From positions 96,001-160,000 of the forward strand of contig OZ253580.1 of assembly GCA_965263035.1 (NCBI GenBank): a DNA stretch of 64,000 nucleotides, written 5' to 3'. How positions within the stretch are numbered: position 1 is the first letter of the stretch; every line of letters starts with the position of its first letter. The translations under genes and the position numbers were made by a program. The notes below the pieces were generated by a model. The model saw nothing but the letters and a program-made list of their open reading frames with translations, was not told the origin of the DNA and searched no databases. Shown piece after piece: positions 1-64,000 of the stretch. Source of the DNA: Acidobacteriota bacterium (GTDB lineage: Bacteria > Acidobacteriota > UBA6911 > RPQK01 > JAJDTT01).

Positions 1-1020
1 GATGAATCGCGGGTTCTTTCCCCGGGGCAGGTGCTCCACCTTCGCCACCACCCGGCGCTCGCACGACCAACTCTTGTGCGTCTGATAGCGCAGTTCCTGG
101 AACTGCCTCACGGCCTTCCCGATCGCCCGCTGCAACTGCCGGACGGTCTCCATCCGGGTCGCGATCCTCCGCTTCAGCCGATCGTTCTGCGCCAACCCCA
201 GGACGTAATCGATCCCTTCCTTCTCGCACCAGACCATCAACTCGTCGTTGGAGAAGGCACTGTCCCCTCGAACCGTGATCCGCACCTGGGGCCACGCTTC
301 ACGCAGCCGCCTCACGATTGGTTCCAACTCCGCCACCACCCCGTGGGCCGCGCCTCGATCCGCCGTGCGCAGCCGCGCACACAACAGATGTTCCCCACAG
401 AAGACGTACAGCGGCAGGTAGCAGTAGCGTTTGTAATAGCCGTGGAAGAACCGTCCCTCCTGCTTCCCATGCAGCGGATCGTCCGTGGCGTCTACATCCA
501 GGATCACCTCCTCCGGGGGCTCCGGATGCGCTTCCACAAACACCTCCAGCAGCAGCTCGTCCATCCCCGCCGGGTCGGCCACGATCTTCTTGTACGCGCC
601 CTCCGGTCCCTCCAACGGAGTCCGCTCCAGTCGGTTCAGGGTGCTCTTGCCTGCCAGCGGCTTGCCTCGATCCGACTCCACGCGCCGGAACTCCCCCGTC
701 AGATCATCTCGATCACACAACAGCGCCAAGAGCCGGTCCCGGCACAACTCGTCGTGGTCGTTGAGGTCCTCGTAGCCCAGGCACAGCCCCAGCACCCGCT
801 GTTTGATCAACGCCTCCACCGGGTGTTCGACTCGATCCGAGTCTCGATAGTCGGTGAAGCATTCGCTCAGACGACCCAGAATCCGGGTCCGCTGCTCCAC
901 TTCGCGCAGGAGCACGCCACCGGCGTCGGAGGTGATCTCGCCGCCGTCGAACCGGCCCACGACATCCCGTCCGTCCAGGCCCTGAAATCTGAGCTTTATT
1001 CTGGTACACTCTGCGGTCAT
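1..1020 (-). CDS. IS1380-family transposase (partial, runs off window start)
   Basis: Minus strand from ATG at 1020 reads MTAECTRIKLRFQGLDGRDVVGRFDGGEITSDAGGVLLREVEQR...GYEDLNDHD...LAGKSTLNRLE, the IS1380 N-terminal motifs. Not in the ORF track because it has no stop inside the window. Confidence 0.92.
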   Translation of the reverse strand, partial: MTAECTRIKLRFQGLDGRDVVGRFDGGEITSDAGGVLLREVEQRTRILGRLSECFTDYRDSDRVEHPVEALIKQRVLGLCLGYEDLNDHDELCRDRLLALLCDRDDLTGEFRRVESDRGKPLAGKSTLNRLERTPLEGPEGAYKKIVADPAGMDELLLEVFVEAHPEPPEEVILDVDATDDPLHGKQEGRFFHGYYKRYCYLPLYVFCGEHLLCARLRTADRGAAHGVVAELEPIVRRLREAWPQVRITVRGDSAFSNDELMVWCEKEGIDYVLGLAQNDRLKRRIATRMETVRQLQRAIGKAVRQFQELRYQTHKSWSCERRVVAKVEHLPRGKNPRFI

Positions 1021-1115
1021 AAGGTCGCGTCCCTTCTGCTTTGTAAGTTATTGATTACACAACACTTATAGCAGAAAACGCGGCCTTTATCAATCTTTCT
1101 GATGAGATATCCGGG
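1..1115 (-). mobile_element. IS1380-family element, left end only
   Basis: The terminus CCCGGATATCTCAT (minus strand, 1102-1115) resembles the CCCAGATTATTCAT IR of the complete IS1380 at 56841. Confidence 0.8.
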
Positions 1116-1117
1116 CT

Positions 1118-2206
1118 ATGCCCCGCGGACGCAAACTTCCCCCCTTGGTACTCAGCGACGAGCAGCGACATCAACTCCAGGGAGTCGCCCGTTCCACCAG
1201 TCTGCCTCACGGCTTGGTCCTGCGAGCCCGCATGATCCTGGCCAGTGCCGAGGGCCTCACCAACCGGGCAGTGGCCGAACGGGTCGGGGCTTCGCCCCAA
1301 GCCGTCGGCAAGTGGCGTCGACGCTTCCTCGAACTCGGCGTTCAGGGCTTGCATGACGAGCTTCGTCCCGGTCGTCCCCGCAGCTACGACGACGAGAAGG
1401 TCGCCCAGGTGATCAGCCGCGCTCTGCAGCAGAAGCCGGCCAACGCCGAGAACTGGAGCGTGCGCTTGATGGGCGCCGCCGAGGGCGTCTCCAAGACCAC
1501 CGTGCAGCGCTGGTTCTCGCTTTTTGGCATCAAGCCTCATCTGGCCCAGACCTTCAAGCTCTCCAACGACCCCTTCTTCATCGAGAAGGTCCGAGATATC
1601 GTGGGACTTTACCTCCATCCCCCCGACCACGCCATGGTGCTGTGCGTCGACGAGAAGTCTCAAATCCAGGCCCTGGACCGGACCCAACGGGCCCTGCCCC
1701 TGGGTCTCGGGTACGTTCAAGGATATACGCACGATTACATCCGCCACGGCACCACCACCCTTTTCGCGGCCCTGGATGCCGCCACGGGTCGCGTGATCGC
1801 TCAATGCAAGAAGCGCCACCGCCACCAGGACTTCCTGGCCTTTCTGAGGTTGATCGACCGGGAAGTGCCGCCCGATCTGGACCTCCACTTGGTCGTCGAC
1901 AACTATGCCACGCACAAGCATCCACGGGTCCGGGCCTGGATTGCCAAGCGGCCACGCTACCACTTACACTTCACCCCCACCTACGCCTCCTGGCTCAACC
2001 AAGTGGAGCGCTGGTTCGGTTTGATCACACAGCGAGCGATCAAGCGCACCTCGTTCCGCAACGTGAGACACTTGGTGAAGACGATTGAGGAATTCACCCA
2101 TCGATACAACCAAGAGGCGAAACCCTTCGTGTGGGCCGCCACAGCCCAATCCATCCTGGACAAGCTAGCACGATTATCTACTCGTATTTCCAGGACACCA
2201 CACTAG
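1118..2206 (+). CDS. IS630-family transposase
   Basis: N-terminal HTH; VLCVDEKSQIQAL, DYIRHGTTTLFAAL, VVDNYATHK and HFTPTYASWLNQVERWF DDE motifs; ends in ...GGACACCACACTAG, typical of an IS630 right end. Confidence 0.95.
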   Translation: MPRGRKLPPLVLSDEQRHQLQGVARSTSLPHGLVLRARMILASAEGLTNRAVAERVGASPQAVGKWRRRFLELGVQGLHDELRPGRPRSYDDEKVAQVISRALQQKPANAENWSVRLMGAAEGVSKTTVQRWFSLFGIKPHLAQTFKLSNDPFFIEKVRDIVGLYLHPPDHAMVLCVDEKSQIQALDRTQRALPLGLGYVQGYTHDYIRHGTTTLFAALDAATGRVIAQCKKRHRHQDFLAFLRLIDREVPPDLDLHLVVDNYATHKHPRVRAWIAKRPRYHLHFTPTYASWLNQVERWFGLITQRAIKRTSFRNVRHLVKTIEEFTHRYNQEAKPFVWAATAQSILDKLARLSTRISRTPH

Positions 2207-2628
2207 TACTCCTTAAACGTTACTCTTCTTATTCCCCTCCTACGGTACCTGCGGGCACGGATGCCAGGGGTCAGGCTCCCGCACTGGTGCGAGCCCTTCC
2301 AGCTAACGCATCCAACCTGGCCGAGGTGCGGAAGCGCTTCTTCAGGGAGTACGACCGCTCCGCCAAGAAAATGAACGATCTACGCAAAGAGTGGTTTCGG
2401 TACCAACACCCCCGCTCACACACGAAACGCGAGAGGCGGCCCAAAGTGAAGGTGCGAAGGTGGAACCCGCCATTTTTTGGCGGATTTCGGGGAGCGAGCG
2501 TTGTATCAGGTGAAGAAACCCTATGAGAGTTGAGCGAATCAGCCACGTAGATCAGGACTGCACTTTGGATCCGGCAATGCGAAGTTGGGCGGAGGCTGAA
2601 ATGGAGAGATCGGTCCTGCCACCCAACG

Positions 2629-2832
2629 ATGCCTAAAGTTCGAGACGCGATCCGTCTCCTGAAACGGGATGGTTGGCTATGGGTACGAACTCGGGGCAGC
2701 CATCGCCACTGCAAACATCCCGAAAAGCTTGGAACCGTTACGATTGCGGGGAGAATGAGCAACGACTTGGCCCCGGGCACTTGGAATAGTATTTTGAAGC
2801 AGGCTGGACTCGATCAGGGGGAATCGTCATGA
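2629..2832 (+). CDS. hicA: HicA-family toxin
   Basis: 67 aa with GW..VRTRGSHRH.KHP and GT..SILKQAGL; overlaps hicB (ATGA). Confidence 0.92.
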   Translation: MPKVRDAIRLLKRDGWLWVRTRGSHRHCKHPEKLGTVTIAGRMSNDLAPGTWNSILKQAGLDQGESS

Positions 2833-3080
2833 AGTACACCGTTGTCATCGAGAAATCCGACAACGGTTACTCAGCATATCTGCCGGACATGCCGGGCTGT
2901 GTAGCTGCTGGAGACACTCTTGCCGAAACGGCAGATCTGATTCGTAAAGGCATCGTCTACCACTTGGAAATGCTCCGAGACAATGGCGACCCGACTCCCG
3001 AACCCCGGGCCATGACCCTCCAGGTCACGGTAGAGGAAGCGACACCGGACCTCCGCCGGTCGCAAGCCAGAAATCGGTGA
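2829..3080 (+). CDS. hicB: HicB-family antitoxin
   Basis: MKYTVVIEKS..GYSAYLPDMPGCVAAGDTL is the HicB signature; translationally coupled to hicA. Confidence 0.92.
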   Translation: MKYTVVIEKSDNGYSAYLPDMPGCVAAGDTLAETADLIRKGIVYHLEMLRDNGDPTPEPRAMTLQVTVEEATPDLRRSQARNR

Positions 3081-3397
3081 TGCGACGTTCATCCCTTCTG
3101 AGACAGGGATCAGAGTGGGCGAGACGGTGATGCGTACCTGGAGCGAACTGAAGCGTGAACATTCTCAGGGCCGGGGTTGTTGCCCTGGGTGCCGAAACGT
3201 GGGCCGATAGGCCGAGCGTGGCACCGGAATTGTAGTCGTCAAGTAATGTCTATAAGCCCCCTTTGTTTAGACGGCCATCTAATCGGTCGCGAGAATGATG
3301 AAGGCTGCGACTTCATCATCCAGTTGTTCGAAATGAATCCATTCGAATCCGACGAGATGTGGCCACCTCCACTTCTGTCAAGAATTCAGGAGGACGC

Positions 3398-3601
3398 ATG
3401 AGGTCAAACATCGCAGAAATTCAGCAGGCGATACTAGAACTTCCTGAATCCAATTTCGTTCGATTGAGACATTGGTTCAACGAGTTGGACTGGGCAGAAT
3501 GGGACCGGGAAATCGAAACGGATTCAGGTTTAGGCAAGTTGGATTTCTTAGTTACGGAAGCCAAGGAAGCGAAAGAGCGGGGCAAGCTTGAAGCACTCTA
3601 G
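3398..3601 (+). CDS. Small antitoxin-like protein of the ParE-like TA type
   Basis: AGGAGG RBS; LPE..F..LR.WF.ELDW..WDREIE.D...GKLDFL..EA resembles the antitoxin at 42659-42877. Followed directly by a toxin-like stub MHRTTP. Confidence 0.65.
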   Translation: MRSNIAEIQQAILELPESNFVRLRHWFNELDWAEWDREIETDSGLGKLDFLVTEAKEAKERGKLEAL

Positions 3602-3863
3602 ATGCATCGGACAACCCCCGGAAGCACTCCAGCCGGCGGTTCCGGGTCGGCGATGAAGAGGGGGACAAGACTGTCCCCCCTCCCAGGGTGCCCCCATGTT
3701 TTTCTATGGAGAATTTATCCATAAGGGGAAACCACCCTGCCGAACCGAATTTCAAACTTCGATTCACTCGCCACGCCATGAGGACACGGTTCCACCGTTT
3801 GACAGTCGTCTGAGTTGGATGCGAGACTTTAGTAAGACTCGGTAATACTCAGCTAGGGGAAAC

Positions 3864-4121
3864 ATGGGAAGAACCAGCAAGACCATCACATTTTCACTGC
3901 CTCCTGAGTTGGCGGACAGGGTGGAAGAAATCTTGAAACAGGAGGGCCGCACCAGGAGCGCACTTCTGCGAACGGCATTGATCCGGTACATCGAGGAGTG
4001 TGAGTGGAGGCAGTTGCTCCAGTATGGAGAACGGCGGACGAGAGAGAAGGGCATCGGACCGGAGGATGTGGGGCTCCTGGTTGAGGAGTATCGGGCCGAG
4101 GCAGACGCTTCTCACTCATGA
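3864..4121 (+). CDS. CopG/ribbon-helix-helix antitoxin
   Basis: TITFSLPPELADRVEEILKQEGRTRSALLRTAL fits the RHH pattern; overlaps the PIN toxin gene. Confidence 0.85.
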   Translation: MGRTSKTITFSLPPELADRVEEILKQEGRTRSALLRTALIRYIEECEWRQLLQYGERRTREKGIGPEDVGLLVEEYRAEADASHS

Positions 4122-4522
4122 GGGTCGTTCTGGACACAAACGTCATCGTCTCCGGCCTTAACTTTCCTGGAAACGAGCGGCTGGTTCTGAATCTGGCCCG
4201 CCGGGGGCGCTTTACACTGTATCTCTCCCCGTTTGTGCTGCTTGAGGTTCGGGGTGTATTGGTGTGCAAGTTTGGTTGGAAGGTGGGGATTTCCGACCGG
4301 GCCATTCGAATGCTGCGCGTCTCGGCAACCATCATTGAACCCCAACAGTTGCCGGACGTGATCGAGAATAACGAAGCCGACAACCGGATCCTTGCGTGCG
4401 CGATGGAGTCCGCTGCCGACTATCTGGTAACGGGCGACCGGCGGCATCTGCTGCCCCTCGGAGAACACCTTGGCACCAAGATCGTCAACGCTCCCCGTTT
4501 TCTGTCTGCCCTCGGGATGTAG
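4118..4522 (+). CDS. PIN-domain (VapC-like) toxin
   Basis: MRVVLDTNVIVSG, DNRILACA and ADYLVTGDRRHLL PIN motifs. Confidence 0.9.
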   Translation: MRVVLDTNVIVSGLNFPGNERLVLNLARRGRFTLYLSPFVLLEVRGVLVCKFGWKVGISDRAIRMLRVSATIIEPQQLPDVIENNEADNRILACAMESAADYLVTGDRRHLLPLGEHLGTKIVNAPRFLSALGM

Positions 4523-4614
4523 TCTCCTCTGGTCCGGCTTCAGAGAATTGTGGTTGCGGGTTAAGGATCCCGGCTCCGGAATCGGGATCGGCGGGCACCC
4601 GCCAATCGAGTAGT

Positions 4615-5352
4615 ATGACGCGCATGCACACCCAGAAACCGCAACACCGGATCGACGTCCTGGAACATGGCCGGGACCGGGACGGGAACGAGCATTCGAC
4701 CGACCGGCGTCTCTTCATGCAACTTCACGTCTTCAGCGGCTGCCGCGACACCGGGCCGCTGATCCAACAGGTCGAGGCCAGCGGGCTGAAGCCGGCCGTG
4801 CTCTATCTGGACCTGAATCATCCGCGAGGAGTCGGGCTCCTGACCATGTCCGAGGACCCGGCAGATTTCGTCACCCTGGTGCGACCGTTCCTGAACGGTG
4901 GGTCCTTCGCCTCCCTCACGCTGCGGCCCGAGTTCACCATGCTGGGAAGGAGCTACGCCAGCGGTTACGAACCCGACGTCGAGGACTGGCTCATCGAACG
5001 TCCCCAGCGAACGGCCCTGAATCCGGATTGGCCCTGGGCCGTCTGGTACCCACTGCGCCGCACCGGCGCCTTCAACGCCCAACCGCAGAACGTGCAGCAG
5101 AGCATTCTGAGGGAACACGGCGGCGTCGGCCGGCTCTACGGACAGCAGGATCTGGCCCACGACATCCGGCTGGCCTGCCACGGAATCGACACCAACGACA
5201 ACGAGTTCGTCATCGGCCTCGTGGGCAAGGATCTCCATCCGCTCTCCCACCTGGTCCAGAGGATGCGTCGGACCCGGCAGACCTCCGAGTTCATGCAGCA
5301 GATGGGACCGTTCTTCGTGGGACGGACCCTGTGGCAGAGCCCGCTGGTCTAA
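4615..5352 (+). CDS. Chlorite dismutase-like (Cld/HemQ superfamily) heme-binding protein
   Basis: WAVWYPLRR, ILREHG.VG, DIRLACHGID.ND.EFVIGL and LV..MR motifs. Start taken at an internal ATG (4615 or 4624), not 4396. Confidence 0.75.
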   Translation: MTRMHTQKPQHRIDVLEHGRDRDGNEHSTDRRLFMQLHVFSGCRDTGPLIQQVEASGLKPAVLYLDLNHPRGVGLLTMSEDPADFVTLVRPFLNGGSFASLTLRPEFTMLGRSYASGYEPDVEDWLIERPQRTALNPDWPWAVWYPLRRTGAFNAQPQNVQQSILREHGGVGRLYGQQDLAHDIRLACHGIDTNDNEFVIGLVGKDLHPLSHLVQRMRRTRQTSEFMQQMGPFFVGRTLWQSPLV

Positions 5353-5470
5353 GAGAACCAACCGCGACCACACCCCGGTACGCCAGCTCGCAGAAACAGG
5401 TAAGGGCGATTCGGGAGGCGTGGCTATGCGTTCCGGCGAATTCCATGCATTGATGCCTCGTTTGTCACTT

Positions 5471-5533
5471 GGGAGTGCGGCGGCAAGAAAGTCGCCGCTC
5501 CCATTCGGCGGCAAGAAAGCCGCCGCTCCCATT
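5471..5533. repeat. REP-like 28-bp tandem hairpin repeat
   Basis: CGGCGGCAAGAAAG(T/C)CGCCGCTCCCATT at 5478-5505 and 5506-5533; each unit is a GC stem-loop; intergenic. Confidence 0.7.
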
Positions 5534-5570
5534 GGCATTTGTTATCCTGATTGGAAAAAGGGGGAAACCC

Positions 5571-6179
5571 ATGAGTTTCTTCAACCGGTACTTCTTCGTT
5601 GGTCTGGCTGCAGGTGTGGGGCTCACGGTCGCACTGATCCTGGTCGCCGGCCTTTTGATCACGCTCCAGGTCCGGCAGCAGATGGACGACCTGGGCGATC
5701 TGGGCGGAGGCCTGCCACCCCCGCCATTTCCCCAGCAGGAATCGCTTACCGACGTGGAGTGGAAGCTCCAGAGTCTGGACGGGGAGGAGACTTCGCTGTC
5801 CGCGTTCGAGGGGAAGGTGCTCTTCGTCAATCTCTGGGCCACGTGGTGCGGCCCGTGCGTGGTCGAAATGCCCGGCATTCAGCGGCTCTACGAACAGTTT
5901 CCCCAAGAGGACATGGCGTTCCTGCTGGTCTCCGACGAACCGCCGGACGTGGTCGAGACGTTCGTCCAGGAGAAGGGGTGGGAACTACCCTTGTACGTCT
6001 CGGACGACGAGAAACCCTCCGCCTTCGAGAGCCGGGGGATCCCGGCGACCTTCATACTGGACCGGATGGGCCGGATCGTGTTCCGGCACGTGGGGAGCGC
6101 CCGCTGGGACGACGAATCGTCCGTCCGCTTTTTGAACGAACTGCTGGAGAAGGGGGCCATGGAAGGAGACAGCACATGA
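5571..6179 (+). CDS. TlpA/ResA-family thiol-disulfide reductase, membrane anchored
   Basis: GKVLFVNLWATWCGPCVVEMP and GIPATFILDR.G.I motifs; N-terminal TM segment. Confidence 0.93.
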   Translation: MSFFNRYFFVGLAAGVGLTVALILVAGLLITLQVRQQMDDLGDLGGGLPPPPFPQQESLTDVEWKLQSLDGEETSLSAFEGKVLFVNLWATWCGPCVVEMPGIQRLYEQFPQEDMAFLLVSDEPPDVVETFVQEKGWELPLYVSDDEKPSAFESRGIPATFILDRMGRIVFRHVGSARWDDESSVRFLNELLEKGAMEGDST

Positions 6180-7189
6180 GCGGGGAACGACAGGGACCGC
6201 GCGTCCTGGTCACGGACTATGCCTGGCCGACCCTCGACCCGGAGAAGGAGATCCTGGGGCGGATCGGAGCCTCCCTGATGGTGGCTTCTACGGGCGAAGA
6301 GGACGAGCTGGTGGAGATGGCGGCCCAAGCCGACGCCATCCTGACCTGCTGGAAGGCGGTGTCGACGCGGACGATCCGGGAGGCCCCGCGCTGCCAGATC
6401 ATCTCCCGCTACGGGATCGGCCTGGACAACATCGACATCCCGTTCGCCACCGAACAGGGCGTCATCGTGGCCAACGTTCCCGCCTATTGCCTGGAAGAGG
6501 TCACCGACCAGGCCCTGGCGTTGCTTCTGGCCTCGGCCCGCAAGGTCGTCCTCTTCGACCGGGAGGCCAAGGCAGGCCGCTATGGAATGGCGCCGGGCCG
6601 GCCCATCTTCCGGATCCGGGGACGGACTCTGGGCATCGTGGGATTCGGAAAGATCGGCCGCACCCTGGGCCGCAAGGCCCGGGCCTTGGGCCTCAAGGTC
6701 GCCGCCTTCGACCCCTATCTCGACGATTCGTCCGTGCGGGAGCACGACGCGGAGCCGATGGATCTGGATCGCTTAATGGAGGTCAGCGACTACATTTCCA
6801 TCCACGTTCCTCTCAACGCCGAGACCCATCACCTCTTCAGCCGGGAGGCCTTTCGGCGGATGCGGCCCGAGGCCTTCCTCATCAACACTTCCAGGGGGGC
6901 CGTGGTGGACACGGCCGCGCTGGTGGAGGCGCTCGATGCGGGCGAGATCGCGGGCGCGGGATTGGACGTGCTTCCCCAGGAGCCGCCGGAGCCGGGCGAT
7001 CCGGTGGTGCTCCACCCCAAGATCATCATCACTCCCCACGCCTCCTTCTACTCCCAGGAGTCGCTCCTGGAACTGCAAACCACGGCAGCTCAGCAAGTTG
7101 CCGATGTTCTGTCAGGCAGGGTCCCGGACTGGGTCGTGAATCCCGACGTCCTCCGGCGGCCCAATCTTCGTGCCTCCATCGATCGCTGA
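6176..7189 (+). CDS. D-2-hydroxyacid dehydrogenase (CtBP/SerA-like)
   Basis: RYGIGLDNID, GIVGFGKIG, LINTSRG, GAGLDV..EP and TPHASFYS motifs. True start overlaps the tlpA stop (ATGA), not 5420. Confidence 0.92.
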   Translation: MSGERQGPRVLVTDYAWPTLDPEKEILGRIGASLMVASTGEEDELVEMAAQADAILTCWKAVSTRTIREAPRCQIISRYGIGLDNIDIPFATEQGVIVANVPAYCLEEVTDQALALLLASARKVVLFDREAKAGRYGMAPGRPIFRIRGRTLGIVGFGKIGRTLGRKARALGLKVAAFDPYLDDSSVREHDAEPMDLDRLMEVSDYISIHVPLNAETHHLFSREAFRRMRPEAFLINTSRGAVVDTAALVEALDAGEIAGAGLDVLPQEPPEPGDPVVLHPKIIITPHASFYSQESLLELQTTAAQQVADVLSGRVPDWVVNPDVLRRPNLRASIDR

Positions 7190-7210
7190 AACAGGAGGAG
7201 TTCAAGCACC

Positions 7211-8473
7211 ATGGAGAGAACGATCTGGGACGTGGCGCGCCAGCAATTCTTCGAAGCGGCAGAGCTGACCGATCTGGACGACGATCTGAAGGAGGTCCTG
7301 AGCCAGTGCAACCGCGACCTGACCGTCCGGTTTCCGGTCTGCATGGACGACGGTTCCATCCGGGTCTTCGAAGGCTACCGGGTTCAGCACAATCAGGCCC
7401 GCGGACCCACCAAGGGTGGAATTCGTTACTCGCCTGAGGTGACCCTCGACGAGGTGAGAGCGCTGGCCATGTGGATGACGTGGAAGACGGCCGTGGTGCG
7501 GATTCCATACGGTGGGGCCAAGGGCGGGGTGATTTGCGACCCGCAAAGCATGAGCCTGGGCGAGCTGGAGAACCTGACCCGCCGGTACGCCTCCGAGATC
7601 TCCATCATCGTGGGCCGCGAGAAGGACATTCCGGCTCCCGACGTCAACACCAATCCCCAGATCATGGCCTGGTTCATGGACACGCTGTCCATGCGCAGCG
7701 GTTTTTCGGACGCTGGCGTGGTCACGGGCAAACCTATCGAGATCGGCGGCTCTCTGGGGCGTCTGGACGCCACCTCGCGGGGATGCCTCTACGTCGCCGA
7801 AGAAGCCCTCAAGGAGCGCGGGGAGACGCTGGAGGGCAAGACCGTTGCCATTCAGGGTTTCGGAAATGCCGGCAGCTTCGCCGCTTCTCTCTTCGCCCAG
7901 GCCGGAGCCCGGGTCGTGGCCGTCTGCGACTCCCGCGGAGGCGTCTACAACTCGGCCGGGCTGGATATGGACCGGCTGCTCCGGCTCAAGAAGGAAAATA
8001 CGACGGTGGCCGAATATCCGGACGGGGACCGGGTGGATCCGAAGCAACTCCTGGAACGGCCCTGCGACATCCTGATTCCGGCGGCCGTCGAGGACCAGAT
8101 CACCGAGGCCAATGCCGATCGGATTCAGGCCGGCATCGTGGTGGAAGCCGCCAACGGCCCCACCACACCGGAGGCGGACCGGATTCTGAACGAACGGGGG
8201 GTGACGGTGCTCCCCGACGTGCTGGCCAACGCCGGTGGCGTGACGGTGTCGTACTTCGAATGGGTTCAGGACCTGGGCTCCTTCTTCTGGGACGAGGACC
8301 GGGTCTACCGGGAGCTGAAGCGGGTCATGACGGCCGCGTACCGCGACGTTTCGGCCGAACTGGGCCGGCTCCAGAGTCTCCATGGCCCGCAGATCAACCA
8401 TCGACAGGCCGCGTATGTTCTGGCCATCCAGCGGGTCGCCCGGGCCACCCAGCTTCGGGGCATCTATCCCTGA
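7211..8473 (+). CDS. gdhA: Glu/Leu/Phe/Val dehydrogenase (glutamate dehydrogenase)
   Basis: GPTKGGIRY, PYGGAKGG, DIPAPDVNT, IQGFGNAG, EAANGPTT and ANAGGVTVSYFEW motifs; GGAGGAG RBS. Confidence 0.93.
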   Translation: MERTIWDVARQQFFEAAELTDLDDDLKEVLSQCNRDLTVRFPVCMDDGSIRVFEGYRVQHNQARGPTKGGIRYSPEVTLDEVRALAMWMTWKTAVVRIPYGGAKGGVICDPQSMSLGELENLTRRYASEISIIVGREKDIPAPDVNTNPQIMAWFMDTLSMRSGFSDAGVVTGKPIEIGGSLGRLDATSRGCLYVAEEALKERGETLEGKTVAIQGFGNAGSFAASLFAQAGARVVAVCDSRGGVYNSAGLDMDRLLRLKKENTTVAEYPDGDRVDPKQLLERPCDILIPAAVEDQITEANADRIQAGIVVEAANGPTTPEADRILNERGVTVLPDVLANAGGVTVSYFEWVQDLGSFFWDEDRVYRELKRVMTAAYRDVSAELGRLQSLHGPQINHRQAAYVLAIQRVARATQLRGIYP

Positions 8474-8492
8474 AGGCGAGGAGCGGCGGCTT

Positions 8493-8659
8493 CTAGGAGC
8501 CTGCGCCGCAGAAATTGATCTACTGCGAAAGCGGTAGAATCGGTCCATATTTCCTCGATTTCTCGGCGAATAGAACAACTATGCACCTCCAAATCGAGAA
8601 AATCTGGCCTCGATTCCCCACTTTCTCGCTACGATCATTTCTACCGCGCAGACTCCTAG
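8493..8659 (+). mobile_element. MITE copy 1 (163 bp plus duplicated CTAG)
   Basis: CTAG at both ends; imperfect TIR GAGCCTGCGCCGCAGAAAT / ATTTCTACCGCGCAGACTC; near-identical copies at 48116 and 55287. Confidence 0.9.
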
Positions 8660-8875
8660 CCGCCGAACTCGGGTGGAGCAATGAACATAGAGGGAACGGG
8701 CGATTGGGAACTCGCCCCTCCGGGCGAGTGAAAAGGGTGAATCACAGCGGCTCTTTCGGAGGAGTGGGTTAAGATAGCGGCCTTGCGGGAAAAGCCCCGG
8801 CGGGCGTATTCTTGATCGTAATTCGTCCACCGGGATGTGGCGAATCCGCGGGGCTTCCCAGCGCGGGCACATGAG

Positions 8876-11800
8876 ATGATGGTGTTTTCCAGATCTGCAC
8901 TTCCGCTCGTCATAATCTTGGCGGTCGCTTCGGCTACAGGGACGGAGGGCTCGACCGCGAGGCGTCCGGACCCGACCGTCGAGTTCAACCGGGACATTCG
9001 GCCGATCCTGTCGGACAAGTGCTTCGCCTGTCACGGGCCGGACGAAAACAAGCGCATGAGTCCCTTGCGCCTGGACACGCCGGATGGCGCTCTGGCCGAT
9101 CTGGGCGGCCGCTTCGCCATCGTTCCGGGAGACGCGGAGGGGAGCGGCCTCATCAACCGGGTGAACTCGGGGGACAGCCTGGCCCGAATGCCTCCGAGCT
9201 ACTCGGGGAAGAGCCTCTCGGATCATGAGAAGGATCTCCTCCGGAGCTGGATCGATCAGGGCGCCCACTGGCAGAGCCACTGGTCGTTCCGTCCCCCCGT
9301 ACGGCCGGAACCGCCGACCGTCAGCGATCCGGAGTGGGTCCGGAATCCCATTGACCGATTCGTTCTGGCCCGTCTGGAAGGGGCCGGGCTGAAGCCGTCT
9401 TCCGAGGCCGATCCGGCCGCGCTCATCCGCCGGGCCTCGCTGGACCTGACCGGCTTTCCTCCCGAGCCGGAGGACATGGACCGCTTTCTGGAGGACCCGA
9501 CCGACGAAGCGTATGGGTGGGCCGTCGACCGGTTGCTCAACTCGCCCCGCTACGGGGAGCGCATGGCCATTCGTTGGCTGGACGCCGCCCGCTATGCCGA
9601 CACCAACGGCTACCAGACCGACGCCGAGCGCAGCATGTGGCGCTGGCGCGACTGGGTGATCGACGCCTTCAACCGGAACCTCCCCTTCGACGACTTCACC
9701 GTCGAGCAGGTCGCAGGCGACATGCTGCCGGACGCCACGCTGGATCAGCGGATCGCCAGCGCCTTCAATCGCAACCACCGCGGAAACGGGGAAGGCGGGA
9801 TCATTCCCGAGGAATACCGGGTGGAATACGTGGTGGATCGGGTCGAGACCACCTCCACGGTCTGGTTGGGCCTGACCATGGGCTGCGCCCGCTGTCACGA
9901 TCACAAGTACGACCCCCTCACCCAGCGCGAGTTCTACGAGATGTTCGCCTACTTCAACAACGTCCCGGAGAAGGGACGAGCGTTCAAGTACGGGAACTCT
10001 CCCCCCTTCATCCCGGCGCCGACGGACGCTCAGCAGCGCCGGTTGAAGGAGTTGGAGGCGGAGCTGGCCGGGGCGAAACGGAAATTCGAAGAGCACGGAC
10101 CCGAACTGGACCGGCTCCAGAGATCGTGGGAAGAGGCGCTCACGAACTCGAACCTGGTCAACTGGTCCCTGCGCGACGACCTGGAAGTCGCCTACTCCCT
10201 GGACGGGCACCTGACGGCCGACACTCCGGGTGTGCATCCTCCCAAGGCCCGGCTCCTGGACGGAGTGCCTCACTTCGTTCCGGGTCCCGTCGGAACGGCG
10301 GCCAGCTTCGACAACAAGAGATACGTGGACGCCGGCACGGTCGCCGCATTCGAAGTCACCGACCGCTTCACGTTGGCGGCATGGGTCCGGCCCGAGACTT
10401 CCGAGGGGGCCATTCTCTCCAAGACCCAGAGTGAGTTCGAGGGAGAGGGTCAGGGCTCTCGCGGGTACGGCCTCTTTCTGCGAGACGGGAAGCTCCAGCT
10501 GAATCTGGTCGTGCGCTGGTTGGACGACTCGCTCCGGGTCGAGACGGTCGAGGCGCTGAAGCCCGGCGAGTGGCGCCATGTGGCCGCGACCTACGACGCC
10601 TCGTTCCAGGCCAAGGGCATCCGGATCTACATCGACGGCAAGCCGGCGCCGGTCCGGGTCCTGCTGGACTTCATGAACCAGAACTTCTACGTCAAGGATC
10701 CGTTGCGGATCGGCGCGGCCGGTCCCAAGGAGCGGTTTCGAGGTCAGATCGACGACATCCGCATCTACCGCGGCGTCGTTCCCCCGGAGCGCATCGCCGT
10801 CCTCGCCACCAGCCAGAGCCTGGACCGGATCGCCCGGATCCCACAGGCCGAGAGGACCCCGGGACAGACTGAAAAGCTGAGCCTCGGCTTCGTGGATCAG
10901 TACGCGCCCGAGGAAATCCAGGACAGCTGGCGGCGGGTCCTGGAACTGGCGGCCGAGCGGAAGCGCTTGGTCCAGAGCTTTCCCACCGTCATGGTGATGC
11001 AGGAGCGAACGACTCCCCGGGAGACCTTCATCCTGGACCGGGGAGCCTACGACAGCCCGACGGAGAGGGTCGAGCCCGGCGTCCCCGCCCTGTTCCCGGG
11101 ACTCCGGAACGGCGCGCCTGCGAATCGGCTGGAATTCGCCCGCTGGCTGGTGGACCCGTCCAACCCCCTCACGGCGCGGGTCACCGTCAACCGTTTCTGG
11201 CAGATGTATTTTGGGCAGGGCCTGGTCCGGACGGCCGAGAATTTCGGCTCTCAGGGAGAGTGGCCCACCCATCCCCTCCTGCTTGACTGGCTGGCCACCG
11301 AGTTCATGGATTCGGGCTGGGATGTGAAGGCGCTCCAACGGGCCATCGTCTTGAGCGCAACGTATCGACAGTCCTCCCAATCGACTCCCGAAATCCGTTC
11401 CCGGGACCCGCAGAACCGGCTCTTGGCCCGGGGGCCCCGCTTCCGGCTTCCGGCCGAAGTGATTCGGGACCAGGCTATGTTCCTGGCTGGTCTGATGGTG
11501 GAGAAACAAGGGGGACCGTCCGTGAAGCCCTATCAGCCGGACGGGCTGTGGGAAGAGCTCACCAGCGGGCAGTTCTACAATCAGAGTGAGGGAGAAGATC
11601 TCTATCGGCGAAGTCTCTACACCTACTGGAAGCGGACGATAGCTCCGCCCTTCATGCTCACCTTCGACGCTTCGGGGAGGGAGGCCTGCGCGGTGCTGGA
11701 AACACGGACCAACACGCCGTTGCAGGCCTTGAACCTGATGAACGACGTGACCTACGTGGAGGCCGCCCGTTTTCTGGCTCAGCGGATGATGCTGGAAGGG

Positions 11801-12061
11801 GGCGCCTCACCCGGGGAACGGATCGGATTCGCCTACCGGTTGGCCACGGGCCGGCGGCCCGACGCCCGGAGAGAGGCGATCCTCCTGGAGAGCTACCACC
11901 ACCATCGGGCCAACTACGAAGAGGATCGAAAGGCGGCGCTCCAACTGGTGAGCCAGGGAGAGAGACCCCGAAACCCGGAGTTGGACTTGGCGGAGCTGGC
12001 CTCATACACAACGGTGGCCAGCCTGATCCTGAACCTGGACGAGACCATCTCCAAGGAATAA
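8876..12061 (+). CDS. Planctomycete-type cytochrome c / DUF1549 / LamG / DUF1553 protein
   Basis: Signal peptide; [20 protein letters not shown] (CxxCH); NPIDRF; [12 protein letters not shown]; [11 protein letters not shown]; LamG insert ([18 protein letters not shown]); TNTPLQAL; LNLDETI. Start uncertain (8837-8879). Confidence 0.9.
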
Positions 12062-12065
12062 GACG

Positions 12066-13541
12066 ATGGATCCACGACCTGAAATGGGCCTGCTCCAGAC
12101 CCGGCGTCATTTCTTCGGGCTCGGCAGCACAGGGATCGGGACGGCGGCTCTGGCGACGCTCCTGAATCGGGACCTGGGCGCTGCGGTGTTCGGACGGTTG
12201 CCGTCCGGCGCCGACACTTTGCGCGGGTTACCCGGCTTTCCGCATTTCGCTCCCACCGCCAAGCGGGTCATCTACCTGTTCCAGTCGGGAGCCCCCTCGC
12301 AGATGGAGCTTTTCGACTACAAGCCGGGACTGCAGGAGCTGCGAGGAACGGAGCTTCCCGACTCCATCCGCAAGGGGCAGCGCCTGACCGGCATGACGGC
12401 CACCCAGTCCAGCTTCCCGGTGGCTCCCACGCTGTTCAAGTTCAGCCAGCATGGCCAGTCGGGGGCCTGGGTCAGCGAACTCATGCCGCATACCGCCGGA
12501 ATCGCCGACGACATCAGTTTCGTGAAATCCATGCATACGGAGGCCATCAATCACGACCCGGCGGTCACCTTCTTCCAGACCGGAGCCCAGTTGGCCGGCC
12601 GGCCCAGCATCGGCTCCTGGATCTCCTACGGCCTGGGCAGCGACACCGAGGACCTGCCGTCGTTCGTGGTCATGGTCTCCATGGGAACGGGGGCGCCCGG
12701 CGGTCAGCCGCTTTACGACCGGCTCTGGGGCAGCGGCTTCCTTCCGACGCGCTACCAGGGAGTGAAATTCCGGTCCGTGGGAGACCCGGTCCTGTTCCTC
12801 TCCAATCCACCCGGCCTGAATCGGGCCGGCCGCCGGCGATTTCTGGACGATCTGGGCCGCCTCAACCAGCTCAAGGCCAAGGAATACCAGGACCCGGAGA
12901 TCACCACACGGATCTCTCAGTACGAGATGGCCTATCGAATGCAGGCGTCGGTTCCGGACCTGACCGATCTCTCGGACGAGCCGGAGCGGATTTTCGAACT
13001 GTACGGTCCGGAGTCCCGGAAACCGGGCACCTTCGCGGCCAACTGCCTGCTGGCCCGGCGTCTGGCCGAGCGAGGCGTACGGTTCATCCAGCTCTTTCAC
13101 CGGGGCTGGGATCAGCACACCCGCCTTCCCAAGCAGATCCGGGGACAGTGCTACGATACGGACCAGCCGTCGGCCGCCCTGGTTCAGGACCTCAAGGAGC
13201 GAGGGCTACTGGAGGACACCCTGGTCATCTGGGGAGGAGAGTTCGGACGAACCGTCTATTCCCAGGGGCGTCTCACGGAGGACGACTACGGACGGGACCA
13301 CCATCCCCGCTGCTTCACCATCTGGTTGGCCGGAGGCGGCGTCCGGCCGGGAATCGTCCATGGAGAGACCGACGACTTCTGCTACAACATCACTCGGGAC
13401 CCCGTCCACGTCCACGATCTTCAGGCCACCATCCTCCACTGCCTGGGAATCGACCACACGCGCTTGACCTACAAGTACCAGGGCCGGGACTTCAGGCTCA
13501 CCGACGTTCATGGAAACCCGGTGAAACCGATCCTCTCCTGA
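12066..13541 (+). CDS. DUF1501 domain protein (Tat-type signal)
   Basis: [51 protein letters not shown] and GRDHHP motifs; usual partner of DUF1553 genes. Confidence 0.92.
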
Positions 13542-13575
13542 CCCGTTTTTCATCTCCCCAGAAAGGAGTCATGGC

Positions 13576-14814
13576 ATGGGCACCTTGCTCACGGTGGCCG
13601 CGCTCACGCTGATCATCTCGGGAATGTGCTCGCTCTTCGAGGCGACCCTCTACTCGACGACGGTTCCGACTCTGGAGGCGGCCCAGACCAAGGGTCGGAG
13701 ACGCCACTTGGCGCGTCGCTTCCTGGCCATGAAGACGGACATCGCCCGCCCCACTTCGGCCATTCTGATCCTGAACACCCTCGCCAATACCGGAGGCGCC
13801 ACCCTCGCCGGCATGTACGCCGCCCAGGTCCTGGGCGTGTCCTGGGTTCCGGTTTTCTCAGGGGGGCTGACCCTGAGCATTCTGCTGCTGTCGGAAATCC
13901 TCCCCAAGACCTACGGCGCCGTTCATTGGCGACGTCTCTGGCCCTTCATCGTCTGGCCGCTGGCGAGCATGGAGAAACTCTTCTACCCGATCATTCGCTC
14001 TTTGGAGGGGCTGACCCGGCTCCTGACCCGGGGGACCCCGGTGGGCCAACCGACCGAAGGGGAGATTCTCTCCATGATCCGGTCGGGGGCCCGCTCGGGC
14101 GAGTTGAGCGCCACCGAGCTGCAGCTGCTGAACTCCGTCTTCCGCTTCGACGAGATGGTCTGCCGCCAAGCAATGGTGCCGCGCCGCGAGGTCGCCTTCC
14201 TGAAGCTGGATGACAGCTTGGACGAGGCCCTGGCGCTGGCCCGGCAGACGAGTCACTCGCGCTATCCCCTTTGCCGGACCTCCCTGGACGATGCCATGGG
14301 CCTGATCCATATCAAGGACCTCCTCAACGTCTCCCGGGATCAGAACGCGGATCTGGTCTCTCTGGCCAGATCCTTCCCGGCGATCCCGGAAACCCTCCCC
14401 CTGAGCCGGCTGCTCCGGCGCATGCAGGCGGACCATCTGCACATGGCTCTGGTGTTGGACGAGCACGGAACCGCGGTGGGGGTCATCACCCTGGAGAACG
14501 TGCTGGAGGAACTCGTGGGAGCGGTTCAGGACGAGTTCGACCGGGAGACCCCGGACATCGTGGCCGACGGGGAGGATCGATTCCGGGTCAAGGGGCAGAT
14601 CTCACTGGGCCGGCTCAATCAGGAGCTGGAACTGGAACTGGAAGCCCCGCACGTGGACACCCTCTCCGGCCTGATCGTGAGCCACCTGGGCCGCCTGCCC
14701 ACCAGAGGCGACCTGTTGGAGCTGGAACAGGTCACCGCCCGGGTGCTGGAGGTCAAACAGGGGCTGGCGTCCCAGGTCCGGCTTCAGATCAAGCCGAAGC
14801 CCCCGGACCTGTGA
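13576..14814 (+). CDS. Hemolysin-family CNNM/CBS/CorC transporter-associated protein
   Basis: N-terminal TMs with EILPKT; CBS pair (HSRYPL, VLDEHG..G.ITLENVLEELVG..DEFD); CorC tail (DTLSGLI..LGRLP..GD). Confidence 0.9.
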   Translation: MGTLLTVAALTLIISGMCSLFEATLYSTTVPTLEAAQTKGRRRHLARRFLAMKTDIARPTSAILILNTLANTGGATLAGMYAAQVLGVSWVPVFSGGLTLSILLLSEILPKTYGAVHWRRLWPFIVWPLASMEKLFYPIIRSLEGLTRLLTRGTPVGQPTEGEILSMIRSGARSGELSATELQLLNSVFRFDEMVCRQAMVPRREVAFLKLDDSLDEALALARQTSHSRYPLCRTSLDDAMGLIHIKDLLNVSRDQNADLVSLARSFPAIPETLPLSRLLRRMQADHLHMALVLDEHGTAVGVITLENVLEELVGAVQDEFDRETPDIVADGEDRFRVKGQISLGRLNQELELELEAPHVDTLSGLIVSHLGRLPTRGDLLELEQVTARVLEVKQGLASQVRLQIKPKPPDL

Positions 14815-15569
14815 TGGCAGGCGTGGCCCAACCCGTTCATTCCCGGCTCTTTCTGATCCTGTTTTTCGTTGCCGCCACCACGGCAACATCCTGCATCCTG
14901 CGCTCCGGGCAACAGTATCGCCATTTCTCCACACCCACTCCCATCGCACAGGACGACACGTTGATTCTGGGCTTCATGGGCGGCCGCGACGCTTGGAACA
15001 ACACCGCAGTCGGCGTGGGCCGTCTGGCCGGGAAACTCCGTAATCTCGCTCTTGCGGGAGTGCACGTCGAGACGGTCGAGAACCGGAAGCGGGATCTGGC
15101 TCTTCGTTTCGTCCGCTCGGCTCTGGACGCGAACCGTGACGGAAGGCTTCAGTCCGCCGAACGCCTTCAGGCGCGCATCGTGGTTTATGGCCAGAGTTTC
15201 GGGGGGGCCGCCGTCGTGAAATTTGCCCACCAGCTCTATACACTGGATATCCCGATCCTTCTGACCATCCAAGTGGACAGCGTCGGCCGTGGGGACGGCA
15301 TGATTCCCCCCAACGTCCGCGCCGCGGCCAATATCTACCAAGACAACGGACGCCTGATCCGGGGGGAGGCGCCGATCCGGGCCGCCGATCCGAGCCGCAC
15401 CGAGATTCTCGGCAACTTCCGCTTCGATTACCAGAACAGCCCCATCGATGTATCCGATCTCCCCTGGTACAAGACCCTCGCCCGCGTGGCCCACGCCAAA
15501 ATGGACCGCGACCCCGAGGTTTGGAACAAAGTAGAGACGCTGATACTGGAGGTCCTGGGAGAGCCCTAA
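14814..15569 (+). CDS. Putative lipoprotein with alpha/beta-hydrolase-like motif
   Basis: Hydrophobic leader ending ATSC (lipobox-like); GQSFGG nucleophile elbow; start overlaps the upstream stop. Confidence 0.65.
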   Translation: MAGVAQPVHSRLFLILFFVAATTATSCILRSGQQYRHFSTPTPIAQDDTLILGFMGGRDAWNNTAVGVGRLAGKLRNLALAGVHVETVENRKRDLALRFVRSALDANRDGRLQSAERLQARIVVYGQSFGGAAVVKFAHQLYTLDIPILLTIQVDSVGRGDGMIPPNVRAAANIYQDNGRLIRGEAPIRAADPSRTEILGNFRFDYQNSPIDVSDLPWYKTLARVAHAKMDRDPEVWNKVETLILEVLGEP

Positions 15570-15714
15570 AGGAGAGGAGCATCCACAGCGGCCGGAGTCC
15601 CACGTTGTCATAACGGAACCCTTCTTTGTCTCCGCCGACAGGTGGTTATGAAATCGCCGCCCATTTCCCATCTTCCGTTTGGAATTTGGAATCTGGAATC
15701 TGTCCGAGTTGGGG

Positions 15715-15787
15715 TGGGCCGTGCTGGGATCGAACCAGCGACCCTCTGCTTAAAAGGCAGATGCTCTACCGACTGAGCTAACGGCCC
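15715..15787 (-). tRNA. tRNA-Lys(TTT)
   Basis: Reverse complement GGGCCGTTAGCTCAGTCGGTAGAGCATCTGCCTTTTAAGCAGAGGGTCGCTGGTTCGATCCCAGCACGGCCCA folds as a cloverleaf with anticodon TTT; CCA not encoded. Confidence 0.95.
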
Positions 15788-16190
15788 ACGGTTGGACGCC
15801 GGAAGAACGCCCTCCGCCCAGGCTGGGGTTTCCGGCGAACGTCAGTCTAGCAAATCCCCTTGAGTCGGGCTATGGATTCCGGGTTTGCACCGCCTGCCTC
15901 TTCCCCGCCTCCGACGTGGACACTTGGTCCGCATGATCGCAAATATCTGACTCAGTTGGTGTCAGTGTGCCTCTTCCCAATACCGGCCGCTCCCAAAAGC
16001 GAATCGGTTGCTGAGAGTCGATCTGCTCCCGCATGATCGACGCATAAGTGCGCAGACGAGGAACAAGGGACAAAATATCAGCGGCCGAGGGTGAACCCCG
16101 ACGCCCTTTCGTTGATCGAATCAATCGAGAGCAGCGTACTCCCGGGCTTGGACACCAACCGTGCAAATCGGAATCCGACCCTGCAGCTCC

Positions 16191-17699
16191 ATGAGTTCTC
16201 TCTGCCGCAATCTCGCCGGGTGCCTGCTGGCGCTCTGCATAGGATCGTCTTGGACGATCCAGGCGCAGGATCAGATCCCCAGCTTCCGGGCCGAATCGGA
16301 CGTCGTGCTCGTGGACCTCATCGTCACCGACCGGAACGGGAACTTCGTGGCCGATCTGAAGCCGGAAGAGGTCCAAGTTTTCGACGACGGAACACGTCAG
16401 GACCTCCGATTCTTTCGACTTGAACGTGGGGACTCGCTTCCCGGCAAGTTAACCCAGGACGAAAATTCCCTTTCTACGGGCTCCTACTATGCATTTCTCG
16501 TCGATCTACAGACGCTGACCCTGGAAACGGTGGAGAGAAGCAAGGAAGCGATTCGAGAGTTCCTACGGTCCGAGATCGAACCCAGCGACTATTTCATGTT
16601 GGCTGCAATCGGTCCCAAACTTCGCGTCATTCAATCATTTACACGTAATCTCTTAGCGCTGGAACAGGCCTTGGATCAGATTTCCTACTATCCATGGTTG
16701 CCGCCGGGTATCACTCCTCATGAAGTACTCTACTTGGTCGGCAGACAGGGGGATCTGTCATGCCACGCGCTATCAGCTATTTCCCGTCATCTCGGCTCTT
16801 TGCCAAACAGAAAGCATGTTCTTTACTTCTCAAGAGGGTACCCGCTGAACATGTCGACACGTGTGCGTTTCGATCCCAGACGCCCCAGGACCTCACCCAG
16901 GGCCACTTACTCTCTGACGAGCAAATTACTTTCCACGGTAGATCAGGCGAATCGTAATCAGGTGACCCTGCACGGTATCGACCCTCGAGGATTGATGACG
17001 AGCCTGAGTCCCTCCGTGAGTGGTTCGGCCGTTGAGGCTACCCGCGAATTTCTGGCGATGCTCTCGACGAAGACCGGGGGGCTTCTCGCAACCAACGAAA
17101 ACGAACTGCTCGCTCCCGTTCGAGAGGCGTATCTCGACGGCCGGGCGTACTATCTCCTGGGATATGTGCCGCATACGAAGAGGAAGGTCGGCAAGTTTCA
17201 CGAAATCACCGTCCGCGTGGATCGCGAGGATCTCCGCCTCCGGTACCGCAGGGGATACGAGGATCGGGACCCGCTGGTCGCCGCACAATCGGAGCTGGCG
17301 AATGCATTCAAGTTTCCAGATCTGTACAGCGACTTTCCATTCGAACTTGATGTCGTTCCCAAGGGCGGAAGGCTTGCCGTGCGTGCCCGGATTCCTACGA
17401 AAGTGCTTCGCTTTAATTCGGAAGGTGAGAAGTACCGTTGCGTTCTTGAGATCTTCGGAGTCGTTTTCGACGAGTTCGACGAGCCCACGGAGAAGGGATT
17501 TTTCCTGACTAAGAGCATCGACCTCGACTTCGATACCAAAGGGCTGGAGACCTTCCTTGGTTACGAGACCCTCGGGCCCTGGATGGAGAAGGATTTGCCG
17601 GAAAAGGGCAACTATCTCGTGGTTGTGCTCCGGCAGAACCTATCGGGAGAACTGGCTGCTGCCAAGGCTGGTCTCGAGATGATGAAGATCGTAGATTAA
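16191..17699 (+). CDS. Acidobacterial VWA-domain protein
   Basis: Signal peptide then FRAESDVVLVDLIVTDRNGNFVADLKPEE..VFDDG; RKHVLYFSRG; YYLLGY.P...GKFHEITVRV. Start 16161-16191. Confidence 0.85.
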   Translation: MSSLCRNLAGCLLALCIGSSWTIQAQDQIPSFRAESDVVLVDLIVTDRNGNFVADLKPEEVQVFDDGTRQDLRFFRLERGDSLPGKLTQDENSLSTGSYYAFLVDLQTLTLETVERSKEAIREFLRSEIEPSDYFMLAAIGPKLRVIQSFTRNLLALEQALDQISYYPWLPPGITPHEVLYLVGRQGDLSCHALSAISRHLGSLPNRKHVLYFSRGYPLNMSTRVRFDPRRPRTSPRATYSLTSKLLSTVDQANRNQVTLHGIDPRGLMTSLSPSVSGSAVEATREFLAMLSTKTGGLLATNENELLAPVREAYLDGRAYYLLGYVPHTKRKVGKFHEITVRVDREDLRLRYRRGYEDRDPLVAAQSELANAFKFPDLYSDFPFELDVVPKGGRLAVRARIPTKVLRFNSEGEKYRCVLEIFGVVFDEFDEPTEKGFFLTKSIDLDFDTKGLETFLGYETLGPWMEKDLPEKGNYLVVVLRQNLSGELAAAKAGLEMMKIVD

Positions 17700-17868
17700 G
17701 CGTCCCACAGAAAACGAATCAGTTGATCAAGCTGACCGGAGTTACCTGAGCGGGCGGTGTCGGAGCAGCATATCGACGAAATCGGAGCAACGGTACGAAA
17801 TCACTTCCTCATTAGACAACGTGGTACGACTGGTCGAACAATCTTTTCAATTTGGATGGAGGCGTACC

Positions 17869-18093
17869 ATGAAGACGATTGGATCCGCAAAATTCACAGA
17901 GCAGTCCTTGACTCTGATGGATCGGCCGGATGCAGAGGGCTTGATCGTCACCAAGCACGGCAAACCGATCGCACGCGTCCTTCCCTACAATCAGGATTGC
18001 GCAGACCTGATCAGCAGCTTGAAACACAAGATTGAGATTCGGGGCGATATCTTGACGGCCGGTCGCCGCTGGAACGCAGATGCTCAATCTTGA
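17869..18093 (+). CDS. Phd/YefM-family antitoxin
   Basis: MKTIGSAKF....L.LMD......IVTKHGKPIARV.P; GGAGG RBS. Confidence 0.85.
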   Translation: MKTIGSAKFTEQSLTLMDRPDAEGLIVTKHGKPIARVLPYNQDCADLISSLKHKIEIRGDILTAGRRWNADAQS

Positions 18094-18442
18094 TACTCAC
18101 ATTCTTGTCCGTGCTCTGAATGGTGAACTCCGCCCGTCCGAGCGGTCCCTTCTGGCCCGGGACAAATGGTCCGTTTCCGCCATTGTGCTTTGGGAGCTGG
18201 CCCAACTGGTTCAACTCGGCCGGATGGATATCGACCTAATCGACCGCGAAGTGATGCGCACAATGATCCGCGTGCAGGTCTGGCCGATCGATCTCGCCGT
18301 CGCCATCGCGTCTAACCGTCTCGACTTCCAGGGCGATCCGGCGGACGAACTCATTGCCGCGACCAGTATCGTGCACAACGTGCCGCTCCTCACCCGCGAC
18401 CGCGCCATCCGGGGTTCGAGTATCGTCCCGTTGGACGGGTAG
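18080..18442 (+). CDS. vapC: VapC-family PIN toxin
   Basis: LDTHILV, SAIVLWELA, DPADELIAAT and LLTRD motifs; overlaps the antitoxin gene. Confidence 0.88.
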   Translation: MLNLDTHILVRALNGELRPSERSLLARDKWSVSAIVLWELAQLVQLGRMDIDLIDREVMRTMIRVQVWPIDLAVAIASNRLDFQGDPADELIAATSIVHNVPLLTRDRAIRGSSIVPLDG

Positions 18443-18510
18443 CCCGGATATCTCGTGTGCTCTCGAACGACTAGCCGTAAACGACTGAAAACAGGATCAA
18501 TGCAGGAAAC

Positions 18511-18523
18511 GGCGGAGAGGGCG
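18511..18523 (-). other. att core: duplicate of tRNA-Ser(GGA) 3' end
   Basis: GGCGGAGAGGGCG is identical to 50317-50329, with partial match extending further. Followed by AT-rich sequence and a TGCCCCC direct repeat resembling an integrase arm. Confidence 0.75.
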
Positions 18524-18636
18524 AGAATCTAAAGTACGCTTTAAATGATTGATTTTAAAAGGATTGAGGTCATTGTTTTTGAGGTGCCCCCACAGTTGCC
18601 CCCTGATTTTGAAATGTCGTTACTGGCCTCGGCCCG

Positions 18637-19475
18637 TCAGGCAGCCCACTGGGCCGACAGCACCTCGGCCTGCACCAACACCGTCCGCGGCCCTTTTCCC
18701 TGTCGATCCGGCGGGTAGCCATGTTTGTGCAGGACGCGCTTGACGAGCACGCGCAGATGCGCTCGCACGTTTTCGCGCAGCATCCAGTCGATGGTGTCGG
18801 TGTTGCGGATGGTCTTGACCAGCTTCCGGGCGATGGTCCGCAGCGTCTCGTCCCCCAACACCTGCACGGCGCTGTCGTTCGTTTCCAGCGCATCGTAGAA
18901 CGCCAACTCGTCCTCGGACCGTCCCAGTTTCTCCCCGCGAACGTTGGCGTCGCGCAGTTCCTGAGCCAGTTGAACTAACTCCTCGATCACCTACGCGGCT
19001 TCGACGGCACCGAATTGATAGCGACGGAGAGTTCGTTCCAACATCTGGGCAAAGGAACGCGCCTGGACCAGGTTCTTGCGCCGGTGAGTGGAGACCTTGC
19101 CCTTCAGGGCTGGATTGTCCCGTTCGATGCCGGCCATGGCATCATCCACCGAGCGGCCGATGGTGGGTGGCTTGGCTTGCGCCTTCAGCTTCGCCCAGCG
19201 CGCTTCGGTCGGCACCCAGAAAATGTTCTGGGCGCGGTATTCGTCCGGGCCCACCGGGTCGGCTCCTTGGCCCGTTCAGCCGCCAGCCGGGTCTGGGCTT
19301 CTTGGAAGACACCGGAGATGGACTTGAGGAAGATCATCGCCAGAACCACGTGTTGGTACTCAGCTGGATCCATACTGCCGCGCAAGGCGTAGGCCATCTG
19401 CCAGAGCTGGACTTCGTAGCCCACCTTGGTGGCGCTTTGCTCGGTTGTCTTGGGGTGAGCTCTAGTTTTACCCAG
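18637..19475 (-). pseudogene. Type I R-M remnant: hsdM N-terminus fused to hsdR C-terminus
   Basis: HsdM motifs LW..A.ALRGSMD.AEY.HVVL..IFLK and FWVP.EARW...[10 protein letters not shown] join HsdR/DUF3387 motifs [20 protein letters not shown] and IDW..RE.VRA.LRV.VKR.L.K.GYPPD; frameshift and in-frame stop present. Confidence 0.85.
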
Positions 19476-20221
19476 TGGTCTCTTGTCCAACCCAGCGCCT
19501 CTTTCGCACTTCAGACGATGATCTCTGGCAGGGGGGACATCAAGGAACCGCTCGGCACCATCCTGTAGAGTGCCGGAAAGCCTCCAATCGTTGCCACTCC
19601 ATCGGGGTCTTCCACGCCTTCCCGCAGGGATTGTTGGGACGGGAGCGACCCTCCCAGGCGATGGCACGCCAGTGCACATCAGTCTGCCCCGCCGTGCCGA
19701 TCCGGGAGGCAAAAAGGGGGGGTCGCTCCCGTCCACCTCCAAATTCCCCGAGCGGCACGGCGGACCCGAGATTCGAGCCGTAACCGAAACGGGGACAGCA
19801 GGTTAGAGAGAAGTGTCCGTGCCCATCGAAAGGCCTCTTTTGTGCACATACCCCCCTTTGTCCCATGTGCACTCCCCGATCGGCACGAGACGCCACTGAT
19901 CAGCGGTCAAAATCATCCTCCAGCAAACCTGTTACCCACCAAGTGGAATAGCTGTCGATGACCACGCCGACGGAGCGACTGTGGGCCAGCGGTTACAACT
20001 CGATAGCCCGCTTTCGGGCCGCTGAAAGCCGTTCTTGGAGTGTCCTACTGACGATCTGGACGGAGATTCACTCACAAGCACCTAAGATTCAGGGGGTTCT
20101 GCCAGGGCGAAGGGCAATCTCACCGAAGCAATCCGCAATCCGGATCATGACCCGCCTGGCCATTTCTCGGGCCTCAAACAATCGTCTCCTTTGGACATCT
20201 TTCTTGAATTCGATTCCGTGC

Positions 20222-20255
20222 ACCAAGTTGCTACGGAGACCAAGTTGCTACGGAG
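20222..20255. repeat. 17-bp perfect tandem repeat x2
   Basis: ACCAAGTTGCTACGGAG at 20222-20238 and 20239-20255. Confidence 0.85.
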
Positions 20256-20409
20256 ATTGTAGAACTCCTTGAACTGCTCACGCAGCCTGTTCCTTTCCTT
20301 AATCCTTCAACCCCAGTCCAGCCTTCCGAGGGCGGGGGGTCGGTCTCTTTTCCCAACTCGTTTTCGGTCGAAAAACCGGATCCTGGTTCCCTCGCGCGCG
20401 CGTGTACAC

Positions 20410-20691
20410 CTACCACCGGGAACCGGGTTCAAGAGACTCCTGACGGCTCCGACCTCGCCCTGGTATCTCATCTTTGACCAAGCTCCAGAACACGGTCTGT
20501 TTGCCCTTCATGCGCCGTCTCAATCGCCCTGGTCCGGCCAGTTCGTTCAACACACTGGTGATGGTGTCGTTTTTGCCCTCGATGTCTTCTCGCAACTCTC
20601 TAGTGGAGATCTTCTCCGCCTCGTTCGCCTCCAAGTAAGTTCGGATTTCCTTTTTGATTCGTGCATGGATTCTGCGGCTGACGCCCTCCAT
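20410..20691 (-). pseudogene. Winged-helix-like fragment, possibly the C-terminus of a replication protein
   Basis: ISTRELREDIEGKNDTITSVLNEL...G.L helix pattern; abuts the giant gene stop with no gap; followed by a GGTTCCC...GGGAACC inverted repeat. Confidence 0.35.
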
Positions 20692-23600
20692 CTATTCTCG
20701 GGAAGTCATGTCTTGCACCGGCACGACCGGCAGGGTGGTGAAGATCCGGTTTCCCGTGTCCAGCTCCACCGCGACTCCGGTGAACATTTCCTCCCCGAGA
20801 GCCGTGCACCGGACCGAGCCCACGAAGTCCCTCGTCTCCGTCCTCGCGAACACCTCTTCGATGAACCGGGCATCCTGGGCGCGTCCGTTGAGGGGGATGT
20901 CGACCCATTCCAACTCCTCGCCTCCCCTCATCAACCAGCAGCGTACGGTCGTCCGTTCCGCTCCCAGGTTCCGGATTGCCGCCGCCGTCCGAATGCCTCC
21001 CGCCTGCCGGCGCGCCGGGAACAAAGCGTCCGACGTCGGTTGACTCACGCCCACTCCAGCGACTCCCACACCCGGAATGTCGAAGCGCAACACTCCACCG
21101 AGGGGTCCGTTCGCTACCACCCGCACCGATCCCGTCACCACCTCGCCCCGCCCATGGGTCGAGATCGTCCGCTCGCCCAGACGAGCCATCGCGGTTCGTA
21201 GGGTCAGACTTCCGTCCTCTCGCACCACCAGATCCTCTCCCACCTCCACCATCGATTCCGGTTCCAGAAGTTCTCCCGTCCGATCGTAGAAGTAGATGGC
21301 GGGGCGGGCCGTTGACGCCGCCACGTTCACCAGCACCAAGTCGGACCTGATCAAGGTCCCGTCGCCGGAAGTGCCATTGGCGAAGTGCGCGAACGTCAGG
21401 GTCGTTTCTTCCTCTTCTCCGCCCTCCGGACCCACCGGCACCACCGGCAGCGTGGTGAAGATCCGGTTGCCCGAGTCCAGCTCCACCGCCACTCCGGTGA
21501 ACGACTCCCCGGCCGGGACCGTACAACGCACCGACCCCACGAAGTCCGTCGTGTCCGTCTCCGTGAACAGCTCCTCGATGAACCGGGCGTCCTGCCCGTT
21601 GGCGCTGAGTTTGATCTCCCTCTCTTCCAGCACTCTGCCGTTCTTCATCAACCGGCACTGCACGCCGACGTCCTCCGTTCCCAGGTTGTGGATGGCCGCC
21701 GCCGTGCGGATCCCTCCCGCTTGGCGCCGGGCCGGAAACAGAGCGTCCCCGGTAGCTTCGCTGGCGCCCACGCCGGCCACCCCGATCCCCGGGATGTCGA
21801 ACCGGACCACTCCTCCGATGGGGCCGTCCGAGACCACCCGCACCGATCCCGTCACCACCTCGCCCCGGCCGTGGGTCGAGATCGTCAACTCGCCCAAGGG
21901 CGCCACCTCGGTTCCGGGCGACACTCCGCCGTCTGCTTCCACCTCCAGATCCTCCCCCACGTCCACCACCGATTCGGCCTCCAGCAGATCTCCCGCCCGG
22001 TCGAAGAAGTAGATGACGGGCCGGATCTCGTGCTCGGCCACGTTCACCAACACCAGGTCGGAGGTGATGAGCACGTCGTTGCCCGAGACTCCGTTTCCGA
22101 AATGGGCGAACTCCAGGACCACCTCCTCGGCCAGGGGCGTGGCCTCGACGGCGTTGGACGGCGGACTGGGGCCGACCTCGTTCACCGCCCGAACTTCGAA
22201 GACGTAGGTCTGCCCGTTTCGCAGATCCGTGACGATGACGGTGAGATCCGTGGAGCCGATGGAGATCCATTCCCCGGTGCGGTCGATCCGGACTTCGTAG
22301 TCGGTGAGGTCGGAGCGGCCGTCGCTCTCGGGGGCCTCCCAGGAGAGGGTCACCTCGCCGTCGCCGGCTTCCGCCTGCAGTTTCAAGGGCGCCGTGGGCG
22401 CGGTTGGAGGAGGCGCGGGCGGCGGAGCCGGTCCTGGGCCGGGCCCCGGCGGCGGCGGCGGTGGAGGCGGCGGAGGCGGCGGAGGTGGTGGCGGAGGCGG
22501 GGCCGAGACTTCGTTGTCCTCGACCGTCACCCGGGCGCTCTGGGTCGAAGTGGGTCCCAGCCGGTACTCGTCTCCCGGCTGCAGCCGGGCGGTGACCCGG
22601 CTGGTGGATTCGGCGACATCGTCATCGTCGGTCAACACCTCCAACGTCGCCGTGTCCTGTCCGGTCCGGAACTCCACCTCGTCCGGCGGTTCGTACCCGC
22701 CCGAGGTCTCGATCATCGATCCCGTCTCCGTGACCTCCAGGCGCACCGTCAGCGCGGCCTCCGTCGGAGGCCCCCGCGTCAGGGTGAACTCCACGGGGCC
22801 AACTTCCGTGACCGTCTCGGATCCCTGCTTGGCTTCGATGGTGACCAGTGGCGGGTCCGCCCGTTGATCGGTCAACGCCTCCACCGCGTTACCCACCTCG
22901 TCCTGGATCGGGTCGAACCCGGGTGTATAGCTCACCCTTACCGTCTCGCCCGCCGCCACCGGTGAGATCAGCGTCAAGGTGACGCTGTTTCCTCTCACCC
23001 GGACCTGGATGACCGTCCGGTCATTCCCCTCCACCGTCACCGCGAAGTCGTCCCTGGCCGGCCTCGAGTCCTCATCCAACGCCTCGTCGTAGGTCAGCGC
23101 CACCCGCGAGCCATGCACCGTCACGCTCTGCAGTCCCGGCACGCTCGCGTCCACCTTGTGGTCCGCCTGCATCTCCACCTCGTCGTAACTCCGCGCAGCC
23201 GGGTTGTCCGACAGATCCAGGATCTTTCCCCCGTTGAGCGCGATACTCCCTCGCGGGACGCTCACGCCGTCCTCGTCTTCGTCCCCCTTCTCCACCGTGT
23301 AGACGAATACCACTGCGGTCCGCGCCGACCCCACACTGGCGCTGGCCCGCTTCCTCTGGTTCCCCACCAGCAGGTCCAGCGTCGGCGTCCCCCGCACCGT
23401 GTCAACCGTCACCGTCTCGTCGTAGCGCACCGTCACGGAGATCATGTCGTCGACCGCGTAGGTCTCGTCCGTCCCCGGGTCCGAGCTGATCTCGATCCCT
23501 TCGATCGATGGGGCCGTCGTGTCCGGCGTCCGGTTGTCTACGAACTCGTCCCGGAAGGCCTCGGCATCGTTGCCGATCGCGTCCTGGATCGGATTCGACC

Positions 23601-26600
23601 GCGACTCGTAGCCCACCCGGATCCCTGTCTCTCCGTACTCCGCCGCTGGACTCACCGTCAGCCGAACCTCACTCCCGGTCACCTGAACCCGGGTCACGGT
23701 GCGCGTCTCGTTGCCTCCCGCCACGGTGAAGTCGCTGGTCGCCGGCCGCGAAGAGGTGTTGAGCCGTTCGTTGTAGGTCAGCGTCAGCGTCGCGCCGTTG
23801 ACCACCGCCGGATCGGTCAGTGCCAGGACCGGGGCGACCGCGTCCACCTTGTGGCTTGAGCTGGCCGCCACCGCATTGTGGTCCAAGGTGGCGTCATTCT
23901 GTGCACCGTCGCGGATCATCCCGCCGCTTCGCGACAGCCCGTTCGCCTCGATGCTCACGCCGTCCTCGTCGTTGTCCCCAGTGACCACCCGGTAGGTGAA
24001 CTTCACCGCCCGGTTCGTGACGCTCTGGTACTCTGCCGTCTGGTCCCGGCTGCCCACGTTCAGGGTCAGTTCGGGCGTTCCCGTGATCACCAGCGTCTCG
24101 TCGAACGTCACCGTCACTTCGATGGTCTCGTCCACGCCGTAGGTCCGGTCCGACCCCGCACTCGAGGTGATCGCCACGGTGCTCACCGTCGGCCCCGTCG
24201 TGTCTCCCGTCTGGTTCGCGACGCTCCTGTTGCTCAACCGGTCCGCATCGTTGCCCGCCGTGTCCTGAATCGGATTCAATCCCGGCTGGTAGTTCACCCG
24301 GAGGCCGCTCTCTCCGTCCGTTACTGCCGAGCTCAGCGTCAGGAAAACGGCACTCCCGTCGACCCGAACTGCCCTGACCGTCCGCGTCTCGCTCCCTCCC
24401 GTCACGGTGAAGTCGTCCGTCGACGGTCTCGAAGAGGAATCCAGCGGCTCGCCGTAGGCCAGCGTCAGCGTCGTCCCGTTCACGACTGTCCCGTCGGACG
24501 TCGCCAGCACCGGCTTGACCCCATCCACCTTGTGGCTCGAATCGGCCGCCACCGGCGCGTGGTTCAGCACGGCGTTATTCTGGGCGCCGTCGCGGATCGT
24601 GCCGCTGGACAGGCGGTTCGCCTCGATCCTCACCCCGTAAGCAGCACTGTCCCCAGAAACCACTTTGTATTCGAACCTCACGTCGGCACCCGTGACGTCC
24701 TGGTAGTTGGCCGTCCGGCTCCGGCCGCCCACGTTCAGCGTCAACCGCGGCGTCCCCGTCACTAACACCGTCTCGTCAAACGTCACCGTCACTTCGATGG
24801 TCTCGCCGGCTGCATAAGTCTGATCCGACCCTGCGTTCGAGGTGATCCTCACCGTCTGCACCGTCGGCCCCGTCGTGTCTCCCGTCCGGTTCGTGACACT
24901 CTGATTGCTCAAAGCGACTGCGGCGTTGCCCACCACGTCCCGGATCGGGTTCGTTCCCGGCTGGTAGCTCAGCCGGAAGCCGAACTCTCCGTCTTGCACC
25001 GCCGGACTCAGCGTCAGGAGTACCGCGTTTCCGTTCACCTGCACCCGGGTGACCGTGCGCGTCTCATTCCCTCCCGTCACGGTGAAGGCGCTCGCCGCCG
25101 GTCTCGAGGACGAGTTCAGCGGCTCGCTGTAGGCCAGCGTCAGCGTCGTTCCGTTCACCACCGCCCCGTCCGTCGTCGCCAGGCTGGGCTTGACCCCATC
25201 CACCTTGTGCCGCGAATCGGGCGCCACTGCTGCATGGGTCAACGTCGCGTCATTCCGGGCCCCGTCGCGGATCGTCCCGCTTCCTCGCGACAGGCTGTTT
25301 GCGTCGATGCTCACGCCGTCCCGGTCCCGGTCGCTCAAGACGACCTTGTACTCGAACTTGACGGTGGAGCCCGAGACGCTCAGGTATTCCGCCGTTCGAT
25401 TCTGTCCGCCTACGCTCAGCGTCAACCGCGGGGTCCCCGTCACCACCACCGTCTCGTTGAACGTCACGGCCACCTCGATGGAATCATCCACGGCGTAAGT
25501 TGAATCCGACCCCGTGCTCGAAGTGATCCTCACCATCTCGACCGTCGGTCCCGTCGTGTCTCCCGTGACGTTGGTGACCGAGCGGTTGCTCAACCGGTCC
25601 GCATCGTTGCCCGCCGTGTCCTGAATCGGATTCGATCCCGGCTCGTAGTTCACCCGGAGGCCGCTCTCTCCGTCCGTGACTGCCGAGCTCAGCGTCAGGA
25701 ATACGGCACTCCCGTCGACTCGGACTACCGTGACCGTCCGTGTCTCACTCCCTCCCGTCACGGTGAAGTCGTCCGTCGAAGGCACCGAAGACGAATCCAT
25801 AGGCTCGCCGTAGACCAGCGTCAGAGTCGTCCCGTTCACGACCGCTCCGTCGCTGCTCGCCAGCGTCGGCTTGACCCCGTCCACCTGGTGTTGAGAATCG
25901 GCCGCCACCGGCGCGTGGTTCAGCACGGCGTTATTCTGTGCGCCGTCCCGGATCGTGCCGCCGGACAGGCGATTCGCGTCGATCCTCACCCCATAAGCAG
26001 CACTGTCCCCAGAAACCACTTTGTATTCGAACCTCACGTCGGCACCCGTGACGTCCTGGTAGTTGGCCGTCCGGCTCCGGCCGCCCACGTTCAGCGTCAA
26101 CCGCGGCGGCGCCGTCACCACCACCGTCTCGTCAAACGTCACCGTGACCTCAATGAGATCATCCATCGCGTAGGTCTGATCCGACCCCGCATTGGAGGTG
26201 ATCCTCACCGTCTGCACGGTCGGCCCCGTCGTGTCTCCCGTGTTGTTGGTGACCGGTTCGTTGTTCAACTCCTCCGCGGCGTTGCCCACCGTGTCCTCGA
26301 TCGGGTTGTCCCCCGGCTGGTAGCGCAACCGGAGGCCGCTCTCTGTGTCCGTTACGGCCGGGTTCAACGTCAACAAGACCGAGTTTCCGCTCACCTGGAC
26401 CCGGGTCACCGTCCGCGTCTGACTGCCCCCGGTCACCGAGAAAGCGCTCGCCGCCGGTCTCGAGGAAGAGTTCAGTGGCTCGCTGTAAGCCAGCGTCAGC
26501 GTCGTCCCGTTCGCCACTGCTCCGTCGATAAGGGCCAGCATCGGGGGCACCCCGTCCACCTGATGCCGCGAATCGGCTGCCACCGCCGCGTGCTCCAACA

Positions 26601-29600
26601 CCGCGTCATTCTGGGCCCCGTCCCGGATCGTCCCTCCGCCTCGCGACAGGCGGTTCGCTTCGATGCTCACCCCGTCCCGGTCGCTGTCGCCCCGGACCAC
26701 CTGGTGCTCGAACTTGACGGTCGCACCCGTGACGCTCATGTAGCTCGCCGTTCGATTCCGGCCCCCCACGTTCAACGTCAACTGCGGCGTCCCCGTCACC
26801 ACCACCGTCTCGTTGAACGTCACCGTCACCTCGATCGCATCTTCAATCGCGTAGGTCCCATCCGACCCGGCATTCGAGGTGATCCTCACCATCTCCACCA
26901 CCGGTCCCGTGGTGTCTCCCGTCTGGTTGGTGACCGGCCGGTTGCTCAGGCCAGGCGCGGCATTGCCCCCCGTGTCCTGAATCGGATTCGCTCCCGTCCC
27001 CGTCGGCACCGTGTAGCTCACCCGGATCCCGGTCTCTCCGTGCTCCATCGGCGGATCCAGCGTCAACTCCACCGCGCTCCCACTCACCCGCACCCCGGTG
27101 ACCGTGCGCGTCTGGTTGCCCCCCGTCACCGTGAAGGCGCCCGTCGGCGGCACTGAGAACCGGTCCAGCTCCTCGCTGTAGGCCAGCGTCAGCGTCGCCC
27201 CGTTCACCACCGCAGAAGAAAACGCCGGCGCCGTATCGTCCACATCCTGAAGCCGGACGATGAAGTCCGCCTCCACGGGATTGAACCCGTCGGTGACCTG
27301 CACCCTGATTTCGTAGTCCCCGTCCCGATTGGCGTCGTCCGGACTCTCGTAGTCCTTCGCCGTCTTGAACGCGAGTTCGCCGTCGGACGTCAGCGTGAAC
27401 TTGCTCCGGTCCGCGCCTCCCGCCAGCTCCCACTCCAGATCTTCTACCCGGCCATCCGCGTCCGTGGCCGCCAGCGTCTCCACCTCCGTCTCGTTCTCCG
27501 CCACCAGAAGCGGAGGGGTCGTCGTAATTTCCGGTGCGAAGTCGTCATCGGTAATGGTGACCGTCTGCTGCGTGCCCACGGCCTCACGATTGTGAGTCGC
27601 CGTGATCAGGATCTCTTCATCGTTTTCGACGAGTTCGTCCTCCACCGCGGTGAGGGTGGTCGTCACCGAACTTCCACCCAGCGTGAGGGTGAGCCGCTCC
27701 GTTCCCACCGTGTAGTCCGTATCCTTCGCCGCAGTCCCTGCCCAGGACAGTCGGATCTCCTGATCCGCTGCGAAGGTGACACCGTTGGTGATTCTCACCG
27801 TCACCGTCGAGGTCCCCGCCGCCTCCACCATCGTCGACGGACCGACCTCCAGGGTCATCACCGGCTCATCGTCATCGTCGGTGACTGTCAGCGTCTTCTC
27901 GGACGGACCCGTCACCCCATGGTCGTTGCTGGCCCTCCCCGATACCCGAACCGTCCGGTCCGGCGCGTCCACATCGTTATCGTTGGCGCTGATCGTCACC
28001 GTCCCGATGCTGTCCGTCTCTCCCGCCAGAATGATCAGGTCCCGGTTCGTGCTCAGCCTGAAATCCTCCTCTGCCGCCGGACTCACCGGCGTCGCCGAGA
28101 CCGTCACCGTCGTCCTCTCACCCGAGGCCCGGCTCAGACTTGCCGTCACCGTGCTCGACTCCCCGTTCTCACCGATCGAGTCTGGCGACAACTCCAGCGT
28201 CACCGCGGGCGTTCCATCGTCATCCCTGATCGTCAGCGTCACGCCGGACGGACCCGTCACGCCCTGGTCGTTGGTCGACGTCCCGGACACCTGCACCGTC
28301 TTGTCGGGGGCGTCCACATCGTTGTTGTTGGCGCTGATCGTCACCGTCCCGGTGCTGCGTGTCTGACCTGCCTCGATCGTCAGCATCTGGTTGGTGCTGA
28401 CCGTGAAGTCCTCCGCCACCGCCGGACTCACCGGCGTCGCCGAGACCGTCACCGTCGTCGGCTCACTCGACACCCGGTCCAACCGCGCCGTCACCGTGCT
28501 CGACCCTCCGTTTTCACTGATCGAATACGATGTCAGCAACCAGGTCACCGTCGGGGCCGGCTCCGCCGGCTCCTCCATGAACGCCGCCGCCGCATTGCCC
28601 ACCTTGTCCTGAATCGGATTGAACCCCGGCGTATAGGTCACCGTCACCGCTTCGCCCGCCGCCACCGGCGAGGCCAGCCGCAGCGTGACCTTCTTTCCAC
28701 TCACTTGGACCTGGATCACCGCACGATCATTCCCCGCCACCGCCACCGTGAAGTCGGACCCCAAAGGCACCGAGCCCTCATCCAGCGCCTCGTCGTAGGT
28801 CAACGTCACCCGCGACTCATGCACCGTCACGCTCTCCCGCTCCGGCTCCACGCCGTCCACCCGGTGGCCCGCCTGCGCCGGCAATGCTTCATAACTCCGC
28901 GCCGCCAGATTGCCCGCCGAGTCCTCGATCCTGCCCCCGTTCAAGTCGATCCGGTCGGCAGCAATGCTCACCCCGTCCGGGTCCAGGTCCCCTTTCTCCA
29001 CCGTGTAGACGAACACCACCGTCGCCGATTCCGGACCGGCGCCGGCCCGGGCCGCCTTCCGCCGATTGCCCACCGTCAGATCCAGCGTCGGCGTCCCCTG
29101 CGTGGTGACCACCCTCACCGGCTCGTCGTAGCGCACCGTCACCTCGATCGCGTCCCCGGCCGCGTAGGTCTGGTCGGTCCCCGGGTTCGAGCTGAGCTCG
29201 ATCTCTTCCAACGCCGGCGCGGTCGTGTCCGGCGTCCGGTTGTCCACCCCCTGGTCCGTGAACGCCCCGGCGTCGTTGCCTGCCACGTCCTGGATCGGAT
29301 TCGACCCCGGCTGGTAGCTCACCCGGATCCCCGTCTCTTCGTGCTCCGCCGCCGGATTCACCGTCAGCTCCACCGCGCTCCCGCTCACCTGCACCCCGGT
29401 CACCGTTCGCGTCGCATTCCCGCCCGTCACCGTGTAGGCGCTCGTCGCCGGCCTCAACGACCCGTTCAACGGCTCGTCATAGGTCAGCGTCAGCGTCGAT
29501 CCGTTCATCGTCGCCCTGTCCATAGGGGCCAGACCCGGAGCCACGCCGTCCACCTTGTGCTCCGAATCGTCCCCGACCGCCGCGTGGTCCAGGATCGCGT

Positions 29601-32600
29601 TATTGCTGGCCCCGTCCCGGATCGACCCGGTGCCCCGCGACAGGCGGTTCGCCTCGATGCTCACTCCGTCCGGGTCGTTGTCGCCGACCCCCACTGCGTA
29701 TCCGAACCTTACGGCGGCCCCGGTGACGCTTTGGTACTCCGCCGTTCGATCCCCGCCGCCGACGTTCAAGATCAACTGCGGCATCCCCGTCACCACCACC
29801 GTCTCGTCGAAGGTTACGGTCACCTCGATGGTCTCGTCCACGCCGTAGGTTCGATCCGACCCGGCCCTGGAGGTGATCGCCACCGTCTCCACCGTCGGCC
29901 CCGTCGTGTCGCCCGTGCGGTTGGTGACCGACCGGTTGCTCAGGCCGGCCGCATCATTGCCCGCCCGGTCCTGAATCGGATTCGCTCCCGTCCCCGTCGG
30001 CACCGTGTAGCTCACCCGGATCCCCGTCTCTCCATCCTCTGCCGCCGGACTCACCGTCAGCGTTACCGCGCTCCCGTTCACCTGCACCCCGGTGACCGTC
30101 CGCGTCTGGCTGCCCCCGGTCACCATGAAGGCAGCGTTCGCCGGCACCGAAGACTCGTCCAGCACCTCGCTGTAAGCCAGCGACAGCATCGCTCCGTTCG
30201 CCACCGCCCCGTCAGTGGCGGCCAAGCTGGGCCCGACCCCGTCCACCTTCTGCTCCGCATCCGCCTCTACCGCCGGGTGGGTCCGGACGGCGCCGTTCCG
30301 CGCGGTGTCCCGGATCATTCCGCCGGATACGCTGTCCGCCTCGATGCTCACGCCGTCGGTGTCGCTGTCATTGACGACCACCGTGTAGGCGAACAGCACC
30401 TCCGCCCCGGTGACGCTTTCGTAGTTCGCCGATCGATCCCGCTCTCCCACCTTCAGCGTCACCCGGGGCGTCCCGGTCACCGTGACGGTCTCGCTGAAGG
30501 TCACCGTCACCTCGATCTCCTCGCCGATGCCGTAGACGTCCCGGCCGTCCGGGGGATCCGACGTGATCTCCACCGAGGTGACCGTCGGCGGGACCCGGTC
30601 CGGCGTCGCGTTCGTCACCGGCACGCCGCTCAATCCGTCCGCGTCGCTGCCCGCCGGGTCCTGAATCGGAGTCGCTCCCGGTCCCGCCGGGACCGCATAG
30701 ATCAGCCGGATCCCCGTCTCCCAGTGCTGCACTGCGGGAGTCACGGTCAATTCCACCGCACGCCCTCGAATCACGACACCGGAAACCGTGCGCGACCCGG
30801 CACCTCCGAACACGATGAAAGCGCTCGTCGTCGGCACCGAAGACGAGTCCAAAGTCTCGGTATAGGTCAGCGTCAGCGTCGCCGCGTCTACCACCGCCCC
30901 ATTGGTGGCCGCCAACTCCGGCCGGATCCCGTCCACCCTGTGCTGCGACTGGTTCCCCAGCGCCCGATGATCCAGATCGGCCTCGTTGTCCGAGCCGTCG
31001 TTGACCTCTCCTCCGTTGAGCGACAGGCTGTCCGCCGCGATGCTCACTCCGTTGGTGTCGAGGTCACCGGTCCCCACCTGGTAGCGGAACAACACCTCGG
31101 CATCCGTAACGCTCTGGTACTCCGCCGTTCGGTCCTGGTCCCCCACCCTCAGTGTCAACTGCGGCGTCCCCGTCACCACCACCGTCTCATCGAACGTCAC
31201 CGTCACCTCGATCGCCTCGCCGATCGCGTAGGTCCCGTCCGGCCCAGGATCCGAGGTGATCTCGATCATGCTGACCTCCGGCGCCGTCGTGTTTTCGGCG
31301 ATCCTGAGGATCCGGTCCTCGCCACCGCCGTTCGAAGTGGTCACATACAGGGCTCCGTCAGGGCCCATCATCGGGGTCCGCAGGCGACCGAAATCGCCGT
31401 CTAGTTCGGGTACGATGACCTGACTCACGAAGCCGCCGTCCGGAGTGAACTCGAAGAGGCGCAGCTTGCTGTCCCTCAGCGTGGCCACCGCCAGTCGTCC
31501 CTCCCAGACGCCCCAGTGTTCGCCCTCCAGGAAGATGCCCCCGCTGGTGGCCAGGGTCGGTAACCCCGAGGACCACTTGGCCTCGAAAGCGTCGGGGAAC
31601 TTTACTAGATCGGTCATGGGAACCTGTTCGTTGTAGCCGGGCACCGGATCCCAGCCGTAGTTGCGGCCGGCGACCAGCAGGTTGATCTCGTCGTCCTTCG
31701 ACGGTCCGTGCTCCACCGACCACATCTCGCTCGTGCCGGGGCGTAGCGCCAAGCCCTGCACGTTCCTGTGGCCATAGGTGTAGATCCGTGGCGATGAAGC
31801 GAACGGGTTTGTCGTCGCCCCGGCGCCCGTGGATGCGTCGACTCGAAGGACCTTCCCTCCGAGCGAGGTCAGATCCTGCGGAACCGTCCCCGCGGCCGCG
31901 TCGCCAGTCGCGATCCACAGATAGCCCTGCGGTCCGAAACGCAGCCGGCAGCCGCCGTGCCGGCCGCTGCCGGCGGGCAGACCCCCGACCAGGGGATCGG
32001 CGACTCGGGTGGCCTGGGTGTAGTCCGCATTGACGGTCCAGGTGATCACCTGTAGCTCCGGCCCGGAGTGGCCCTGGCAGGTATAAAAGCGCCGGCTCGA
32101 GGCAAAACTCGGATCGACGACGATGCCCATCAACCCCGTCTCTCCGATGGCGAACAAGTCGCTGAAATCGGCGGTGACGGTCTGGACCGTTCCGTCGGTA
32201 AGCCGACTGCTCAGCACGCCTGACCGCTCGGTGAACAGCATCGTCCCGTCGGGCGCGAAGGCGATGCCCCAAGGGATGGACAGCCCGGAGACGAGGGTGT
32301 CAACCTGGAGATCGAGCGGGGCGATCTCGCTGCTGCTTATCCCCTGCGCCTGCTTGCCGGAATCATGCCCGTCGTCGTAGGACACCGTGGCTCGCAGGTA
32401 CATTTCCTGGTCGCCGCTGGACGGCGTGTAGCGGGCCGACGTAGCGCCGCTTATGTTCGTCCAGCCCGTGCTCCGCTCCGAAGACCTAGCCCATTGCCAG
32501 GCCGCGCTGCTCACACCACCATCTGGGTCGCTCAACCTCGCCCCGATGGCAGCTCCCACCTGCGAGAAGCTGACCGTTCCGGCTTCCTCCACGTTGCGCA

Positions 32601-35600
32601 CGCTGACGGTGATCGTCTGCCCCACCGTCAGCGCCCGCTCAGCCGCGCCGCCGGTTGCCGTCACGGCCACGATGTACTCGTTGTTCCCCGCCTCGTTCGG
32701 GGGATCCGTGCTGGCGACATCCGCCGCTCTCTCGTAGTTCGGCGGGACCTTGAAGGTCAGCACGCCTGTCGTTTCGCCGATATCGAACTTCGAGGCGTCG
32801 GCGCCGCCGGTGATCGCATAGGCGACCCCGTCGCCGCTGTCCGGGTCCGTGGCGGTCAGCGTGGCTGCCGCTGTCTGGTTCTCGTCCGTCTCGAAGCTCG
32901 TGCCGCTGCTGAAGGACGGCGCAGTGTTGACCGACTGGCGGGTGAAGGTCAGGGTCGCGATCGGCTCGTTCGAGAACTTGCCGGTCCCCCGCAGGCTCGT
33001 GATGGTTTCCTGCGGCGAGGTCGCGGAGTTATTCAGCGAGAACTCGGTTCCCTCCTCGGTTCCGGCATCCCACGGATACAGATTCACCGTGCGCGATGCC
33101 AACCAGTCGCCTTGCGCATCGAGCAGGGACAGCCCGGAGACGCCCACGAACCAGTCCGGGCTCGGCGCCACCATCGTGAGCAGGGTGACCCGGGGATGGT
33201 CGGTGCCGAGCGTGACCATGTTGATGGTTGACGAGCCTGTCGGGCCGATATTGCCGCCGCTGCCCTGAACAACGCTGAGCGCATCCGGTTCGGCTGCCCG
33301 GACTTCATTCGCCAAGGTGCTCGTTCTGCCGAGTTCCGCCATCAACTCGACCCCCGCGCTGGCCATGCCGCCCTCTCTCAGGAAGGTCACGCCGGCGTTG
33401 TGGACACTGCCGATCAGGGTCGTGAAATGCGCTCCGGAGGGAAGGCCGTCGGAGGTGACGGTGGTGGTCCAGGTTCCCTGGAAGGTCACGCTGTAGGTGG
33501 CCGCAGACTTGACCGCGGCCACCGGATCGCTCGCCGGCGGGTTCAGCCACATATTGGGCAGCGCGGTTTCCGGCGTTTCGTTCGTCACCGACCGATTGCT
33601 CAATCCGATCGCAGCGTTGCCCGCCGCGTCCCGGATCGGATTCGTCCCCGGGCTGTAGCCCACCGTCACCGTCTCGTGATGCGCCACGACCGAGGCGAGT
33701 GTCAGCGTCACTACCCTTCCGCTCACCGAAACGTGGGTGACCGTGCGCCCATCCCCCGCGACCGTGACCGTGAAGGCGTCTGTCGCCGGCGTCGAACTCT
33801 CGTCCAGAGCTTCCCCATAGGTCAGCGTCAGCGCCACCCCGTTCACCGCCGCTGAGGCAAGAGCCGGATTGACGACGTCCACAAGGTTCGGCCTGAGGAT
33901 GAACAGGCCCTGCTCAATCACGCTGACAATCACGATTCCACTGTCAAAGAACGGATAGTTGCTCCACGTTCCGCCGCGGGTGTTCGTCGGGTCGCTGCCG
34001 GGGTTGAAGTCAAAGAAAGCTGCTTCACTTAGATTACCGTTGGCGATGTCGGTGAGATCCAAGATGCGCAATCCAGCGTAGTAGTTCGACTGGTAGGTGT
34101 ATTTGCCCTTGACGTACAGGTTGTGGTCGATCGCGGTTGTCGTGGAGTCGTGAGAACCGATGAGCGCCGGCTCGTCGAGATCGCTCACGTCCCACATGTA
34201 GGTACGGGTATTCGTGACATCGGGGTTATTCTTTTCATCCAACTCGTCGCCCAGCAAGAAGTAGGCCTGATCTTCCGTTAGCCAGCCTTGGTGGGTGTAC
34301 CTAGAACCGCTGTAACCCTTGCGGGCGAGCATCACCGGATCTGCCTTGTTCGTCACGTCGACGATCGTCAGCGTGTCCACGTTGGAGTTGAAGCAGATCT
34401 CTTTTCCCTGGTGATCGAGGTCAGGGCCATCGTAGTTCACACATTGTGCATCGTGGGTGTAGCCGTCGTCGCTGAAACAACCGGCTGAGGTCGGGCTCGT
34501 CGGAGTTTGAATGTTGATCATATGCAACCCGCCGCTGCAAGTGTTCGTACCTACCGCGTAAGCAAAGCCACTGTCTTCGTTAATCACGAGATTGTGAGCA
34601 AGCAAGAAATCAGGGTAGTGGGCGGTTTCGGAAAACGTGGCAGGGGGTGAGGCCACCGTTCTCAACTGAGTCAGGTCAAATACCTGCATGCCGCTGTTGT
34701 TTGCCTCCGTCACTATAAAGGCATGATCCGCGTATACCTTGATGTCCCGGAAGGTCGAGTTGGCGGAGCGTCGAGGAAGGTTGCCAAGATAGATCGGGTT
34801 GAGCGGGTCGCTAATGTCCACGAACGACGTGCCGTTGGTCCGGCCCATAATCGCGTACTCCTTGCCGGTCGAGGAATCCGTCCAGCCCCAGATGTCGTTA
34901 GCGCTGCCGCCGCCAATGTCGGCTAAAGCCAGAAACGACATCAGGTCGACATTACTGCAGGGGTAGGTTCCAGCCATCCCTCCGGAGCAGGTTGTGGGGT
35001 CGTCATCGATGATCGTGATCGTCTGCTCGGCGCCGATCGTGCCGCCCCCATGACTGGCCGTGATCAGGATCGTCTCGGCATCATCGTCGACCCTGTCTTG
35101 TACGGCTGTGACGGTGGTCGCAACCGAGCTCTGCCCCGCGGTGAGCGTGAGACTCTCCAACGCCACCGTGTAGTCCGTGCCCTTCGTCGCCGTGCCCGCA
35201 AAGGAGAGTGCGATCTCCTGATCCTCCGCGAAGGTGACGCCGTTGGTGATCTCAACCGTCACCATCGCGCTTCCACCCGCCTCTACGATCGCCGCTGGAG
35301 AAGCCGCCAGGGTCAACTCCGGGGCGGTGTTGACCAACTGGCGAGTGAAGGTCAGGGTCGCGATCGGCTCGTTCGAGAACTTGCCCATCCCCCGCAGGCT
35401 CGTGATGGTTTCCGGCGGCGAGGTCGCGGAGTTATTCAGCGAGAACTCGGTTCCCTCCTCGGTTCCGGCATCCCACGGATACAGGTTCACCGTGCGCGAT
35501 GCCAACCAGTCGCCTTGCGCATCGAGCAGGGACAGCCCGGAGACGCCCACGAACCAGTCCGGGCTCGGCGCCACCATCGTGAGCAGGGTGACCCGGGGAT

Positions 35601-37479
35601 GGTCGGTTGTGAGCGTGACCATGTTGATGGTTGACGAGCCTGTCGGGCCGATATTGCCGCCGCTGCTCTGAAGGACGCTGAGCGCATTCGGTGCGGCGGC
35701 CCGGATCTCACTCGCCAGGGTGCTCGTTCCGCCGAGTTCCGCCATGGACTCGACCCCCGCGCTGGCCATGCCGCCCTCTCTCAGGAAGGTCACGCCGGCG
35801 TTGTAAACACCGCCGATCAGGGTCGTGAAATGCGCTCCGGAGGGAAGGCCGTCGGAGGTGACGGTGGTGGTCCAGGTTCCCTGGAAGGTCACGCTGTAGG
35901 TGGCCGCAGACTTGACCGCGGCCACCGGATCGCTCTCCGGCGGGTTCAGCCACATATTGGGCAGCGCCGTCGTCTCCGCCGTCTTCTCCACCAGGGCACT
36001 GCGAGTCGCCTCGCCGCCCGCGACCACCGTCGCAACCTGGTACGTGTTGGTCGTGCCGGCGGTCACGTCGGTTTCGGTGAAGGTCAAAACCCTGAGGCCC
36101 CCGTCGAGGGTGTCCGAGGTGGCGCCGTCGTCGCGGGTCAGTCTGTAGGTGACGCTTGGCGGCGGGTCCCAGTGACTCACCGTCACCGGGGTCCAGGTCA
36201 GGGCCACCTGCGTCGGCCCGGCCGTCGCCGTCAGGGTCGGCCCTTCCCGAAGCTGGTAGCCGAACTCCTGCCACGTCGCGGTTCCGCTCTCATCGAAGTC
36301 CGTCTTGAGCGCCGGGTACTGGGCGTCCGTTCCGAAGTGCCAGGGATCGTCCGAGGTGCCGTCGTTGTTCAGGTCCACGTTCCAGTCCGCATAGATGCCA
36401 CTGTAGCCCGTGGGCGCCTGCAACTGTGCCGTTGTCTGACCGGTCCCGTCGCCGATTCCGTAGGTCTCCCGGCCCGCTGCAGGACTCGAGCTGATCTCGA
36501 TCCTGCGCACCGCCGGCCCCGGCGGGACCGTCAACGGCTTGGTCTCGGACTCGATCCGGAGCATCCCTCCGGAGACTGCCGCGCGCAGCGCTTCCGGTGA
36601 GGTGTGGTGGAATCCACCGGCCGCCTCCAGGATCAGAGCGACCATTGCCGCCGCTTCGGGCAGAGGCGCCGACGCCCCGCAAAAGGTCTCGAAATCCGGA
36701 TTGGCCGCGCTCACGCACGTCGCCGAGGAAAGATCAGATTTCGATCCGGCCGAATCCCCGGTTCTCGAAAAATCGTTTGGCGCCGACCGGCCTGGAAGGA
36801 ACTCTCTTTCCCAGATCCCGGCCTGATTCTGACCGCCGGCCGCAGAGACGTAGACACAACCATTGCGGACCGCCGCCTTGACCGCCTGGGCCTGGAGGCC
36901 GCCTTGACCGATCGTCGTCTGGTAATCGAAAAGATCGTCGACGATGACGTCCGCGCCCGCTTGGCAGAGCGCCTCGAGGTTGGCGGCGAACCGCGCCGGC
37001 CCACCCAGACCGGTCGCGAAGTAGAGGTCGGCCCCCGGGGCCAGGTCGTGGAGGATCGAGAGGGTCGCCGTCCCGTCGTCGCCTTCGCCCGCCTGCCCCG
37101 GCAACACCGTCACCCGGTCCCGCAGGTCCTCCGCCGCCTCACCGGCCATAACCGCGGCCACGCCGGTCGAGAGCACGCCGATCCCGACGCCCGTGCCGTC
37201 GACACTCTGACGCCGGCGTAGCGCAGCCAGTTGCTGCGATGCGCGATCCCGGGACGGACGGACCCTTCGATGCGCGATCTCGTCCTTCGGGCCCGTCCAC
37301 TCAACGGACGGGAACTCCGGCCACGGCTGCTTGATCGGCCGACTGGCCTGCTTCGGGATCCCGCCGACAACGGTCGGTGGTGGGTGCTGGGACCAGATCG
37401 GCTCCACCCACAGAGAAGTCGCCACCAACACCCCGAGGGCCCAGCACGTGTTTCCTGTCCAGCGTGGCTGCCGCATCAT
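20692..37479 (-). CDS. Giant (5595 aa) secreted mosaic surface protein / adhesin
   Basis: Single ORF with signal peptide. Domains: degenerate S8 peptidase, GLUG-like tail, Fn3, 2x spondin_N, Calx-beta-like, choice-of-anchor B, 2x cadherin, PQQ sugar dehydrogenase propeller, ten Ig-like repeats each followed by a SwmB-like repeat, poly-Pro linker, Fn3, tandem FAHF.NG C-terminal domain. Confidence 0.92.
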   Translation of the reverse strand: MMRQPRWTGNTCWALGVLVATSLWVEPIWSQHPPPTVVGGIPKQASRPIKQPWPEFPSVEWTGPKDEIAHRRVRPSRDRASQQLAALRRRQSVDGTGVGIGVLSTGVAAVMAGEAAEDLRDRVTVLPGQAGEGDDGTATLSILHDLAPGADLYFATGLGGPARFAANLEALCQAGADVIVDDLFDYQTTIGQGGLQAQAVKAAVRNGCVYVSAAGGQNQAGIWEREFLPGRSAPNDFSRTGDSAGSKSDLSSATCVSAANPDFETFCGASAPLPEAAAMVALILEAAGGFHHTSPEALRAAVSGGMLRIESETKPLTVPPGPAVRRIEISSSPAAGRETYGIGDGTGQTTAQLQAPTGYSGIYADWNVDLNNDGTSDDPWHFGTDAQYPALKTDFDESGTATWQEFGYQLREGPTLTATAGPTQVALTWTPVTVSHWDPPPSVTYRLTRDDGATSDTLDGGLRVLTFTETDVTAGTTNTYQVATVVAGGEATRSALVEKTAETTALPNMWLNPPESDPVAAVKSAATYSVTFQGTWTTTVTSDGLPSGAHFTTLIGGVYNAGVTFLREGGMASAGVESMAELGGTSTLASEIRAAAPNALSVLQSSGGNIGPTGSSTINMVTLTTDHPRVTLLTMVAPSPDWFVGVSGLSLLDAQGDWLASRTVNLYPWDAGTEEGTEFSLNNSATSPPETITSLRGMGKFSNEPIATLTFTRQLVNTAPELTLAASPAAIVEAGGSAMVTVEITNGVTFAEDQEIALSFAGTATKGTDYTVALESLTLTAGQSSVATTVTAVQDRVDDDAETILITASHGGGTIGAEQTITIIDDDPTTCSGGMAGTYPCSNVDLMSFLALADIGGGSANDIWGWTDSSTGKEYAIMGRTNGTSFVDISDPLNPIYLGNLPRRSANSTFRDIKVYADHAFIVTEANNSGMQVFDLTQLRTVASPPATFSETAHYPDFLLAHNLVINEDSGFAYAVGTNTCSGGLHMINIQTPTSPTSAGCFSDDGYTHDAQCVNYDGPDLDHQGKEICFNSNVDTLTIVDVTNKADPVMLARKGYSGSRYTHQGWLTEDQAYFLLGDELDEKNNPDVTNTRTYMWDVSDLDEPALIGSHDSTTTAIDHNLYVKGKYTYQSNYYAGLRILDLTDIANGNLSEAAFFDFNPGSDPTNTRGGTWSNYPFFDSGIVIVSVIEQGLFILRPNLVDVVNPALASAAVNGVALTLTYGEALDESSTPATDAFTVTVAGDGRTVTHVSVSGRVVTLTLASVVAHHETVTVGYSPGTNPIRDAAGNAAIGLSNRSVTNETPETALPNMWLNPPASDPVAAVKSAATYSVTFQGTWTTTVTSDGLPSGAHFTTLIGSVHNAGVTFLREGGMASAGVELMAELGRTSTLANEVRAAEPDALSVVQGSGGNIGPTGSSTINMVTLGTDHPRVTLLTMVAPSPDWFVGVSGLSLLDAQGDWLASRTVNLYPWDAGTEEGTEFSLNNSATSPQETITSLRGTGKFSNEPIATLTFTRQSVNTAPSFSSGTSFETDENQTAAATLTATDPDSGDGVAYAITGGADASKFDIGETTGVLTFKVPPNYERAADVASTDPPNEAGNNEYIVAVTATGGAAERALTVGQTITVSVRNVEEAGTVSFSQVGAAIGARLSDPDGGVSSAAWQWARSSERSTGWTNISGATSARYTPSSGDQEMYLRATVSYDDGHDSGKQAQGISSSEIAPLDLQVDTLVSGLSIPWGIAFAPDGTMLFTERSGVLSSRLTDGTVQTVTADFSDLFAIGETGLMGIVVDPSFASSRRFYTCQGHSGPELQVITWTVNADYTQATRVADPLVGGLPAGSGRHGGCRLRFGPQGYLWIATGDAAAGTVPQDLTSLGGKVLRVDASTGAGATTNPFASSPRIYTYGHRNVQGLALRPGTSEMWSVEHGPSKDDEINLLVAGRNYGWDPVPGYNEQVPMTDLVKFPDAFEAKWSSGLPTLATSGGIFLEGEHWGVWEGRLAVATLRDSKLRLFEFTPDGGFVSQVIVPELDGDFGRLRTPMMGPDGALYVTTSNGGGEDRILRIAENTTAPEVSMIEITSDPGPDGTYAIGEAIEVTVTFDETVVVTGTPQLTLRVGDQDRTAEYQSVTDAEVLFRYQVGTGDLDTNGVSIAADSLSLNGGEVNDGSDNEADLDHRALGNQSQHRVDGIRPELAATNGAVVDAATLTLTYTETLDSSSVPTTSAFIVFGGAGSRTVSGVVIRGRAVELTVTPAVQHWETGIRLIYAVPAGPGATPIQDPAGSDADGLSGVPVTNATPDRVPPTVTSVEITSDPPDGRDVYGIGEEIEVTVTFSETVTVTGTPRVTLKVGERDRSANYESVTGAEVLFAYTVVVNDSDTDGVSIEADSVSGGMIRDTARNGAVRTHPAVEADAEQKVDGVGPSLAATDGAVANGAMLSLAYSEVLDESSVPANAAFMVTGGSQTRTVTGVQVNGSAVTLTVSPAAEDGETGIRVSYTVPTGTGANPIQDRAGNDAAGLSNRSVTNRTGDTTGPTVETVAITSRAGSDRTYGVDETIEVTVTFDETVVVTGMPQLILNVGGGDRTAEYQSVTGAAVRFGYAVGVGDNDPDGVSIEANRLSRGTGSIRDGASNNAILDHAAVGDDSEHKVDGVAPGLAPMDRATMNGSTLTLTYDEPLNGSLRPATSAYTVTGGNATRTVTGVQVSGSAVELTVNPAAEHEETGIRVSYQPGSNPIQDVAGNDAGAFTDQGVDNRTPDTTAPALEEIELSSNPGTDQTYAAGDAIEVTVRYDEPVRVVTTQGTPTLDLTVGNRRKAARAGAGPESATVVFVYTVEKGDLDPDGVSIAADRIDLNGGRIEDSAGNLAARSYEALPAQAGHRVDGVEPERESVTVHESRVTLTYDEALDEGSVPLGSDFTVAVAGNDRAVIQVQVSGKKVTLRLASPVAAGEAVTVTYTPGFNPIQDKVGNAAAAFMEEPAEPAPTVTWLLTSYSISENGGSSTVTARLDRVSSEPTTVTVSATPVSPAVAEDFTVSTNQMLTIEAGQTRSTGTVTISANNNDVDAPDKTVQVSGTSTNDQGVTGPSGVTLTIRDDDGTPAVTLELSPDSIGENGESSTVTASLSRASGERTTVTVSATPVSPAAEEDFRLSTNRDLIILAGETDSIGTVTISANDNDVDAPDRTVRVSGRASNDHGVTGPSEKTLTVTDDDDEPVMTLEVGPSTMVEAAGTSTVTVRITNGVTFAADQEIRLSWAGTAAKDTDYTVGTERLTLTLGGSSVTTTLTAVEDELVENDEEILITATHNREAVGTQQTVTITDDDFAPEITTTPPLLVAENETEVETLAATDADGRVEDLEWELAGGADRSKFTLTSDGELAFKTAKDYESPDDANRDGDYEIRVQVTDGFNPVEADFIVRLQDVDDTAPAFSSAVVNGATLTLAYSEELDRFSVPPTGAFTVTGGNQTRTVTGVRVSGSAVELTLDPPMEHGETGIRVSYTVPTGTGANPIQDTGGNAAPGLSNRPVTNQTGDTTGPVVEMVRITSNAGSDGTYAIEDAIEVTVTFNETVVVTGTPQLTLNVGGRNRTASYMSVTGATVKFEHQVVRGDSDRDGVSIEANRLSRGGGTIRDGAQNDAVLEHAAVAADSRHQVDGVPPMLALIDGAVANGTTLTLAYSEPLNSSSRPAASAFSVTGGSQTRTVTRVQVSGNSVLLTLNPAVTDTESGLRLRYQPGDNPIEDTVGNAAEELNNEPVTNNTGDTTGPTVQTVRITSNAGSDQTYAMDDLIEVTVTFDETVVVTAPPRLTLNVGGRSRTANYQDVTGADVRFEYKVVSGDSAAYGVRIDANRLSGGTIRDGAQNNAVLNHAPVAADSQHQVDGVKPTLASSDGAVVNGTTLTLVYGEPMDSSSVPSTDDFTVTGGSETRTVTVVRVDGSAVFLTLSSAVTDGESGLRVNYEPGSNPIQDTAGNDADRLSNRSVTNVTGDTTGPTVEMVRITSSTGSDSTYAVDDSIEVAVTFNETVVVTGTPRLTLSVGGQNRTAEYLSVSGSTVKFEYKVVLSDRDRDGVSIDANSLSRGSGTIRDGARNDATLTHAAVAPDSRHKVDGVKPSLATTDGAVVNGTTLTLAYSEPLNSSSRPAASAFTVTGGNETRTVTRVQVNGNAVLLTLSPAVQDGEFGFRLSYQPGTNPIRDVVGNAAVALSNQSVTNRTGDTTGPTVQTVRITSNAGSDQTYAAGETIEVTVTFDETVLVTGTPRLTLNVGGRSRTANYQDVTGADVRFEYKVVSGDSAAYGVRIEANRLSSGTIRDGAQNNAVLNHAPVAADSSHKVDGVKPVLATSDGTVVNGTTLTLAYGEPLDSSSRPSTDDFTVTGGSETRTVRAVRVDGSAVFLTLSSAVTDGESGLRVNYQPGLNPIQDTAGNDADRLSNRSVANQTGDTTGPTVSTVAITSSAGSDRTYGVDETIEVTVTFDETLVITGTPELTLNVGSRDQTAEYQSVTNRAVKFTYRVVTGDNDEDGVSIEANGLSRSGGMIRDGAQNDATLDHNAVAASSSHKVDAVAPVLALTDPAVVNGATLTLTYNERLNTSSRPATSDFTVAGGNETRTVTRVQVTGSEVRLTVSPAAEYGETGIRVGYESRSNPIQDAIGNDAEAFRDEFVDNRTPDTTAPSIEGIEISSDPGTDETYAVDDMISVTVRYDETVTVDTVRGTPTLDLLVGNQRKRASASVGSARTAVVFVYTVEKGDEDEDGVSVPRGSIALNGGKILDLSDNPAARSYDEVEMQADHKVDASVPGLQSVTVHGSRVALTYDEALDEDSRPARDDFAVTVEGNDRTVIQVRVRGNSVTLTLISPVAAGETVRVSYTPGFDPIQDEVGNAVEALTDQRADPPLVTIEAKQGSETVTEVGPVEFTLTRGPPTEAALTVRLEVTETGSMIETSGGYEPPDEVEFRTGQDTATLEVLTDDDDVAESTSRVTARLQPGDEYRLGPTSTQSARVTVEDNEVSAPPPPPPPPPPPPPPPPPPGPGPGPAPPPAPPPTAPTAPLKLQAEAGDGEVTLSWEAPESDGRSDLTDYEVRIDRTGEWISIGSTDLTVIVTDLRNGQTYVFEVRAVNEVGPSPPSNAVEATPLAEEVVLEFAHFGNGVSGNDVLITSDLVLVNVAEHEIRPVIYFFDRAGDLLEAESVVDVGEDLEVEADGGVSPGTEVAPLGELTISTHGRGEVVTGSVRVVSDGPIGGVVRFDIPGIGVAGVGASEATGDALFPARRQAGGIRTAAAIHNLGTEDVGVQCRLMKNGRVLEEREIKLSANGQDARFIEELFTETDTTDFVGSVRCTVPAGESFTGVAVELDSGNRIFTTLPVVPVGPEGGEEEETTLTFAHFANGTSGDGTLIRSDLVLVNVAASTARPAIYFYDRTGELLEPESMVEVGEDLVVREDGSLTLRTAMARLGERTISTHGRGEVVTGSVRVVANGPLGGVLRFDIPGVGVAGVGVSQPTSDALFPARRQAGGIRTAAAIRNLGAERTTVRCWLMRGGEELEWVDIPLNGRAQDARFIEEVFARTETRDFVGSVRCTALGEEMFTGVAVELDTGNRIFTTLPVVPVQDMTSRE
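32922..33565 (-). repeat. Spondin_N coding repeat, copy B
   Basis: About 640 bp near-identical to 35325-35968 (offset 2403). Confidence 0.88.
35325..35968 (-). repeat. Spondin_N coding repeat, copy A
   Basis: ATYSVTFQGTWT...TMVAPSPDWFVGVSGLSL...LYPWDAGTE spondin motifs; DNA near-identical to 32922-33565. Confidence 0.88.
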
Positions 37480-37835
37480 CCTGGGGCGTCGAAGATCGGG
37501 TTCCGTGCAGTGGCTTCGGAAAGGAGCGGGAAGGGATGCCCGCTCTCATCAATGGTCTTTAGATCTCGGCTGGATCGCGTGTCCCGCGGGAACCTGCAAC
37601 TCACATGCTGAGTTCTCTGTGAAAGGTCAGGGGGCCAACGAATGGCCTCCAACACAGGATACAGAACACTCTGGCAACTTTAGAACGTTATGATGAAAAT
37701 GGAGTGATAATATGGGCTATTTTAGTGACATTAGTGTGAAATATTCCACCCGGTGGCTGGCCCAATGGGCTGCCGAGCTGGGCGTTCGGGGACGGGGAAC
37801 CGGGCCTCGCTCCGGGGTCCGAGAAGGTTGGACCA

Positions 37836-40078
37836 TTGAAGAGTTCTGAGGAATGCAGACGAGAGAACGAGGCGCTGCGGGACCGTGTCTCCAGGTTGAG
37901 CTCGGCGATCCTGCGCATCAGCGAGAGCCTCGACCTCGGCACCGTCCTGCGCGAGGTCGTGGACGGCGCCCGCGCGTTGACCGGCGCCCGTTTCGGCGGG
38001 GTGACGACCCTCTCCGATTCGGGACAGGTCCAGGAATTCGTCACCTCCGGCATCACTGCGGCCGAGCACCAGCGGGTGGCCGACTGGCCCGACGGACTGC
38101 AGATCTTCGAACACTTCCGGGATCTTCCGGGCCCACTGAGACTCGCCGACCTCCCCACCTATCTCCGGTCGCTCGGCCATTCCCCGGACCGGTTTCCGTC
38201 GAAGACCTTCCAGTGCACACCGCTGCGTCACCGGGGCGTGCATGTCGGCCACTTCTTTCTCGGCGAGAAGGAAGGCGGACAAGAGTTCACGAGCGAGGAT
38301 GAAGAGATCCTGGTGCTGTTCGGGGCTCAGGCAGCCACGGCCATGGCCAACGCCCGCACCTACCGGGATGAGCAGCGGGCCCGGGCCGAGCTGGAGGCCC
38401 TGGTCGACACCTCGCCGGTGGGGGTCGTCGTCTTCGATGCCCGGACCGGAAAACCAGTGTCTCTCAATCGGGAGGGAAAGCGGATTGTCGGAGGCCTGGG
38501 TCAGCCGGACCGCTCTCCGGAGCAACTGCTGGAGGTGATCACGCTCCGGCGCGCCGACGGGCGAGAGATCTCGCTGGAAGAGTTCCCCCTGGCGCAGGCT
38601 CCGAGTAGCGGCGAGACCTTGCGCGCGGAAGAGATCGTCCTCGAAGTCCCGGACGGCCGGAGCTTGACGACGCTGATCAACGCCACGCCCATCCCTTCCG
38701 AGGACGGCGCCCTCGACTCCGTGGTCGTCACCCTGCAGGACCTCGCGCCGCTGCAGGAGTTGGAGCGGATGCGGGCAGAGTTCCTGGGCCTGGTGAGCCA
38801 CGAGCTGCGGGCGCCACTGATCTCCATCAAGGGCTCGACCGCAACCGTACTGGGGGTCTCCTCGGCCCCGGACCCGGCCGAAATACACCAGATCTTCCGC
38901 ATCATCGACGAGCAGGCCGATCACATGCGCGGCTTGATCAAAGACCTGCTCGATGCGGGGCGCATCGAGACGGGCACGCTCTCGGTCGTCCCCGCGCCCA
39001 CGGAGGTCGCCAGCCTGGTGGACCAGGCCAGGAACATGTTCCTGAGTGGCGGCGGGAGGCACACCATCCCCATCGACCTGCCGCCGGACCTACCCCGGGT
39101 GATGGCCGACGGGCAGCGCATCGTCCAGGTCCTGAACAACCTCCTGTCCAACGCGGCCAGGAACGCTCCCGAGTCCTCCCCCATCCGGGTCGCCGCGGTC
39201 CGTGACGGCGTTCACGTGGCGATCTCGGTCGCGGACGAAGGCCGGGGGGTGGCTCCGGAACTGCTGCCGCACCTGTTCCGCAAGCACGCGCGGGTCGGCG
39301 GCGGTACCAGCGGGATCGGGGGATCCGGCCTGGGTCTGGCCATCTGCAAGGGACTGGTGGAGGCCCACGGCGGGCGCATCCAGGCCGAGAGCAGCGGCCC
39401 CGGTCTGGGCACCCGGTTCACCTTCACGGTTCCGGTGGCCGAAGAGGCCGGGACGAGCGCGGCCGGTTCCCACGGAGTTCGTCCCGCCCATCCCGGGAAG
39501 GGCGGGAGCGACCGCGCATCCTGGTGGTGGACGATGACCCGCAGACGCTCGGCTACGTTCGGGACGGTCTCGCCCCGGCCGGTTACTCCCCGCTGCTGAC
39601 AGGCGACCCGAAGGAGGTGCCGCGCCTGATCAAGACCAACCCGATCCGTCTGGTGCTGCCGGATCTGATGCTGCCCGGGACCGATGGAATCGAGTTGATG
39701 CAGCGCCTTCCCGAACTGGCCGAACTGCCGGTCGTCTTCATCTCCGGCTACGGCCGGGACGAGACGATCGACCGGGCCCTGGAGGCGGGGGCCGCCGGGT
39801 GACCCTGGACGGCCGTGTGGTGCTGTTGACGACCACCGAATACGAACTGCTTCGGGTTCTTTCGATCAACGCGGGACGCGATCAACGCGGGACGGGTCAT
39901 GACGTACGAATCGTTGCTGCGCCAAGTGTGGCGCCGGGAGGAATCCGGCGACTACCGGCCGGTGCGCGCCTTCGTGAAGATGCTCCGCCGCAAGCTGGGC
40001 GACGACGCGGCCCGCCCGACCTATATCTTCAACGTGCGTCAGGTCGGCTACCGCATGCCCAATCCCAGCGACCTGTGA
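37836..40078 (+). pseudogene. Hybrid GAF-PAS-HisKA-HATPase-REC-winged-helix sensor/regulator, disrupted in its C-terminal part
   Basis: SHELRAPL H-box, NLLSNAA, DEGRG and GSGLGLAIC intact. Frameshift near 39470 before ILVVDDDP (REC). REC is truncated at GAAG and joined to TLDGR..LTTTEYELL...YIFNVRQVGYRM (OmpR-type wHTH). A 16-bp duplication at 39863-39894 adds another frameshift. Confidence 0.85.
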
Positions 40079-40145
40079 GCGACGTCCTTTCGGGTCGAAG
40101 AGGATTGGTTTTCACCGCAAGCTCAGGAGCCCGGATCGGTCGGCA

Positions 40146-40300
40146 TCAATTGTTCACTGCCTTCAGCTGATCCAGGTAGTCCGCCCACTCCTGCATCATC
40201 TTTTGCCGTTCCGGCAGATAGGCCGTGCGATTGTACGCCCGCCCGTTGGGGTCCCGCACCGCGTGGGCCAACTGGTGCTCGATAAAATCGGGACGAAATC
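40146..40300 (-). pseudogene. P4-type tyrosine integrase C-terminal fragment
   Basis: IEHQLAHAVRDPNGRAYNRTAYLPERQKMMQEWADYLD retains catalytic H and Y; truncated next to the IS3 end. Confidence 0.85.
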
Positions 40301-40629
40301 CCCCCCCCCACTGAGGTGGTCCCGGTTCTTTGGACCATCTGAGGGTCAAAATAAGGTAGGGAAAGTAGACTCCGAATGTTGAAATTGCACCCTCAAATCC
40401 ATGATACATGGCTCCGCTGAGCGACGCCCGTTTGCATGTCATCAGCACGTCAACTTGTCCGGTTTTTATGACACGTGATCTGTCCGGTCGGTGAACATTT
40501 GAACCCCCTCCTCGCGTTGCCTGGGGGCCGTCTGTGGGACTTCCGGTCAGACTTGGCCGGAAGCTTGCTTTCGGCCATGACAGCTCTTCACGCTCTGGGG
40601 AGCGTATCCGGCTCTCCGGAATCCCGACT

Positions 40630-41449
40630 TCACGCCGCCTCCCTCCCTTGGTGCGCTTCCCCTGGGGTCCGCCCACCCAGCGCCGAGTGAGGCCGCTCCC
40701 CGTTGTAGAACTCCATCCACTCCCCGATCACCCGCTCGGCCTCGAATCCGTCCGCGAGTTCACGCAGGTAAACCGCTTCGTACTTCAGCGACCGCCACAA
40801 CCGTTCGATGAACACGTTGTCCAGACAACGACCGCGACCGTCCATCGAGCACTGTGCCCCGGACGCCTGCACCCTCTCGGTGAACGCTCGGCTCGTGAAC
40901 TGCGCTCCCTGATCCGTGTTGAAGATCGTCGGTACCCCTGGTGAGAGCGCCCTTTCCAGAGCCTCGACACAGAACTCGCTGTCCATCGTGTTGGACAACC
41001 GCCACGACAGCACGTACCGACTGCCCCAGTCCATCACCGCCACCAAGTACAAATACCCCTTGTAGACAGGGATATACGTGATGTCAGCGCACCAGACCTG
41101 ATGGGGCTCGTCGATCTTCAGACCCCGGAGCAGGTAGGGGTAGACGCGGTGTTCCGATCGGGCCACGCTGGTTCTCGGCTTCGGGTAGATGGCCTCCAAA
41201 CCCAGGAGCCGCATCAACCGACGAATCCGGTGCCGACCGGCGAGGACCCCTTCGTGGCGCAGGTGGCCCCTCAGCTGCCGGCTGCCGTAGAACGGATACT
41301 GAAGATACAACTCGTCCATGCGGCGCCATCAGCGCCAGGTTCTCCGGGCTCTCCCCCTTAGGCGTGTAATACAGCGACGATCGACTGATCCCCAACAACC
41401 GGCACTGCTGGCGCCGGCTCAACTCCCCGTCCCGTTCCACCATCCGCAA
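40630..41449 (-). pseudogene. IS3 transposase OrfB (rve), extra frameshift near 41320
   Basis: WCADITYI, FNTDQGAQFTS and DNVFIERLWRSLKYE motifs; N-terminal part lies in another frame. Confidence 0.85.
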
Positions 41450-41463
41450 ACACTCGGAGCGAC

Positions 41464-41748
41464 TCAGCGCCGCAACCCGCGCCGAAAAAAATCCCGCTCC
41501 ACCGTCAACTCTCCGATCTTCGCATGCAGATCCCGAATCCTCGATTCGTGATCCTTCTCGCGCTTCGAGCGCCGGCCCGCGAACACCTCCTTCAGTCCCT
41601 CCACGGCCTCACGCTTCCAGTTGCTCACCTGGCTCGGATGCACCTGGTGCTTGGCTGCAACCGCCTGAATCGTGTGGTCTCCTCGCAGCGCATCCAGCGC
41701 CACTCGCTGCTTGAACTCTGCCGTGAATCGTCTCCGTCTTGTGGCCAT
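41464..41748 (-). CDS. IS3 transposase OrfA
   Basis: RRRFTAEFKQRVAL...HQVHPSQVSNWK...LHAKIGELTVERDF. Confidence 0.9.
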   Translation of the reverse strand: MATRRRRFTAEFKQRVALDALRGDHTIQAVAAKHQVHPSQVSNWKREAVEGLKEVFAGRRSKREKDHESRIRDLHAKIGELTVERDFFRRGLRR

Positions 41749-42048
41749 TCCAGACCTCCTCCAAGGCTCTGAAGTTTACCTTAACCCTTGGTCCGAAAAT
41801 GTGGGACCACTTCAACCTGGGGGGGATCGACTCTCGCCGACCAAGACTCGGACGCCACGAGCCGCTGGCTCGAGGGCACGCAGGAGCGTCTCGGCTTGAG
41901 GCCAAGCTGCGGAGGGGGCCAAGTCAACTGCGGCTCGCTCAGGAGAAGGAGCCGGTGTGGCTACAATGAACCCCCGGAAATCGGAGCGACTCAGGGCCGA
42001 CGAAGAGGTGGAATTAGGGGCATGTTACACGTAACGCCGATGGGGCGC

Positions 42049-42083
42049 TTTGACCCCGCTCCGGGGTCGGGAGCGGGGTCAAA
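42049..42083. repeat. Perfect 14-bp inverted repeat (REP-like hairpin)
   Basis: TTTGACCCCGCTCC, 7-nt loop, GGAGCGGGGTCAAA. Confidence 0.8.
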
Positions 42084-42392
42084 CAAGGATGCAAAACACT
42101 CAGGGGGGTGTTTTGCACGGGCGGGGGTCGCTCGCTTCTCAGTTATCCTTGCAGGAAGGCCGAAGGAAAACTACAGGAGACGAGGAGCTGGAGCCCCTCC
42201 GAGAGAGAACTCGTGACCTGGCGTGAGCGCGGGCTTTTTGTGATCCACAGTTTCTCCTTCATCGGGGGCCTCATCCTCACCCAGTCCCCCGCCGTCCGCT
42301 CAGAGCTTCGTGACGCTGCTGGGCTCGAGGCCGTTTCGATCGCCGGAGCTTGTCGGGTGAAGCCACTGGAGTGGGGGCGGAACTCGCTTGTT

Positions 42393-42662
42393 TTAGAGCC
42401 GTGACAAGAGCTGGTCGTAGGCGGAGTGAGAGCCTATCCAGAACCAGACGATCGCCTCGTCCTTCAGGACGCCCACGGCCCGATAGCCTTGGCTCACACG
42501 GACGGAGTAGATCGGATCGGTCTGGTGAACCCTCTTGAAGCGAAGACCGGGGTGACCGGGATTGTCCTGAAACAGCTGATAGGCTTGCCGGGCTTGGCTC
42601 TGAATGTCAGACGGCAACTGGGCGAAGCACTCGTGGAAGCGTCTGGTGCGGCGGGACTTCAC
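42393..42662 (-). CDS. RelE/ParE-like toxin
   Basis: F..LP..IQ..AR.AY.LF..NP.HPGLRFKRV....YSVRV..GYRAVG...WFWIGSH..YD pattern. Confidence 0.85.
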   Translation of the reverse strand: MKSRRTRRFHECFAQLPSDIQSQARQAYQLFQDNPGHPGLRFKRVHQTDPIYSVRVSQGYRAVGVLKDEAIVWFWIGSHSAYDQLLSRL

Positions 42663-42877
42663 AGCCGGTCAGGATCGAGCGGCTCAGTTCGGCCGGCCAG
42701 ATCCTCTTTGAGAGCCTCCCGAGCAAGATTGGCGAGCTGCCGCTGGGAGGTCTCGAACGATCGGGACCAGCGCCGCTCGGACTCGATCTCGTCCAACAGC
42801 CATCGCGCGAATGCGTCCTGCTCGTCGTCGGGCAACCGGGCGGCCTTCGAGAACGCTTTCTCCAGTAGATCCGTCAC
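42659..42877 (-). CDS. Cognate antitoxin
   Basis: GTG start with GGAGG RBS; MTDLLEKAF..A..LP..EQD..A.W.L.E.E.E..W; overlaps the toxin start. Confidence 0.8.
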   Translation of the reverse strand: MTDLLEKAFSKAARLPDDEQDAFARWLLDEIESERRWSRSFETSQRQLANLAREALKEDLAGRTEPLDPDRL

Positions 42878-43283
42878 AATCGACACCTCCTGAGACGATT
42901 GTACCGCGTCAGAGAGCTGGTGCGTCCTCAATCTGCTCGAATCCGAAACAGATACGGACGATGGCGAGGTTCTGTTCTACGTAAAAGATGGTATTCCGCG
43001 GGACCTCATCAGCGACATCACTACGCTCTGGCGGGAGACTTTTAGAGACGCGATGAACGCTCTAGTGGTGCGACATTTCCAGCCCCGATCCCGCGTTTAT
43101 ACGCGCACCTTCGTCTACCAAGACATGCCGAGGACGGTGGGTGACATCAACAGGGACGTCGGCGTCCGCCGCAACTCGTCACGGACTGTGCTAGAACCCG
43201 GCACCGCGTTCGGGTTCGTGCTCGATCACACTGGTAGGTGCTTGGCTTCGACTACGCTGACGATCACTCGGGGGGTTGACTGA

Positions 43284-44268
43284 CTAGACCGAAGTTCCAG
43301 CCACGAAGACAAGATAACCCCTTGATTATAAAGGGATCAGTCACGAATCCGCCTTGGTCGTCACTGGGAACGCTGTGACCAACTCCAGAGCCCGTCGTTG
43401 CAGCCTCGGACCGTCCGGGGCCGAGGCGGTTCGGCACTGGTGACGGGCACGTGTTCCCATCTCCGCCATCAGCGTGTGGAAGCTCTGGATCGGCAGTCCG
43501 TCCTCGGTTCGCCGCTCCGTCTTCTTCCGTTTGGCCGATGCCGACGGCTGGGCTTTCAGCACTGGATCCCGTCGAGCGCGGTGCGCGTCCAGGTCCTCGT
43601 CATCGAACAGCAACGGGGCCAGGGCCCGGCGCAAATGCCCCTCCACATAGTAGGACAGCAGGCACAGGAACAGGTGCGACCGCACCCGCGCCTCCGCCCG
43701 GTGACGGATGGGACGGATCTGCAAGTCCACGGTCTTCAGAGAGCGGAAGGCTCGCTCCACGTGCGTCAGGTTCTTGTAGCTGCGCACCACATCGGCGGTC
43801 GGCAGCCGCTCTTCCGGTTCGCTGGTGCGGATGATGTAGAAGCCGTCCAGTTGCGCCTCCCGGGCGACGGCTGCGGTGCGCCGGGCGTACTCGAAGCGCC
43901 CGTCTTCGATCACCAGCTCAAAGTGCTTGGCCACTTTGTACCGGTTCTTGACCCGACCCACCTTCTCGGCGATCTGGGGCGCCAGCAGAGGCGTCTGGGT
44001 GCGCCGGGCCACCTCCCGGGCGATCTTGCCCAGCTCCTCTTCCGTGGCCGCCACCAGGTTCTCGCGTTTGCGGCGCCGATACTCCCCCAGCAGCGGGTTG
44101 TGGCAGACGACGAGCCGTTCGCCCGGATAGGCCTCGGTCCGGATCTCCGCCAAGTGACGCTCGTCGAAGATCGAGAGCTGAACCGCTTTGGTTTCCACCA
44201 GTTCGCGGATCGCCGTATGCCGCAGGGCCGAGATCCAACCCAGTCCCGGATGGCGCTTCAGATGCTTG
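43284..44268 (-). pseudogene. IS1634-family transposase, 5'-truncated, with right end
   Basis: WISALR, YPGERLVVCHNP, DGFYIIRT, YKNL..VERAFRSLK..DL.IRPI.H motifs; terminus CTAGACCGAAGTTCC at 43284. Confidence 0.85.
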
Positions 44269-44352
44269 AAGGGGACTCTTTCGGATTCAGAGATCGGGTC
44301 TCCACGAATCTGAGACGGGTGTAGGTCCCAGATCCAGGGTCGTAGCTGAACA

Positions 44353-44381
44353 GGTCCATCCCCGCCTGTGCGGGGGAAACC
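44353..44381 (-). CRISPR. Solitary type I-E-like CRISPR repeat (copy 1)
   Basis: Reverse complement GGTTTCCCCCGCACAGGCGGGGATGGACC: 29 nt, CCCCGC/GCGGGG stem, 4-nt loop and ATGGACC handle, matching type I-E repeat architecture. No array or cas genes in the window. Confidence 0.7.
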
Positions 44382-44999
44382 GATCCGGTTCTGGTGGAAC
44401 CGTTTTGGCCCGATCTTTGCCGCCGAGCTCCGCAAGAAACGGACAGGTCGAATGCGTGCGTTGTCGGCTTGGCGGTGGCACCTTGATGAGGTGTTCGTGA
44501 AAATCAATGGCGAACGCCATTACCTGTGGCGTGCCGTGGACCAGGAAGGCGAGGTGCTGGAGGCCTTTGTCTCGAAGAAGAGAGACCGCAAGGCCGCTTT
44601 GAAATTCCTCAGGAAACTGAGGAAGCGCTACCCCCCCAGGCCGGATGCGATCATCACGGATCGGCTGAGGTCTTACCGCGCGGCCTTGCGTGAACTGGGC
44701 GGATCCAGTCTGCATCAAGCTGGCCGATGGCTGAACAATCGTGCGGAGAATTCCCCCCTGCCGTTCCGGCGGCGAGAACACGCGAGGCTCCGTTTCAGGC
44801 GGATGCGAAGCCTCCAGAATTTTACCACCGTCCATTCTTCCGCCTACAACCACTTCAACCTGCGACGACCTCTCTGTTCACGGGACACTTTCAAGCTCAA
44901 CCGCGCCGCTGCACTTGCCCAGTGGCGTCAACTCGGGGCGGCCTAATTCCCTGTCCCCGGTGGAATAACTCAGACCTGCGATTTTACTCTGACAGTGCC
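44382..44999 (+). mobile_element. IS6-family element, 5'-truncated
   Basis: RFWWNRFGP, WHLDEVFVKINGE.HYLWRAVD, TDRLRSY and LNNRAENS motifs, stop at 44946; right IR ...TGACAGTGCC ends at 44999. Confidence 0.88.
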
Positions 45000-45107
45000 T
45001 TGCCGACTGGTCGGGAAGCAAAAGAGGCGGGTGCGTGGAACTCAAAGGATATTTTTGCAGCAATTTGGACAGTACCTTGAGCAGGCACTTCAGGCGGGCA
45101 TCCCCTC

Positions 45108-46376
45108 CTATCGATCACCCAAGGCTTCCGCCTGCCGTTCGAAGCTCTTATCGACCACTGCGGAACCAATCGAATCGCCGAAGACGTTCACCGCCGTCCT
45201 GAAACGATCTAGGAGCCAGTCGACCGACAGGATCAGCCCGATATATTCGACAGGTAATCCGACCGCGTTCAACACGATCACCATCGTGACCAGCCCGGCT
45301 TCGGGAATGCCCGCGGCTCCGATAGCCGCCATGGTAGCAGTGACGGCAATCACAAGCTGCGAGGTGATCGTGAGCTCAAACCCAATCGCCTGTGCGATGA
45401 ATATGGCAGCCGCGGCCTCATAGAGGGCGGTGCCATCCATATTGATCGTGGCACCCAAGGGAAGAACGAAATCGGAGGATTGTTTCGATACCTTGGCCTT
45501 TTCGACAGCACAATTCATCGTGATCGGCAGCGTTGCCGTTGAACTTGCAGTTGAAAAGGCCGTCAGTAGAGCCTGGGACATCTGGTACATGAAACGGAAC
45601 GGGTTCCTTCGGGTGAAGATCCACAGGATCAAGGGAAGCGTTAAAAATGCATGGACCCCCAGCCCGGCAAGGACCGTTCCAAAGTACGCTCCAGTCTGTT
45701 GCAGAACCGCTCCCAGATTTCCCCCAGCCTGGGCTTCACCAAAGCGGGCAGTCACCAGGCAGAAGATTCCGAACGGGGCCAGTTTCATCAGCAACAGGAT
45801 GAACGACAAGAGCGCTTCGTTGACTTGGACGATTATCTTGGTAAGCGCCTGGACTCGGGTGCCCATTGTCGTGAGCATTCCGGCAAAGATGATCGAGAAG
45901 AAAATCAGCGGTAGCAGGCTGGTCTTGGCTGCCGACTCGATCAGGTTGTCGGTAAAGAGCATCAGGACCAAGCCCCGAAGGATTGTTCCCAGGTCCGCAT
46001 CTTCCCGGCCAGCAGTGCTCACCTGACCCTCCGCGAGGCTCGCGTCCAGGGTCGTCTGGTCGACACCGACACCAGGTTGAATCAAATTCACCATAAGCAG
46101 ACCCACGATCACAGCCAGGACGGTTGTCATCAGGTAGTAGGTCACCGCAAAACCGCCGGGGCGGCCCAGTTTTCGAATGTCGCCGAGTCCAATGATGCCG
46201 CTCATCACGCTGGCCATCACCAGCGGAACGACCATCATCGTGAGCAGGTTGAGGAAGATCTCACCCCCAAGCTCGAACTGCATTGCAAATCCCGGAGCAA
46301 AAACAGCCAGGAGGATGGCCACAACAATCGCAACGGCGATGTACAAGGTCAGACGGCTCTTCGGTTTATCGGGCAT
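45108..46376 (-). CDS. Dicarboxylate/amino acid:cation symporter (DAACS, GltP/DctA family), copy 1
   Basis: AFSTASSTATLP, LPLGATINMDGTALYE, AAGIPEAG and DWLLDRFRTAVNV.GD motifs; start at MPDKPKSR. Confidence 0.95.
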   Translation of the reverse strand: MPDKPKSRLTLYIAVAIVVAILLAVFAPGFAMQFELGGEIFLNLLTMMVVPLVMASVMSGIIGLGDIRKLGRPGGFAVTYYLMTTVLAVIVGLLMVNLIQPGVGVDQTTLDASLAEGQVSTAGREDADLGTILRGLVLMLFTDNLIESAAKTSLLPLIFFSIIFAGMLTTMGTRVQALTKIIVQVNEALLSFILLLMKLAPFGIFCLVTARFGEAQAGGNLGAVLQQTGAYFGTVLAGLGVHAFLTLPLILWIFTRRNPFRFMYQMSQALLTAFSTASSTATLPITMNCAVEKAKVSKQSSDFVLPLGATINMDGTALYEAAAAIFIAQAIGFELTITSQLVIAVTATMAAIGAAGIPEAGLVTMVIVLNAVGLPVEYIGLILSVDWLLDRFRTAVNVFGDSIGSAVVDKSFERQAEALGDR

Positions 46377-46762
46377 TGTGTAACCTCTCCGAGTTCGATG
46401 CGACGACTCTGCTTTCGCTTGGCGGCGATGAACCATCATTATGCTCTTGCCAAGCCTGAAAAAACTAGCGAACGAGCATCGCTGCGTTCCGAGGACAAGA
46501 ATCGGCCCTCAAAGGCCGCTCAACGGCCCCGAGTGGTTCTTACTCTGGCAGCCGTGGGAAAATGGATAGGAGGAGGCTGTTAGTACTCTACTTAAAGTTC
46601 TGCCCTTCAGTATCGCGGACAAACTATTCGACGGCATCCGGCGGCAGATCGAGATCGACTTTCCAGCCCAGATCCGCCAATCTCAGAACGCCCGCCGCAT
46701 AGAAGAGAAAAGCAATGGTCAGGACGGCCAGCACCCGCATACCAGCCGATAGGCATCCAGTA

Positions 46763-46892
46763 GGTGCTGTCAAGTTAAGTAGAATTCTCGGGTTTTGGAG
46801 GCGAAATCGGCCGTAGGCCTAACGTAGAATCAACAACTTAGGGAGTGGCCAAGGCGCTGAGCAGGAACCAAATCGGTTAACTTGACGGTACC
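46763..46892. mobile_element. IS6-derived miniature element (130 bp)
   Basis: Ends GGTGCTGTCAAGTTAA and TTAACTTGACGGTACC form a 16-bp IR with 2 mismatches, similar to IS6 GGCACTGTCA ends; no ORF. Confidence 0.75.
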
Positions 46893-47079
46893 GCCGGTTC
46901 CTTTCGGCGGGTCGGCAATGTCCAGTCTACAGCATGGACTAAAGGTGCCGATCCAGCGCCATGTCGCGTCCTCATCCTCGTCGCTGTTCTCGTCGAGCAC
47001 CCGGGGCTCGGCCACCAACATCCGGTCGCCGGAGGACGTCCCCACTGCGTACGGAGTGAGGGGGGAAAAGCGACACCTC

Positions 47080-47715
47080 CTAAAACGTAGTCGGGTCGCC
47101 AACCGCGGTCGCGATTCCATCGAACGATGAGGGCACGGCAGGCCCCGCGCCCAGGCTGATTGTCGTCCCATCCAGAGGGGTTATGGCAATTTCGGCGCTT
47201 CTCGTGTGCCCAACCGGAACCGTGATTTCAGATACGCCGGTCGGCAGCATTCCCCCAGTCGCGCTGATCGTCGTCGTCATGTCGAACGGCGCACCTTCAG
47301 GAACCACGACCACCACTCGGTTCGTGTTGTGAACACGCTGGATCGTCATGGTGAAATTGAAGTCCGCGCCCGGATTCGTCTCCAGGTACAGGGCCTCCAG
47401 ACTGGTGAGACCCGAAAACACACCTGCGGGCAACGTCTGCAACCGGTTGTTTGCCAGGTCCAGCCACTCAACGTCAAGACTGGCGAAGACCCTGTCCTCC
47501 AGCGTCGCCAATTGGTTGTGTGACAGATCCAACGTCAGGCTACCGCTGAGTGAATCGAACATCCCGGCCGACAGTGTTCGGAGCTGATTCGCCTCCAGGC
47601 CGAGGAATCTGAGGTTTAGCCCGGCGAACAGCCCGGAGGGTAATGTGGTCAGGTTATTGTACTCCAGATCCAGAATGTCCATGCTGGCGAGACCGTCGAA
47701 CAAGTTGCCTGGCAA
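47080..47715 (-). pseudogene. Leucine-rich-repeat surface protein, 5'-truncated
   Basis: Several LxxLxLxxNxLxxLPxxxF repeats followed by VPEGAPFDMT; the upstream in-frame sequence is unrelated. Confidence 0.8.
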
Positions 47716-48115
47716 GGGCCGGCCAACTCCCGCATCCTGGCGTTTCGAGGCGGATGTGTGCATGCCGGGCGTGGACGGGCTTCGGATTCCATTATGGGAT
47801 TCAGTCTGCCTGTTGACGTGTGCCGTTGATGCGGCCCGTCCCTGGAAGGGCATGGGAACCTTGGAGGTTGCGGATCAAACCGGGCCCCTGTTCAGAGACT
47901 TGGAGAGTTCTCCAGCAAATGAGTCCTCAACTCCTACCGGATTCTTGCTCCCGGTTCCGCAGGGCGCGAATGCGGACTAGGAGGACGACCCACTGGCCGC
48001 CATGCAATCGGATCTTAAGTCCCTGGGCGGCGACTTGGCCCCAGTGGTGACGACGGCGGCGGGCTTTGGGGAGGGCCGGGGCGCGGTTCCTCAGAAGGAC
48101 TGGATACCGTCCAGG

Positions 48116-48282
48116 CTAGGAGCCTGCGCCGCAGAAATTGATCTACTGCGAAAGCGGTAGAATCGGTCCATATTTCCTCGATTTCTCGGCGAATAGAACA
48201 ACTATGCACCTCAAAATCGAGAAAATCTGGCCTCGATTCCCCACTTTCTCGCTACGATCATTTCTACCGCGCAGCCTCCTAG
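48116..48282 (+). mobile_element. MITE copy 2
   Basis: Differs from copy 1 at about 2 positions; shares its right CTAG with the adjacent IS1182. Confidence 0.9.
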
Positions 48283-50053
48283 GAGCCTGTCCGAGAATTC
48301 GGCATTGAGCGACCTTCACCCATAACCATGCTCAGGGGCAATGGTCCAAGGCTCCGAAGACCCTCGAATCCTGGCCTCCGAAGCCGAGGGAACCGATGGA
48401 TTGCTCTAATTCCGACGCGAAAAGAGGCTACAGAGGCCGATTTTTGACTTCATCCGCCCTTATCCGCCCCTTTCTTACGCCCAGGCCGCTCGCTTCCCGA
48501 ACTCCGGACACACCTCTCCCCGCAGAGCCGCAAGCATGATCTTTTTGAGATTGTGTGCCACGCAGACCAGCGAGAACTCCCCCGCCACTTTCGCCTTGCC
48601 CCGCAGCCCGAATCCTCGAAATCCCGAGTTCTTGATCTGCCCGAACACCGGCTCCACGATCGTCTTGCGACGCGCGTAGATCGCCTGGCTCTCCGGTTTC
48701 GACATCCGCTCGTTCATCGCCCGTCGCAACGGCTCCTTCCCGTCGCTCGTGATCGTGCGCGCCGCCCCTGACTTCGACCGGCAGCAACGACGATAGTAGG
48801 CACAGGATCGGCACTCATCGATGTCCCCCTGATACACCCGCTGTCCCGTGCCGCGGGTGGTCTTCAACCTCAGCAGTTGGCCACCGGGACAATGAAAGCC
48901 GTCCTGCTCCTCGTCGTAACGAAAGTCCGCTTTCACCAAGTAACGCTTGCTCGCGTCCAGGTCCCCCTTCCCCCGCTTCTCTCCCCGGTCCGTCGCGATG
49001 TAGGCTTCCACCTTCCGATCCGACGTCTCCTGCAGGTTCTTCCCCGAGTAGTACCCGTTGTCCAAACTCAGCTTCTCCGGCAACCGACCGCTCGTCTCCT
49101 CCACCTCATCCAAGGCTGGAGCCACTTCCTGGGCATCGTTCGCCTGCTGGCTCACGTGCTGACCCACGATCACCTGCGACTTGCCGTCCACGCTGATCTG
49201 TGCGTTGTACGCGTACTCGAAGTCCCCTTTTTGCTTCATGATCCGCGCCTCGGGGTCCGCAAAGCTGATCTGCTTCTTGTCCTCGATCGCCTGACCCGGT
49301 CGAAGCTCCTGCTCCCGCGCTTCCAGCAGCTGCTTCATCTCCCGGACCTTCTTCAACCGCTGCTTCTTGTCGCGCAGGTCATCGGGCAGCTCATACCCGG
49401 TCCGCTCCTGGTAGACCCGATCCTCTTCCTCGTCGCAGCGGTCCGCCTGCCGGGTCAAGGCTTCGATCTCCTCGCACAATTCCTGCTCCTTCTCCTTCAG
49501 CCGTCCGTAACTCATCGCCTTGTGCTTCGAGCTGTTCGCCTTGAACTTGGACCCGTCCAGGCTCACGTGGCCCAAACTCACCAGCCCCAGCCCCATCGCC
49601 AGTTGCACCGTCTGCTTGAAGCAGGACCGGAAGAATTCCCCGTGGTCCTTCCGGAAATCGCTCAACACCCGGAAGTTCGGGCAGTTCCTCCCCGCGATGT
49701 ACATGAACCCCAGATCCTCCCGGCAGCGCTGCTCGATCTGCCGGGAGCTGAACACGCCGCGGCTGTAGGCGTAGATCAGGATCGACACGATCTGACGCGG
49801 CGCGTAGGCGCGCTGGCCCCGGTCGCTGTACTGGGCCTCCACTTCCGACGTGTCCAGTTGCTCGAACAGTTCCTGATAGAGGAAACATTCGTGATCCTCC
49901 GGCAAGAGGTCGAACACGTTGGCCGGAAACAGCTGACTCTGGTAGTAGTCTTTCGGGTAGGCTTTGAATCGCGGGGGCATCCAACATTCTCCTGATGATC
50001 AGATGCCCTGATTTTAAGGAGCTTCGGTGACAGCCCCGTTCTCGGACAGCCTC
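48283..50053 (-). mobile_element. IS1182-family element, apparently intact
   Basis: TIR GAGCCTGTCCGAGAA / TTCTCGGACAGCCTC, flanked by CTAG on both sides. Confidence 0.92.
48475..49980 (-). CDS. IS1182-family transposase
   Basis: DUF772-type N-terminus (YAYSRGVFSSRQIE, PNFRVLSDFRK); LDGSKFKANSS, DPEARIM, YNAQ, DNGYYS and Y.RRK..VEPVFG.IK motifs. Confidence 0.95.
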   Translation of the reverse strand: MPPRFKAYPKDYYQSQLFPANVFDLLPEDHECFLYQELFEQLDTSEVEAQYSDRGQRAYAPRQIVSILIYAYSRGVFSSRQIEQRCREDLGFMYIAGRNCPNFRVLSDFRKDHGEFFRSCFKQTVQLAMGLGLVSLGHVSLDGSKFKANSSKHKAMSYGRLKEKEQELCEEIEALTRQADRCDEEEDRVYQERTGYELPDDLRDKKQRLKKVREMKQLLEAREQELRPGQAIEDKKQISFADPEARIMKQKGDFEYAYNAQISVDGKSQVIVGQHVSQQANDAQEVAPALDEVEETSGRLPEKLSLDNGYYSGKNLQETSDRKVEAYIATDRGEKRGKGDLDASKRYLVKADFRYDEEQDGFHCPGGQLLRLKTTRGTGQRVYQGDIDECRSCAYYRRCCRSKSGAARTITSDGKEPLRRAMNERMSKPESQAIYARRKTIVEPVFGQIKNSGFRGFGLRGKAKVAGEFSLVCVAHNLKKIMLAALRGEVCPEFGKRAAWA

Positions 50054-50315
50054 CTAGGACCGGCACTACCGGAGGGATTTTGTATGCTTCGAGAGGACCT
50101 GGGCCGGTCGGTCCTGGCGGCGTGCGGAACTCCTCCGAGTTTGTATCTCGATGCAGACGGGGTGCCTTAAAGGGAGGCAATGAGGCGCTGGCCACGTCGG
50201 GGCCTCTGGCAGGTGGATAGCCGAGCGCTCGGTATCACTTCTGTTATTTAAAGTGATAATATTTTTTCCGAACTCCTAAAATATTATTTATTTCTAGTGA
50301 TTTATAAAAATTGGA

Positions 50316-50405
<90 letters not shown>

Positions 50406-50489
50406 AATCCGGAAATATCAAGCCGTGAATTCTACTTCCTGAGTGGGTTCGGAACAAGGCCGCGTCCCGGCGGGGGCCCGGCCGAGGCC

Positions 50490-51338
50490 TTACCCGGAGA
50501 CAGGATTCGGCCAGTAGGCAGCCGCGGCGTTCTCTCCCATGACGGCGGCCAATTCCGCGGGATCCAGGTCGGTGTAGAAGCGTTCCTGGAGGCCCAAAGC
50601 GCTGGCGTAGCTGCACTTGAGCAGGACGTGAGGGAAGTCGCTTCCCCAGACCAGGCGGTCCGTACCGAAGGCCTCATGGAAAGCCTTGAAGAACGGATGG
50701 CAGTCCGAGTACGGCCAACCCTGGCGGGAGTGGTAGTAGTAGCCGCTGACCTTCACCGAAATCTGGGGAAACCGGCTCAGATCCAGCAGGTCCCGGAATA
50801 ACGGATCGCCGGTTCCGGCCGTCACGTCGGGATAGGCCATGTGATCGATGAGGAGAGGGACCTGGGGAAACCGTTCCGCCAACCCGGCCAGAGCCGGAAC
50901 GTGCTCCATCCTCATGAGCAGGTTGACGGCGATTCCCAGATCCTGGGCCGCTTCCCAGACCGGATACGAAGCGGGCCGGCCAAAGGTCACTTCCTCTCCG
51001 GGAACGCTGGGACGGATTCTCAATCCCCGGCAACCCCGTTCCCGGACCCAGTAGCGGAGACGCCGGTCCGCGCCCTCCCGCCGTGGGTCCACATAGCACA
51101 CGGCCGCCAGGCGTTCCGGATCACGGGCGGCGCAGTCGGCTACGTAGGAGTTGTCCTCGCCCGGGTAGAGGGGTTGCACCACGACGGCCCGGTCCACCCC
51201 GTGCTCGTCCATGTACTGCTTCAGCAGTTCCACGGGGACGTCCGAGGTCGGACTGACGATGGTGGCGCCGGGATTGGGATGATCGGGAGCCGAGCGCCAG
51301 ACGTGAAGATGCGCGTCTACAATTATTCGTGTTTCCAA
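50490..51338 (-). CDS. Amidohydrolase_2 family protein (lactonase-like)
   Basis: IVDAHLHVW, LIDHMA, VKVSG and RLVWGSDFP motifs. Confidence 0.88.
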   Translation of the reverse strand: METRIIVDAHLHVWRSAPDHPNPGATIVSPTSDVPVELLKQYMDEHGVDRAVVVQPLYPGEDNSYVADCAARDPERLAAVCYVDPRREGADRRLRYWVRERGCRGLRIRPSVPGEEVTFGRPASYPVWEAAQDLGIAVNLLMRMEHVPALAGLAERFPQVPLLIDHMAYPDVTAGTGDPLFRDLLDLSRFPQISVKVSGYYYHSRQGWPYSDCHPFFKAFHEAFGTDRLVWGSDFPHVLLKCSYASALGLQERFYTDLDPAELAAVMGENAAAAYWPNPVSG

Positions 51339-51369
51339 CGGTGGTCATGGACGGGGAGCGGCCTCGGCC

Positions 51370-52653
51370 TCATCTCCCGCCCGTCTTCTCCAAGGTCCAG
51401 AATACTCCCGCGACGACCCCTTTGAGGTGGTCCGGGACCGACTTGATGTGCTCGTAGTGGTAGACGGCCGTCATGAAGCGTCCCGGAGAAATCTCGATGG
51501 TCGGGGACGTGAACCCCGCCACGGGAGCCAGCAGAAACTTCTTGGACCCGTTCATGAGCGGGGTCCCGGAGCGGGTGCCGTTGACCCAGGTCTGTCCGCC
51601 GTCCAGGCTGATCCGCGCCGCCCTGCGCGTATTCCCACTGTGTCCCCAGGCGTGGGTCACCACCACGACGTTGCTGGGTGTCCAATCGACCGTCCCGCGG
51701 TGACCGTACCATTCGGTCATTCCGCCGGGCGCCAACTGGAAAGTCCGGCCGGCGTCCTTGGATTCGAAGAGCGCCCCCTGCTTGTAGTAGTGCATGGGGT
51801 TCCCCGTCTCCATCATCATCTTGGCGCCGTCCTCTTCGGGCCGGCCCAAGCGCTGGATCCGGGTCATGATCAGAACATGGTCCGGGTCGCCGGGTCCGAT
51901 GGCCAGCGTCGACTCGTGGGCGTTCAGGTCGGTGTAGACGCGGGCGGGTTCCCCCCAGGTCACTCCGCCGTCGGTGGAGCGCAAGACCACGTCCCCGAAA
52001 TAGTCCTCCGATGTGCCGCCGTACATGAAGTTGGGAGGACTCACCGGATCGGTGGGCGGATGTTTTTTCTTGTAGTCCTCGCTTGGCACGACGGTCGTGT
52101 TGAACAAGAGGGTCCCGTCCGGCTGCTCGATGACGGCCCGATTTCCATCCTCGTGGAACTTGATGTTGGGCGTCCCCGCCCCGAACTTGGTGAAATCGGT
52201 TTCAGAGGCGGTCCAGGTCTTGCCGCCATCGTCCGAGTAGGAGACAAACAGGTCCTGGCCGTAGAGGCGCAGCTCCTTCTGGTTCGGCGGATGCTCCCCG
52301 CTGGTCTGGTGGACCAGGAAGATCCTTCCTTTTCGGTTCACGCCCATTCCCTGCACCACCTGGTGGGGCCGGCCGAGTTCCGCCGGCGAGGAGGTCCAGG
52401 TCTCGCCATTGTCGGCGCTCGAGTACAGGACGGGCGGATCGGTCTGGAGCGCCAGGTAGATGGTCCCGTCCGGATGCCGCGCCATGGCCATCATCGCCCG
52501 TTTGGAGGCGCCCGCGGGGACGATGGTCACCAGCCGGTCGATTTTGACCGTCACCCGGTGATCCATCCCTTCTTTCTCTGTCTCCTGGGTTGCTTCCTGG
52601 CAGGCAGGAGAGATCAGCAAGAACAACGTCAGCCAGATCGGGATTTGTTTCAT
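51370..52653 (-). CDS. BNR/Asp-box (sialidase-like) beta-propeller, probable lipoprotein
   Basis: Asp-boxes SADNGETW, SDDGGKTW, STDGGVTW, SKDAGRTF and SLDGGQTW; leader MKQIPIWLTLFLLISPAC. Confidence 0.85.
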   Translation of the reverse strand: MKQIPIWLTLFLLISPACQEATQETEKEGMDHRVTVKIDRLVTIVPAGASKRAMMAMARHPDGTIYLALQTDPPVLYSSADNGETWTSSPAELGRPHQVVQGMGVNRKGRIFLVHQTSGEHPPNQKELRLYGQDLFVSYSDDGGKTWTASETDFTKFGAGTPNIKFHEDGNRAVIEQPDGTLLFNTTVVPSEDYKKKHPPTDPVSPPNFMYGGTSEDYFGDVVLRSTDGGVTWGEPARVYTDLNAHESTLAIGPGDPDHVLIMTRIQRLGRPEEDGAKMMMETGNPMHYYKQGALFESKDAGRTFQLAPGGMTEWYGHRGTVDWTPSNVVVVTHAWGHSGNTRRAARISLDGGQTWVNGTRSGTPLMNGSKKFLLAPVAGFTSPTIEISPGRFMTAVYHYEHIKSVPDHLKGVVAGVFWTLEKTGGR

Positions 52654-52850
52654 AATTTTTCGTTCTCCCAGAGCGGACATGGTGGTAGCGGCGATGGAAG
52701 ATCCGCGAATTGAATAACTTCCGCGCCGTCGACCGGAATAAGAAATCCAGAACGTTGGTCTATTGTCAACGCGACCGCAGCACGCCGTCAAGGAACGGTC
52801 CCTGGGTTATCTGCCCGATACACTCTGCCTCACCCTGCCTCACCGGGAAT

Positions 52851-53567
52851 TCACTTCCTGCTGACAAAGAGCACGCGGCTCGCTTCTTCGATTCCGTGGT
52901 TGCGGTCAAGGGATATACAAGAGACATCCGTCAAGCCGCTCCGTTCGAACGCCCGGACAACCGTGGAAACGGGATGCCAGGTCTGTAACAGATGAACAGT
53001 GTCGGGGCGAACCCGATCCGGGGATGATGTCGTCGCCCGGAACTCCGCCAGCCGAGTGTCCTCATCATATGACGCCGACACAACAGTTGTCATTCCCGGA
53101 TCGCGGATCGTCCGCGTGCCGGACCACGTCGTCCGATACATGATCGCAGTGTTGAGATCGAAGGCAAATGCGCCTCCTGGAGCGAGGCAACTTGAAACGT
53201 TGAGGAGTGCCGACTCGAGATCGTCCAACGTCAGCAGATGATTGAGGCTGTCGTACAGCGAGAAGGCGGCATCGAACTTGCGAGACAGGAAAAACGATCG
53301 GATATCCGCACAGATGAACTCACAACCGGGAGCGTTCACGGCCGCATGCCGGAGCATTTCGAAGGAGGCGTCGACACCAACAACCCGAAAGCCCTCTGCG
53401 CTCAGCTTCCGGGAAAACTGTCCGGTGCCACAGCAGGCATCCAGGATGGTGCTGCCGGGATCGAGCTTCCGCAATACAAGGCGCTCCATTTGCGGGAACC
53501 AGCCGAGGGAGGCCTCACCCCAGTGCCTGTTGTAGACGGCGGCGAATTTGTCGTACTTGGAAAGCAT
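52851..53567 (-). CDS. Class I SAM-dependent methyltransferase
   Basis: ILDACCGTG, GVDASFEML, DSLNHL and LAPGGAFAFD motifs. Confidence 0.9.
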   Translation of the reverse strand: MLSKYDKFAAVYNRHWGEASLGWFPQMERLVLRKLDPGSTILDACCGTGQFSRKLSAEGFRVVGVDASFEMLRHAAVNAPGCEFICADIRSFFLSRKFDAAFSLYDSLNHLLTLDDLESALLNVSSCLAPGGAFAFDLNTAIMYRTTWSGTRTIRDPGMTTVVSASYDEDTRLAEFRATTSSPDRVRPDTVHLLQTWHPVSTVVRAFERSGLTDVSCISLDRNHGIEEASRVLFVSRK

Positions 53568-53696
53568 GACTTTTACGGGTTAGAAGTTTCGTGGAACCGG
53601 CAGCGGCCCCGGCCCTCATTTCTCACCGTGAAATGCGATGATCACACTGGGTGGTGTCTTCGGTGTGCGCTCGCGAAAGCAAGCACGAAATGGGCT

Positions 53697-53710
53697 TGGC
53701 GGAGGAGGTG
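53697..53710 (-). other. Probable att core (tRNA-Ser-like 3' end) of a second integrative element
   Basis: TGGCGGAGGAGGTG reverse-complements to CACCTCCTCCGCCA, a tRNA 3'-end-like sequence, about 145 bp upstream of the integrase. Confidence 0.55.
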
Positions 53711-53854
53711 ACCCCTACCGGGAGGTTTTTTACGGTTTCAGGGAGTCTCACAAAGTCCACCTATCCCAAATCATTACTGGTATTTAGGGGTTCTTGACGT
53801 TTCACTCCGTTTCGGTTAGTCGCAGTACGATAGCGATACTGTAGGGAATACCGA

Positions 53855-55027
53855 ATGAAGAGACCACGGATACTGTCTGCGGCTTTTATCCGGAATGTCA
53901 ATCGGCCTGGACGCTATGGCGACGGGCGCGGTGGGCATGGATTGAGCCTTCTCGTCAAGCGTACCGCAAACGGGCGACTCTCGAAAACCTGGGCGCTGCG
54001 GCTCCGAAAGCATGGCAAACCGTTCAACGTCGGGTTGGGCATCTACCCGCTTGTGACGCTGGCCGAAGCTCGACAGGCTGCACTCGCCAACCGGCGGGCT
54101 TTGGTGCAAGGCCACGACCCGCGGGGTGGCGGCATTCCGACATTCGAGCAAGCCGCCGAAAAGGTCATCCGAATCCATGCGGCGACGTGGACGCCCGGCG
54201 GCAAATCTGAGGTGCAATGGCGGGCAAGTCTTCGCGACTACGCCATGCCGATACTCGGCCACATCCGGCTGGACAAGATCACGACGGCTGACGTGCTAGC
54301 CGTGCTCCTCCCAATCTGGAACGAGAAGCGGGAGACGGCTCGACGGGTGCGGCAACGCATCGGCGCCATCATGAAATGGGCGGTGGCTCAGAACTACCGT
54401 CAAGACAATCCAGCCGGGGAAGCCATCGGCGCCGCTCTGCCGAAAAACGGCGTTCATCGCCAGCACCACAAGGCGCTCCCGCATGGTGAAGTCGGGGCCG
54501 CAATTCAGAAGGTTCGACAGTCGGGCGCCTACCGGGCCACGGTGCTCGCGTTCGAGTTCATTGTGCTGACGGCTTGCCGCTCCGGTGAGGTTCGGGGCGC
54601 CCGGTGGAAGGAAGTGGACCTTTCGACGGCGACTTGGACCATACCGGGCAAGCGAATGAAAACTAGGCGGGAGCACCGGGTTCCATTGTCGAAACGGGCC
54701 CTGCAAATTCTGAACGAGGCGCTGGCATTCGCGGACGGTTCCGGGCTGGTGTTTCCGTCTCTGACCGGACGGACCTTGAGTGATTCGACGATTTCCAAGC
54801 TACTCAGAGAAATCGGTATCCCGGCGGTGCCGCATGGCTTCCGGTCCAGTTTCCGCGACTGGTGCGGCGACAACGGGACGGCGCGAGAAGTCGCGGAAGC
54901 GTGCCTAGCGCACACCGTCAAGGGTGTTGAAGGTGCATATTTTCGGAGTGACCTCTACGCGCGGCGGGCAATTCTTATGGAGAAATGGGCGCAGTATCAA
55001 TGTATGGAACTCAGTAAGACTCTATGA
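53855..55027 (+). CDS. P4-like tyrosine integrase (arm DNA-binding domain)
   Basis: GRYGDG...GL.L.V, GLG.YP.VTLAEAR, TACRSGEVRGA.W.E, K..REHRVPLS, PHGFRSSFRDW and LAH....E.AY.RSD; catalytic residues intact. Confidence 0.95.
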   Translation: MKRPRILSAAFIRNVNRPGRYGDGRGGHGLSLLVKRTANGRLSKTWALRLRKHGKPFNVGLGIYPLVTLAEARQAALANRRALVQGHDPRGGGIPTFEQAAEKVIRIHAATWTPGGKSEVQWRASLRDYAMPILGHIRLDKITTADVLAVLLPIWNEKRETARRVRQRIGAIMKWAVAQNYRQDNPAGEAIGAALPKNGVHRQHHKALPHGEVGAAIQKVRQSGAYRATVLAFEFIVLTACRSGEVRGARWKEVDLSTATWTIPGKRMKTRREHRVPLSKRALQILNEALAFADGSGLVFPSLTGRTLSDSTISKLLREIGIPAVPHGFRSSFRDWCGDNGTAREVAEACLAHTVKGVEGAYFRSDLYARRAILMEKWAQYQCMELSKTL

Positions 55028-55172
55028 TATAATTACCGAGATTCGTTTTTAAATCGATGTTCTAGATCCGTGTCAAGGCAAGGGAAATAGACACGAATCA
55101 ACGGGCACTCTAGAACTCGAAAGAGCCATTCCGTCTTATAGGCAAGATGGCTTCACGAGAAGGAGTGCTAAA

Positions 55173-55566
55173 GTGTACATCGAACCTCAGATTCTCCGCA
55201 TCCACGAAATTTGCCGAGTTGTCGGTCTGAGCAAGCCGACCGTTTACCGCGAGATGAAGCGGGGCACATTTCCGCCGCCGATTCGACTAGGAGTCTGCGC
55301 GGTAGGAATGATCGTAGCGAGAAAGCGGGGAATCGAGGCCAGATTTTCTCGATTTGGAGGTGCATAGTCGTTCTATTCGCCGAGAAATCGGGGAAATATG
55401 GACTGATTCTACCGCTTTCGCAGTAGATTAATTTCTGCCGCGCAGGCTCCTAGGCAAGCGGGCCGTCGGCTGGCGGCGGTCTGATATCCAAGAGTGGCTT
55501 GACTCCAGGCCATCGTCAACCAGCGAGAGTCGGGGCTGTGCCGATGAATGTAGTTCAGTTTCCTGA
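55173..55566 (+). pseudogene. alpA: AlpA-family regulator/excisionase disrupted by MITE copy 3
   Basis: ILRIHEICRVVGLSKPTVYREMKRGTFPPPIRL|GKRAVGWRRSDIQEWLDSR is restored in frame when the MITE and one CTAG are removed. Confidence 0.9.
55287..55453 (-). mobile_element. MITE copy 3 (inverted)
   Basis: Reverse complement of copies 1 and 2 with several substitutions; CTAG duplicated. Confidence 0.9.
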
Positions 55567-55694
55567 ACCGGACCTGTTCGGCTCTCTGGACATTCCCCCC
55601 GAACCGCAGAATCGCAACGAACGGAATCATTTTTCGTTTGCGCGGGCTTTCGTTGCTCAGCATCCAGAGGACCGCCGCTTCGATTCGACTATAG
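55544..55694 (+). pseudogene. Truncated ORF after alpA, possibly a primase/helicase N-terminus
   Basis: MNVVQFPEPDLF...NHFSFARAFVAQHPEDRRFD overlaps the alpA end and is cut by an IS; position fits int-alpA-rep satellite order. Confidence 0.3.
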
Positions 55695-56766
55695 CGGCCC
55701 GTGGTGAAAGTCCGGAAACGTCAACCCGGTCATATGAAATTGTGTTATGGCCATGGGAAAGAAACCGTCTGGAGGACCGCAGCGGAAGATGTGGGTGCCG
55801 ACGGAGAAACTGCCGCGCAGCCCGGGACATCCGTTCTACGAGCGGTTGAACCGAGTGCGGGAGAAAGCCGGCTTTGACGGCTTCGTGGAAGGCTTGTGCG
55901 CGGTTTTACGCGGAGCGGTTGGGTCGACCGAGTCTGCGGCCGGGAAGGTACTTTCGGATGCTGCTGATCGGGTACTTCGAAGGCCTGGACTCGGAGCGGG
56001 CCATCGGCTGGCGGGTGGCCGATTCGATGAGTGTGCGGGCCTTTCTGGAATACGATCCGGAGGAGGCGGTGGACCTGGAGACGGGGGCGGTGGTGGCGGT
56101 GACGGTACAAGGGGCGGAAGCGGGCGACACGAAGACGATGGACAAGACGTTGCGGATGGCCCGGGAGGAGGTGTCGGCGGTCCAGCCGGGGGCCGAGGTG
56201 AGGAAAGTGGTGGCCGACAAGGGATACACAGTACGAAAATCGCGTTGGAATTGAAGCAACAGGGATTTCGCAAGTACGTGTCCGAACCGGAGCGGAAGGG
56301 ACGACGACGCTGGAAGGGGCGGGTGGACGCCCAACGGGCCGTCTACGGCAACCGGCGGCGCCTTCGTGGCGTGCGCGGCCGGCGATTGCAGCGCCAGCGG
56401 AGCGAACGGGTGGAACGACCGTTTGCCCACAGGCGCGAGACCGGAGGGCTGCGCCGGATCTTCGCTCGGGGCCATCCCAATATGCGCAAACGACTGCTGG
56501 TGCACGTGTGCGGATTCAATCTGGGCCTCTTGATGCGCCAGCTGACCGGTTTCGGGACGCCCCGCAGCCTACAGGGACGCACGGTGGCATCTATTGGAGC
56601 GCAATTGGCTTGGTGGAGCGGCTTGGAGCGTTTGCTGAAGCGCTGCTGCGCGTCGATCCGCCCCGATCCGTCGATAGTCGCGTCCCAAATCCATCGTTAC
56701 ACTATCTGAACGTCAACGTTCGAATAGAACATTAACGCGCAAAATCAAGCCTTTTGCCACGGGCTG
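55695..56766 (+). mobile_element. Internally deleted IS1182/IS5-like (DUF772) element
   Basis: IR CGGCCCGTGGTGAAAG / CTTTTGCCACGGGCTG flanked by ATAG and CTAG. Transposase remnant 55747-56709 (LPRSPGHPFYERLN, YFEGLDSERAI.WR.ADS, VVADKGY, VERPFAH..ETGGLRR) has frameshifts and lacks its centre. Confidence 0.8.
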
Positions 56767-56840
56767 CTAGGAGCAATCGATTCCCATGTCTCAGAAAAAG
56801 CGTTTTTCCATACTATATTGAAAAGCATTGAAGCACCTAT

Positions 56841-58836
56841 CCCAGATTATTCATCATACAAACATAAAATGGGAAAGCGTTCCCGCCATGTCGAGTCGGA
56901 TCAGAGGGTTACGGGATACCCACAGAAAAAGGTCGAGAGCCGCCGTGGGTGAAACGCTATCGTGGTTTTCGACTCCGCCTTAATCTTTGGGTTCAGAGGG
57001 GTCCGAAACCCATGCATTTCCAAGGTTTTCTCCCCTTCCAGGGGCGGCATAAAGAGACGGCGTGCCCGTCATTTGTGGTATGATTATAGTGCTAAGAAAC
57101 AACCACAAAGAACGGAGCACGCCATGCCTGAGACGATACCGCAGATCCGGCCCTCATTCAACCGATCCCTCCGCCTCGAGACCCGCCCCGAGTTGCTCAG
57201 TGCGGACACGGGAGCCCTGGTGCAACGGGAGCTGATGGAGCGCAGCGGCCTCATCGATTGGTTGACCGAGCGGTTGCACGATCCGCGACACCCGAGTTCG
57301 ATCCGCTATCCGCTGTCGGATCTGCTGCGGACTCGACTCCTGCTGCTGGGGCAGGGCTGGCGCGACCAGTCCGACGCCGACCGCCTGCGTCAGGATCCGA
57401 GCTTGCGGGTGGCGAGCCAGACCCGTCGGGGCACGGCGGCCTTGGAGGAGGGCCACGGGCTGGCGTCGCAGCCGACCTTGTCCCGACTGCTGGACACGCT
57501 CAGCCGGGAGGAGAACCTTCCGGTCCTGCACCAGGCGGTGACGGAGCTGGCGTGCCGTCGGATCGAGATGATCGAAGGCCGGCGGCGAAAACGGGGGGAA
57601 AAGACCCCACGGAAGAAGAGACGGAAAAAGACGATGGTCCTGGACGTGGACGGTCTCCCGGTCGAGGTCCATGGGCATCCCCCGGGAAGCGAATGGAACG
57701 GATATTATCGCCAAAGGATGTACCACGGGTTGGTGGCGAGTTGTGCCGAGACGGGGGACCTGATCGACGGGGAGATTTATCCGGGGGCCAGCTACCTGGG
57801 GAAGCAGGCGCTGAAGTTGACGCTACGGGTGGTGGACCGCTGTCGCGGGCGCCTGTGCGGCTCGATGATCGTGCGGATGGATGCGGGGTTCCCGGAGCCG
57901 GGGCTGCTGAAGGGGCTGGAGTCGAGAAGCGTGCCCTATATCGCTCGAATCCGCAAGAATGAGGTCCTGAACCGGATGGCGAAGCCCTACTTGACCCAAC
58001 CGGCGGGGCGATCCCCGGATGCACCACCGAGGCTCTGGTTCCATGAGCTGACCTATCAGGCGGAGAGTTGGGATCGGGCGCGCCGGGTGGTGCTGGTGGT
58101 GCGGGAGCGACTGGGGGAGTTGTATCCGGATCATTTCTGGTTGCTGACGAGCCTGAGCCGGAAACGATACCAGGCTCAGGAGTTGCTGGCACAGTATCGA
58201 AAGCGGGGGAAGGCGGAAGGCCACATGGGGGAGTTGATGGACGTGCTCGATCCGGCCTTGTCCTCCGCGAGCCGGCCCAAGACGCACTATCGGGGCCAAC
58301 CGCTGAAGCCGGGAGCGAAGCCGGAAGCGACGACGGAGGCCGGGGTTCGACCCCACAACGAAGTCTTGTTCCTGCTGAATCTGCTGGGGTACGAGATCCT
58401 GCACCTGGGTCGGGTGCTGATGGAGCAGGCGACGCGTCGGGGCTGGAGTCTGCGTCGTTTTCGCGAGCGGGTGTTGCGAGTGGCATCTCGGGCGCTACGT
58501 CAGGGGAGGCGATTGATTTTCGTCATCAGTCAAGGGGCGACAGACTGGAAGCGGTTGTGGCAGAGCCTGGCGCGGGTGTCCTGGGCGCCGGGATAGGGGA
58601 CGGAGGAGAAATCGGGCCCGTGGAAGGGACCGAAACGGTGGGGATTTCTGGCCGGAAAGTCAACCTGTCGGCGGGTGACGGTCCCCCTGGCCGGTAAATG
58701 GTTTATGACTGGTTCAATCGTCCTGTTTTTGAGCCGATTCAGTCGAATCGACAGAGGTTCAAGAGAAACCGGGCTGCGACCGCACGAAAACGCCGGGTTG
58801 GAAGCCCTTATCAACATGTCCCATGAATAATCTGGG
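56841..58836 (+). mobile_element. IS1380-family element, complete, with 5-bp TSD
   Basis: Perfect 14-bp IR CCCAGATTATTCAT / ATGAATAATCTGGG; CCTAT duplicated at 56836-56840 and 58837-58841. Confidence 0.95.
57124..58596 (+). CDS. IS1380-family transposase
   Basis: LSADTGAL, DPR, LASQPTLSRL, LDVD, VRMDAGF and Y.KRG.AE motifs; start MPETIPQ at 57124 with GGAG RBS. Confidence 0.92.
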   Translation: MPETIPQIRPSFNRSLRLETRPELLSADTGALVQRELMERSGLIDWLTERLHDPRHPSSIRYPLSDLLRTRLLLLGQGWRDQSDADRLRQDPSLRVASQTRRGTAALEEGHGLASQPTLSRLLDTLSREENLPVLHQAVTELACRRIEMIEGRRRKRGEKTPRKKRRKKTMVLDVDGLPVEVHGHPPGSEWNGYYRQRMYHGLVASCAETGDLIDGEIYPGASYLGKQALKLTLRVVDRCRGRLCGSMIVRMDAGFPEPGLLKGLESRSVPYIARIRKNEVLNRMAKPYLTQPAGRSPDAPPRLWFHELTYQAESWDRARRVVLVVRERLGELYPDHFWLLTSLSRKRYQAQELLAQYRKRGKAEGHMGELMDVLDPALSSASRPKTHYRGQPLKPGAKPEATTEAGVRPHNEVLFLLNLLGYEILHLGRVLMEQATRRGWSLRRFRERVLRVASRALRQGRRLIFVISQGATDWKRLWQSLARVSWAPG

Positions 58837-58854
58837 CCTATTGATTTGACGCCA

Positions 58855-59316
58855 CTACAGTTTCAACTTGAGCCACTTGAATTTCCTCAACTTATCGACG
58901 ACGTGCCTTTCGTAGAATTCCTTGTTCTCGTGGCCAACTATATTTATTAGGGACGTGATAGTCTCGTCTATATTGGTGCATAGGTGCCGAACGTCTTTCT
59001 TTATCTCGTAGGGTAGGACAGACGAGTGGTCGTTCAGCACAACTTCCAAATTGGGTATCATTATTTTGAAACAACGGTATCTGGCCGCATTAATCCCGTC
59101 AAATGGCATAGGTTCTTGCATTGGATTGTCGTCAAGGATCGTGCTTACACCATCATGCACAATCCTCCTGACATTCTTGATCTGCTTACGTCTCCGGCAA
59201 TACGCTCGAAGGTTGAGATTAAAACCGAGAAATCCCAAGACTACGAGCAGGAACAGTAGATTATTCTGATCTAGAATATAATCCAGTATGTAATCGGCTA
59301 GTTCTGAAATATCCAT
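58855..59316 (-). CDS. Low-GC hypothetical membrane-anchored protein (153 aa)
   Basis: Clean ORF in AT-rich DNA; one N-terminal TM (LLFLLVVLGFLGFNL) followed by basic RRRK. Confidence 0.65.
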   Translation of the reverse strand: MDISELADYILDYILDQNNLLFLLVVLGFLGFNLNLRAYCRRRKQIKNVRRIVHDGVSTILDDNPMQEPMPFDGINAARYRCFKIMIPNLEVVLNDHSSVLPYEIKKDVRHLCTNIDETITSLINIVGHENKEFYERHVVDKLRKFKWLKLKL

Positions 59317-59519
59317 TGGTTCCCGTCCGGTTCCTTGGAGTCTAACGACAATCCCTGACTACGAATCCCGTTGACTTCAGAGGTCCCCGGCCAGCGTCCA
59401 GGGCCAGGAATCGGCCTGATTCCGGCCAGATTACCGCCAGGGGCTTGACGCCTTCTCCCGGCTCCTGATAGCAGTTACCGGCAGTCGGATTTCAGATAAT
59501 TTCAGTTAACGGACGTAGA

Positions 59520-59589
59520 GTGTCCATCAGGGGAGACCGACCAAATCAGAGCGGCGGTCGGGTCCATCCCCGCCTGTGCGGGGGAAATC
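59520..59589 (-). CRISPR. Type I-E-like repeat (copy 2) with possible degenerate partner repeat
   Basis: Full repeat at 59561-59589 (one substitution vs copy 1). GTGTCCATCAGGGGAGACCG at 59520-59539 resembles a repeat lacking its hairpin centre, about 20 nt away. Confidence 0.55.
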
Positions 59590-60207
59590 GATCCGGTTCT
59601 GGTGGAACCGTTTTGGCCCGATCTTTGCCGCCGAGCTCCGCAAGAAGCGGACAGGTCGAATGCGTGCGTTGTCGGCTTGGCGGTGGCACCTTGATGAGGT
59701 GTTCGTGAAAATCAATGGCGAACGCCATTACCTGTGGCGTGCCGTGGACCAGGAAGGCGAGGTGCTGGAGGCCTTTGTCTCGAAGAAGAGAGACCGCAAG
59801 GCCGCTTTGAAATTCCTCAGGAAACTGAGGAAGCGCTACCCCCCCAGGCCGGATGCGATCATCACGGATCGGCTGAGGTCTTACCGCGCGGCCTTGCGTG
59901 AACTGGGCGGATCCAGTCTGCATCAAGCTGGCCGATGGCTGAACAATCGTGCGGAGAATTCCCCCCTGCCGTTCCGGCGGCGAGAACACGCGAGGCTCCG
60001 TTTCAGGCGGATGCGAAGCCTCCAGAATTTTACCACCGTCCATTCTTCCGCCTACAACCACTTCAACCTGCGACGACCTCTCTGTTCACGGGACACTTTC
60101 AAGCTCAACCGCGCCGCTGCACTTGCCCAGTGGCGTCAACTCGGGGCGGCCTAATTCCCTGTCCCCGGTGGAATAACTCAGACCTGCGATTTTACTCTGA
60201 CAGTGCC
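59590..60207 (+). mobile_element. IS6-family element, 5'-truncated (copy 2)
   Basis: Same as 44382-44999. Confidence 0.88.
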
Positions 60208-60315
60208 TTGCCGACTGGTCGGGAAGCAAAAGAGGCGGGTGCGTGGAACTCAAAGGATATTTTTGCAGCAATTTGGACAGTACCTTGAGCAGGCACTTCA
60301 GGCGGGCATCCCCTC

Positions 60316-61584
60316 CTATCGATCACCCAAGGCTTCCGCCTGCCGTTCGAAGCTCTTATCGACCACTGCGGAACCAATCGAATCGCCGAAGACGTTCACC
60401 GCCGTCCTGAAACGATCTAGGAGCCAGTCGACCGACAGGATCAGCCCGATATATTCGACAGGTAATCCGACCGCGTTCAACACGATCACCATCGTGACCA
60501 GCCCGGCTTCGGGAATGCCCGCGGCTCCGATAGCCGCCATGGTAGCAGTGACGGCAATCACAAGCTGCGAGGTGATCGTGAGCTCAAACCCAATCGCCTG
60601 TGCGATGAATATGGCAGCCGCGGCCTCATAGAGGGCGGTGCCATCCATATTGATCGTGGCACCCAAGGGAAGAACGAAATCGGAGGATTGTTTCGATACC
60701 TTGGCCTTTTCGACAGCACAATTCATCGTGATCGGCAGCGTTGCCGTTGAACTTGCAGTTGAAAAGGCCGTCAGTAGAGCCTGGGACATCTGGTACATGA
60801 AACGGAACGGGTTCCTTCGGGTGAAGATCCACAGGATCAAGGGAAGCGTTAAAAATGCATGGACCCCCAGCCCGGCAAGGACCGTTCCAAAGTACGCTCC
60901 AGTCTGTTGCAGAACCGCTCCCAGATTTCCCCCAGCCTGGGCTTCACCAAAGCGGGCAGTCACCAGGCAGAAGATTCCGAACGGGGCCAGTTTCATCAGC
61001 AACAGGATGAACGACAAGAGCGCTTCGTTGACTTGGACGATTATCTTGGTAAGCGCCTGGACTCGGGTGCCCATTGTCGTGAGCATTCCGGCAAAGATGA
61101 TCGAGAAGAAAATCAGCGGTAGCAGGCTGGTCTTGGCTGCCGACTCGATCAGGTTGTCGGTAAAGAGCATCAGGACCAAGCCCCGAAGGATTGTTCCCAG
61201 GTCCGCATCTTCCCGGCCAGCAGTGCTCACCTGACCCTCCGCGAGGCTCGCGTCCAGGGTCGTCTGGTCGACACCGACACCAGGTTGAATCAAATTCACC
61301 ATAAGCAGACCCACGATCACAGCCAGGACGGTTGTCATCAGGTAGTAGGTCACCGCAAAACCGCCGGGGCGGCCCAGTTTTCGAATGTCGCCGAGTCCAA
61401 TGATGCCGCTCATCACGCTGGCCATCACCAGCGGAACGACCATCATCGTGAGCAGGTTGAGGAATATCTCACCCCCAAGCTCGAACTGCATTGCAAATCC
61501 CGGAGCAAAAACAGCCAGGAGGATGGCCACAACAATCGCAACGGCGATGTACAAGGTCAGACGGCTCTTCGGTTTATCGGGCAT
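60316..61584 (-). CDS. Dicarboxylate/amino acid:cation symporter (DAACS), copy 2
   Basis: Same protein sequence as 45108-46376. Confidence 0.95.
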   Translation of the reverse strand: MPDKPKSRLTLYIAVAIVVAILLAVFAPGFAMQFELGGEIFLNLLTMMVVPLVMASVMSGIIGLGDIRKLGRPGGFAVTYYLMTTVLAVIVGLLMVNLIQPGVGVDQTTLDASLAEGQVSTAGREDADLGTILRGLVLMLFTDNLIESAAKTSLLPLIFFSIIFAGMLTTMGTRVQALTKIIVQVNEALLSFILLLMKLAPFGIFCLVTARFGEAQAGGNLGAVLQQTGAYFGTVLAGLGVHAFLTLPLILWIFTRRNPFRFMYQMSQALLTAFSTASSTATLPITMNCAVEKAKVSKQSSDFVLPLGATINMDGTALYEAAAAIFIAQAIGFELTITSQLVIAVTATMAAIGAAGIPEAGLVTMVIVLNAVGLPVEYIGLILSVDWLLDRFRTAVNVFGDSIGSAVVDKSFERQAEALGDR

Positions 61585-61888
61585 TGTGTAACCTCTCCGA
61601 GTTCGATGCGACGACTCTGCTTTCGCTTGGCGACGATGAACCATCATTATGCTCTTGCCAAGCCTGAAAAAACTAGCGAACGAGCATCGCTGCGTTCCGA
61701 GGACAAGAATCGGCCCCCAAAGGCCGCTCAACGGCCCCGAGTGGTTCTTACTCTGGCAGCCGTGGGAAAATGGATAGGAGGAGGCTGTTAGTGCTCTACT
61801 TAAAGTTCTGCCCTTCAGTATCGCGGACAAACTATTGGACGGCATCCGGCGGCAGATCGAGATCGACTTTCCAGCCCAGATCCGCCAA

Positions 61889-63155
61889 TGACCTTGCCCC
61901 CTAAAACGAGTCCAGTTTGAATGTTAGGATTTTCGGTTTAGGAAGGAGGCAAGGATGGCACGGAAGCGGTTTACGGCAGAATAGATCATTATGAAGCTGC
62001 GTGAGGCAGAGGTGGGTCTGGCCCAAGGACAGACGGTGGGACAGGTGTCGAAGCAGATCGGGGTGACCGAGCAGACCTACTACCGGTGGCGCAAAGAATA
62101 CGGAGGGCTGCGGATGGACCCGGCCAAACGGTTGAAGACCTTAGAGCAGGAGAATACCCGGTTGAAGAAGCGGGTAGCGGATCTGTCTTTGGACCAGCAG
62201 ATCCTGAAGGAAGTGGCCTCGGGAAACTTCTAGGCCCGGCGAAAAGGAGACGCGCCGTGGTGTGGGTACGAGAGAGATCAGGAGCCGAGCGAGTTTCCGA
62301 ACGTCGGGCCTGTCGAGTGCTGGGGCAGGGTCGGTCGACCCAGCGAAGGGAAAGGCATGTTCGCGATGATGAGGCCCGATGGGTGGCCGAGATCGTGGAT
62401 TTGGCCACCCAATAGGGCCGGTACGGATACGGAAGGACCACGGCAATACTTCATCGGAAAGGGTGGAAGGTAAATCACAAGCGGGTCGAGAGGCTCGAGA
62501 GACAGGAGGGGCTGAAAGTCCCGTCCCGACAGCCAAAGCGAAGGAGACTATGGTTTCATGATGGATCCTGTGTTCGGTTACGAGCGGCTCCTAAGGATCA
62601 GGTCTGGAGCTATGACTTTGTCCCTGAGCGAACCCATGATGGACGGGCCTTTCGGCTGTTGACCCTCCTGGATGAGACCACTCGAGAGTGCCTGACGATT
62701 CATGCCAAACGACAGATGAATCATCAGGACGTGTTGGACCGATTGGCGGAGTTGTTCGTGAATCGGGGAGTACCGGAATACGTTCGATCTGATAACGGTT
62801 CAGAGTTCACAGCACAGGCGGTCAGGGATGGGCTCAAGGCTGTAGGGGGGAAGACGTTGTACCTCGAGCCCGGTAGCCCCTGGGAGAACGGGTATGTGGA
62901 GAGCTTCAATGGAAAACTCCGGGATGAGTTGCTGAATCTGGAGGTCTTCGACACGCTGTGGGAGGCGAAGGTATTGGCCGAGAGATGGCGTCGGGAGTAC
63001 AACCAACGTCGGCCTCACAGCGCCTTGGCCTATCGGCCTCCGGCGCCAGAGGCCAAACTCCCCAGGTCGCAGGCATTGGGTCCTATCCCTTGGAGTGGCC
63101 TTCAAATGGTCCCGGGGCTAACTTAGAGGGTGATACCACTCGTGGGGGCAGGTCA
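61889..63155 (+). mobile_element. IS3-family (IS407-like) element, inactivated
   Basis: Ends TGACCTTGCCCCC... / ...GGGGGCAGGTCA. orfA from 61955 has a TAG at 61982; orfB (WSYDF, RSDNGSEF, PGSPWENGYVESFNGKLRDE) has a stop near 62413. No TSD. Confidence 0.88.
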
Positions 63156-63194
63156 GGACAGATCCAGGTTTCTCTGTGAGGGTGGGGGCTATCC

Positions 63195-64000
63195 GTGATC
63201 AACCAAAACACAGAGGCTGCGTGGGAATATCACAACGCCACCAAGCATTCGCCGTCGAGTGTCCGGGCCAATACACACCGTATGGATTGGTCCATCAAAC
63301 CCCTTCCGTTCAAGATTTACCCCAAACTGGAGCCGATCCGGCTGGATCCGTCGATTGCCGGAACCGAAGTTCCGGCTCTTGTGGCCCTGTCGGCCACCGA
63401 GGTCGACTCGGAAACCGAAGCCGCTCCGAACCTCGAGCAGCTGGGGCAGTTGCTGTACCTTTCGGCGGGTGTCACTAAGAAAGTCGATTATCCGGGCGGG
63501 ACCCAGTACTTCCGTGCCGCATCCTGCACGGGCGCACTCTATGAGTTCGAGTTGTACATCGTATGCGGCGATCTCAATGGGCTCGACGCAGGCGTTTACC
63601 ACTTCGGTCCAGGCGACTTGAGCCTTCGCCGACTGCGCGAAGGCGATTATCGGGGTGTGCTGGCCGGGGCAGCCGGAAATAATCCGGCCATCGCCGGCGC
63701 TGCTGCGGTCCTCATCTGCACCGGCACTTACTGGCGGAACGCCTGGAAGTATCAGGCTCGAACGTACCGTCATTTTGGCTGGGATAACGGCACGATTGTT
63801 GCGAACACGCTGGCCGTTGCCGAGGCTCTCGGTCTCCCGGCGCAAGTGACGTGTGGTTTCATCGACGCTGATGTCAATCGTCTGCTCGACCTCGACACGG
63901 AACACGAGGTGGCGTTTTCGATGATTCCGCTGGGGAGTCAATCCGTTTCCCAACCAGCGTCTCCAAAGCACATTCCACCACTGAATCTTGAGACGGTACC
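63195..64000 (+). CDS. SagB/ThcOx-family dehydrogenase (nitroreductase fold), partial
   Basis: GTG start; YHNATKHS...DWS.KP.PFKIY, FRAASCTGALYEFELY, GVYHF and WRNAWKYQARTYRH..WD.G motifs; runs off the window end. Confidence 0.88.
   Translation, partial: MINQNTEAAWEYHNATKHSPSSVRANTHRMDWSIKPLPFKIYPKLEPIRLDPSIAGTEVPALVALSATEVDSETEAAPNLEQLGQLLYLSAGVTKKVDYPGGTQYFRAASCTGALYEFELYIVCGDLNGLDAGVYHFGPGDLSLRRLREGDYRGVLAGAAGNNPAIAGAAAVLICTGTYWRNAWKYQARTYRHFGWDNGTIVANTLAVAEALGLPAQVTCGFIDADVNRLLDLDTEHEVAFSMIPLGSQSVSQPASPKHIPPLNLETV

What the first reader, a model, noticed from the sequence alone, without database searches (positions are those of the whole stretch)
44353..44381. Solitary type I-E CRISPR repeat is the exact breakpoint of a duplicated mobile cassette
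Seen: both copies of the 2.33-kb duplication begin precisely with the 29-nt repeat, and the sequences on its spacer side are unrelated between copies. On the other side the repeat end GAAACCG runs straight into the middle of an IS6 transposase (where ETIRFWW would be). No cas genes are in the window. Inference, several options: recombination between CRISPR repeats moved the cassette; the repeat is a solitary repeat unit acting as an RNA anti-CRISPR (Racr), as known on mobile elements; or it is debris from an array eroded by deletion.
Basis: partly seen in the sequence, partly recalled or inferred. Interest (0 to 1): 0.75.

Follow-up and report, generated by a model that had tools for sequence, protein, structure and literature searches.

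The report
Orphan CRISPR repeats bounding a duplication
Two lone copies of the host's own CRISPR repeat sit in a transposon-littered island, each fused exactly at its edge to a broken insertion sequence; they look like leftovers of decayed CRISPR arrays that served as recombination points, not a working device.

Summary
A 2,329-bp direct duplication (44353-46681 = 59561-61889, 7 differences) starts in both copies with the same unit. The unit is 28 nt, not 29. It is a genuine type I-E repeat: the same genome has a 16-repeat array with 33-nt spacers beside a full I-E cas operon about 2 Mb away. The transcribed strand is minus.

Copy 2 keeps the 60 nt that flank the far end of the main array, so it is the last repeat of a collapsed array without cas genes. 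Full-length IS6 copies in related genomes show that IS6 homology starts at 44381, the first base after the repeat; about 198 nt of the IS6 5' end are missing.

A relative carries the same IS6-transporter module and reads straight across the right duplication boundary. So copy 1's right junction is native. Copy 2 is cut there by an IS3-like element with no target duplication.

Best reading: these are relics of eroded orphan arrays. One repeat became fused to IS6. An exchange between two repeats 15,208 bp apart then duplicated the segment, and an IS3-linked deletion trimmed the second copy.

I found no promoter, terminator or acr-like context for an RNA anti-CRISPR, and expression could not be tested. 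Interest is moderate.

The parts
44353..44380 (-). Solitary type I-E CRISPR repeat, copy 1. It reads GTTTCCCCCGCACAGGCGGGGATGGACC on the minus strand.
   Evidence: Identical to the canonical repeat of the host array. The orientation follows from the cas operon direction and from colinearity with the E. coli K-12 repeat. The hairpin is predicted.
59561..59588 (-). Solitary type I-E CRISPR repeat, copy 2. It has one change, C>T at 59588.
59497..59560 (-). Distal flank ('trailer') of a CRISPR array. It contains the right half of a genome-wide palindrome and a degenerate repeat-like hairpin.
   Evidence: 59497-59556 is 96.7% identical to the 60 nt left of the main array at G000 2107992-2108051. 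The same flank lies beside the array of G002 and beside a single repeat in G007. The fold of the main array's copy of this flank has z = -3.4.
44381..44999 (+). IS6-family element lacking its first ~198 nt (left inverted repeat and transposase N-terminus), copy 1.
   Evidence: Pfam DDE_Tnp_IS240, E 3.9e-39. 88-93% identity to multi-copy full-length elements in 7 genomes of the same order, with homology starting at 44381. The right inverted repeat ...CTCTGACAGTGCC ends at 44999.
59589..60207 (+). The same truncated IS6, copy 2.
45108..46439 (-). Sodium:dicarboxylate symporter family gene, copy 1 (443 aa).
   Evidence: Pfam SDF, E 3.2e-115. 95-96% DNA identity to a segment next to IS6 in G020 and G012.
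60316..61845 (-). The same symporter gene, copy 2. The open frame is longer (509 aa) and the Pfam domain covers residues 96-497.
46682..46762 (.). Native continuation of the IS6-symporter module beyond the duplication boundary. It is present only after copy 1.
   Evidence: G020 reads contiguously ...gatccgccaat|ctcagaacgcc... up to the equivalent of window 46762.
46763..46892 (.). A ~130-nt multi-copy miniature element with terminal inverted repeats.
   Evidence: Many copies at 82-92% identity in G029, G024, G012, G009, G026 and others. The sequence is shown.
61889..63155 (+). Degenerate IS3-family element that cuts copy 2. Its ends are TGACCTTGCCCCC... and ...GGGGGCAGGTCA, and it has no target-site duplication.
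   Evidence: Sequence. Pfam rve and rve_3 on L043:1659-2126. The flanks CAA and GGA differ. It is single-copy in the genome.
43285..44269 (-). IS element of the DDE_Tnp_1 type ('ISx'), truncated at 44269. Other copies continue for at least 140 nt more.
   Evidence: Pfam hit. Multi-copy in all 8 of 8 other genomes of the genus. Flank comparison.
44270..44352 (.). 83-nt orphan sequence between the truncated ISx and repeat copy 1.
   Evidence: No other match in the genome. No real match in 40 relatives. No exact match of its last 35 nt in metagenome contigs. No significant likeness to the trailer or the repeat.
44353..59560 (.). One 15,208-bp unit of the inferred tandem duplication: repeat, IS6 remnant, symporter, 12.8 kb of island DNA, trailer.
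   Evidence: Start-to-start spacing is 15,208. The inner part holds a tyrosine integrase (53855-55027), IS elements and metabolic genes.

Best explanation
The 28-nt units are single, orphan copies of the host's own type I-E CRISPR repeat. They are what remains of small arrays without cas genes that decayed inside an IS-ridden genomic island. They most likely have no present function.

Shown:
- The repeat is that of a real array with a full I-E cas operon.
- Copy 2 still carries the array's distal flank.
- The IS6-symporter module is a horizontally spread unit. Its native sequence continues past the duplication's right boundary after copy 1.
- Copy 2 is cut at that point by an IS3-like element with no target duplication.
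- IS6 homology begins at the first base after the repeat.

Inferred order of events:
1. An IS6-symporter module lay about 13 kb from the trailer side of one orphan repeat (the copy-2 site). A second orphan repeat lay just to the module's left (the copy-1 site).
2. A deletion fused that second repeat, at its spacer-side border, to an internal point of IS6. An exact border is what recombination between an IS6-derived spacer and its own target would leave. Chance or Cas1-Cas2 chemistry are alternatives.
3. An unequal homologous exchange between the two directly oriented repeats, 15,208 bp apart, duplicated the unit repeat-IS6-symporter-island-trailer in tandem. This is why the duplication starts exactly at the repeat edge.
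4. An IS3-linked deletion removed the rest of the second unit.
For: Identity of the repeat:
- 16 repeats with 33-nt spacers lie at G000 2108055-2108999.
- Next to them are Cas2 (CT1978 type), Cas1, Cas6e, Cas5, Cas7 and Cas3, plus two ORFs of Cse2 and Cse1 size.
- The repeat is colinear with the E. coli K-12 I-E repeat when read in the cas direction.

Relic status:
- 58 of the 60 nt left of copy 2 match the main array's distal flank.
- The same flank lies next to G002's array and next to a lone repeat in G007.
- A third lone, degenerate repeat and two half repeats sit beside the same palindrome elsewhere in the genome. That makes 5 of 26 palindrome loci with a repeat-like unit.

Exact border: in 5 of 5 full-length IS6 loci read in the right orientation, the element continues upstream with ...CACGAGA, where the window has the repeat. 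The missing 5' part is nowhere else in the genome.

Native right junction of copy 1: G020 is 95% identical over window 45055-46762, 81 nt past the boundary.

IS3 without target duplication.

Erosion around copy 1: ISx is truncated at 44269.

Background: array erosion and recombination within or between arrays are described in the abstracts of PMC4524480 and bioRxiv 10.1101/2022.05.19.492656.
Against: - The 83 nt left of copy 1 look like no trailer, repeat or known sequence. That a second array once ended there is assumed, not shown.
- No relative or other sample shows an intact array at either site.
- No spacer matching IS6 was found. I tested 15 G000 spacers plus 81 spacer strings from G002, G007 and G034, one array being entered on both strands.
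- The position where a PAM would lie reads AGA, with AAG one base further out. This is not the usual I-E AAG in register, and the PAM of this system could not be determined.
- A 28-bp homology is near the lower limit for RecA-type exchange over 15 kb.
- Short-read unitigs break at the repeat, so no independent read bridges the left junctions.
Confidence: 0.55

Rival explanations
1. RNA anti-CRISPR (Racr). The lone repeat is kept by a mobile island, is transcribed, binds Cas6e/Cas7 of the host's I-E system and blunts immunity against the island.
For: The unit is solitary, matches the host's own subtype and sits in an island with a tyrosine integrase and many IS elements. These are traits listed for solitary repeat units in passages of PMC10651486. 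The symporter gene is on the same strand upstream, and no terminator-like site lies between them. Read-through could therefore produce the repeat in the sense that Cas6e recognises; this is inference.
Against: - No sigma-70-like promoter lies within about 800 nt on either strand at either copy.
- Copy 2 carries an array trailer, which marks it as array debris.
- The junction is absent from the genome and metagenome collections, and the exact repeat occurs in only one other species genome, there inside a normal array.
- No phage or plasmid genes and no acr/aca candidates were seen among the ORFs scanned.
- Copy 2 has a mutated last base.
Confidence: 0.08
2. Cas1-Cas2 chemistry made the borders. 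The integrase joined the 3' ends of long DNA (a broken IS6 end at the leader-side border, another end at the far border) to a single repeat, so no second array and no IS6 spacer are needed.
For: Both edges of copy 1 and the IS6 edge of copy 2 fall exactly on the two phosphodiester bonds that the integrase attacks. That chemistry is established knowledge of I-E adaptation, recalled here. The junction is flush, with no unambiguous microhomology. The genome encodes Cas1 and Cas2.
Against: Integration of kilobase-long substrates is not known for I-E, whose Cas1-Cas2 measures 33-bp substrates (recalled). The orphan repeats have no leader; the leader next to cas2 has no counterpart here. The native junctions found already account for the duplication edges through ordinary homologous exchange.
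Confidence: 0.12
3. Coincidence within generic illegitimate recombination. The island has undergone many untemplated deletions, and the repeat edges are breakpoints by chance or because the hairpin stalls replication.
For: Other unexplained joints lie within 100 nt: ISx is truncated at 44269 and an 83-nt orphan follows. The IS3-like element has no target duplication. The region is dense in IS elements.
Against: Three junctions fall to the base on the repeat's edges. These edges lie 7 and 5 nt outside the hairpin stem, so hairpin-base breakage does not predict them. For a random endpoint inside an array the chance is about 1 in 61 for each junction; this is my estimate.
Confidence: 0.15
4. Assembly artefact. 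The two copies or their left junctions are mis-joins at a repeated 28-mer.
For: Short-read unitigs of four public runs all stop at the repeat, so none bridges it.
Against: The copies differ at 7 sites. Both right-hand flanks, the IS3-like start and the native continuation, appear in unitigs of runs X1 and X3 from different studies. The left flank 58900-59526 is covered without differences in X1 and X3.
Confidence: 0.02

Closest known systems
Orphan or degenerate CRISPR arrays (arrays without adjacent cas genes, eroded by loss of spacers and repeats)
   Same: The repeat is identical to that of a functional locus elsewhere in the genome. There are no cas genes nearby. Copy 2 keeps the array's distal flank. 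Degenerate relatives occur elsewhere in the genome.
   Different: Erosion has gone down to a single repeat. The side where the oldest spacer should be is occupied, flush with the repeat, by an internal IS6 sequence. One relic marks the edge of a 2.3-kb (originally 15.2-kb) duplication.
Solitary repeat units / RNA anti-CRISPRs (Racr; Camara-Wilpert et al. 2023, PMC10651486, passages read)
   Same: A single repeat not linked to other repeats or cas genes, matching the host's CRISPR subtype, in DNA rich in mobile elements.
   Different: It is not on a recognisable virus or plasmid. No predicted promoter lies directly upstream, no acr neighbour was seen, an array trailer is attached to copy 2, and expression is untested.
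Spacer-target recombination between phages and CRISPR arrays
   Same: Homology between a spacer and its target would give exactly a repeat followed flush by target sequence, as seen at 44380|44381.
   Different: Here the partner would be a chromosomal IS6 and the outcome a deletion. No IS6 spacer has been found, and the PAM-side bases are not the usual AAG in register.
IS26/IS6-family translocatable units and composite transposons
   Same: An IS6-family element is linked to a cargo gene, and the unit is 95-96% identical in genomes of other families next to IS6 copies.
   Different: Both copies in the window lack the left inverted repeat and the transposase N-terminus. No intact IS6 exists in this genome, so IS6 transposition cannot have made this duplication in its present form.

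Membership tests
Type I-E CRISPR repeat | Same sequence as the repeats of an array that lies next to a type I-E cas operon | tested here: met
   Copy 1 equals the canonical repeat of the 16-repeat array at G000 2108055-2108999. Pfam finds Cas3 HD, Cas7 (CT1975), Cas5, Cas6e (CRISPR_assoc), Cas1 and Cas2 (CT1978) in the adjacent ORFs.
Type I-E CRISPR repeat | Architecture of I-E repeats: 5-nt 5' flank, 6-bp CCCCGC/GCGGGG stem, 4-nt loop, then a handle starting AT | tested here: met
   Minus-strand reading GTTTC-CCCCGC-ACAG-GCGGGG-ATGGACC, against E. coli K-12 GAGTT-CCCCGC-GCCA-GCGGGG-ATAAACCG read from NC_000913.3. Rfam gives only a sub-threshold CRISPR-DR28 hit (20.2 bits against 35).
CRISPR array (at this site) | Two or more repeats at regular spacing separated by spacers | tested here: not met
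   Only one repeat lies at each site, and there is none within 61 nt on either side.
Decayed array remnant (terminal repeat) | Flank homologous to the distal flank of a bona fide array with the same repeat | tested here: met
   Met for copy 2: 59497-59556 against 2107992-2108051, 96.7%, also in G002 and G007. Not met for copy 1, whose 83-nt flank matches nothing.
Solitary repeat unit / Racr | Solitary repeat, not associated with other repeats or cas genes | tested here: met
Solitary repeat unit / Racr | Carried by a virus, provirus or plasmid | tested here: inconclusive
   The island has a tyrosine integrase, many IS elements and miniature elements. No phage or plasmid hallmark genes were found among the ORFs scanned. 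Not all ORFs were scanned.
Solitary repeat unit / Racr | Intergenic, directly downstream of a promoter, expressed as a small RNA | tested here: not met
   0 sigma-70-like promoters and 0 terminator-like sites in 44100-45200 and 59300-60400, both strands. The scan covers only the sigma-70 consensus. Expression itself is not testable with these tools, because the RNA runs available are assembled contigs.
Solitary repeat unit / Racr | Inhibits the matching CRISPR-Cas system | not testable with these tools
   Needs an interference or plaque assay.
IS6 family insertion sequence | DDE transposase of the IS240/IS6 type flanked by terminal inverted repeats, about 0.8 kb | tested here: inconclusive
   The transposase domain is present (PF13610, E 3.9e-39), and the right inverted repeat is present at 44999. 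The left inverted repeat and about 198 nt are missing when compared with full copies that start GGCATTGTCAGAG.... It is a truncated member.

The most novel reading that the evidence does not exclude
The CRISPR system itself rewired the chromosome. An array acquired a spacer from a resident IS6 element, and the spacer recombined with its own target (or Cas1-Cas2 joined a broken IS6 end to the repeat). This deleted the rest of the array and half of the IS6. The surviving lone repeats then served as crossover points for a 15-kb duplication carrying a transporter gene. Flush repeat-edge fusions would then be a readable scar of CRISPR-driven genome rearrangement in nature.
Probability: 0.3. Interest if true: 0.65.

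Novelty: new variant of a known kind. Interest (0 to 1): 0.4.

Why it matters
Lone CRISPR repeats are now often read as candidate RNA anti-CRISPRs. This case shows how the flanks can tell array debris from a dedicated gene: an array trailer on one side, native sequence of relatives on the other.

It is also a clean natural example of 28-nt CRISPR repeats marking, to the base, the ends of a large duplication and of a deletion into a mobile element. If the flush fusion to IS6 came from spacer-target recombination or from Cas1-Cas2, then CRISPR arrays would be shown to be not only records of invaders but also substrates that reshape the host chromosome and capture cargo genes.

Tried and rejected
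- Searches for the repeat-IS6 junction in genome contigs and metagenome contigs gave 0 hits each. The last 35 nt of the left flank of copy 1 gave 0 hits in metagenome contigs.
- The exact repeat in genome contigs gave 1 record (OY764083.1, titled MAG: Acidobacteriota bacterium), where it forms a normal array.
- PAM determination failed.
  - The array was searched against 76 genomes of the order. 10 of 76 had any match, all of them other arrays or weak matches.
  - Against phages there was 1 chance hit.
  - Against plasmids 14 records matched, nearly all through similar I-E repeats.
  - One 4-mismatch hit in G008 lies in an ordinary gene.
  - One G007 spacer matches G000 817475-817507 at 32 of 33 bases with CGC upstream. 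This is a single case from a different repeat type, so it was not used.
- No spacer of G000 matches its own genome outside the array.
- The 83-nt flank was tested as a trailer, a repeat or a spacer plus degenerate repeat. No likeness exceeded the shuffles.
- The flank of the third lone repeat has no significant likeness to the main leader.
- The idea that an element ending in the repeat had inserted into IS6 was dropped, because the IS6 5' part is nowhere in the genome.
- Cas3-driven deletion was considered and set aside. Cas3 moves towards the PAM side (recalled), which is the side retained here.
- A ~33-nt match downstream of IS6 in several genomes turned out to be a shared short motif, not a spacer.
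- Rfam at gathering threshold gave 0 hits on the array locus. At E up to 1 it gave only sub-threshold CRISPR-DR28 and engA hits.
- Sequencing runs were all assembled contigs, and the unitigs stop at the repeat. They show neither bridging of the left junctions nor expression. In X8 and X15 the IS6 at this point is intact (loose end CCACGAGA), so those samples hold other IS6 copies or organisms. Parts without cover are not used as evidence.
- Supplementary files of PMC10651486 (lists of solitary repeat units) were not opened. They might list I-E units of this kind.

Full report
**Observation.** A self-comparison of the window gives one long direct repeat, 44353-46681 = 59561-61889 (2,329 bp, 99.7%), with 7 differences. 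Both copies open with GGTCCATCCCCGCCTGTGCGGGGGAAA(C/T). The base before it differs between the copies (A and G), and the left flanks share nothing.

**What the unit is.** A mismatch-tolerant search of the whole 6.2-Mb genome finds the unit at three sites:
- the two window sites;
- a run of 16 copies at 2,108,055-2,108,999 with a constant 61-nt period, that is 28-nt repeats and 33-nt spacers.

Eleven of the 16 repeats are identical to copy 1. The first three, at the end far from cas, are variants.

Immediately beyond the other end lie eight co-directional ORFs. Pfam names six of them:
- Cas2 (CT1978 type), Cas1, Cas6e (CRISPR_assoc), Cas5, Cas7 (CT1975) and Cas3 (HD plus helicase);
- the other two are unnamed ORFs of Cse2 and Cse1 size.

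tblastn with these eight proteins finds no second set in the genome.

To fix the orientation I read the E. coli K-12 locus. There cas2 is followed by the leader and by GAGTTCCCCGCGCCAGCGGGGATAAACCG in the cas direction, with a degenerate last repeat. Read in its own cas direction (the minus strand here), the present repeat is GTTTC-CCCCGC-ACAG-GCGGGG-ATGGACC. It matches the E. coli repeat part for part. The window units are therefore genuine I-E repeats whose RNA sense is the minus strand. It follows that 44380|44381 is the side where spacers (or the leader) belong, and 44352|44353 is the distal side.

**Flank of copy 2.**
- The 60 nt left of copy 2 (59497-59556) are 96.7% identical to the 60 nt left of the main array.
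- The same flank precedes the array of G002, a species of the same genus. Its cas1 and cas2 are 96-100% identical and none of its spacers is shared.
- In G007 this flank precedes a single degenerate repeat with no cas gene within 3.5 kb.

Copy 2 is thus the terminal repeat of a second CRISPR locus that has collapsed and has no cas genes.

The flank contains a repeat-like hairpin and the right half of a perfect palindrome, GTCCGTTAA-TTTCAG-TTAACGGAC. This palindrome occurs at 26 loci of the genome with up to 4 mismatches. At 5 of these 26 a repeat-like unit lies directly beside it:
- the main array;
- copy 2;
- a third lone, degenerate repeat near 5,660,582-5,660,617;
- two half repeats near 6,029,650 and 6,171,030.

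Lone repeats are thus a recurrent kind of debris in this genome.

**The IS6 side.** ORF 44368-44946 carries the IS6/IS240 DDE domain (E 3.9e-39). The genome has no other copy of this element. In contrast, 7 genomes of the same order hold several copies each at 88-93% identity, and all their matches start at window position 44381-44383. In the 5 loci that I read in the right orientation, the element continues upstream for about 198 nt to an end GGCATTGTCAGAG... It reads ...GAGGTGAGCCACGAGA|CGATCCGGTTCTGGTGG where the window reads ...GCGGGGGAAAC|CGATCCGGTTCTGGTGG. Homology therefore starts at the first base after the 28-nt repeat, with no shared bases across the joint. An alternative alignment (GAAAC to GAGAC plus one extra C) is less economical. 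The missing 5' part is nowhere in the genome. The right inverted repeat ends at 44999.

**The cargo and the right boundary.** The rest of the duplicated segment is a sodium:dicarboxylate symporter gene on the minus strand (E 3e-115) and its upstream region. In G020 (another family of the order) and G012, a full IS6 is followed by the same segment at 95-96% identity. In G020 the match runs to window 46762, 81 nt beyond the duplication boundary, and reads straight through ...gatccgccaat|ctcagaacgcc.... So the right junction of copy 1 is the native sequence.

Copy 2 is interrupted at that point by an IS3-family element (61889-63155). Its ends are TGACCTTGCCCCC... and ...GGGGGCAGGTCA, it has degenerate reading frames, and it carries Pfam rve and rve_3. 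Its flanks (CAA, GGA) show no target duplication, which indicates that the element took part in a rearrangement after it inserted. To its right, ordinary chromosomal genes begin: a nitroreductase-family protein, GroEL and DnaX.

**The left side of copy 1.** The DDE_Tnp_1 element to the left is multi-copy in all 8 other genomes of the genus. In the window it stops at 44269, whereas every other copy compared (7 of 7) goes on for at least 140 nt. Between it and the repeat lie 83 nt. This stretch matches nothing:
- not in the genome;
- not in 40 relatives;
- its last 35 nt not in metagenome contigs;
- it does not resemble the trailer or the repeat.

**Reconstruction (inference).** Three contiguities are native:
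- IS6-symporter into 46682-46762 (G020);
- the sequence up to 59519 into the palindrome (G003);
- palindrome-trailer-repeat (main array, G002, G007).

The chain IS6-symporter-island-trailer-repeat is therefore probably ancestral. The novel joints are repeat|IS6 and 83 nt|repeat.

If a second orphan repeat already lay left of the IS6, only three ordinary events are needed:
1. A deletion fuses that repeat to an internal IS6 point.
2. An unequal exchange between the two direct repeats, 15,208 bp apart, gives a tandem duplication whose edge is by necessity the repeat edge.
3. An IS3-linked deletion trims the second unit.

The flush repeat|IS6 joint is what recombination between an IS6-derived spacer and its target would leave, and such an event would also end any self-targeting. 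The bases on the PAM side read AGA, with AAG one base further out. The PAM of this system could not be established, and no IS6-matching spacer was found among the spacers available. Cas1-Cas2-catalysed joining and plain coincidence remain possible.

**Function.** No sigma-70-like promoter or intrinsic-terminator-like site lies within about 800 nt of either copy on either strand. The unit would be transcribed in the Cas6e-recognised sense only by read-through from the symporter gene.

The features given for solitary repeat units and RNA anti-CRISPRs in PMC10651486 (passages) are: carriage by viruses or plasmids, a promoter directly upstream, acr neighbours and small-RNA expression. Here they are not met or could not be tested. 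The island does hold a tyrosine integrase.

Public runs hold the stretch, but they are assembled contigs whose unitigs end at the repeat. They support both right-hand contexts in two independent studies (X1, X3). They say nothing about expression or about the left joints.

**Novelty and limits.** Array erosion and recombination within or between arrays are known (abstracts of PMC4524480 and bioRxiv 10.1101/2022.05.19.492656). My searches listed no paper describing a lone repeat flush-fused to an insertion sequence and bounding a duplication. This is a statement about those four listings only.

The second array at the copy-1 site, the order of events and the origin of the flush joint are all inferred. 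The organism is known to me only through the title of the one other record with the same repeat.

Noticed in passing
G000 C1 about 5,660,582-5,660,641 (outside the window; locus L036): A third lone, degenerate copy of the I-E repeat (GTCCAAAAGATCCCTGCCTGTGCGGGGGAAAC) lies directly beside the palindrome GTCCGTTAATTTCAGTTAACGGAC. Half repeats lie beside the same palindrome near 6,029,650 and 6,171,030.
   Followed up: partly
window 59491-59514; 26 loci genome-wide, e.g. G000 2107986, 5711530, 6163750: A perfect 9-bp-stem palindrome, often preceded by a conserved ~110-nt element (...TGATTCGCACCCCCC...CCCTTTTTCCAGAGAAC), occurs at 26 loci, many between 6.02 and 6.19 Mb. In 5 of the 26 it abuts a CRISPR-repeat-like unit. 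In G007 an ISx copy is inserted in one. In G003 the homologue of window 59401-59519 ends just after it. It may be a recombination or insertion hot spot. There is no Rfam match above threshold.
   Followed up: partly
window 48116-48287, 55287-55458, 8493-8664: A ~170-nt element is present about 170 times in the genome. The window's copies at 48116 and 55287 are inverted relative to each other and flank an 7-kb stretch that holds a tyrosine integrase gene (53855-55027).
   Followed up: no
window 20700-36000: Very long arrays of ~680-nt and ~2.3-5.7-kb imperfect direct repeats (60-88% identity), probably giant repetitive surface-protein genes.
   Followed up: no
L012/L031 (G002, OY764083.1) against G000 2,108,000-2,118,100: The CRISPR-Cas loci of two different species are near-identical: Cas1 is 100% identical over 140 aa, Cas2 96%, and the leader and trailer are the same. 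They share no spacer and lie in different chromosomal contexts, which suggests recent transfer of the whole locus.
   Followed up: partly
G000 817475-817507: A spacer of a different I-E array in G007 (repeat GTGTTCCCCGCCTACGCGGGGATGGACCG) matches this site of G000 at 32 of 33 bases. The upstream bases are CGC.
   Followed up: partly
run X15 laid on window 59557-59587 (table 5c): Contigs of a metatranscriptome library hold repeat-spacer-repeat units with this repeat but with spacers not present in G000. A relative with a different spacer set is therefore in that sample. The material comes from an RNA library, but DNA carry-over cannot be excluded.
   Followed up: no
window 45044-45076 (= 60252-60284): The short motif AAAGGATATTTTTGCAGCAAT, followed by CTGGGCGGTACCC in other genomes, recurs in G020, G012, G023 and G029. 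In G020 and G012 it directly abuts the IS6 right end. It may be the end of another small element or a preferred IS6 target.
   Followed up: partly
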